Assembly: GCA_039714075.1 (NCBI GenBank)
Contig: JBDLKA010000029.1
Coordinates: 1-36,237 of the forward strand
Length of the DNA stretch: 36,237 nt
Direction: 5' to 3'
Origin: Candidatus Krumholzibacteriota bacterium
GTDB taxonomy: Bacteria > Krumholzibacteriota > Krumholzibacteriia > LZORAL124-64-63
The notes beneath the pieces were generated by a model. That model was not told where the DNA came from. It saw nothing but the letters and a program-made list of their open reading frames with translations, and did not search any database. The position numbers and the translations under genes were made by a program. Positions 1-36,237 of this stretch are shown piece after piece; position 1 is the first letter of the stretch; every line of letters begins with the position of its first letter.

Positions 1-38
1 AAAAGGAGAAAGACAAGAAGGAGAAGCAGGCTTTTCAT
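1..38 (-). CDS. 5' end of a probable secreted protein (signal peptide only; runs off the window)
   Basis: Minus-strand ATG at 38 reads MKSLLLLLVFLL, a Lys plus hydrophobic core typical of a Sec signal peptide. Same orientation as the upstream protease. Confidence 0.6.
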   Translation of the reverse strand, partial: MKSLLLLLVFLL

Positions 39-90
39 GGACGTGATATGCAAACACCGGGTAGAAGTTCCCACGTCTGTCGCCAAGCGG

Positions 91-195
91 TCTTCTGAAA
101 ACAAGCGGGCCGGATACATAGCGCCCCAAAAACAATCCGCAGGTACGAGGACGTTTTTGGGGCGCTATGTATCCGGCCCGCTTGTTTTCAGAAGA
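91..195. repeat. Perfect 43-bp inverted repeat with a 19-nt spacer
   Basis: 91-133 TCTTCTGAAAACAAGCGGGCCGGATACATAGCGCCCCAAAAAC is the exact reverse complement of 153-195. It abuts the protease stop codon at 196-198. Confidence 0.95.
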
Positions 196-3100
196 TCACT
201 TGACGAGGGCCATGCGCCCCACCGACCGATCGGCCCCGTTGGTGACCATGTAGAAGTAGATCCCGGCGGCCACCCCGCGGCCGCGGTCGTCTTCACCGGC
301 CCAGACAACCTGATGCGTCTGGGCGGGCAGATCGTCATCCACCAGGGTCTTGATGTGGCGTCCGGCCACATCGAAGACCGTGACCCGCGTGCGTCCGGCG
401 CTCGGCAGGGCGAACTGGATCGTGGTCCGGGGATTGAACGGGTTGGGGAAGTTCTGGTCCACCATGAAGGCCATGGGAACCCCGACTTCGCCCTCTTCCA
501 CGGGTGAAACGCCGCAACCGTCGGTCAGGGCGCCGATCAAGCCGCAGCCGCCGCTGTTGGCGTCGGTGCAGGGGGACTCCGTGGTCAGGTTGAATTTGCC
601 GCTGGCGGAATCGCAGAACAGGGGATCCAGGGAGATGTTGCCGTTTGTTCCCGTCGGATCGGCGATGCCCGAATAATCGGCGCCGGCGTTGCCGAAGACA
701 TCGTTGCAGCTGATGCTCGACGGAGCGCTCAGGAACGCCATGCCGTTGGCATTGGTGGCCCCGCCGGTGTTGAAGGCGGAAATGTTGTTGCTGACCGCGG
801 GAGAGCAGAGGTTGACGTAGATGCCGCCGCCGCCGGTGGCGGCCGCATCATTGCCGAAGAAAGTGTTGCCGGTGATGGATCCGGTGGGGTTGTTCTGGTA
901 GTTCAGGCCACCGCCCCAGAACATGGCGGTATTGCCGGCCACGACCGAATTCATGACCACGCCGTCGGTGCAGTCGGTCAAATCGATGCCGCCGCCGATG
1001 TGGGCTTCATTGCCCGTAACAAGCAGGCTGTCCAGGGCCACCGCGGCCCCGGTGGCGAAAATGCCGCCCCCGTGCATGAAGGTCGCCGACAGGGACTTGA
1101 TGTTGGCGTCGATGGTGACCCCGGTCATGTTCAGCGTACCGCCGTTCATGTAGAGGCCCGCGCCGTTGGTGGTCACCGAATTGCCGGAAATCTCCCCGCC
1201 GGTCATGTTCAGGGTGGAACTTGTGCTGTAGCTGCCCACGTACATGCCGCCGCCGTCCTGAAGCTCCAGGTGGCCCGAAACGACACAGTCGGTCATCGTC
1301 AGGTCGGAATCCAGGGCCTCGATGCCGCCGCCCAGGGGAGGATTGGAGAGATTGGTCGTGATGATGATGTTGTCGGAAATGTCGCAGCCGATCATCGTCG
1401 GCGAACTGTCATAGACGAAAACTCCGGCTCCCAATATCCCCGTATTGCCGTGGACGGAGACGTTTTCCAGCAGGGGGCTGCAGGCGTTCATCGCGAGGCC
1501 GCCGCCACAGCCCAGGTCGGAGTCGTTGCCCACCGAGTTGCCCGTCACATCCAGGTTGCGCAGGGTGGGCGAGTGGCCGTTCAGCAGGATGCCGCCGCCG
1601 TAGCGGGCGAAGTAGGGGATCCCCCCCACGGTAACGCCGCCGCCGCCGGTGAGCCGGAAGCCGTCGACCTCGGTATCCAGCCCGACATCGCCGGCGAAGC
1701 GCAGGGCGGAGTTGATCGCGGTCCCGGTGATGACCGTGGGCGAGGTTTCGAAGTCGCGGGTGATATAGCCGGCGTCGTACCCGCCGAAGAATTTGACCCC
1801 CCGGTCGTCCAGGGTGACGGGGCCGCTCAGCGCGGCCGTGCTTTCGACCTTGATCGTATCGGCGGCCGAAGCGCAATTGATGGCGTCGTACAGGGTCGGG
1901 TACTCGGCGGGATACTGTTGCACGTTATCCCCGAGAGCCTTCTGCAGGTTGATGCGACCCGAGCCCAGAAGTCCGACGTAGCCGGGATTTTGGGCGTCGA
2001 TGTTGTCGCAGGAGCCAATCAGGGCGGAGGAAATGGTCTGCCACGGCCAGTTCAGGTGGGCGGACCACAGAAGGGCCGCGGCCCCGCAGGCTATGGGCGA
2101 GGAGAAGCTGGTGCCCTGGACGGACGAATAGGTGTGGGCTACCGGGTCGAAAGTGTAGGCGGTGGTGTAAATGGCGACGCCGGGGGCGGCTAGGTCGACC
2201 CAGCTCCCGTAATCGGAGAAGGAAGCCTTGGCGTCGTCCGAGTCGGTGGCGGCCACCGAAAGAACCCCCGCCATCGTGGACATGAAGTCGGGAACGTCGT
2301 CGTCGTCGTTGCCGGCCGAGGTGACGACCAGGCAGCCGGCGTTCTGGGCCGAGGTCACCGCGGCGGTCATGGACGAGGTGTTTCCCCAACTGCAGTTGAT
2401 GATGTTGGCTCCGTTGACGGCGGCGTAGATCATGCCCGCGGCGGCAAAGTCCATCCGGACCACGCCCTGGCCTAAATCAGTGGTCCAGCCGCAGCGTACG
2501 GCCATGATCTTGCAGCCGGGGGCGGTGCCGGCAATGCCGACAGCGTTGTTGGTGATGGCCGCGGCCATGCCGGCGCAGTTGGTGCCGTGGCTGCCGAAGT
2601 CCATCGGGTCGTTGTCCGGGGTCAGCAGATCTTGGCCGGGCCAGCCCTGGCTGGGGTTGACGTTCACGAAATCCCAGCCCCTGATGTCGTCGGTCTTGCC
2701 GTTGCTGTCGTCATCGATGCCGGGCGTGCCGTAGTATTCGGCCCAGTTGGTCCAGATGGCGCCGTTCACCTTGTCGGGATGGTCCCCGCCCAGGTCCGGG
2801 TGGTGCCAGTCCACACCCGAATCAAGAATGCAGATGACGATGTTGGTGTCGCCCAGGGTCTCGTTCCAGGCCCCCACGGCGCGGACGTCCCCGCCGCCGA
2901 GGGACATGTTGCGCAGGTACCACTGCTGGCTGCTGATTCCGGGGTCGTCCGGCAGGTAGCCGCCGTCCATCTTGCAGATGTCGACCAGTTGGACCTCTTC
3001 CACCTCGGGCAGGGCCTCGTAGGCGGCCTTGACCTTGTGCAGACCCATTTCGGCGGGAAAATCGATGGCCCAGACCCGGTCCAGAACATCGGCCGAGGAC

Positions 3101-3378
3101 TTGTCCTGCATCATTTCCCTCAGTTTGACGGTCATGTCGCCGTAGAGGGGTTCCATGTTGTGAACGGAGAATTGGGCCGCCGCCGCGTCGAGTGAGGCGA
3201 TGCCCACGCGGGGGGTTCCGGCTGATTTGTCCAGGGCCATGGTGGTGCCGGCCTTGACGGTCACCAGGACGCGATCGGGCACTTGGCCGATCACGGAGCT
3301 GTTTTCATAGATACGAGCTTCGGCTGCAACCGTCCCCAGGATCAGGGCGATCAGGACGGGAAACAGAATCTTCTTCAT
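196..3378 (-). CDS. Secreted S8 subtilisin-family serine peptidase with parallel beta-helix region and C-terminal FlgD-Ig domain
   Basis: Signal peptide MKKILFPVLIALILGTVAAEA. Triad motifs ILDSGVD, HGTNCAG, GTSFSSP and oxyanion SAGND. Repeated GGG(I/M/L)...GN beta-helix rungs. Tail QNFPNPFNPRTTIQF...GIYFY. Start placed at the second ATG (3378) because AAGGAA is better spaced from it; 3384 is the alternative. Confidence 0.9.
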   Translation of the reverse strand: MKKILFPVLIALILGTVAAEARIYENSSVIGQVPDRVLVTVKAGTTMALDKSAGTPRVGIASLDAAAAQFSVHNMEPLYGDMTVKLREMMQDKSSADVLDRVWAIDFPAEMGLHKVKAAYEALPEVEEVQLVDICKMDGGYLPDDPGISSQQWYLRNMSLGGGDVRAVGAWNETLGDTNIVICILDSGVDWHHPDLGGDHPDKVNGAIWTNWAEYYGTPGIDDDSNGKTDDIRGWDFVNVNPSQGWPGQDLLTPDNDPMDFGSHGTNCAGMAAAITNNAVGIAGTAPGCKIMAVRCGWTTDLGQGVVRMDFAAAGMIYAAVNGANIINCSWGNTSSMTAAVTSAQNAGCLVVTSAGNDDDDVPDFMSTMAGVLSVAATDSDDAKASFSDYGSWVDLAAPGVAIYTTAYTFDPVAHTYSSVQGTSFSSPIACGAAALLWSAHLNWPWQTISSALIGSCDNIDAQNPGYVGLLGSGRINLQKALGDNVQQYPAEYPTLYDAINCASAADTIKVESTAALSGPVTLDDRGVKFFGGYDAGYITRDFETSPTVITGTAINSALRFAGDVGLDTEVDGFRLTGGGGVTVGGIPYFARYGGGILLNGHSPTLRNLDVTGNSVGNDSDLGCGGGLAMNACSPLLENVSVHGNTGILGAGVFVYDSSPTMIGCDISDNIIITTNLSNPPLGGGIEALDSDLTMTDCVVSGHLELQDGGGMYVGSYSTSSTLNMTGGEISGNSVTTNGAGLYMNGGTLNMTGVTIDANIKSLSATFMHGGGIFATGAAVALDSLLVTGNEAHIGGGIDLTDCTDGVVMNSVVAGNTAMFWGGGLNYQNNPTGSITGNTFFGNDAAATGGGGIYVNLCSPAVSNNISAFNTGGATNANGMAFLSAPSSISCNDVFGNAGADYSGIADPTGTNGNISLDPLFCDSASGKFNLTTESPCTDANSGGCGLIGALTDGCGVSPVEEGEVGVPMAFMVDQNFPNPFNPRTTIQFALPSAGRTRVTVFDVAGRHIKTLVDDDLPAQTHQVVWAGEDDRGRGVAAGIYFYMVTNGADRSVGRMALVK

Positions 3379-3536
3379 GGCCATGTTCCTTTTTTCGTTT
3401 TTTCTTCACCCCTGCACCGATACCTGTGGCGCAACCCACGGACAGCGCGTGGCGAGTCGCGTCCTTGTTTCCGGCGTTACTGCTGGCCCAGGGATGAATC
3501 ATGGGCGAAATTCAGCTAGATCTTGCAGCAGAATGA

Positions 3537-3565
3537 ATTATAAAGGAAAGGAAAGATGGATTCAA
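3537..3565 (-). promoter_or_regulatory. Sigma-70-type promoter for the S8 protease
   Basis: Minus strand TTGAAT (3565-3560), 17-nt spacer, TATAAT (3542-3537), in an AT-rich intergenic region. Confidence 0.65.
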
Positions 3566-3636
3566 TACGGTAGGTTTTTTGATCAATCCCGCCAATTAAT
3601 TGACAGGCGGTCATTTCATATAAGAGGTTGCGGCAT

Positions 3637-4815
3637 TTGAAAATATGCAACGTCCTGTTCATTGAACCCTATGATGGCGGGTCCCACCGGGCTTTCCGCC
3701 GGGGCCTCGTGGAAAGTTCCCGGCACGGCTTTGCCAGCCTTGTCCTGCCGGGTCGTTTCTGGAAATGGCGCATGAGGGGGGCGGCCGCCTGGTTCGCCGA
3801 TATCATCAATCAGGGGCTCCCCGAGGTCCCGGATCTCATCTTTTTGACCGGGTTCATCAATGTGGCGGATTTGCGGGGACTGCTGGATCCTCCCCTGGAC
3901 CGGACGCCCATCCTGCTGTACATGCACGAGAACCAGCTGACCTATCCCTTGAGCCCGGAGGAGGAGTTCGACTTCCACTTCGGCTTCACCAACATCATCA
4001 GTTCCCTGGCCGCCGACCGGGTGGTTTTCAACTCCGCCTGGCACCGCGATCTGTACCTGGACGCCTTGCCGGGATACCTGAACAAGATGCCCGAAGCGGT
4101 GCCCCACAAGGTGGCCGACCGTCTGCGGACCCGGTCCGCCGTTCTGGGCGTGGGGTTGGAGCGGCCGCCGCTGCCGGAAGATCATTTTCCCCGGTACCGG
4201 GGCGGGACATGCGATCCGGAGGTCGGTCCGGCGTGGCCGCGCGGCGAGCGCCCCCTGATTCTGTGGAACCATCGCTGGGAGTTCGACAAGCGGCCCGATC
4301 TGTTCGCCGTAGCGGTGAACCGCCTGCTCGACGCGGGGCTGGATTTCGAGGTGGCCCTGCTGGGTGAAGCCCGCGGGCAGGAAAAGGCTTTTGCCGCTCT
4401 GCGCGACCGGATGGGTCCGCGGTGTATAGCCTACGGCCATCTTCCGGAGCGGTCCGCGTACGACGCCGTTCTGGACCGCGCGGATATCGTGGTAAGTTGC
4501 GCCGAACAGGAGTACTTTGGGATTTCCGTGGCCGAAGCCGTTCAGGCGGGGTGCTATCCCGTCCTGCCCCGGGCCCAGGTCTATCCGTCGCTTTACGGGA
4601 CACGCTGCAAGGGGCGGCACTTCTACGAATCCGAAGACGAGTTGGTGGCCCTGCTGACCGATCTTGTCGCCGGGAGCAGCTGCGGCCATGTGTGCTCTCT
4701 CGACCGGGACATGGACGCCTACTGTTGGGAGCGTCTCGCCCCCCGTTTCGACACGATGATCGCGGAAGTCGCCCGGGCGGGCCGGTTGACTTCCCAAAGC
4801 GGTGAGGAAAAATGA
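3637..4815 (+). CDS. GT-B glycosyltransferase with DUF3524 N-terminus (GTDC1/tRNA-queuosine mannosyltransferase-like family)
   Basis: Motifs EPYDGGSH, WKWRMRG, YMHENQLTYP, WNHRWEFDK and EYFGISVAEA (EX7E). TTG start at 3637 lies 9 nt after AGAGG; the ORF track starts at 3628. Confidence 0.85.
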   Translation: MKICNVLFIEPYDGGSHRAFRRGLVESSRHGFASLVLPGRFWKWRMRGAAAWFADIINQGLPEVPDLIFLTGFINVADLRGLLDPPLDRTPILLYMHENQLTYPLSPEEEFDFHFGFTNIISSLAADRVVFNSAWHRDLYLDALPGYLNKMPEAVPHKVADRLRTRSAVLGVGLERPPLPEDHFPRYRGGTCDPEVGPAWPRGERPLILWNHRWEFDKRPDLFAVAVNRLLDAGLDFEVALLGEARGQEKAFAALRDRMGPRCIAYGHLPERSAYDAVLDRADIVVSCAEQEYFGISVAEAVQAGCYPVLPRAQVYPSLYGTRCKGRHFYESEDELVALLTDLVAGSSCGHVCSLDRDMDAYCWERLAPRFDTMIAEVARAGRLTSQSGEEK

Positions 4816-5627
4816 AAAGACCGCGGGCGGTCCAGGGTTATCTGATCGATATCGAAGGCGTGCTGGTGCGTGACAAACGCTATCAGCCCGTTCCCGGATC
4901 GGTGGACTGGATGACCTCCCTGGCCGCCACCGGTCGGCCTTTCTGCCTGGTCAGCAACAACACCACCCACCGTCCGGCGGAGTTGGTGGAGGACCTGGTC
5001 CGGGCGGGTTTTCCGGTGGATGAAAGCCGGCTAGTGGGGGCTTTGGGCCTGGGAATGAAATGGCTGCGCGAGAGGAACAAGCGGAAGATCCACTGGTTGG
5101 GAAGGGCGCGGCTGGGGGATTACTGGATCGAGGAAGGTTTTGAACTGGTGACCGACGGACCCTGCGACGCGGTGGTCCTGGGGGTCAATCCGGACCTGAC
5201 GATATCCGCCCTGGACAGGGTTCTGGGCCCGGTGCTGGATGATGGCGTGGATATCCTGTGCCTTCACCGCAACCAGTTCTATCTCGATGAAACAGGCCGC
5301 CGCCGCCTCGGTCCGGGGGCCTGGGCGGCTTCCCTGGAGGGTATCGGAGGGGCCGGACGCCTGGTCACCGTGGGCAAGCCTTCCCCTGCGATCTACCAGG
5401 AGGCCCTGAAAAGGGTTGGCATTGCCCCCGAAGAGGTCCTATTTATTTCGGATGATCCGGTGGCCGATCTGGTCACCGCCGGAAGGCTTGGAATGCGCAC
5501 CGCCTTTGTCCTGTCGGGGAAGTATCCCGACCATGGTGTTCTGGCCCGGCTCGAGGAAAACGACTGGCCCGACATCGTCTGCTCGCGAATGAGCGATATC
5601 GAAATACAGGAAGAGGAAACAGCTTGA
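4812..5627 (+). CDS. HAD-superfamily subfamily IIA hydrolase (NagD/LHPP-like phosphatase)
   Basis: Motif I LIDIEGVL, VSNNTT, GKPS, ISDDPVAD, VLSGKY. ATGA overlap with the upstream gene. Confidence 0.85.
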   Translation: MKRPRAVQGYLIDIEGVLVRDKRYQPVPGSVDWMTSLAATGRPFCLVSNNTTHRPAELVEDLVRAGFPVDESRLVGALGLGMKWLRERNKRKIHWLGRARLGDYWIEEGFELVTDGPCDAVVLGVNPDLTISALDRVLGPVLDDGVDILCLHRNQFYLDETGRRRLGPGAWAASLEGIGGAGRLVTVGKPSPAIYQEALKRVGIAPEEVLFISDDPVADLVTAGRLGMRTAFVLSGKYPDHGVLARLEENDWPDIVCSRMSDIEIQEEETA

Positions 5628-6742
5628 ATTCAGATGGACGTGACAACAACAGGAAACGGGGCGGCGGCCGACGGGGGTCCGGGCAAAAATCGTCCGGGCA
5701 AAAATCGTCTGGGTCAAGATCGTCCGGAACAAGGTCATCCGGGCAAAGGTCATCCGGTTCACGATCTTCAGGTCAGCGAACCTCCAGGCGGCGTTCCCCG
5801 GATTCCCGCTCGTCCGGATCCGGCCGAGCAGCTCGGGGACGGCCCTCCCGTGGCGGTAACGGGCGGCAGTCCCCACCATCGAGCCGGCCCGCGCCGGCCT
5901 CCGCGAGCCCCGTCACCACCAGCACGCAGGCCCTGACCCTGTCGGCCTGGGACATGGCGCGGACGCGCCGCCAATTGCCCGACACCCCGCGGGGCCAGGT
6001 CATGAACCTGCGCGCCCATCAGCGGCTGGTGGCCTCCTTTGAAAAGGAGCGCAAGATTCCCGATCCGGATCGCAGCGTGCTGAAGGTCAAGGAAGGTGCC
6101 AAGGGGTCCTGTCTGTTGATCCACGGCGTATCCACCCGCCCGGGAGACTTCAACGAATTGGCCGAGGTTCTTTTTGATTCCGACTACAACGTCTATGTCC
6201 TGCGGCTGCCGGATTACGGCACCCAGGGGCACACCATCAGCGAGGTCTCCTGGGAATCGGCCCTGTATCAGGCCCAGCAGTGCTACCAGCTTCTGTCCCG
6301 CGGCGGCGGCAAGGTGCACGTGGTGGGAATGGGCTTCGGGGCCACTTTGGCCCTGCTGCTGGCCCTCGAGGAAAGCGTGTCGTCACTGGTGCTTTTGTCT
6401 CCGGCCATCATGCCGCGCGAGTCCTTCTTCCAGCGCCTGCTGGTTCGCCTGAAACTCCACCGCCTGAAGTTGGTCCACAGTTGGCTGGGCTGGAACGCGG
6501 ATCTGATGGAAGGGATGGACAAGGCCCGGGGCAAGATCGGTCAGATTCGGGTCCCTGTTTTCGCGGCCCAGTGCGAGGACGACGACCGGGCATCTCCGGC
6601 ATCCCTGAGGGTTCTGCAGAACAAGTCGCGGAACAAGGCTTCGCGGTTCCAGATCTTCCCCCACGGGGGGCACGCCATTCTCACCGAACACGGCAAGGAT
6701 GTCCTGTACGACCAGATCCTTCAGTTCTGCGGGTCCGCCTAG
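5624..6742 (+). CDS. Alpha/beta-hydrolase fold protein (carboxylesterase-like) with disordered Ser/Gly/Arg N-terminus; catalytic Ser absent
   Basis: LLIHG, elbow VGMGFGA (normally GxSxG), LVLLSPA, acid EDDDR, His in GGHAIL. TTGA overlap with the HAD gene. Confidence 0.75.
   Translation: MNSDGRDNNRKRGGGRRGSGQKSSGQKSSGSRSSGTRSSGQRSSGSRSSGQRTSRRRSPDSRSSGSGRAARGRPSRGGNGRQSPPSSRPAPASASPVTTSTQALTLSAWDMARTRRQLPDTPRGQVMNLRAHQRLVASFEKERKIPDPDRSVLKVKEGAKGSCLLIHGVSTRPGDFNELAEVLFDSDYNVYVLRLPDYGTQGHTISEVSWESALYQAQQCYQLLSRGGGKVHVVGMGFGATLALLLALEESVSSLVLLSPAIMPRESFFQRLLVRLKLHRLKLVHSWLGWNADLMEGMDKARGKIGQIRVPVFAAQCEDDDRASPASLRVLQNKSRNKASRFQIFPHGGHAILTEHGKDVLYDQILQFCGSA
5677..5781 (+). repeat. Seven degenerate 15-bp tandem repeats encoding SSG(Q/S/T)(K/R)
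   Basis: GTCCGGGCAAAAATC x2, GTCTGGGTCAAGATC, GTCCGGAACAAGGTC, ATCCGGGCAAAGGTC, ATCCGGTTCACGATC, TTCAGGTCAGCGAAC. Confidence 0.85.
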
Positions 6743-6766
6743 GCATTCACCGGGACGGCGGCCGAC

Positions 6767-7387
6767 TCAACCGGCCTGGTCGAAAAGAACGGCCAGGTCG
6801 AGGTCGCTCAGGACCGCACCCAGGCCGAGGCGACGCGTCGCCAGCACGCCCAGGACGTGGATGTAATCCTCGTAATTCCTTTCCAGTTTACGCAGGACCC
6901 GGGCCAGACCCGTGTTGGCGTCCGTCCCGGTCTCCATCAGGTTCGCCGCCATTCCATAGCAGCTGCGGCCGATGCCCAGGTCCCGGCGGCGGGTTTCCTC
7001 CGCGGTCATGCCGAAATGGACGCGGCGCCTGCGCAGGCCGTCCCCCCGGTTCATCAGGCCAAGGTAGAGCAGCCGGTGGTCGGCATTGACCCGGTACCGG
7101 TCCGCGCGCGAACGGCGGCCGAGCTCTTTTGCGGGCGGAAGCAGAACCGGGCCGGCGCCCCACTGCACCCGGGGGTCGTGACGCCCGGTCAGGAAATCCG
7201 CCAACAGGCCGCCCAGGTACACGTTGACATCCTCGTCGGCCCCGGCTCCATTGGTGGGGAACATGGATTCCCGGCGGGCCTCGAGAAGTTGTTCCATCAT
7301 GAAAAAACTCCAGGGCAGGGGCCCGGACCAGTCGGGAAAGAGGCCTCGGAAACAGGGCGATTCGACTTTGTTCAGTGTTTTCGGCAT
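6767..7387 (-). CDS. Hypothetical, predicted helical protein (~206 aa)
   Basis: Protein-like composition (DEDVNVYLGGLLADF...GIGRSCY...LERNYEDYIHVL). GGAAGGGA precedes ATG 7387, and the ORF extension to 7510 lies in AT-rich intergenic DNA. Confidence 0.65.
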   Translation of the reverse strand: MPKTLNKVESPCFRGLFPDWSGPLPWSFFMMEQLLEARRESMFPTNGAGADEDVNVYLGGLLADFLTGRHDPRVQWGAGPVLLPPAKELGRRSRADRYRVNADHRLLYLGLMNRGDGLRRRRVHFGMTAEETRRRDLGIGRSCYGMAANLMETGTDANTGLARVLRKLERNYEDYIHVLGVLATRRLGLGAVLSDLDLAVLFDQAG

Positions 7388-7428
7388 GAAAATGTCCCTT
7401 CCTGTAAACGGAATTCCAGCTTGAGGAA

Positions 7429-7444
7429 TGCAGGGACCATGCCT
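7429..7444 (-). promoter_or_regulatory. Candidate sigma-54 (-24/-12) promoter
   Basis: Minus strand AGGCATGGTCCCTGCA (GG-N10-GC), about 40 nt upstream of ATG 7387. Confidence 0.45.
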
Positions 7445-7746
7445 GACGAGTGCCGGAAAGCTAATTGTAATTGATTTGTTTTGAACGTGTTGCGTAGGTT
7501 GAGAAAACATGAAATTTGATTATCATTTTGATGGTGGGTGATTTTGTTCCATTGCCCGCGCCGCCGGGACCATTCCATCTTCATTTTGGGCTTTTGTTTC
7601 CCTGATATCAGCCGATCACACTCGGGAATATTTGCATGCGCCGGAAGCGGATCGGGGCGGACTCTGATGCCCTTCGGGGTTTGCGGCGTCTGGTGTCATC
7701 CGGGTAATCCGACCTTCGGGCGCTCCCAAGGTGAAAGGAACGGGGA

Positions 7747-9852
7747 ATGAGCGAGCAGGATCGTTTCGATTGGAATGACGACATGGAATTGGACTCCACC
7801 AACCCGGAGCAGGAGGACTTCGACGATTTCGAAGACCCTCTTGACGGGTTTGCGGACTACGATGACGTGTCCGGCTATGAAGACCTTTCCGAAATGGACG
7901 CTCCGACCTCGGGGGCCTCGGGCTCCGAAGAGAGTGCCGGGTCCGAAACGGCCGCGGCGGTGCCGGACGATATGGCGGAACAGAATGCCGCGGACGAAAC
8001 CAAGGCGACCGCCTTCGTCAAGAAGAAGCGGCGCCGGGGTATATCGGCCACCGGCCTGGGATTCCTGTTCACGGCTTCCATCCTGGTGGCCGGAGTGGGG
8101 GTCGGCGGGGCCATCCTGCTGGCCGAAGGCGTTCATCCGCGCACCTTGTGGCAGCCGGACAACCTGATGCAGGTCGACCAGTTGCTCAATTTCGCCGATC
8201 ATCCCTTGAACATCCTGTACATGGTCACCATGGGCATCGTCTTTTTGGCTTTGCTGGGCAGCTACAAGATGTCCCGGGCGGCGGTGGAGGCCAACCGACG
8301 CACCCTGGACGCCGAGAGCATGCTGGACCGCCTGACCGCCCTGGATCTGGACAACCAGAAACAGTGGCAGAGCCAGGAGTTCAAGGAGTTTCCTCCCGCC
8401 GAGGCTTTTGTGATCCGGACCCTGGGCGCCTGGCGTCTGCAGGAGGCCCGCCAGAAGCGGCTGATGGGTGTCGAGGGAGAACTCCACCGGCTCGAGAAGG
8501 CCCTGAACACGAATTCCCGCGAGGACTTGACCGGCCGCTTCGACCATCCCGCCGTGGGCCGCTTGTCCGATGAGATGGTCCGGTATTTCGACGCCCGGGA
8601 GGTGGCCGTCTCCAAGCTCCAGGACCACGAAAGCAAGGGCCACGAGAACACCGGTGAGATCCTGGACCTGTTGCAGAAATCCCGGCAGTGGAACGGCTCC
8701 ACTCTGGATCAACTTAGTGTCCAATGCGCCGCCCTGGATGAACTTTCGGGGCAGATGGACAATCTGGCCAGGCACATTGAAAAGGGTGCGGCCAAAACCG
8801 GAACCGGAACCCACGACAGCCTGACCGACATCATCGAAGCCATCCGCCGGGATCTCGACAACCGGACCACCGGTGGTGGAGCGGACGGCCAATCCTTGTC
8901 CGGGTTGAACGACCTGGTGGACAGGGGAAGCAAGCTGGCCTTCAAGATCGCCATGGAAGTGGCGCGCCTGGGGCCCCGCGGTGAACGGTTGCTGCCGATG
9001 AGCCAGTCCCTGGAAGACCTGACGACCGGTTTCCGCAAACTGGCCGACCGGGCGAACAACCAGGATGGCGACACCGGCCAGACCCCATCCTTCAGGAATG
9101 TCCACAAGAAGCTGGAAACCCTGGCGGCCCTGATTACCGAGGATGACCAGGCCCACCTGCGCGACCTGGCCGGGGAAGTCCCGGATTTCGGGCCGGCGGC
9201 GGCGAGGATTTCCAGCCAGCTGACCCGCATGGCCGATGGGTTCAACGAGCAGGAAGACCGGCTTGTCGGGATGGGCTCTTCCTTTGCGGAAATGACCGGC
9301 GCCGATTTCGATTCCACTTCGATTCCCCGTAAGGAATTGTCTGAGGCGCCGGTCGCTTCCCTGGATATCACCCGGGGCGGATCCCCGGCCAAGGAATCGG
9401 AACCGAGCGAATCCCCTGCGGAAATGGATCCTTTCGTTGCCTCGGATTCCCCTCTCATGTCCCCGGACGAAAAACCGGAGGACGCCGACTTGACGTCCCC
9501 GGTCCTTCCCGCTCCGGATGCCGATGGCCCGGCCAGGTTCAACCTGGATTCGGGCGATGCGGTGGATATGCCTCTTCCCGATGATGAGGAAAAGGTGTAC
9601 GATCTCGAGGAATTCGAAGCAGCCCCCGTCATGGAGCCGGAAGTCCAGGACACCGAAGAGGTGTTCGAGCTTTCCGATCTGGGTGGCGTTTCGATGGAGC
9701 AGGCGGCGGAACCAGACGCTGAAGAGGTTCACGATCTGGCCGAATTCGGAGCCATGCCCCTGGATCAGGCGGCGGTATCCGAGCCGGAGGAACCTGCTGA
9801 TGACGACATGGTCTACGACCTGGCGGATTTCAGCGCCAAGCCCCTGAATTGA
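7747..9852 (+). CDS. Two-TM membrane protein resembling a divergent methyl-accepting chemotaxis receptor, with acidic N- and C-terminal tails
   Basis: TM1 GLGFLFTASILVAGVGVGGAILLA after KKKRRR; TM2 ILYMVTMGIVFLALLGSY. HAMP-like DLTGRFDHPAVGRLSDEM. Coiled coil containing SKLAFKIAMEVARLGPRGERL...FRKLADR, similar to the MCP tip [21 protein letters not shown]...VRKLAER. CDS is secure; family call is moderate. Confidence 0.7.
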   Translation: MSEQDRFDWNDDMELDSTNPEQEDFDDFEDPLDGFADYDDVSGYEDLSEMDAPTSGASGSEESAGSETAAAVPDDMAEQNAADETKATAFVKKKRRRGISATGLGFLFTASILVAGVGVGGAILLAEGVHPRTLWQPDNLMQVDQLLNFADHPLNILYMVTMGIVFLALLGSYKMSRAAVEANRRTLDAESMLDRLTALDLDNQKQWQSQEFKEFPPAEAFVIRTLGAWRLQEARQKRLMGVEGELHRLEKALNTNSREDLTGRFDHPAVGRLSDEMVRYFDAREVAVSKLQDHESKGHENTGEILDLLQKSRQWNGSTLDQLSVQCAALDELSGQMDNLARHIEKGAAKTGTGTHDSLTDIIEAIRRDLDNRTTGGGADGQSLSGLNDLVDRGSKLAFKIAMEVARLGPRGERLLPMSQSLEDLTTGFRKLADRANNQDGDTGQTPSFRNVHKKLETLAALITEDDQAHLRDLAGEVPDFGPAAARISSQLTRMADGFNEQEDRLVGMGSSFAEMTGADFDSTSIPRKELSEAPVASLDITRGGSPAKESEPSESPAEMDPFVASDSPLMSPDEKPEDADLTSPVLPAPDADGPARFNLDSGDAVDMPLPDDEEKVYDLEEFEAAPVMEPEVQDTEEVFELSDLGGVSMEQAAEPDAEEVHDLAEFGAMPLDQAAVSEPEEPADDDMVYDLADFSAKPLN

Positions 9853-9853
9853 T

Positions 9854-9906
9854 TTCCGGTCCGGTGGGTCGAGGCCCGGGCCGAGGCCCAAGCCACCGGA
9901 TCGGGA
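9854..9906 (+). promoter_or_regulatory. 14-bp intergenic stem-loop covering the start region of the next gene
   Basis: 9854-9867 TTCCGGTCCGGTGG pairs with 9893-9906 CCACCGGATCGGGA (two G:U). No U-tail. Sits between stop 9852 and ATG 9908. Confidence 0.55.
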
Positions 9907-9907
9907 C

Positions 9908-10888
9908 ATGAACGGTTTGAATCAGAGCGAAATCGGCCCCGGCCAACTGGCCGATTATCTGGCGGAACTGCTGCAGCGGTTCCGCCATTTTTGTGGGACG
10001 CTCGAAGCCGTTCCCGGGATGGCTTCGCATCTGGCGCGCCTCAAGGTATCCGCCCGGCTGCTGGGTGCGGTGGCACGGCCCACCGAACCGGGCGGCGATG
10101 ATTTTACCAGGCTTGGCGGGGTTCTGGGCGAATGGGTGACCTGTTTCGAATCCTCGCCCGAATCATTCCCCCACCATCTGAATCATCCCTTTGAACGATT
10201 GGCCGACTACCTGGAGGAAATCCTGGCCGGAAGAGACCAGGGTGTTACGGCTGCCGTGTTGGCCGCCGATGGAGGCTGGGGCGCAGCGGTGGCCTCCTTT
10301 CGGAACGCGGGCACGCCGCTGGCCGTCCTGGAGGAGATTGATGACCAACTCCGCAGGTGGCAGGGCCGCTGGACGGAGGACAGCCTGACCCCCGTCCAGG
10401 AGCAGCAACTGCACCGCCGCTGGCTGAGTCTGAGAAAAAAGGGGGATGTCCTGTTCGGGGTTGTCGCAGCCGATCCTGCCGGAGTTGCCGGTCGCCAGGG
10501 ATCCGCGGACGGCGTCCCGGTATACCTGTTGCTGGTGGACAGTGGGTTTCGCCGGGATCAGATCAGGGAAAAACTCGCTCACCATGATTACCGGGTCGAA
10601 ATCCCCTGTGACCCCACCCAGGCCCTCGAGTTCCTGGCTGCCGGTCCGCCGCCCCGGGCGGTTCTGTGTGACAATCTGGAACCCACCCGGTACCTGGCCG
10701 GAGTGAGGGACGGCCTGTCGGCCCGGAGCGGTATGGTGTCGGTGCCCCTGGTTCTGGTCGTCGGAAGTTCCTCCGGCGGTTCGGCGGGATTGCAGAGGGC
10801 CCGGTCTCTGGGTGCGGCCGGCGCCTGGGGGGAACCCTACGACCCCGGCGACCTCCACCGCATATTGCAACGCCTTTCTCAGCCCTGA
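9908..10888 (+). CDS. Atypical response-regulator receiver protein with N-terminal helical (Hpt-like) region
   Basis: C-terminal REC pattern YLLLVD...ALEFL...AVLCD...VPLVLV...ARSLGAAG..GEPYD..DL. N-terminal LARLKVSARLLG resembles Hpt AHTLKGSAxxLG. Confidence 0.7.
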   Translation: MNGLNQSEIGPGQLADYLAELLQRFRHFCGTLEAVPGMASHLARLKVSARLLGAVARPTEPGGDDFTRLGGVLGEWVTCFESSPESFPHHLNHPFERLADYLEEILAGRDQGVTAAVLAADGGWGAAVASFRNAGTPLAVLEEIDDQLRRWQGRWTEDSLTPVQEQQLHRRWLSLRKKGDVLFGVVAADPAGVAGRQGSADGVPVYLLLVDSGFRRDQIREKLAHHDYRVEIPCDPTQALEFLAAGPPPRAVLCDNLEPTRYLAGVRDGLSARSGMVSVPLVLVVGSSSGGSAGLQRARSLGAAGAWGEPYDPGDLHRILQRLSQP

Positions 10889-10998
10889 GGTATCCTGCAC
10901 AGCCGGGCGGCATCCGACGATTCCCTCCAATTCCCGATGATTCCTGTTAAAGCCCTGGAAAAATGGGTTTTCCACCGTTTTGCCGCCACCCGGCAGGT

Positions 10999-11014
10999 GG
11001 GCATGGGAGTTGCA
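10999..11014 (+). promoter_or_regulatory. Candidate sigma-54 (-24/-12) promoter
   Basis: GGGCATGGGAGTTGCA closely matches TGGCAYRNNNNTTGCW. Intergenic, about 74 nt upstream of ATG 11088. Confidence 0.55.
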
Positions 11015-11087
11015 AGTTTCCCATATCGTGATGTGGCACGCATCGCAACTTGAACTCGAGAGAGAATCTAAGAAGGAGACATCCTCA

Positions 11088-11306
11088 ATGGCTGACTACA
11101 ATGATTCTTCCAGGATTTTCATCGGCGGAGAAGACAATTACGGTCAGGTGATGACCTCGGTCGAGGCCGCCGAATACCTGAAAATGCACGTCAAGACCGT
11201 GTGCCGCCTGGCAAAAGAAGGCAAAATCCCGGCCAAAAAGGTCGGCAGCGAATGGCGCTTCCTGCGTTCGGTCCTGGACCGGTGGCTGACCGAAACCCTG
11301 GTCTGA
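11088..11306 (+). CDS. Small HTH_17 (excisionase/BldC-like) DNA-binding protein, 72 aa
   Basis: VMTSVEAAEYLKMHVKTVCRLAKEGKIPAKKVGSEWRF. AAGGAG precedes ATG 11088; the ORF track's 10980 start is unlikely. Confidence 0.9.
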   Translation: MADYNDSSRIFIGGEDNYGQVMTSVEAAEYLKMHVKTVCRLAKEGKIPAKKVGSEWRFLRSVLDRWLTETLV

Positions 11307-11309
11307 TAC

Positions 11310-13556
11310 ATGGCCACACGGTTCAATCCCCTCAACCTCACTAGTCCGCGCCTGTTCGGCATCGGGCTGTCGGGCATCATCGGCCGCTCGGACAAGAGCA
11401 ACCTGCTCGATCTGGCCGACCGCTGCCTGAAAAAGGGAAAGGTCCACCTGATTCTGGATCTTTCCGGGCTCTCTTCCATGGGTGGCGGCGGCGCGGTCAT
11501 ACTCGCCGATTTCCAGCGTCGCTTGAACTCGGAGGGGGGCGAGGCGGTTTTCGTGGGTGCGGGGGAAGTGATCCGTCATTTCCTAGAGCTGAAGTTCGAG
11601 GATCTGCCGTTGCGGTTCTTCGGAACGGTTCCCGAGGCCGAAGAGGATCTGGCCGGAGCAGCTTCCGAACCGGCGGAACCGGCATCCGCTCCTGAAACTG
11701 AAAGTGAGCCCCCCGAGACGGCCGTTTCCCCGGTTGATGACAAGCCGGCAAAAAGCCCGCAAAAGAAATCGGCAGCGAAAGCGCCGGCGGCCAAGAAGTC
11801 CGGCGAAGCCCTGTCGGCCATGAACGAGGTTCTCGAGGAGTTCAACGGGCCTGCCGAGGAGGCTTCAGTCCGCCTGGGCCGGCGCAAGGACCATCAGTAT
11901 ACCTCTTTGGCCGAGGCGGTGGGTTCCCTGGGCAGTTGGACCGAGTACAAGGACCATTCCGATTACGCGGCCACCCTGCGCAACCTCCTTTTCAGCCACG
12001 GACTGGCTGAGGATGCCCATTTCCTGGTGGAACGGGAAGACATGATGGAGGATCCCGACCAGGAATGGCAACTGCCCATCGGTTGTTCACTGGTTCGCCA
12101 GCTGGAACAGGTGGGCACGCCCCTGACCATGCTGGACCTCCAGGAAGACGAACTGGAAGAGGACGAGGTTTGCCTGCTGGAGGAGATCAATCCCCAGATC
12201 ATCCTGCCGGTCATCCGTCAGGAAAAACTGGCGGCCATCCTCCTTCTCAATCGCGGGGGCGAGGAAAACGAGTACTCCGTCGCCGAACACTTCGCCCTGG
12301 AGTTGTTGCTGCAGATCCTGGAAAAAGGCGGGGACGCGGGTGCACCGGTCCCGGCCGGTGCCGACAATGCGGCCGCCGATTCCCCGGGAGGTCCGGATTC
12401 CGCCGGGCGCGGTCCGGAGGAAAACACCCTGCCGGATTCCTGGTCGCTACCCGAGGCTGACGACAGCGCGACGGCCAAGGTCCTGCTGACCCTGGCCCTG
12501 AATCTTCCCGACGCCGACGACCGTCCCCATTTCTGGAGGCTGTTCGCCAGGCACAGCTGGCCGGCCCTGCCGGTGCGCCACCTGGCGATCCTGGGTCCCG
12601 AGATGATGCGGCCCCAGGTCATGGTCGGGCGACATAGCCATTGGGAAAGCCTGGATCTGAGCAACCAGAAGATCCGCCAGTATTTCAGCAAGATGCAGCG
12701 CCCGGTCGAGACGGACAACATTCCGGCCACCTTCAAGTCCGTCAAGAATCGCCTCGCCGATTGCCAGGCTGACTGGATCGTCAATCTCAATTGGGAGGGC
12801 GAGTCCCTGGGAACGGCCATTCTCGGTCTTGACGAGGACTTCACCTGCGATGACCCGGAAGATCGGATCACTCAGATTTTCGGTGAGACGGCCAGGCTGC
12901 TGGCCCGGTTCGACGACAACAACGACAATGCCGACGGCAACCTGCATCTGGTCCGGATCCTGGTCGCGCAACGGGAAAAACGCTGTTTCGGCCACGACAA
13001 GCTGACCCAGGCGATCGTCGACCATGTCCACCGGCTGGCCCGGGTCATGGGTTTCCCGCCGGATCAGGAGCGGAGCCTTACCTACGGCTGCCTGCTGCGG
13101 GACATCGGTTTGCTGGACAAGGATGACGATCTGATGAAGCCGCCCGAGGAGATGGACCCGACCCAGTGGCCGGTGTACCGCCGCCATCCGGCCGACGGCG
13201 CCAAGCTTCTGGAGGGCCTCAACCTGCCCCAGACCATCGTGGATGTGGTTCATTGCCACCACGAACGGTTCAACGGGGAAGGGTTCCCCCGCGGACTGGA
13301 GGGGCGGGATATTCCCCTGGCCGCGCGGGTGGTGACGGTGGTGGAAAACTACGTCGCCATGGTCACCGGCACCAGCAGTCATGAACCCATCGCGCCGACG
13401 ACGGCCGCCCGGATATTGCGGGACAACCTGGGCCAGCGCTATGATCCGGATATCGTGGGTCTGTTCCTGGACGCCATATTGGGGGAAGGGGATCCTCCCC
13501 AGGAGAAAAAGCCCCGCAAGAAATCGGCAATCCGGAAAGTTCTGCAGAAGGCCTAA
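11310..13556 (+). CDS. STAS + GAF-like + degenerate HD-GYP domain protein
   Basis: N-terminal STAS (LILDLSGL...GGEAVFVG). GAF-like ILPVIRQEKLAAILLL. C-terminal LLRDIG, HPADGAKLL, HHERFNGEGFPRGLEGRDIPLAARVV, YDPDIV. Confidence 0.85.
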   Translation: MATRFNPLNLTSPRLFGIGLSGIIGRSDKSNLLDLADRCLKKGKVHLILDLSGLSSMGGGGAVILADFQRRLNSEGGEAVFVGAGEVIRHFLELKFEDLPLRFFGTVPEAEEDLAGAASEPAEPASAPETESEPPETAVSPVDDKPAKSPQKKSAAKAPAAKKSGEALSAMNEVLEEFNGPAEEASVRLGRRKDHQYTSLAEAVGSLGSWTEYKDHSDYAATLRNLLFSHGLAEDAHFLVEREDMMEDPDQEWQLPIGCSLVRQLEQVGTPLTMLDLQEDELEEDEVCLLEEINPQIILPVIRQEKLAAILLLNRGGEENEYSVAEHFALELLLQILEKGGDAGAPVPAGADNAAADSPGGPDSAGRGPEENTLPDSWSLPEADDSATAKVLLTLALNLPDADDRPHFWRLFARHSWPALPVRHLAILGPEMMRPQVMVGRHSHWESLDLSNQKIRQYFSKMQRPVETDNIPATFKSVKNRLADCQADWIVNLNWEGESLGTAILGLDEDFTCDDPEDRITQIFGETARLLARFDDNNDNADGNLHLVRILVAQREKRCFGHDKLTQAIVDHVHRLARVMGFPPDQERSLTYGCLLRDIGLLDKDDDLMKPPEEMDPTQWPVYRRHPADGAKLLEGLNLPQTIVDVVHCHHERFNGEGFPRGLEGRDIPLAARVVTVVENYVAMVTGTSSHEPIAPTTAARILRDNLGQRYDPDIVGLFLDAILGEGDPPQEKKPRKKSAIRKVLQKA

Positions 13557-13583
13557 TCTGATCCGGTCCCCGTGAAACGTGTC

Positions 13584-13624
13584 AGTGTCCCACCTCATGA
13601 TCGAGAGGTGGGACACTTTTTATT
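13584..13624 (+). terminator. Rho-independent terminator
   Basis: 13-bp perfect stem AGTGTCCCACCTC / GAGGTGGGACACT, 8-nt loop, then TTTTATT. Confidence 0.85.
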
Positions 13625-13753
13625 GAAAACCGGGACAGATTCGGGATGGTGATTCCGTAGAATTTTGATTCCCTCCGTAGGGTGATTTTTTAAGATGTTG
13701 CCGGTCAAGGGGATGAAAAAAGCCACCGCCGGTCGGTGCTTGGTTCCAGGTTT

Positions 13754-13769
13754 CGGCAAAAAGGTTGCA
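13754..13769 (+). promoter_or_regulatory. Candidate sigma-54 promoter in the long intergenic region before aroC
   Basis: CGGCAAAAAGGTTGCA (GG-N10-GC with TTGCA). Confidence 0.35.
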
Positions 13770-13910
13770 TGGCACCGGGAGCATGGCGATGGGGCTGGGA
13801 GGACTCATCGTTTGCGACCGAAGCGGCCGTCGTCCCGGTGCATGGGCGGACGGCGGCGGCTTCAGTTTAATAAATCCCCAAAAACGGCTCCGGAATATTC
13901 CGGCTGTCCG

Positions 13911-13939
13911 TTGCCAAGTTGCTCTGGTTCTGACATTAT
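13911..13939 (+). promoter_or_regulatory. Candidate sigma-70 promoter for aroC
   Basis: TTGCCA, 17-nt spacer, CATTAT with an extended -10 TGn. Confidence 0.45.
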
Positions 13940-14003
13940 GGCCATCAGTGGGTTCAAATATCGGACTTCACAATTACCTGTGAGTCCAGCCTGATGGAGA
14001 GTC

Positions 14004-15083
14004 ATGTCCAGCACCTTCGGCAGATTATTCAGGGTCACGACCTTCGGCGAGTCCCATGGCGGAGGTGTCGGCGTGGTGGTGGACGGTTGTCCTCCCGGGC
14101 TGGCCTTGACCACTGCCGATGTGCAGGGCCAGTTGGACCGCCGCCGTCCGGGTCAGGGTCCTTTGACCACGGACCGGAAGGAGTCCGACACCGTGGAATT
14201 CCTCTCGGGCATCGAGAAGGGTCTGACCCTCGGCAGCCCGCTTGCCCTGCTGACCCGCAACCGGGACATCAAGCCGGAAGACTATTCCAGCCTCGATGAT
14301 ATTCCGCGGCCGTCCCACGCGGATTTCACGACCCAGGCCAAATACGGCATCCGTTCTTCCAGCGGAGGAGGAAGGGCCAGCGCCCGGGAAACCTGGGCTC
14401 GTGTGGCGGCCGGAGCGGTGGCGGAAAAATGGTTGGCCGCTGAATTCGGTGTCATGATTGTCGCCTGGGTGGACAGTGTCGGGGAAGAGGGTCCCGCCGG
14501 CGTGGACCCCGGTTCGGTAACCCGCGACATGGTGGATGCGACGGCCATTCGCTGCCCTGACCAGCCCCTGGCCAAGGCCATGGAAAAGGTCGTCAAGGCG
14601 GCCCGGAAGGATCGGGATTCGGTTGGCGGCGTTGTTTCCTGCGTTTGCCGGGGTGTACCGGCGGGCTGGGGCGAACCGGTTTTCGACAAGATGGAAGCCC
14701 TGCTGGCCCAGGGTATGCTGTCGATACCCGCGGCCAAGGGATTCGAAATCGGATCGGGTTTCGGGGGCGCCCGGCAACGGGGCTCGGTCCACAACGATCC
14801 GTTTGTCCAGAAGCAGGAAGGGCTGGGCACTCTTACCAATAACAGCGGCGGCGTGCAGGGTGGCATCACCAACGGGGAACCGATCGTGTTCCGCGTGGCC
14901 TTCAAACCGCCGGCCACCATCGGCATCGCCCAGCAAACGGCCGACTTTTCCGGTTCGGAAACCACCCTGGAAGCCCGTGGCCGCCACGATCCCTGCGTGG
15001 TCCCCCGGGCGGTCCCCATCGTCGAGGCCATGACGGCCCTGGTCCTGGCGGACCTGGCGCTGATTCAACGCGCGCGCGGGTGA
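14004..15083 (+). CDS. aroC: Chorismate synthase
   Basis: [49 protein letters not shown]. Confidence 0.97.
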
Positions 15084-15092
15084 CGGCCGGTC

Positions 15093-16127
<1,035 letters not shown>

Positions 16128-16130
16128 TTC

Positions 16131-16937
16131 CTATTCCTTTCCCGCAGACATCGCCGCGTTCATTTCCGTCAGGAACCCGGCGGCGGCTGCCACGGCCGCG
16201 GGGCCGGAGCCGGCGGCATCGATGGTACGGATCAGGGCACTGCCGACCACGGCGCCATCGGCGCAGGCGGCGACCCTGGCGGCCTGGGCGGGTTCGGCGA
16301 TGCCGAAACCCACGTAGAGAGGCAGGGGGTTGGCCCGGCGGACCCGGGCGACGTAATCCTCGAGGTTGTCTCCGGTTCCCGGCGCCGATCCCGTGACACC
16401 GGTGGTCGAGACCAGATACAGGAATCCGCCGGCGGCCGCCGCGTGTTCGGTCAGGCGGTTCTGGTCGGTTGTAGGAGCCACAAGGTCCACCAGATCCGTA
16501 TCCCGCGCCAGCAGGAGGTCCCGCAGTTCAGCGGATTCCTCCAGCGGCAGGTCCGGCACGATGACTCCGGCCACCTGGGCCTCGCCGCAGGCCTCGGCAA
16601 AAACCGGGAGTCCCATTTTCAGGAGGGGATTCAGGTATCCCATCAGAACCACGGTCAGATCGTGTTCTCTTGACGCCCGTGCGGCCAGGGCCAGGGTCCT
16701 GGTGAGGGTCATTCCCTGTTCCAGAACCTTCTGGGAAGCCGCCTGGATGACCGGTCCGTCGGCCACCGGGTCGCTGAAGGGAATCCCGATTTCCACCAGG
16801 GAGCATCCCGCGTCGGCGGCGGCGCCCATGACGCCCGCGAAGGTTTCGGGATCCGGGTAGCCCGCGGTCAGGAAGGGGACCAGGGGTTTGCGGCCTTCGG
16901 TGCGCAGACGTTGGGTCAAGGATGATAGACGGGTCAT
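16131..16937 (-). CDS. trpA: Tryptophan synthase alpha chain
   Basis: [53 protein letters not shown]. Confidence 0.97.
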
Positions 16938-18118
16938 GCCGGCACCTCCGGGGGATCCACGCTGTCCTTGTCGCCGCGGCCGGAAAGATTGACGATTATC
17001 ACGGCCTTGGTGTCGGAGGATCCGGCCAGGTCCCGGGCATAGGCCAGGGCATGGCTCGATTCCAGGGCGGGAATGATCCCTTCGAGCCGGGCCAGATCGG
17101 TGAAGGCCCGCAGGGCCTGGTCATCGGTCACCGAGGTGTAGGTGACACGCCCGGTGTCTTTCAGGTGGCTGTGCTGGGGACCGACCCCGGGATAGTCCAG
17201 ACCCGCGGCGACGGAGTGGGCGGGCAGGACCTGGCCGTCGTCGTCCTGAAGCAGATAACTGAAAGACCCGTGCAATACCCCGGGTTCACCCAGGCAGAGC
17301 GCGGCGGAGTGGCCGGCGTCCGATCCTCCGGCTTCCACCCCGTACAGGGCCACCGCGTCGTCCAGGAAGGCGGAAAAGATGCCGATGGCATTGCTGCCCC
17401 CGCCGACGCACGCCACGACAGCGTCGGGCAGTCGTCCCGCGGCCGCCAATATCTGTCGCCGGGCTTCCCGGCCGATCACCGCCTGGAAGTCGCGCACCAT
17501 GGTGGGATAGGGGTGGGGGCCGACGGTCGAGCCGATGATGTAATGGGTCCCTTCCACGTTGGCGACCCAGTCGCGGATGGCTTCGCTGGTGGCGTCCTTC
17601 AGGGTACGGCAGCCGGTGCCCACCGGAACCACCCGGGCGCCCAGCAGACGCATTCGGCGCACGTTGGGTTCCTGGCGCTCCATGTCCACTTCGCCCATGT
17701 AGACCGTACACTCCAGGCCCATGAGGGCGGCCACCGTGGCCGAGGCGACACCGTGTTGCCCGGCGCCGGTTTCGGCCACGATCCGTTTCTTGCCCATGCG
17801 TTCGGCCAGCAGGACCTGGCCCAGGCAGTTGTTGATCTTGTGGGCCCCGGTGTGGTTCAGGTCCTCACGCTTGAGATAGATATGGGCCCGCCCCCCGAAG
17901 TCCTTTTCGAGACGCCGGGCCCGATACAGGGGAGTGGGCCGGCCCGAATAGTCGGCCAGCAGTTCGGCAAAGGCGTCCTGAAAGCCGGGATCCTTTTGCG
18001 CCCTGTGATATTCGGCTTCGAGTTCCCGCAGGCAGGGCATGAGGGTTTCGGGAACGAACTGGCCGCCGAATTCGCCAAAGCGGCCCGCACCGCCGCCGCC
18101 GGAAGTCCTGGAATTCAT
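16934..18118 (-). CDS. trpB: Tryptophan synthase beta chain
   Basis: [16 protein letters not shown] (PLP Lys), [33 protein letters not shown]. Confidence 0.97.
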
Positions 18119-19506
18119 GAAGTCGCCTCCCTGATGAAGTCCTGAAGGGCCGCAAGGTCCTTGCGGCCGGGCTCGCTTTCCACTCCGCCGGACACGTCCA
18201 CGCCGAAGGGGGCGCAGTCACGTACTGCTTCGGCCACGTTGGCTGGATCCAGGCCCCCGGCCAGAAACACGTCCCGGCCTGCGGCCCGGATCATGGCGGC
18301 GGCCTGCCGTAAAGCCTGGTGATCGCAGGATTCGGGATCACCCTTGGGCCGGTCGATCAGGAAGTAGGCCGCCGCATCGTAGGCGGCCACCCGGGCCGGG
18401 GTAGCTTCAGCGGGGCGCAGGGCCTTGATCAACGGTAAACCGGTAGCCTCGGCCAACTGCCGGCACTCGCCTGGTGATTCGTTGCCGTGCAACTGGATCA
18501 GGTCGAGTCCGCAGCTCTCGGCCGCAGCCATGACCTCTGCCGGGTCGGCGTCCTGGAAGACCCCGCACAGCCGGGCGTCGGGTACGGATGCCCTGATGGC
18601 GGCGGCCTGACGGTTGTCGACCCGCCGGGGGCTCGAAGCGAAGATCAACCCCAGCAGGTGGGCCCCCGCCTCGAAGGCGGCCCGGGCGTCGGCGGGGTTG
18701 GTCAGACCACAGATCTTTATGCGCCGGGCTTCTTCGGAAACTTTTCCCGCCAGTTCGGCGACCTTGCGTCCGGGGTCCCGGCTCAGGAGCAGGGCGTGCC
18801 CCACAAGAAAGGCGTCGGCGCCGGCCCGGCTCATACGGTCCACATCCCGGCGGCAGTCGAGGCCGCTTTCGCTGACCCGTATTACATCCCGGCCCACCAG
18901 CGGCAGCAGGTTTTCGCCATGGGCGAGATCGGTGGTCAGGGTGGCCAGGTTGCGGTTGTTGATCCCCACCAGCGTGGCGCCGGCCTGGAGGGCCTGCTCG
19001 ATTTCGTCGGCCGCGTGGCATTCCACCAGAACAGACAGACCGAGGGATGTGGCCTCGTTGTGGAGGTCCCGCAGTGAACCGCGGTCGAGCATGCGCGCGA
19101 TCAGCAGGATCGCGTCGGCCCCGGCGGCCCAGGCCGCATGGATCTGGGACCGGTCGATAACGAAGTCCTTCACCAGAACGGGCAGGTCGGCCGCCGTGCG
19201 CAGGGCGGCCACATCATCGAGGGAGGTTCCGAAATGGGTGGCGTCGGTCACGATGGACAAGGCTCTCGCGCCTCCCCGGCGATAGGCCCGGGCAAGGTTG
19301 CCCACCGGTCCCAGGCGTTGGAGGGAGGGATTGCTGGGCGATTGACGTTTGATCTCGGCGATGATACTTCCACCACCGGCTAACGCGGCCCTGAAATCCC
19401 GCACGGGCATATCGGCTGGGCGCACCGGGGGCGAGGTTTGGAATTGCCGGTTGAGGGCGGCCGCTTCGGCTTCCTTGGCGGGCCGGATCCGTTCCAGAAA
19501 ACTCAT
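18115..19506 (-). CDS. trpCF: Bifunctional indole-3-glycerol-phosphate synthase / phosphoribosylanthranilate isomerase
   Basis: [24 protein letters not shown] and SESG (TrpC) are in frame with IKICGLT, QLHGNE, LAGGL and GVDVSGGVE (TrpF). True start MSFLERI at 19506 overlaps the trpD stop. Confidence 0.93.
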
Positions 19507-20558
19507 GACGCCACCCCCTGCTGGGAGGCAGCCGCGAAAGCGGCCAGAAGGTCGGCGGTCCTGCCGGAGGCGATGGCGTCCCGGGCCAGATCCACACCGG
19601 TCCTGACGTTGTCGGCCAAACCTCCCAGCACCGCCGCGAAGCCGGCGTTGAGAAGGACGGCATCGGTTTTGGGACCGCTCTTGCCGCCGAAAATATCCTT
19701 GATGATGGCCGCGTTGGCTGCCGGATCCCCTCCGGAAAGATCGTCCGGTCCGCAGGTTCGAAGTCCGGCCTGTGCGGGCAGGAACTCGAAGGTGCGCACC
19801 TTGCCGTCCTCCAGGGCCGCCACGGTGGTGGCACCCAGCAGAGAGACTTCGTCGAGCCCGCCCTCTCCGTGCACCACGAAAGCCCTTTGGGAGCCCAGCT
19901 CCCGCAGCACGCGGCACAGGGGTTCGCACAGGGTCGGATCGAATACCCCCAACAGCTGGCGGTCGGCTCCCGCAGGGTTGGTCAGGGGACCGAGCACGTT
20001 GAATACCGTCCGGACACCCAGCTCCCGCCGGACGGGCATGGCGTGCTTCATGGCGGGATGCAGGCCGGGCGCGAAGAGGAAGCCGATCCCTATTTCATCG
20101 ATGAGTGCGGCCACCCGACCGGGCTCCAGGTCCAGGTTCACGCCCAGGGCCTCGAGCACGTCGGCGCTGCCGCAGCGTGAACTGACCGCCCGGTTGCCGT
20201 GTTTGGCCACGGGGATGCCCATTGAGGCAGCCACCAGGGCGGTGGCGGTGGAGATGTTGAAGGTGCCGCTGCCGTCACCGCCGGTGCCGCAGGTGTCCAG
20301 CAGGCCGGATTTTCCGGGGCTGATGCGCAGCGCCCCGTTCCGCATGGCCCGGGCGAAACCGGCGATCTCGGCAACGGTCTCTCCCTTGGCGCGCAGGGTG
20401 GCCAGGATACCCGCCAGGCGGAAGGGAGGAACCTGTCCCGCCATGATTGCTTCCATCAGCGCGACGGCCTGTTCCTGCGGCAGATCCCGGCCTTCCAGCA
20501 GGGAAGTCAGGATGGCGGCCGAGTCGACGGTGGACCGATGACTACCGGTCTGTTCCAT
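19503..20558 (-). CDS. trpD: Anthranilate phosphoribosyltransferase
   Basis: DTCGTGGDG..TFNIST, KHGNRAVSSRCGSAD, RTVFNVLGPLTNPA, GLDE. Start MEQT at 20558 follows GGAGGT. Confidence 0.95.
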   Translation of the reverse strand: MEQTGSHRSTVDSAAILTSLLEGRDLPQEQAVALMEAIMAGQVPPFRLAGILATLRAKGETVAEIAGFARAMRNGALRISPGKSGLLDTCGTGGDGSGTFNISTATALVAASMGIPVAKHGNRAVSSRCGSADVLEALGVNLDLEPGRVAALIDEIGIGFLFAPGLHPAMKHAMPVRRELGVRTVFNVLGPLTNPAGADRQLLGVFDPTLCEPLCRVLRELGSQRAFVVHGEGGLDEVSLLGATTVAALEDGKVRTFEFLPAQAGLRTCGPDDLSGGDPAANAAIIKDIFGGKSGPKTDAVLLNAGFAAVLGGLADNVRTGVDLARDAIASGRTADLLAAFAAASQQGVAS

Positions 20559-21141
20559 GACCACCTCCGTTTCGGGCGGCCATCCGCAGGAAATTCGCCA
20601 GCAGCCGGTTCCCTTCCGGGGTGAGGATGGACTCGGGATGGAATTGCACGCCCTCCACTTTGTCGATCCGGGAACGGACACCCATGATTTCCCCGCCCGA
20701 GGTGTAGGCGGCGACTTCCAGGTCCGCGGGCAGGTCATCCTCCCGGGCGATCAGGGAGTGGTAGCGGGTGGCGGTGAAGGGATTGGAAAGGCCCGCATAA
20801 ATGGTGGCGCTGTCGTGGTAGACCCCGCTGGTCTTGCCGTGCATCACGCGGTCCGCCCGCCCGATGCGGCCCCCGTAGGCGGCCACGATGCTCTGGTGGC
20901 CCAGGCAGACGCCCAGGATGGGCACCTTCCCGCGCAGGGCGCGGATCACCTCGACGCTTACCCCGGCGTCGTCGGGCGTGCCCGGCCCGGGGGAAATGAT
21001 CAGCGATTCGGGAGCCAGGGCCAGAGCTTCGGCGACCGTGACTTCGTCATTGCGCCGCACATCCACCCCGGCGCCCTGTTCACCCAGCGCCTGGACGATG
21101 TTGTAGGTGAAGGAATCGTAGTTGTCGATCAACAAGTGCAT
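20542..21141 (-). CDS. trpG: Anthranilate synthase component II (glutamine amidotransferase)
   Basis: IDNYDSFTYN, SPGPG, GVCLGHQ, RYHSL, GVQFHPES. Start at 21141 follows AGGAGG. Confidence 0.95.
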   Translation of the reverse strand: MHLLIDNYDSFTYNIVQALGEQGAGVDVRRNDEVTVAEALALAPESLIISPGPGTPDDAGVSVEVIRALRGKVPILGVCLGHQSIVAAYGGRIGRADRVMHGKTSGVYHDSATIYAGLSNPFTATRYHSLIAREDDLPADLEVAAYTSGGEIMGVRSRIDKVEGVQFHPESILTPEGNRLLANFLRMAARNGGGHGTDR

Positions 21142-21152
21142 GGCGTGTCCTC

Positions 21153-22673
21153 CTACAGGCCCCGGTGGGCGATGCGGACAGCCCGGGTCAACGCCCGCGC
21201 CTTGTCCAGGGTTTCCTGGTATTCCCGTGCGGGATCCGAATCGGCGACGATGCCCGCACCGGCCTGGACGCTGTAGCGCCCGTTCCGCATCAACAGGGTG
21301 CGAATGGTGATGCACATGTCCATGTCTCCGGTCCGTCCGAAATAACCGACGGCACCCGCGTAGGGGCCGCGCCTTTGACTTTCCAGTTCCGTGAGGATTT
21401 CCATGGCCCGGATTTTCGGCGCTCCCGAAACGGTGCCCGCCGGAAAGGTGGCCCGCAGGGCGTCGAACATGTCCAGACCCTTCTCCAGGCGGCCCGAAAC
21501 CCGGCTGACCAGATGCATGACGTGGCTGTAACGCTCGACGGTCATGAAATCGTCAACCTGGACGGTGCCGGTGCGGCAGACCCGGCCCAGGTCGTTGCGG
21601 CCCAGGTCGACCAGCATCACGTGTTCCGCCCTTTCCTTGTCGTCGTTCAAAAGGTCCGCGGCCAGGGCGTTGTCTTCGGCGACCGACTCGGCGCGAGGGC
21701 GGGTGCCGGCGATGGGATTGACCTGGAGCGTGTCCCCTTCCAGCCGCACCAGCATTTCGGGGCTGGAACCGACCAGCTGGAATTCCCGGAAATCGAGGAA
21801 GAAAAGGTAGGGACTGGGGTTGAGCATGCGCAGGGCGCGGTAGACGCGGAAGGGTTCGGCGGGGGCTTTTCCGGTCAATTGCTGGGACAGGACGATCTGA
21901 AAAGCGTCACCGGCGAGAATGTGCTCGCGCGCGCGTTCCACCCTGTCCATGAAGGTGTTCCGGTCCACGTTGGAGACCGGATCGTCGTGGGTGCCCGCCA
22001 CGTCACCGGGAGCGGGACCGGTGTCCAGCCGGGCCCGCAGGACATCCTCGGGCAAAGGCTCCTGCAGGGCCTTCAGAACCGCCGCGATACGGACCGAAGC
22101 CGCGGTGTGGGCTTCGCCGGCGTTCTTTCCGTCGGGCAGGGTGAGAATTTCGATTTCGCTTTTCACGTGATCGAATACGACCAGTGTCCGGGGAAAGAGG
22201 AAGCGGTAATCGGGAAGATCGTCGGCGGCGGGAGCCGGCAGATCCATGTCCTCGAAGTAGCGCACCATGTCGAAACCCATGAACCCCACGGCGCCGCCGA
22301 AGGGCGGGGGCAGGTCGCCGCCGCCATCTTCGATCACCGCCGCGGCGGCCAACTCTTGGCGCACCGGGCCCAACGGATCGGCGGGATCGACGGGATGGTT
22401 TTGGGTCACGGCATCGGCGCCCTGCCCACGACGGATGGTGACCTGTCCGTCGCGCAGCTGGATGTCCGCTCCGGCCGCCAGGCCGATAAAGGAATGCCGT
22501 CCCACCTGCACACCCTGTTCCACGCTTTCGAACAGGAAGGCGGCTCCCAGGGGCCGGAGCTTGATGAACACCGACACGGGGGTTTCCAGGTCCGCGGGAA
22601 TCACCGCCCTGACGGGTCTGTTGCCACGGCCGTCGTCGCGGTCCAGGTATTCGGTTCTGCTGGGCGAAATCAT
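21153..22673 (-). CDS. trpE: Anthranilate synthase component I
   Basis: DLETPV, FLFES, NPSPY, GSSPE, PIAGTRPR, KERAEHVMLVDLGRND, GTVSGAPKIRAM. Start at 22673 follows GGAGG. Confidence 0.95.
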   Translation of the reverse strand: MISPSRTEYLDRDDGRGNRPVRAVIPADLETPVSVFIKLRPLGAAFLFESVEQGVQVGRHSFIGLAAGADIQLRDGQVTIRRGQGADAVTQNHPVDPADPLGPVRQELAAAAVIEDGGGDLPPPFGGAVGFMGFDMVRYFEDMDLPAPAADDLPDYRFLFPRTLVVFDHVKSEIEILTLPDGKNAGEAHTAASVRIAAVLKALQEPLPEDVLRARLDTGPAPGDVAGTHDDPVSNVDRNTFMDRVERAREHILAGDAFQIVLSQQLTGKAPAEPFRVYRALRMLNPSPYLFFLDFREFQLVGSSPEMLVRLEGDTLQVNPIAGTRPRAESVAEDNALAADLLNDDKERAEHVMLVDLGRNDLGRVCRTGTVQVDDFMTVERYSHVMHLVSRVSGRLEKGLDMFDALRATFPAGTVSGAPKIRAMEILTELESQRRGPYAGAVGYFGRTGDMDMCITIRTLLMRNGRYSVQAGAGIVADSDPAREYQETLDKARALTRAVRIAHRGL

Positions 22674-22734
22674 GCTTGCCTCCACAGCCGGCGCGCCGGC
22701 CAGGTCGTGTCTCGTCTGCGATCGCGGTGTTGGG

Positions 22735-22768
22735 AAAAAAAAGCCCGCCAACACTGCGGTGGCGGGTT
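22735..22768 (-). terminator. trp attenuator terminator hairpin (3:4)
   Basis: Minus strand CCCGCCA-ccgcagtgt-TGGCGGG followed by C and eight T, between the leader peptide and trpE. Confidence 0.9.
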
Positions 22769-22808
22769 CGGAGACGGTTGGTTTCGGGATGTTCCGGGAC
22801 TTTCCGGG

Positions 22809-22931
22809 TCAGTCACCTCTTCCTTCCGTGCACGCGAACGCGTCCACCGCGGCGCTCTGCCAGCGCCACAGGGACCATCGCCAATTCCACATCAGGTTGA
22901 TGGTGCACGAATTCAAGATCATGTCTCCCAT
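22809..22931 (-). CDS. trpL: trp operon leader peptide (up to 40 aa, five Trp codons)
   Basis: Manual translation: MGDMILNSCTINLMWNWRWSLWRWQSAAVDAFACTEGRGD*. Alternative starts are ATG 22922 and TTG 22916. Confidence 0.88.
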   Translation of the reverse strand: MGDMILNSCTINLMWNWRWSLWRWQSAAVDAFACTEGRGD

Positions 22932-22973
22932 ATCCAGGAAAAACTCTGGTTCGGATTTCGATACCGGTAAATG

Positions 22974-23002
22974 ATTCTATAACAAGACCGTGCGGGTGTC
23001 AA
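22974..23002 (-). promoter_or_regulatory. Sigma-70 promoter of the trp operon
   Basis: Minus strand TTGACA (23002-22997), 17-nt spacer, TAGAAT (22979-22974). Confidence 0.85.
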
Positions 23003-23038
23003 GAGGGCGGCCGGCCAGGCCCTCTTCGAAGGCCGGAT

Positions 23039-23887
23039 TCAGGAAACGGTTTCGCTCCTGGTTTCACCGGGATTGTCGACCGAGGATTTTTCGCTGTCCT
23101 TCCGGTCGGCGGATTTTTTCCCGGCGGCCCCGGACCTTTTGTGAAGGACCCGTTCCAGCTCGGTGCTCAGGTCGTCGAGGGAAAGTCCCCGCCGGATGTC
23201 GCCTTCATGGACCAGGCTGATGGCCCGGGTCTCTTCGGAGACCACGATCACGATGGCGTCGGACTGTTCGCTGATGCCGATGGCCGCCCGGTGGCGCGTT
23301 CCCAGAACGTAGCCCAGTTCTTCGCGCTCGGTGATGGGCAGGATGACCGCGGCGGCGGCGATCTTGTCCTGGCTGATGATCACCGCGCCGTCATGCAGGG
23401 GACCCGGCACGGTGAAGACGGATTCCAGGGTGGCGGCGGTGATCTCCGCGTCCAGGAGAACCCCTTTCTTGATCCAGTTGTTCAGCCTGACTTCCCGTTC
23501 GATGACGATCAGGGCTCCCAGACCCCGCTTGGCGCAGCGTTTGACCGCTTCCAGGATTTCCTGTTCCTTGGGGATTTCATCCACGCTGCCGAACAAGCCG
23601 AAGCCCCGGCGCAGCCCGAGATTGGCCAGGGCCGAGCGCAGTTCCGGCTGGAAGATGATGATGAAGGCGATCACCCACACCGTCTGCAGGGTGCCGATGA
23701 TGCGGCCGACGACGATCATGCCCAGACTGCCGGCCAAAAACGACAGCAGCAGCAGCAGGCCCAGACCGAAAAACATCTGGATCACCCGCGTATCCTTGAT
23801 GAACACGATCAGGCGGTACAGCAGATAGGCCACGATGAGGATATCGAGGATATCTATGATGGGGCTGTTGGTTATGCTTTCCCACAT
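23039..23887 (-). CDS. cdaA: Diadenylate cyclase CdaA/DacA
   Basis: Three N-terminal TM helices, IIIFQPELR, GALIVIER, PLHDGA, GTRHRAA, VVSEE. Confidence 0.95.
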   Translation of the reverse strand: MWESITNSPIIDILDILIVAYLLYRLIVFIKDTRVIQMFFGLGLLLLLSFLAGSLGMIVVGRIIGTLQTVWVIAFIIIFQPELRSALANLGLRRGFGLFGSVDEIPKEQEILEAVKRCAKRGLGALIVIEREVRLNNWIKKGVLLDAEITAATLESVFTVPGPLHDGAVIISQDKIAAAAVILPITEREELGYVLGTRHRAAIGISEQSDAIVIVVSEETRAISLVHEGDIRRGLSLDDLSTELERVLHKRSGAAGKKSADRKDSEKSSVDNPGETRSETVS

Positions 23888-23971
23888 GGTTGGCCCAAAC
23901 TATCACCGCCCAGCCCAATACTCAACCTGAAACGCCGAGGCCACGGTGAAACATCCGGCCCGGGGGCGGGG

Positions 23972-24849
23972 TCAGGATCCGGCGATGCTCTTCATGACTT
24001 CGAGGTACTGAACGGTGGCTGCCACGTCATGGACACGCACCATGCTGGCGCCGCCCTGCCAGGCCGCGGCCAGGGCGGCCAGACTGCCGCCGAGGCGGTC
24101 GTCCACTCCCGCACCGGTCACCGCGGCGATGAAACGTTTGCGGCTGGCCCCGAGCAGCAGGGGACGGTCCCCGGACACGTCCGCCAATCCCTTGAGCAAG
24201 GCCAGATTGTGGACCAGGTTCTTGCCGAACCCGATGCCCGGGTCCACCATGATCCGGGCCGGAGCCACCCCGGCCTCTTCCGCCAGCCGGCAGCGGGCCG
24301 CCAGCCATCCGCGAACTTCCGCCAGCACGTCCCGGTAACGGGGATCATTCTGCATCGTGCGCGGCGTTCCCTGCATGTGCATCAGCACCAGGCCGCAACC
24401 GGCGGCGGCGACCACGGGCAGCATTTCCGGATCCAGGGAGGCGGCCGAGATGTCATTGACGGCGTCGGCCCCGGCGTCCAGGGCGGCGGCGGCCGTCTCC
24501 GCCCGGACGGTGTCCACGGTCAGGGGCAGAGCGGTTTCCCGGCGCACGGCTTCCAGCACGGGCAGCAGCCGGTCCTGTTCCTCGGCGGCGGTGATGGGTT
24601 CGGCTCCCGGGCGGGTCGATTCGGCGCCCAGGTCCAGCAGGTCGCAACCGGCGGCGATCATCTCCAGGGCGCGGCCGACCGCCGCTTCCGGATCGCCGGT
24701 CCTGGAGCCGGGATAGAAACTGTCAGGGGTAAGGTTGAGGATGCCCATGACCAGTGGGCGGCCGTCCGGGGAAAGGACTACACGGCCCAGGTCCCAGTCC
24801 GGAGCGACGAAGGGGGCCGTCAGGCCCCCTTCGGGTTTTTCCGGGTGAG

Positions 24850-24853
<4 letters not shown>
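23972..24853 (-). CDS. folP: Dihydropteroate synthase
   Basis: [47 protein letters not shown]. Confidence 0.96.
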
Positions 24854-26898
<2,045 letters not shown>

Positions 26899-26956
26899 TG
26901 ATTATCGTTCCTTGGTTCGGTTGTACCGCTCGGTTTTCCTGTCCATTCCTGAAACT

Positions 26957-28366
26957 CTATTGTGCGGATCGTTTAACGACAGAGATAGTAACCGTCTGTC
27001 CAGTGGACGGCAACAAGCGGGTTCTCTCGGCGCGCGCGAGGCCCACCACCCACAGGATACCGGCATCATCGGTCACTACCAGAACCCCCGCACGGTCTTC
27101 CCGGGGAATCCGCTGTTCCCGGAGAAGATCGCTCAATTTCTTGGATCCTTCCAGGCCCAAGGGCGGAAAGCGGTCGCCGGGGCCCGGGTGCCGTACCCTC
27201 AGGTTGCCTTTCAGGCAGGAAGCGGGGCAGGTCAAACGCCAGGTGGCCTCGTCGGCGGGATCGCCGGCTCCCTTGATTCGGGCCGTGTCGACTTCTTCCC
27301 CGGCAACCAGAATACGATAATCCGCGGCCGTCCGCAGTGGAGGCCGGGAATCCGGACCCGTCCCGAGCCGCAGATCGTCGAAATCCCGGATCAGGCGCCG
27401 CCCGTCCGGGAAATCCAGCCCCGAGCCGGACTGGCCGGACCGAAGCCAGGCCAAGGCGTTGTCCACATGGACGCGCTCCAGGCCTGAAGGTTGCCCGTCA
27501 TCCAGCCAGATCCGCAACACCCGGGCGGCCAGACCCGCGTCCAGGGCCAGCAGACCCGAAACGCTCAACAGGGCGGGATTGTTGGGCGAACGGATTTCGT
27601 CCAGGGCGGCCCTGGTGAAACCCTCCAGAATTTCCATGTCCTGCTGCAGAAGTTCCGCCAGCCGCGCGGGCACGGTTTCACTTCCGGAGCCGAAGATACC
27701 CCGGGCCAGGGGTAATAATTCCCGACGAATCCGGGCTCTGGCGTTGTCACCGTCCAGGTTGCTGCTGTCGGTGCGCCAGGGCTGTCCGCATTCTTCCAGG
27801 AAGGCCACGATCTCGGCGCGACCCAGATGCAGCAAAGGGTGCAGAAAGTTTCCGCTGACCGGCAGGATGCCGCGAAGCCCGGCCGGTCCGGTGCCCCGGA
27901 AAAGGCGCATCAGCACGGTTTCCACCTGGTCGTCGCGATGATGCCCCGTGACCACGCAATGCAGATGGTCGTTTTCGGCCAGGATATTCCGGAAAAACCG
28001 CCGCCGGAGGTGGCGGGCCGCTTCCTCCAGGCCCTGACCACGTGTCCGGGCCACCGGGCGGGGGTCCTCGGCCGATTCGAACAGCTCGATTTCCAGTTCG
28101 GCGCAAAGGTCGCGGCAGAAGGCGGCGTCCCTGTCGGCATCACCGGGCCGCAGTCCGTAATTGAAATGGGCGGCCGCCAGGGCCGAACCGGTCTCCAGGG
28201 CCCAGGTTTTGGCGGCCAGCAGCAAGGCCACGGAATCAGGCCCTCCGGACAGGGCCACCACCACCCCGGGGGCGGGATGGTCCCCGCAGCATTCCTGTAC
28301 GAGTTCACCAATCCGTCGGGAAACGTCCGCGCTGAAGGAGTGTGTGCTGAAGGGGTGTTTGGGCAC
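26957..28366 (-). CDS. tilS: tRNA(Ile)-lysidine synthase
   Basis: PP-loop SGGPDS, HFNYGLR, EEAAR, GHHRDDQVET, DSSN, C-terminal KKLSDLLREQRIP. GTG 28366 follows GGAGG; ATG 28381 is an alternative. The ORF-track start at 28489 lies inside the tRNA. Confidence 0.93.
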   Translation of the reverse strand: MPKHPFSTHSFSADVSRRIGELVQECCGDHPAPGVVVALSGGPDSVALLLAAKTWALETGSALAAAHFNYGLRPGDADRDAAFCRDLCAELEIELFESAEDPRPVARTRGQGLEEAARHLRRRFFRNILAENDHLHCVVTGHHRDDQVETVLMRLFRGTGPAGLRGILPVSGNFLHPLLHLGRAEIVAFLEECGQPWRTDSSNLDGDNARARIRRELLPLARGIFGSGSETVPARLAELLQQDMEILEGFTRAALDEIRSPNNPALLSVSGLLALDAGLAARVLRIWLDDGQPSGLERVHVDNALAWLRSGQSGSGLDFPDGRRLIRDFDDLRLGTGPDSRPPLRTAADYRILVAGEEVDTARIKGAGDPADEATWRLTCPASCLKGNLRVRHPGPGDRFPPLGLEGSKKLSDLLREQRIPREDRAGVLVVTDDAGILWVVGLARAERTRLLPSTGQTVTISVVKRSAQ

Positions 28367-28456
28367 GTTGCCTCCGGACATTTTTCCGGGCTTTCCGGAC
28401 TTGGTGAGGCACTGGCGAGTGTGGCGTAAGATACTGATGGAATGACGGGAAAATGG

Positions 28457-28533
28457 TGGTAGCGGCTCAGGGACTCGAACCCCGGACACTCGGATTATGA
28501 TTCCGATGCTCTAACCAGCTGAGCTAAGCCGCC
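28457..28533 (-). tRNA. tRNA with CAU anticodon, most likely elongator tRNA-Met, 77 nt, CCA encoded
   Basis: GGCGGCT TA GCTC AGCTGGTTA GAGC A TCGGA ATCATAA TCCGA GTGTC CGGGG TTCGAGT CCCTG AGCCGCT A CCA folds as a cloverleaf. No initiator features (no C1:A72 mismatch, no GGG/CCC anticodon stem). Confidence 0.95.
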
Positions 28534-28598
28534 ACCCGTAATCTTCCAGATTGGAACCGGAAAACATCCCCAAAGCCTGATTTTTCCGGCAGGCACGC

Positions 28599-28627
28599 AA
28601 TTTATCCATTCAGTGGTTTCTTGTCAA
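28599..28627 (-). promoter_or_regulatory. Sigma-70 promoter for tRNA-tilS-ftsH-folP-cdaA
   Basis: Minus strand TTGACA (28627-28622), 17-nt spacer, TAAATT (28604-28599). Confidence 0.75.
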
Positions 28628-28649
28628 GAAACCCCGATCCCGGTATCCT
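28621..28649 (+). promoter_or_regulatory. Sigma-70 promoter for ilvC (possibly leaderless mRNA)
   Basis: TTGTCA (28621-28626), 17-nt spacer, TATCCT (28644-28649). ATG follows after 7 nt with no SD. Confidence 0.55.
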
Positions 28650-28656
28650 GCGGCCC

Positions 28657-29679
28657 ATGGGTAATAAAATATTCAAACAATACCCTCCGCCACCGGGTAC
28701 GGTGGTGGAGAGCGGTGACGTCGCCCACGGTCCCTTGGCCGGTCGGGTCGTCTCGGTCATCGGTTACGGCACCATGGGCCGCGCCCACGCCTTGAATCTC
28801 AGGCGCAGCGGGGTGGAAGTGATTGTCGGCAGCCGGACCGGGTCTGCGGCGGGAAAAAGGGCCGCCGACAGCGGTTTTACCGTGCTGCCGGTGGCCGAAG
28901 CGGCCGCCGCCGGCGATGTGGTGATGCTCATGCTTCCGGACGAGGCCATGGCCGCGGTCCATGACCGGGACATCGCTCCGCATCTCAAACCGGATGCCGC
29001 CCTGGGGTTTGCCCACGGATTCGCGGTGGCTTTCGGTCAGGTCGAACCCGCACCGGGCCGCCCCTGCTTCCTGGTCGCGCCCAAGGGGCAGGGGGACATG
29101 CTGGAGGCGGCCCACGCGGCCGGCTCGGGCGTGCCCGGCCTGCTGGCGGTGACCGATGCATCGCCGCCGGAAACCTGGGACCTGGCAGCATCGTATGCAC
29201 AGGCGGTCGGTTGCCTGGTCGGCGGGGGTTTCGTGACCACTTTTCGCGCCGAGTGCGTCAGTGACCAGTTCGGCGAGCAGGTGGTTCTCTGCGGCGGAGT
29301 GGTCGAGCTGCTCAAGTCGGCGTTCGACGTCATGGTCGAAGCGGGTTATGACGAGACCAACGCCTATTTCGAGTGTGTCCACGAGTTGAAGTTGATCACC
29401 GATCTGCTGCACCGCCACGGGATCGACGGCATGCGGGAGCGGATCAGCGGCACCGCGGCCTACGGCGGGTTGACACGGGGCCCGCGCCTTATCGACGACC
29501 GGGTGCGGGACAACATGAAACGGATCCTGACGGAAATCGAGGCGGGCGACTTCGCGGACGAGTTCCTGCGGAATCACGGGGAGACGAAAACCCTGGCCCG
29601 GACCGAAGCGAAGGGCTCCCTGGCCCGAACGGGGCGAAAGGTTTTGCCGCGGCTTCATCCGGACGAGTCCACTGACTGA
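28657..29679 (+). CDS. ilvC: Ketol-acid reductoisomerase (class I)
   Basis: IGYGTMGRAHALNL, MLPDE, FAHGF, VAPKG, DQFGEQVVLCGG, AYFECVHELKLITDL. Start taken as ATG 28657. Confidence 0.92.
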   Translation: MGNKIFKQYPPPPGTVVESGDVAHGPLAGRVVSVIGYGTMGRAHALNLRRSGVEVIVGSRTGSAAGKRAADSGFTVLPVAEAAAAGDVVMLMLPDEAMAAVHDRDIAPHLKPDAALGFAHGFAVAFGQVEPAPGRPCFLVAPKGQGDMLEAAHAAGSGVPGLLAVTDASPPETWDLAASYAQAVGCLVGGGFVTTFRAECVSDQFGEQVVLCGGVVELLKSAFDVMVEAGYDETNAYFECVHELKLITDLLHRHGIDGMRERISGTAAYGGLTRGPRLIDDRVRDNMKRILTEIEAGDFADEFLRNHGETKTLARTEAKGSLARTGRKVLPRLHPDESTD

Positions 29680-29699
29680 ACACAAGGAGTTAACCGATC

Positions 29700-30398
29700 A
29701 TGAACGATTCCTTCTTCGGACGGATCTCGGACCTGTTCACCAATCCGGGACGGCTCATGGAGAACGTGGGCGCCGGACCGCGCTGGTGGCAGCCGGGACT
29801 CATGATTTTCCTGGTCATGATCGGGTTCACCTGGCTGATCTCTCCCATATCCGCCCCGGAGCAGGCGGAATTGATGCGTGATTCGAAGATGATGCAGCTG
29901 GCCGGTGAAGAGGCCGCGGATCAGATGTACGAGGAATCCAAAAACGTTTCGCCCGCCAAACGGATGTTCAACTCTGGTCTCGCGGGATTTTCGTCCTGGC
30001 TGATGATCATTATTTTCGGGTTGATCCTGGGATTCTTCGTGCGTCTGGGCGGTGGCCAGGGATCCTTCAACCAGGCTTTGGGAATCGTGTCCTGGGGATC
30101 GCTGCCGCTCTTCTTCCTCAGTCCCCTGGTGAAACTGCCCCTGATCCTGAAGGTCGAATCGGTCTTCAAGGTAAATATCGGGTTGGCCGCCTTGATGCCA
30201 GGCGCCGAACCCGGATCAGCCCTGTTCCAGATTCTGTCGACCTACGGTGACTTCTTCACCTGGTGGGGGCTGGTCCTGCTGGTCATCGGTTTCGAAAGGG
30301 TGTTCAAAATGGGCCGTTTGCCCGCCGCCCTTTCGGTGCTGCTGCCCTGGGGTCTGCTGTCTGGCGTCATGCTCGGTCTGAGTCTGTTGGTCACGTAA
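29700..30398 (+). CDS. Yip1-family membrane protein (YknW-like)
   Basis: LFTNPGRL start, about five TM helices, GSFNQALGIV, DFFTWWGLVLLVIGF. AAGGAG RBS. Confidence 0.8.
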   Translation: MNDSFFGRISDLFTNPGRLMENVGAGPRWWQPGLMIFLVMIGFTWLISPISAPEQAELMRDSKMMQLAGEEAADQMYEESKNVSPAKRMFNSGLAGFSSWLMIIIFGLILGFFVRLGGGQGSFNQALGIVSWGSLPLFFLSPLVKLPLILKVESVFKVNIGLAALMPGAEPGSALFQILSTYGDFFTWWGLVLLVIGFERVFKMGRLPAALSVLLPWGLLSGVMLGLSLLVT

Positions 30399-30431
30399 GT
30401 CATCCAGAATCATCCTGCGAGGAGTTGCAGA

Positions 30432-31790
30432 GTGAAAAAGAAGATCCTCATTCCCCTGGCGGCCATCCTGCTGATCGCGGTGGTGGTGTCCATTCTCACC
30501 TCCGGGGACAAGCCCGAGGCCAAGGTCGAGACCAAGGTGATCAGGTTGAAGGACCTGACGGCGGTGGTCAGCTGTTCGGGCACCATCCAGCCCAAACGCA
30601 AGGTGGATGTCAGCGCCAACGCCATGGGCACCATCGTGCTTCTGGCGGTGGTCGAGGGGCAGCGGGTGAAACAGGGCGATCTGCTCATGGAGATCGATCC
30701 CTTCGAATACGACGCCGCGGTCCAGGCCCTGGAAGCGACCATCAACTCCGCCCGGGCGGAGTTGAAACTGGCCGAGGCCTCGCTGGAAAAAGCGATCCAG
30801 GACCGGGACAGGGCCGAGAAATTGTTCGAGGGAGAACTGGCCTCCGAGGAGCAGCTGGCCACCGCGCGGACCAACGCCCGCATCGAAACGGCCAGGATGG
30901 AGGCGGCCCGGCACCGCATCACCCAGTATGAGGCCAACCTGTCCAAGGCCCGCCACGACCTGACCAAGGTGACCATCACCGCGCCGATGACCGGGGTGAT
31001 AACGCGCCTGAACGTGGAAGAGGGTGAAAATGCCATCATGGGCACCCTCAACAACCCGGGTACGGTGCTGCTGGTCATCGCCGATCTGGGCACCATGGAA
31101 GCCTGGGTGGAGGTCGACGAGACCGAGGTGGTCAAGGTCGAGCTCGGCCAGTCCGCCACCGTGGAGATCGACGCCTTCCCCAACCGGGAATTCACGGGCA
31201 AGGTGACCGAGATCGGCAACAGTCCGTTGCGGGTGCGCGCGGGGGCCAGCCGTGAGGCGGTCGATTTCGAGGTGAAGATCACCCTGGACGGGACCCTGCC
31301 GAACATCCGGCCGGGCCTGTCGTCCAAGGCCGAGATCACGGTCGCCGACAGGGGTGACGCCCTGGCCGTTCCCCTGGGTTCGGTCACGGTGCGGGAATGG
31401 CCTCTCAAGAATTCCGACATCCGCAGCTATTCCGGCAGCCGGGCCCGCAAACAGAAAGCCGCCCTGGAGGAATTCGGATTCGGGGTCAAGAGTGACGATC
31501 CTGATACCAACAACACCGGGAACGATGACGTCAAACGCGAGGAAACCGAGGGCGTCTTCATCCTCGAGGACGGCTTCGTGAAATTCATGCCCGTGGAGAT
31601 CGGCATCGCCGGCGAAGATGATTTCGAAGTCATAAGCGGCCTTGATTCCGGCCGGACGGTTGTCACCGGTCCCTTCCGCATCCTGCGTACGCTGAAGGAC
31701 GGGGCCGAGGTCGAAGAGACGGGCGGAAAAGGCAAAAAGAGCGGCGGGAATTCCGATAACGGTGGCGGCGACGGCGAAACGGAAGACTGA
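30432..31790 (+). CDS. Efflux periplasmic adaptor / membrane fusion protein (MacA/HlyD family)
   Basis: N-terminal anchor, GTIQP, EGQRVKQGDLL, helical hairpin, ITAPMTGVI, VDETEV, RPGLS, VISGL..G..VVTGP. Confidence 0.92.
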   Translation: MKKKILIPLAAILLIAVVVSILTSGDKPEAKVETKVIRLKDLTAVVSCSGTIQPKRKVDVSANAMGTIVLLAVVEGQRVKQGDLLMEIDPFEYDAAVQALEATINSARAELKLAEASLEKAIQDRDRAEKLFEGELASEEQLATARTNARIETARMEAARHRITQYEANLSKARHDLTKVTITAPMTGVITRLNVEEGENAIMGTLNNPGTVLLVIADLGTMEAWVEVDETEVVKVELGQSATVEIDAFPNREFTGKVTEIGNSPLRVRAGASREAVDFEVKITLDGTLPNIRPGLSSKAEITVADRGDALAVPLGSVTVREWPLKNSDIRSYSGSRARKQKAALEEFGFGVKSDDPDTNNTGNDDVKREETEGVFILEDGFVKFMPVEIGIAGEDDFEVISGLDSGRTVVTGPFRILRTLKDGAEVEETGGKGKKSGGNSDNGGGDGETED

Positions 31791-33019
31791 TGAATCTCTT
31801 CGAGGGAGTCCGCATCGCCCTGGCCAGCCTGCGCGGGCACAAGCTGCGGACCTTCCTGACCCTGCTGGGCAACATCGTGGGCACCATGTCGGTCATCGCC
31901 GTGGTTTCCCTCATCTACGGGGCCGACCGCTATGTCTCCCAGGCGGTGCTCGACGAGGGCACGGACGTATTCACCATCACGCGCGTGAATGATCTCCAGT
32001 TCCTGACCGACTTCGACGCTTTCCTGGAATCCCTCAACAATCCCGACCTGACGCTGGCCGACCGGAACTGGCTGTCCGAACACATGGAGGAGGCCTCGGC
32101 CGTCGGCGCGGTGATCATCCGCACCGCGACGGTCCGGGCCGGCGGCGAGAAATTCCGGGGGACCCGCGTGCGCGGTGTCACCGAGGACTACTCGCTGATT
32201 GAAGATGTGCCCCTGCTGCTGGGCCGTCATATCGCCCGCCAGGACGTGGTCAATTCGCGGCAGGTCGTTATCCTGGGTTTCGAGGTGGCCCGGGATCTGT
32301 TTCCCCGCCGATCCGACCCGGTGGGCCGCGAGGTCAAGATCGGCGGCCGCCACTTCAAGGTCATCGGGGTGGCCGCCGATCGCGGCACCGTCATGGGCCA
32401 CAATCGCAACCAGTTCGCCATAACCCCCATCACCGCCTGGCAGAAGGTGTTCGGGTCCGGAAGTTCCCTCGACCTCAAGATCGCCGCCAGCAACCTGGCC
32501 AGATTGCAGGAGGCCAAGGACGAAGCGGCTTTCCTGATGCGTGTCCGGCACCGTCTGCGGCCTCTCGAGCGGGACGATTTCACGATCACGACCTCGGACC
32601 AGCTTCTGTCCATCTGGGGCGGGATTTCCAAAGCCATTTATGGGGCCCTGGTCCCTTTGGTGGGCATCAGTCTGGTGGTCGGCGGCATCGTGTTGATGAA
32701 CATCATGCTGGTGTCGGTTACCGAGCGCACCCGCGAGGTTGGCGTCCGCAAGGCCCTGGGCGCCCGGCGCCTGGCCATCATGTGGCAGTTCCTGGTCGAG
32801 GCCATCACGCTGTCGCTGGTCGGCGGCATCATGGGCATCCTGATCGGTCTGGCTCTGGCCTGGGGAATTTCCATGGCCTCGCCGCTGCCTTTTGCCGTCG
32901 CCGGCTGGTCGCTGGCCCTGGGCCTGATCACCACTTTCCTGATCGGCGGGGTTTTCGGAACCTATCCCGCCTGGAAAGCGGCGGGTTTCGATCCCGTGGA
33001 GGCGCTCCGCCATGAGTAG
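31790..33019 (+). CDS. MacB/FtsX-family ABC transporter permease
   Basis: KLRTFLTLLG, periplasmic domain, SLVVGGIVLMNIMLVSVTERTREVGVRKALGA, DPVEALRHE. Confidence 0.93.
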   Translation: MNLFEGVRIALASLRGHKLRTFLTLLGNIVGTMSVIAVVSLIYGADRYVSQAVLDEGTDVFTITRVNDLQFLTDFDAFLESLNNPDLTLADRNWLSEHMEEASAVGAVIIRTATVRAGGEKFRGTRVRGVTEDYSLIEDVPLLLGRHIARQDVVNSRQVVILGFEVARDLFPRRSDPVGREVKIGGRHFKVIGVAADRGTVMGHNRNQFAITPITAWQKVFGSGSSLDLKIAASNLARLQEAKDEAAFLMRVRHRLRPLERDDFTITTSDQLLSIWGGISKAIYGALVPLVGISLVVGGIVLMNIMLVSVTERTREVGVRKALGARRLAIMWQFLVEAITLSLVGGIMGILIGLALAWGISMASPLPFAVAGWSLALGLITTFLIGGVFGTYPAWKAAGFDPVEALRHE

Positions 33020-34250
33020 GCCCCGGGTGCACTGGCGCGACGGATTCAAGGAGGCCTGGCGGACCATCACCGGGAACCGCATGCGCAGTTCCCTGCTGAT
33101 CCTGGGTGTGGCCATCGGGGTGACGACCCTGCTTGCCATCTACACCATCGTCAGCGGTCTGAGCGGGCGGATCCGGGATGACGTGGTCTCGGCGAGCCAA
33201 CCCTACATCTACATTTCCCGCAACAGCGGGGTCGGGGGCGGCGACCCCGCCGAGAAGATGCGCCGGCCCCAGTTGATGCCCCAGCTGGAGGAGGCTTTGG
33301 CGGCGACCGAGGGCGTGGGCCTGATCGATTACGAGGTGTCCAACAACAGCGGCACGGTATTGAAGTACCGGGAGGAGAAAACCCAGTTCGTGCAGGTTTT
33401 CGGATGTTCCCAGAACTTCCCCTTCATGTTCTCGATAACGGTGGACGAAGGCCGCTTTCTGACCGTCGGCGACGTGACAGCCCGAAATCGCGTGGCCGTA
33501 CTGGGTTACGGCCCCCGGAAGGATCTTTTTCCCCACCAGGATCCCATCGGCAAGACCCTGCGGATCTACGGCCAGCCGTATCTGATCATCGGCACCATGA
33601 CCGAACGCAAACACATCATCGGCCAGCTCGGGGACAACTACGTCTGCGTGCCCTGGACCACTTTCGAAAAAGACGGCTTGAAAGAGGGGTTCGAGGACAG
33701 GAACATCGCCCTTCTGGTCGCCCCGGGATACGATACCGATGAAACCATTTCCAACATCACCGGGACCATGCGCCGGGAAAGGCGGTTGCGCCCCGGGCAA
33801 AAAAACAATTTCGACGTCATTTCCAGCGAAACCTACGGCGACATCATCGACAAGGTCACCGGGGGCATCGCGGTCGTCCTGGTCGTCCTTTCCTCCATAG
33901 GATTGCTGGTCGGCGGTATCGGCGTCATGAACATCATGCTGATCTCGGTGGCCGAACGCACCCGCGAAATCGGGGTGCGGATGGCGGTCGGCGCCCGCCG
34001 TCAGGATGTTCTGCTGCAGGTCCTGGTCGAGGCGGGGATCCTGACGGGGATAGGGGGGATCATCGGCATCATCCTGGGGTACGTTGCCTCCTGGGGCATG
34101 ACCCACGTCCTGCGCTTCCCCTTTTTCATATCACCGTTCGTGACGGTGGGCGCGGCGCTTTTTTCAATCTCCATCGGGATCTTTTTCGGTCTTTATCCCG
34201 CCAACAAGGCCGCGCGCATGGATCCGATCGTGGCGCTGGGGCGGGAATAG
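33012..34250 (+). CDS. MacB/FtsX-family ABC transporter permease
   Basis: NRMRSSLLILGVAIG, LLVGGIGVMNIMLISVAERTREIGVRMAVGA, YPANKAARMDPIVAL. Confidence 0.93.
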   Translation: MSRPRVHWRDGFKEAWRTITGNRMRSSLLILGVAIGVTTLLAIYTIVSGLSGRIRDDVVSASQPYIYISRNSGVGGGDPAEKMRRPQLMPQLEEALAATEGVGLIDYEVSNNSGTVLKYREEKTQFVQVFGCSQNFPFMFSITVDEGRFLTVGDVTARNRVAVLGYGPRKDLFPHQDPIGKTLRIYGQPYLIIGTMTERKHIIGQLGDNYVCVPWTTFEKDGLKEGFEDRNIALLVAPGYDTDETISNITGTMRRERRLRPGQKNNFDVISSETYGDIIDKVTGGIAVVLVVLSSIGLLVGGIGVMNIMLISVAERTREIGVRMAVGARRQDVLLQVLVEAGILTGIGGIIGIILGYVASWGMTHVLRFPFFISPFVTVGAALFSISIGIFFGLYPANKAARMDPIVALGRE

Positions 34251-34288
34251 GAAAAACCCCCGGTGATACTTTTCACCGAGGGCTTATT
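34251..34288. terminator. Probable bidirectional terminator between convergent genes
   Basis: Stem CCCCCGGTGA / TCACCGAGGG. A-run on the left gives a U-tail for the minus strand; CTTATT on the right. Confidence 0.6.
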
Positions 34289-34306
34289 GAAGGAATTATC
34301 CAGGGG

Positions 34307-36237
34307 TCAGTCCCCGGCTTTCCACACCGGAATCCGGCCGGGCGTGTAGGGCGCGCCGGCGGCCTCGAGCCGGTCTTCCAGCTCCTTCAGGTCCACCGTC
34401 ACCAGGGTTGTCAGATCCGCCAGGACGGGTGCGAACAATTCCCCGGTCAAAGCCAGGTTGTCCCGCATGGTCCGGGTCGGTCCCGAAGTGTTGTTCTGCA
34501 CCCCGTAGACGATCCAGGACGCGCGGCCGTTGATCGATGGTGTGGTCGGTTCGCTCCGCCGGCTGACCGTGCGGTCGCCGTTCAGTTTGACGCCGAGGTC
34601 GGCCAGGCGAATGACCAGGCCGTCGACCTCATCGAGCAGGGCGGTGTCGAGCTCGGGCGTGACCTTGACGGCCTGGCGGATGTGCTTCAGGCGGTTGTCC
34701 GCGTCCCGGTAGGTGCGCGTGGCCCCCTGGACGGCGCGGAAGAGTTCGTCGGCTTTCTTGCGGAAGGCCAGGGTGCCCTCGTGATCCGGGTTGGCGGTGG
34801 TGTTCAGGCCCAGCGACCTGGTGTTGAACGCCACGGGTCCGGCGAGGACCGTTTCTTCACCGCGGACACGCCTGGAAATCGTCACACTGTATTGTCCCGG
34901 CATGACCAGGGGGCCGGCCCGTTCTTCGTCCCAGGGTGAACTGGGGCCGCCCTGGTTCAGGTTGATCGGTCCGCTGTACGGGTAACGCAGATTCCAGGCC
35001 ACGCGGTGCAGGCCCGCCGCGCCCGGTCCGGTGAACCTTCTGACGACCTCGCCATCGGCGTCCCTGACCGTCAGAAGCAACACGGGATCCACTTCGCGGT
35101 CCTCGGCCCGCAGGTCGTCCCAGCCGGGGTAGTGGACCGGTTCGGCGGCCTCGACCAGTTCCTTCTCTTTTTCCTGCCGCATCTCCTTGAGGCTCTGCAG
35201 CCCTTCCTTCAGGTGATAGGTGATCACCGCGCCGAAGGGAGGGTTCTTGGCCGTGTAGAAGGCGTCGCCCTGGAAACCCTTGTCCCGGTAGCCCAGGGGC
35301 CCGGCGATGTTGAAGATCAGGGCGTCCTTGACCGGGAAGATCGTTACTTCCTGCTCCAGGGTGGCGGGCTCGAGATTCCGCAGGGGCGAGTAGTCGTCCA
35401 GGATGTAGAAGCCGCGGCCGAAGCTGGCGACGACCAGGTCGTTTTCCCGCCGCTGGATCTCGATATCGCGGCAGGCGATGGTCGGAATGCCCGCCTTCAG
35501 CTGGGTCCAGTTCGCCCCCTCGTCGCGGGTAAAGAAAACGCCGAACTCGGTGCCGACGAAGACCAGCTGCGGATCCACATGGTCCAGGGCGATCGAGTGC
35601 ACCGTCCCGTTTTCCGGAAGGTTGCCCGCGATGGATTTCCAGGAATTGCCGTAGTCGTCGCTGCGCAGGATGTAGGGTTTGAAATCATCCCGTTTGTGGT
35701 TATCGAAACTGGCGTAGATGACCTTCTCGTCGAAGCGCGAAGGCTCGACATCGCTGACGTAACAGCCGTCGGGCACGCCGTTGAAGCTGCCGTGTTCGGT
35801 CCATTCGCCGCCGCCGTCCAACGTGATCTGGATCAGCCCGTCGTCGGTGCCGGCCATCAGCAGGCCCTCGCGCAGGGGCGATTCGTTCAGCGAGATGATG
35901 CTGCCGTAGAACGAAGTGGAGTTGTTCTTGGCCACCGCGTCCACGCTCCAGATGCGGCCCATCACTTCCAGCTCGTTGCGGTCCACGCCGGTGGTCAGGT
36001 CGCCGCTGATACGGGTCCAGCTGTCGCCCATGTCGTCGCTACGGAAGATCTTCTGGCAGGCGTAGTACAGCCGCTGGTGGTCGTGGGGACTGATGATCAG
36101 CGCCGAATTCCAGTTCCACTTCAGGATTTCTCCTTCTTCGGGCTGGGGCTGAACGTCCAGGGTCTCGCCGCTGTTGCGTTCGTAGCGGTTCAGGAAACCG
36201 TACTGCCACTGGCAGTAGATGATGTCGGGATTCGTGG
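34307..36237 (-). CDS. BNR/Asp-box (VPS10/sortilin-like) beta-propeller protein, commonly annotated glycosyl hydrolase; 5' part lies outside the window
   Basis: Asp-boxes SDDMGDSW, TLDGGGEW, SDDYGNSW, TRDEGANW; GTDDG, GTEFG, ASFGRGFYILDD. The frame stays open beyond 36031 to the window edge (PDIIYCQWQYG...WNWNSALIISPHD). Confidence 0.9.
   Translation of the reverse strand, partial: TNPDIIYCQWQYGFLNRYERNSGETLDVQPQPEEGEILKWNWNSALIISPHDHQRLYYACQKIFRSDDMGDSWTRISGDLTTGVDRNELEVMGRIWSVDAVAKNNSTSFYGSIISLNESPLREGLLMAGTDDGLIQITLDGGGEWTEHGSFNGVPDGCYVSDVEPSRFDEKVIYASFDNHKRDDFKPYILRSDDYGNSWKSIAGNLPENGTVHSIALDHVDPQLVFVGTEFGVFFTRDEGANWTQLKAGIPTIACRDIEIQRRENDLVVASFGRGFYILDDYSPLRNLEPATLEQEVTIFPVKDALIFNIAGPLGYRDKGFQGDAFYTAKNPPFGAVITYHLKEGLQSLKEMRQEKEKELVEAAEPVHYPGWDDLRAEDREVDPVLLLTVRDADGEVVRRFTGPGAAGLHRVAWNLRYPYSGPINLNQGGPSSPWDEERAGPLVMPGQYSVTISRRVRGEETVLAGPVAFNTRSLGLNTTANPDHEGTLAFRKKADELFRAVQGATRTYRDADNRLKHIRQAVKVTPELDTALLDEVDGLVIRLADLGVKLNGDRTVSRRSEPTTPSINGRASWIVYGVQNNTSGPTRTMRDNLALTGELFAPVLADLTTLVTVDLKELEDRLEAAGAPYTPGRIPVWKAGD

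Follow-up and report, generated by a model that had tools for sequence, protein, structure and literature searches.

What keeps a set of signalling genes in place once the key residues of their domains have been replaced? Four genes of Candidatus Krumholzibacteriota raise the question. They lie in a window of 36,237 nucleotides on contig C29 of a MAG that is 92% complete; all data used here originate from MAGs. A preliminary description of the window took them for a chemosensory and c-di-GMP cassette repurposed as a protein-interaction scaffold. That idea is supported and extended below as far as residue loss with maintenance of the genes is concerned, and is not supported in its Hpt part. The locus probably derives from an "alternative cellular function" chemosensory pathway and has been passed on vertically across Krumholzibacteriota; hallmark residues were lost from each of its phosphotransfer and catalytic domains, and the genes remained under selection.

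The Locus and its Neighbours

5624..6742, + strand: gene for an alpha/beta-hydrolase whose N-terminus is rich in Ser, Arg and Gly; lies upstream of the module as a conserved neighbour (Pfam Hydrolase_4, 9.9e-13)
6767..7387, - strand: divergent conserved gene, about 206 aa from an internal ATG (longest ORF reaches 7510)
7747..9852, + strand: ORF1, 701 aa, coiled-coil membrane protein resembling MCPs (family profile against the PDB)
9908-10888, + strand: ORF2, 326 aa (intact ORF)
11088..11306, + strand: ORF3, HTH_17/excisionase-type DNA-binding protein, 72 aa (Pfam, TIGR01764)
11310..13556, + strand: ORF4, STAS, GAF region and degenerate HD-GYP, 748 aa (Pfam STAS 5.7e-7, HD_5 3.7e-25)
13584..13617, + strand: intrinsic-terminator-like hairpin (13-bp stem, 8 G-C pairs) followed by a T-run

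The window ORF scan finds ORF1 to ORF4 in one orientation, intact and without internal stops, and the hairpin after ORF4 accounts for the terminator reported earlier. The divergent gene has a homologue in 54/80 related loci and a dN/dS of 0.14-0.18; a Pfam search assigned it to no family and an Atlas search returned unnamed clusters only.

ORF1, a Remote Relative of Chemoreceptors

8038..8268, + strand: two hydrophobic segments, residues 98-130 and 152-174 (Kyte-Doolittle)
8902..9021, + strand: tip-like region, residues 386-425, containing LVDRGSKLAFKIAMEVARLGPRGERLLPM (alignment of 42 sequences)
9595..9831, + strand: four tandem acidic-aromatic tail motifs (regex scan)

ORF1 encodes an MCP-like coiled-coil protein that has two TM segments, an invariant tip of its own and, at the C-terminus, tandem VYDLxEF tails. 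Some 20 residues form a loop between the hydrophobic segments (19-residue windows above 1.6), and acidic regions occur at both termini. The family profile (A2) matches the T. maritima MCP 2ch7 in the PDB at an E-value of 1.6e-5, which places LAFKIAMEVARLGPRGERLLPM in register with 23 of its residues. Aligned with nine canonical MCPs of relatives by hhalign, the family reaches a probability of 38.8% (E 3.2e-4). Of 42 family members, six match Pfam MCPsignal at E<=1, the best of them at 1.3e-4, and all stay below the gathering cut-off. The gene was rightly called receptor-like, and by these profiles the kinship to MCPs is remote. The tip-like region is the best-conserved stretch of the 42 sequences, with near-invariant columns E404, V405, R407, L408, G409, G412, E413, L415 and P417. 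Its alignment to the hairpin tip of MCPs is in register, both in 2ch7 and in the canonical MCPs of relatives. The tip is family-specific, and the preliminary description had noticed that it deviates at hallmark residues. The tail motifs, VYDLEEF (617), VFELSDL (639), VHDLAEF (661) and VYDLADF (689), recur in one to six copies in 50/51 orthologues, the exception being a truncated ORF.

ORF2, a Pseudo-CheA Remnant

9908..10468, + strand: N-terminal helical-bundle domain, residues 1-187 (AlphaFold, hhalign)
10511..10885, + strand: pseudo-receiver, residues 202-326, with D211-S212, D255, V285 and E309-P310-Y311 (fold and profile)

In ORF2, a pseudo-CheA/receiver hybrid has been reduced to an N-terminal helical bundle and a pseudo-receiver. 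The bundle is modelled by AlphaFold with a pLDDT of 85.8 and a pTM of 0.80. It had been read as an Hpt domain with a deviant His, a residue that cannot be assigned because neither profile nor fold comparison detects Hpt likeness in this domain. The receiver assignment is upheld by fold (VIA Z 14.9 to 8phn; Foldseek 1.2e-5 to 3dgf) and by profile against the PDB (E 1.2e-9), as are the deviations described in it. In contrast to a canonical receiver, it lacks the Lys (E309 at its position), the Thr (V285) and the Mg-binding acidic pair, and retains the acceptor Asp, D255. Among REC-bearing ORF2 sequences the acceptor Asp is present in 22/22 and the Lys in 0/22, and the second acidic position is Ser in 21/22.

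In distant relatives the gene in this slot matches Pfam CheW and Response_reg, with a weak HATPase_c, and its protein profile matches CheA P4-P5 (2ch4) at 3.3e-11. The N-terminal domains of the short proteins (A1N) and the long pseudo-CheAs (A3N) are homologous by hhalign (97-98%, E 1e-12 and 4e-10). When aligned with canonical CheAs from relatives (three, confirmed by Pfam), the distant pseudo-CheAs show neither N box nor F box/lid, G1 has no GRG, and YPGLRxxR replaces GRGVGMD. The kinase and CheW-like domains persist in degenerate form in distant relatives and are deleted in the ORF2 of this lineage.

Contig C29 yielded no che-family match, in accordance with the earlier statement that the window lacks cheA, cheW, cheR and cheB. 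The survey of the rest of the genome that had been proposed locates CheW and CheR on two other contigs, C71 and C85 respectively; MCPsignal, H-kinase_dim and CheB_methylest have no match across the 92%-complete genome. MCPsignal is found in 0/8 genomes of the genus.

A Sigma-54-Type Promoter and the DNA-Binding Protein ORF3

10890..10900, + strand: conserved block GTATCCTGCAC right after the ORF2 stop codon (locus comparison)
11000..11014, + strand: sigma-54-type promoter GGCATGGGAGTTGCA with -24 GG / -12 GC spacing (motif scan)
11025..11046, + strand: conserved leader element ATCGTGATGTGGCACGCATCGC between promoter and ORF3 start (locus comparison)

The four genes had been suspected to be two units divided between ORF2 and ORF3, and a conserved promoter lies at this junction. 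In 74/80 loci the ATG of ORF3 is preceded, at a distance of 60-88 nt, by the motif GGCA[CT]N5TTGC[AT], which matches once in the window (shuffle mean 0.26). Besides rpoN, the source genome has genes for no fewer than 17 strong enhancer-binding proteins. ORF3 and ORF4 therefore form their own sigma-54-driven transcription unit, encoding a near-invariant HTH protein and a STAS-GAF-HD-GYP protein with Arg for the HD His. In 41/74 loci TATCCTGCA precedes the promoter, and in 33/74 the leader contains TGTGGCAC; the leader element is a candidate operator or RNA hairpin.

The longest ORF3 frame spans 10980-11306, and an AGGAG Shine-Dalgarno sequence precedes ATG 11088, most likely the start of the 72-aa protein. 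Pfam HTH_17 (4.4e-14) and TIGR01764 (1.1e-12) identify it, and in an alignment of 34 sequences 36/72 of its residues occupy invariant columns. Of the earlier label "BldC-like", a small stand-alone protein of HTH_17/excisionase type stands. Membership of the BldC subfamily is not supported (16.8 bits against a model cut-off of 77; PDB BldC entries at E 0.7-0.9).

Possible, if unlikely, is that the two units are functionally separate and merely syntenic: ORF1-ORF2 would be a chemosensory relic, and ORF3-ORF4 an independent sigma-54-controlled regulator pair that takes its input not from ORF1 or ORF2 but from an enhancer-binding protein and a small-molecule ligand. The conserved promoter and the abundance of enhancer-binding proteins favour this, as do the gene counts. 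By blastp, all 80 related loci contain ORF3, 73 have ORF4, 69 the hydrolase, 52 ORF1 and 40 ORF2, in identical order; tblastn on 20 further loci gives ORF3 and ORF4 in 20, ORF1 in 15 and ORF2 in 13. ORF3 has an orthologue in 189/201 sampled genomes of the phylum (124/125 high-quality ones). The shared order and the spread of ORF3 also speak for the derived chemosensory pathway proposed above. Loci L084, L090, L092 and L096 contain only hydrolase, ORF3 and STAS/GAF, without ORF1, ORF2 and HD-GYP. From these reduced loci it follows that the two halves may work independently. However, the ORF1 and ORF2 counts are partly depressed by fast divergence (25-35% identity) and the limits of blastp, and the order ORF1-ORF2-ORF3-ORF4 persists from genus to class-level relatives. 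Moreover, chemosensory clusters with c-di-GMP outputs are established as a design, for example in Wsp.

ORF4, a STAS-GAF Protein with a Degenerate HD-GYP Domain

11367..11639, + strand: STAS domain (Pfam STAS 5.7e-7; SpoIIAA alignment)
11862..12953, + strand: central GAF-like region, residues 185-548 (GAF_2 in orthologues)
12963..13454, + strand: degenerate HD-GYP domain (Pfam HD_5, alignments)

ORF4 starts 3 nt past the ORF3 stop, and its full-length orthologues share 75-82% identity in the genus and 36-52% in the family. In the STAS domain, GGGG (G58-G61) stands opposite D56-S57-S58-G59 of SpoIIAA (1auz), with weak PDB E-values of 0.0032-0.22. The loss of the Ser is as first described, and 7/64 orthologues have Ser at the position aligned to S58. 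GAF_2 matches 18/35 orthologous central segments (best 1.1e-10); the window's own central region gives nothing against GAF_2 at E<=1.

The HD-GYP domain has R597-D598, H626, H650-H651-E652, N655, G658-F659-P660 and E679. Its RDIGL lies opposite HDIGK of four solved HD-GYP proteins, the change from HD to RD seen at the outset; the HD His position is Arg in 63/64 orthologues and His in 0/64. The Lys after HDIG and the Asp residues of DxxDA are also substituted. A second HD-GYP gene adjoins the ORF4 orthologue in 9/9 distant loci and keeps LHDIGK, HHExxDGxGYP and ADxFDAMT in all nine (one has N for D), whereas the ORF4 orthologues of these loci read LRDIGM, HHERFNGEGYP and VVESY.

That these proteins are non-canonical enzymes is improbable. 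In that case the RD-GYP domain would use a reduced metal site to convert or hydrolyse a nucleotide second messenger, and D255 would be phosphorylated by a kinase encoded elsewhere. H626, H650, H651, E652 and E679 vary little or not at all across orthologues, and GFP in place of GYP is shared with 4r8z, a solved and named c-di-GMP phosphodiesterase. Some chemistry is therefore possible, given these HHE, His and Glu ligands and the invariant acceptor Asp. However, the HD-dyad His is missing in 64/64, together with the Lys and DxxDA residues, and because the adjacent canonical paralogue of relatives keeps all of these, the differences are specific to ORF4. The receiver, for its part, lacks Lys throughout and nearly always has Ser at the second acidic position.

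Selection and a Proposed Mode of Action

Reading frames are intact in 8/8 genomes of the genus, and dN/dS is 0.21-0.29 for ORF1, 0.22-0.32 for ORF2, 0.03-0.09 for ORF3 and 0.14-0.18 for ORF4, comparable to aroC (0.12-0.17). Purifying selection acts on each of the four; recent decay is therefore excluded, and the degeneracy is ancient and maintained. That they are functionless remnants, pseudogenes in the making, is very improbable and already contradicted: all domains have lost hallmark residues and canonical MCPs and CheA are gone from the genus, but the frames are intact, selection persists and identical substitutions are fixed phylum-wide.

For the derived chemosensory pathway favoured here, phosphotransfer and enzyme sites without key residues imply signalling probably via protein binding rather than chemistry. 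Conformational signals of the ORF1 scaffold would be passed on by protein-protein binding, not His-Asp phosphotransfer; its tip or tails may contact ORF2, and possibly also the genome's orphan CheW. ORF4 would be a ligand- or partner-sensing pseudo-enzyme, its STAS domain serving partner binding and its GAF region and RD-GYP pocket perhaps binding a small molecule or cyclic dinucleotide. It may govern the availability or activity of the DNA-binding ORF3 and, in relatives, additionally control the adjacent canonical HD-GYP phosphodiesterase. The module is one that an uncultured bacterial phylum has retained despite the loss of key residues for phosphotransfer and enzyme activity.

Organization and conservation of the locus

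The locus lies on contig C29 of a MAG (4.06 Mb, 92% complete) and comprises the following features:

7747-9852, plus strand: ORF1, MCP-like protein, 701 aa, no internal stops
9908-10888, plus strand: ORF2, pseudo-CheA/receiver remnant, 326 aa, no internal stops
11000-11014: sigma-54-type promoter GGCATGGGAGTTGCA, -24 GG and -12 GC at fixed spacing
10980-11306 (longest frame; likely start ATG 11088), plus strand: ORF3, HTH protein, 72 aa
11310-13556, plus strand: ORF4, STAS-GAF-HD-GYP protein, 748 aa, beginning 3 nt past the ORF3 stop
13584-13617: terminator-like hairpin, 13-bp stem followed by a T-run

As had been described from the sequence, the four ORFs are co-oriented, run without internal stops and end in a terminator. 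ATG 11088 of ORF3 is preceded by an AGGAG Shine-Dalgarno sequence, and orthologues begin at the same codon. At 9960-9987, within the 5' end of ORF2, a strong hairpin of terminator type, with a 12-bp stem containing 8 G-C pairs and followed by TTTTTGTGGG, overlaps the conserved LAELLQRFRHF codons.

The order ORF1-ORF2-ORF3-ORF4 is kept in relatives. In 20 loci of relatives searched by tblastn, ORF3 and ORF4 are always present (20/20 each), ORF1 occurs in 15/20 and ORF2 in 13/20; gene order is constant, and the cluster is usually preceded by genes for an alpha/beta hydrolase and, in divergent orientation, a protein of unknown function. Among 80 further loci searched by blastp, the order is likewise kept; detection is 80/80 for ORF3, 73/80 for ORF4, 69/80 for the hydrolase, 54/80 for the divergent gene, 52/80 for ORF1 and 40/80 for ORF2. 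All 80 derive from MAGs, of which 31 bear the label Candidatus Krumholzibacteriota, -ia or -ia bacterium; the remaining submitter labels are 'uncultured Fibrobacteraceae', 'bacterium', two Gemmatimonad and one Latescibacteria.

The N-terminal ~90 residues of the conserved hydrolase (window 5624-6742) are of low complexity, with abundant Ser, Gly and Arg (SGQKSSG/SRSSG repeats), and an Atlas search with the divergent upstream gene returns unnamed clusters only. Some class-level relatives (loci L114, 4187-4981, and L116, 8774-9580) carry a CN_hydrolase gene (Pfam ~1e-41) between the divergent gene and the MCP-like gene. Downstream, window positions 14004-19929 hold aromatic amino-acid genes (chorismate synthase, DAHP synthase, trpA, trpB and a fused IGPS-PRAI); aroC adjoins ORF4 only within the genus (7/80 loci).

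ORF3 and its sigma-54-type promoter

ORF3 matches Pfam HTH_17 (PF12728; 4.4e-14, 52.9 bits, cut-off 27) and the excisionase-type model TIGR01764 (48.1 bits, cut-off 28.8). The protein had been called BldC-like, a label that holds insofar as ORF3 is a small stand-alone HTH_17 protein; it fails at the level of the family, since the score against the BldC model NF033787 is 16.8 bits, far under the cut-off of 77, and the only PDB matches, 6amk/6ama (BldC), reach E 0.7-0.9. The protein is strongly conserved: 36 of its 72 residues, essentially the entire HTH core, fall in invariant columns of a 34-sequence alignment. An orthologue, defined by E<=1e-22 and spanning 72-97% identity, occurs as a single copy in 189/201 genomes sampled from the phylum, and in 124/125 when only those of high quality are counted.

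Of the 80 loci whose upstream DNA is long enough, 74 carry the motif GGCA[CT]N5TTGC[AT] at a distance of 60-88 nt before the ORF3 ATG; it is missing from loci L097, L099, L102, L103, L107 and L109, and L100 is not evaluable. Its occurrence at 11000-11014 is the sole match in the 36-kb window (shuffle mean 0.26). The pattern TGGCAC N4-6 TTGC finds nothing in the window because the site reads GGGCAT, and a pattern with a leading T finds nothing in the source genome either. This genome encodes rpoN (sigma-54) on contig C3 and at least 17 strong enhancer-binding proteins (Sigma54_activat matches at E<=1e-60), none of them within the locus.

Conserved non-coding blocks flank the promoter on both sides. 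The first, GTATCCTGCAC (10890-10900), directly follows the ORF2 stop, is found in 41/74 loci and is a candidate activator site. The second is a leader element around TGTGGCAC (11025-11046), present in 33/74 loci; this element, ATCGTGATGTGGCACGCATCGC, could be a 6-bp hairpin or an operator.

The conserved promoter implies that ORF3-ORF4 is a transcription unit of its own, which bears out the caution in the preliminary description that the four genes may form two separate units. Four reduced loci (L084, 8223-9197; L090; L092; L096) have the hydrolase gene immediately before ORF3, followed by a protein of ~325 aa with no ORF4 domain beyond STAS and the first GAF-like part; neither ORF1 nor ORF2 is present, nor the HD-GYP domain. 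The smallest conserved combination is therefore HTH with STAS/GAF. Both observations are compatible with two independent units, ORF1-ORF2 and ORF3-ORF4, and the gene order kept through 20 and 80 loci is compatible with a single one. We consider independence of the two pairs unlikely, if the most serious competitor, and think it probable, short of confident, that the four genes form one phosphorylation-independent module.

ORF1, a remote MCP relative

The window copy of ORF1 has nothing over threshold in Pfam and no match to MCPsignal (PF00015; curated cut-off 34.6 bits) at E<=1. Six of 42 family members match MCPsignal at E<=1 (best 1.3e-4), and the syntenic MCP-like genes of distant relatives score 23.6-26 bits, under the cut-off. 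A profile of 42 ORF1 orthologues (alignment A2) retrieves from the PDB the cytoplasmic domain of a T. maritima MCP (2ch7, E 1.6e-5), and the ORF1 segment LVDRGSKLAFQIAMEVARLGPRGERLLPM aligns in register to its hairpin tip. Alignment of the family with nine canonical MCPs of relatives by hhalign leaves this register unchanged (E 3.2e-4, at a probability of only 38.8%).

Within ORF1, conservation is highest at the tip, whose residues are family-specific, not canonical. In the window it reads K-I-A-M-E-V-A-R-L-G-P-R-G-E-R-L-L-P-M in place of the canonical CheA/CheW-contacting motif (N-A-A-I...); the standard tip residues are invariant in all 9 canonical MCPs of relatives. On these alignments ORF1 is read as a remote MCP derivative. 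The earlier claim of a deviant MCP tip thus stands as to remote homology, register and non-canonical residues, with the reservation that the Pfam cut-off is never reached.

A hydropathy scan places hydrophobic segments at residues 98-130 and 152-174, joined by a short loop. The regions at either end of the protein are acidic: the first 100 residues contain 30 D+E vs 8 K+R, and the last 142 contain 43 D+E vs 4 K+R. At the C-terminus, the motif [VI][YFH][DE]L.[DE][FL] is repeated four times (residues 617, 639, 661 and 689). It occurs in 1-6 copies in 50 of 51 orthologues, including lineages where ORF2 has no receiver, so the receiver cannot be the only partner of the tails.

ORF2, a pseudo-receiver with CheA ancestry

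Pfam reports nothing over threshold for the window copy of ORF2. Its AlphaFold model (pLDDT 86.8) shows eight helices in the N-terminal part, followed by an alpha/beta domain with a receiver (CheY-like) fold, as judged by Foldseek (1.2e-5 to 3dgf), VIA (Z 14.9 to 8phn, rmsd 2.7, 120 residues aligned) and a profile search of the PDB (1.2e-9). The receiver is present in 22 of 33 aligned orthologues; the other 11 are without the domain altogether. Members of the family do not have the phosphorylation quintet of Response_reg (PF00072), composed of an acidic pair, the acceptor Asp, Thr/Ser and Lys. The acceptor Asp is kept in 22/22 receivers, the second acidic residue is Ser in 21/22, the Thr/Ser position holds T or S in 5/22, and no receiver has Lys at the Lys position (E 13, P 4, D 3, A 2; n=22). 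A W-x-x-P-[FYW] motif occurs in all 22. The deviation earlier proposed at the Lys and Thr positions holds for the window copy (E309 and V285), which keeps the acceptor Asp (D255).

Fold searches with the whole model are filled by receiver domains and bear on the receiver only. Modelled alone, the N-terminal domain is a helical bundle (pLDDT 85.8, pTM 0.80) that matches generic or designed helical bundles only. The preliminary description had likened it to Hpt, a likeness that the searches did not bring out: VIA-wide, designed bundles match best (Z 7.2), and neither Hpt nor CheA-P1 occurs among the 50 matches listed; Foldseek gives no match at E<=1e-3; and a PDB search with the profile of this domain (alignment A4) retrieves designed helical proteins only (best E 1.2e-4) and no Hpt. 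No column of the alignment (27 sequences) reaches 40% His. One long orthologue has a weak Pfam Hpt match (E 0.03).

The origin of ORF2 is clearer from class-level genomes, in which the gene in the same slot encodes 530-830 aa. Four of these long forms (from loci L114, L115, L116 and L118) match Pfam CheW over cut-off; HATPase_c matches are weak (E 0.001-0.016), and Response_reg reaches 1.5e-13. A profile of 13 long forms retrieves CheA P4-P5 from the PDB (2ch4, 4jpb; 3.3e-11). In an alignment with three canonical CheAs of relatives, each with four CheA domains by Pfam, the long forms are without the N box, the G1-box GRG and the entire F-box/lid segment, and have YPGLRxxR in place of the canonical GRGVGMD; over the CheW-like domain the alignment is complete. 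Their receivers also are without the acidic pair, with NQ, NS, EQ or VA instead. Short and long forms are related by hhalign over the receiver (99%) and the N-terminal domain (97-98%; E 1e-12 / 4e-10). The domains of the long forms and this homology therefore identify ORF2 as a CheA-receiver hybrid that was already kinase-dead and has been reduced further here. Neither HATPase_c nor the CheW-like (P5) domain is present in the window copy.

Chemotaxis genes elsewhere in the genome

The window is without cheA, cheW, cheR and cheB, as had been noted, and the wider genome adds two orphan genes. MCPsignal, H-kinase_dim and CheB_methylest have no match anywhere in this 92%-complete MAG. A single CheW (168 aa) is encoded on contig C71, next to an HDOD protein (289 aa; G000:C71:10308-11733, equivalent to 6308-7733 of locus L113). 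Each of the 8 genus genomes has a single CheW and none has MCPsignal; the CheW-HDOD pair is kept in 8/8. In relatives with full che operons, coordinate comparison places the HDOD orthologue beside CheA and CheW; the genus pair is therefore a leftover of such an operon. One CheR (274 aa; Pfam CheR 6.1e-43) is found on contig C85 (G000:C85:8877-9701, or 4878-5702 of locus L123), in an unrelated neighbourhood of nitroreductase, radical-SAM and FGE-sulfatase genes. The orphan CheW or the orphan CheR may serve ORF1.

ORF4, a STAS-GAF protein with a degenerate HD-GYP domain

ORF4 passes the Pfam cut-offs for STAS (PF01740; 5.7e-7, 29.7 bits, cut-off 22.6) and HD_5 (PF13487; 3.7e-25, 89.1 bits, cut-off 27.2), and stays under that of NCBIfam ant_ant_sig (15.6, cut-off 53.45). 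In the STAS domain, GGGG (58-61) aligns with D56-S57-S58-G59 of SpoIIAA (1auz), in which S58 is the phosphorylated Ser. The phosphorylatable Ser is missing, as earlier proposed; the third position of the stretch is Ser in 7 of 64 orthologues. The central region is matched by GAF_2 in 18/35 orthologous segments (best 1.1e-10) and not in the window copy; against PDB sequences it finds nothing below E 1.

The exchange of HD for RD is confirmed by comparison with four solved HD-GYP proteins (5z7c, 4r8z, 4mcw and 3tm8). Their HDIGK corresponds to RDIGL in ORF4, their HHERxDGxG[YF]P to HHERFNGEGFP (D->N, Y->F) and their DxxDA to ENYVA. The catalytic HD dyad and acidic ligands (HDxGK, DxxDA) are thus not reproduced by R597-D598, L601, E679 and V682. 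Among 64 orthologues, the position of the HD His is Arg in 63, Cys in 1 and His in 0. HHE, H626 and E679 are retained in nearly all of them, and GYP is kept by many; the solved phosphodiesterase 4r8z also has GFP.

In 9/9 distant loci the ORF4 orthologue reads LRDIGM / HHERFNGEGYP / VVESY and is followed by a second HD-GYP gene with canonical motifs: LHDIGK, HHExxDGxGYP (N for D in 1/9) and ADxFDAMT. As the degenerate protein is accompanied by a canonical paralogue in each case, the substitutions are specific to ORF4 and ancient. The second gene lies directly downstream (L114, 11319-12866; L116, 1134-2684; L118, 12765-14720; L026, 11938-13614; and others). In the window aroC takes its place.

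The retained residues, namely the acceptor Asp of the ORF2 receivers and HHE, H626 and E679 of ORF4, are what could sustain some residual non-canonical chemistry in the module. This is improbable given the same proteins' losses: the locus has no kinase domain, the receiver is without its Lys and Mg-binding pair, STAS is without its phospho-Ser, and RD stands for HD. From these features we infer that the signal would be passed by binding and conformational change.

Selection on the four genes

Within the genus, pairwise dN/dS (Nei-Gojobori) is 0.21-0.29 for ORF1, 0.22-0.32 for ORF2, 0.03-0.09 for ORF3 and 0.14-0.18 for ORF4, compared with 0.12-0.17 for the adjoining aroC, at dS values of 0.5-1.4 that are near saturation for some pairs. 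All four genes (0.03-0.32) are under purifying selection. Conservation across relatives together with low dN/dS therefore indicates genes that are maintained, and functionless decay, the reading that missing hallmark residues might otherwise invite, is scarcely credible. A minus-strand ORF of 737 aa (7696-9909) is rejected as a real gene because the plus-strand ORF1 has conserved orthologues with dN/dS below 0.3; it is taken to be a shadow ORF of the kind usual in G+C-rich DNA.

Proposed mechanism

For a single phosphorylation-independent module, the following mechanism can be envisaged. ORF1 would serve as a scaffold in the membrane, its invariant tip and peptide tails holding ORF2 and perhaps CheW. 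ORF4 would act as a sensor pseudo-enzyme, with STAS binding a partner and the GAF domain and RD-GYP pocket binding ligand, and its binding state would control the access of ORF3 to DNA. Expression of ORF3-ORF4 would be gated by a sigma-54 activator, none being encoded in the locus. Complex prediction for ORF4 with ORF3 returned a score of 0.00 (mark 0.32) and no verdict, and speaks neither for nor against binding.

A bolder version is doubtful. It holds that the module is an obligately non-enzymatic machine, in which an MCP-like lattice with tails and a pseudo-CheA adaptor are coupled conformationally and, with the ORF4-type sensor, control ORF3 as a phylum-signature master DNA-binding protein. 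This would make it a core control circuit of Krumholzibacteriota (cell cycle, envelope or lifestyle switch) and not an accessory sensory pathway.

Comparison with known systems

Wsp-type systems of Pseudomonas (ACF class) comprise the MCP WspA, the CheA-receiver hybrid WspE and the c-di-GMP output protein WspR. Their clusters are the nearest in layout: relatives with long forms have a membrane MCP-like gene beside a CheA-receiver hybrid, and the neighbouring output protein is from a c-di-GMP enzyme family. Unlike Wsp, the window cluster is without CheW, CheR and CheB; its CheA homologue is without ATP-binding boxes and cut to an N-terminal bundle and pseudo-receiver; the output is STAS-GAF-HD-GYP with RD for HD rather than a REC-GGDEF cyclase; and a tiny HTH gene behind a sigma-54 promoter belongs to the locus.

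Individual domains have other counterparts. The best solved sequence match of the ORF4 C-terminus is V-cGAP3, a Vibrio 3'3'-cGAMP phosphodiesterase (5z7c, 1.3e-16), with which it shares the HD-GYP fold; a second region of the 5z7c chain is matched weakly. The aligned module of 5z7c keeps HDIGK and DGxGYP, whereas ORF4 has RDIGL and NGEGFP and adds the N-terminal STAS and GAF domains. Partner-switching STAS proteins of SpoIIAA and RsbV type (1auz, 4hyl, 2ka5, 8ih8) align with ORF4 over the beta3-alpha2 region. In contrast to these, ORF4 has GGGG for D-S-S-G and its STAS is fused to GAF and HD-GYP, and the locus is without an anti-sigma kinase or PP2C phosphatase. ORF3 resembles BldC and small stand-alone MerR/excisionase-type HTH proteins in its size (~70 aa), with little beyond the HTH_17 domain; it differs from BldC in a 20-residue N-terminal extension and a near-invariant HTH core specific to this group of MAGs.

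In logic, the nearest counterpart is the PA2573/PA2572 pair of P. aeruginosa (PMC3411652). There, the orphan MCP PA2573 binds the receiver of PA2572, a REC protein with YN-GYP, a degenerate HD-GYP, for which c-di-GMP hydrolysis is undetectable (PMC3411652). The two-hybrid interaction is REC-dependent, and the signal appears to be passed by direct protein contact, with no CheA taking part (PMC3411652). Both systems join an MCP-type sensor with an adjacent HD-GYP variant. PA2572 combines receiver and YN-GYP in one chain; here the receiver-like domain belongs to a distinct protein of CheA descent, and the degenerate domain (RD-GFP) shares a chain with STAS and GAF. The present module, in contrast to the pair, is conserved across the phylum and includes an HTH protein. 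It is set apart by the pseudo-CheA, the STAS-GAF fusion, a dedicated HTH protein with its sigma-54 promoter, and degenerate sites that are all fixed throughout the phylum.

Significance

No account of this module turned up in a literature search of open-access text. To our knowledge, pseudo-enzymes and pseudo-receivers have so far been described singly. In this locus an entire chemosensory-type pathway is without its hallmark chemistry, from receptor tip, kinase and receiver to STAS switch and HD-GYP phosphodiesterase. It is kept under purifying selection across an uncultured phylum, beside one of that phylum's most conserved small DNA-binding proteins. The graded intermediates, from long pseudo-CheAs with a CheW-like domain to short forms without one, show a route by which such a pathway is dismantled and rewired. 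ORF3 and its sigma-54 promoter provide a sequence signature for the phylum. If the parts work together, the module would be a natural signalling array that transmits information by binding only.
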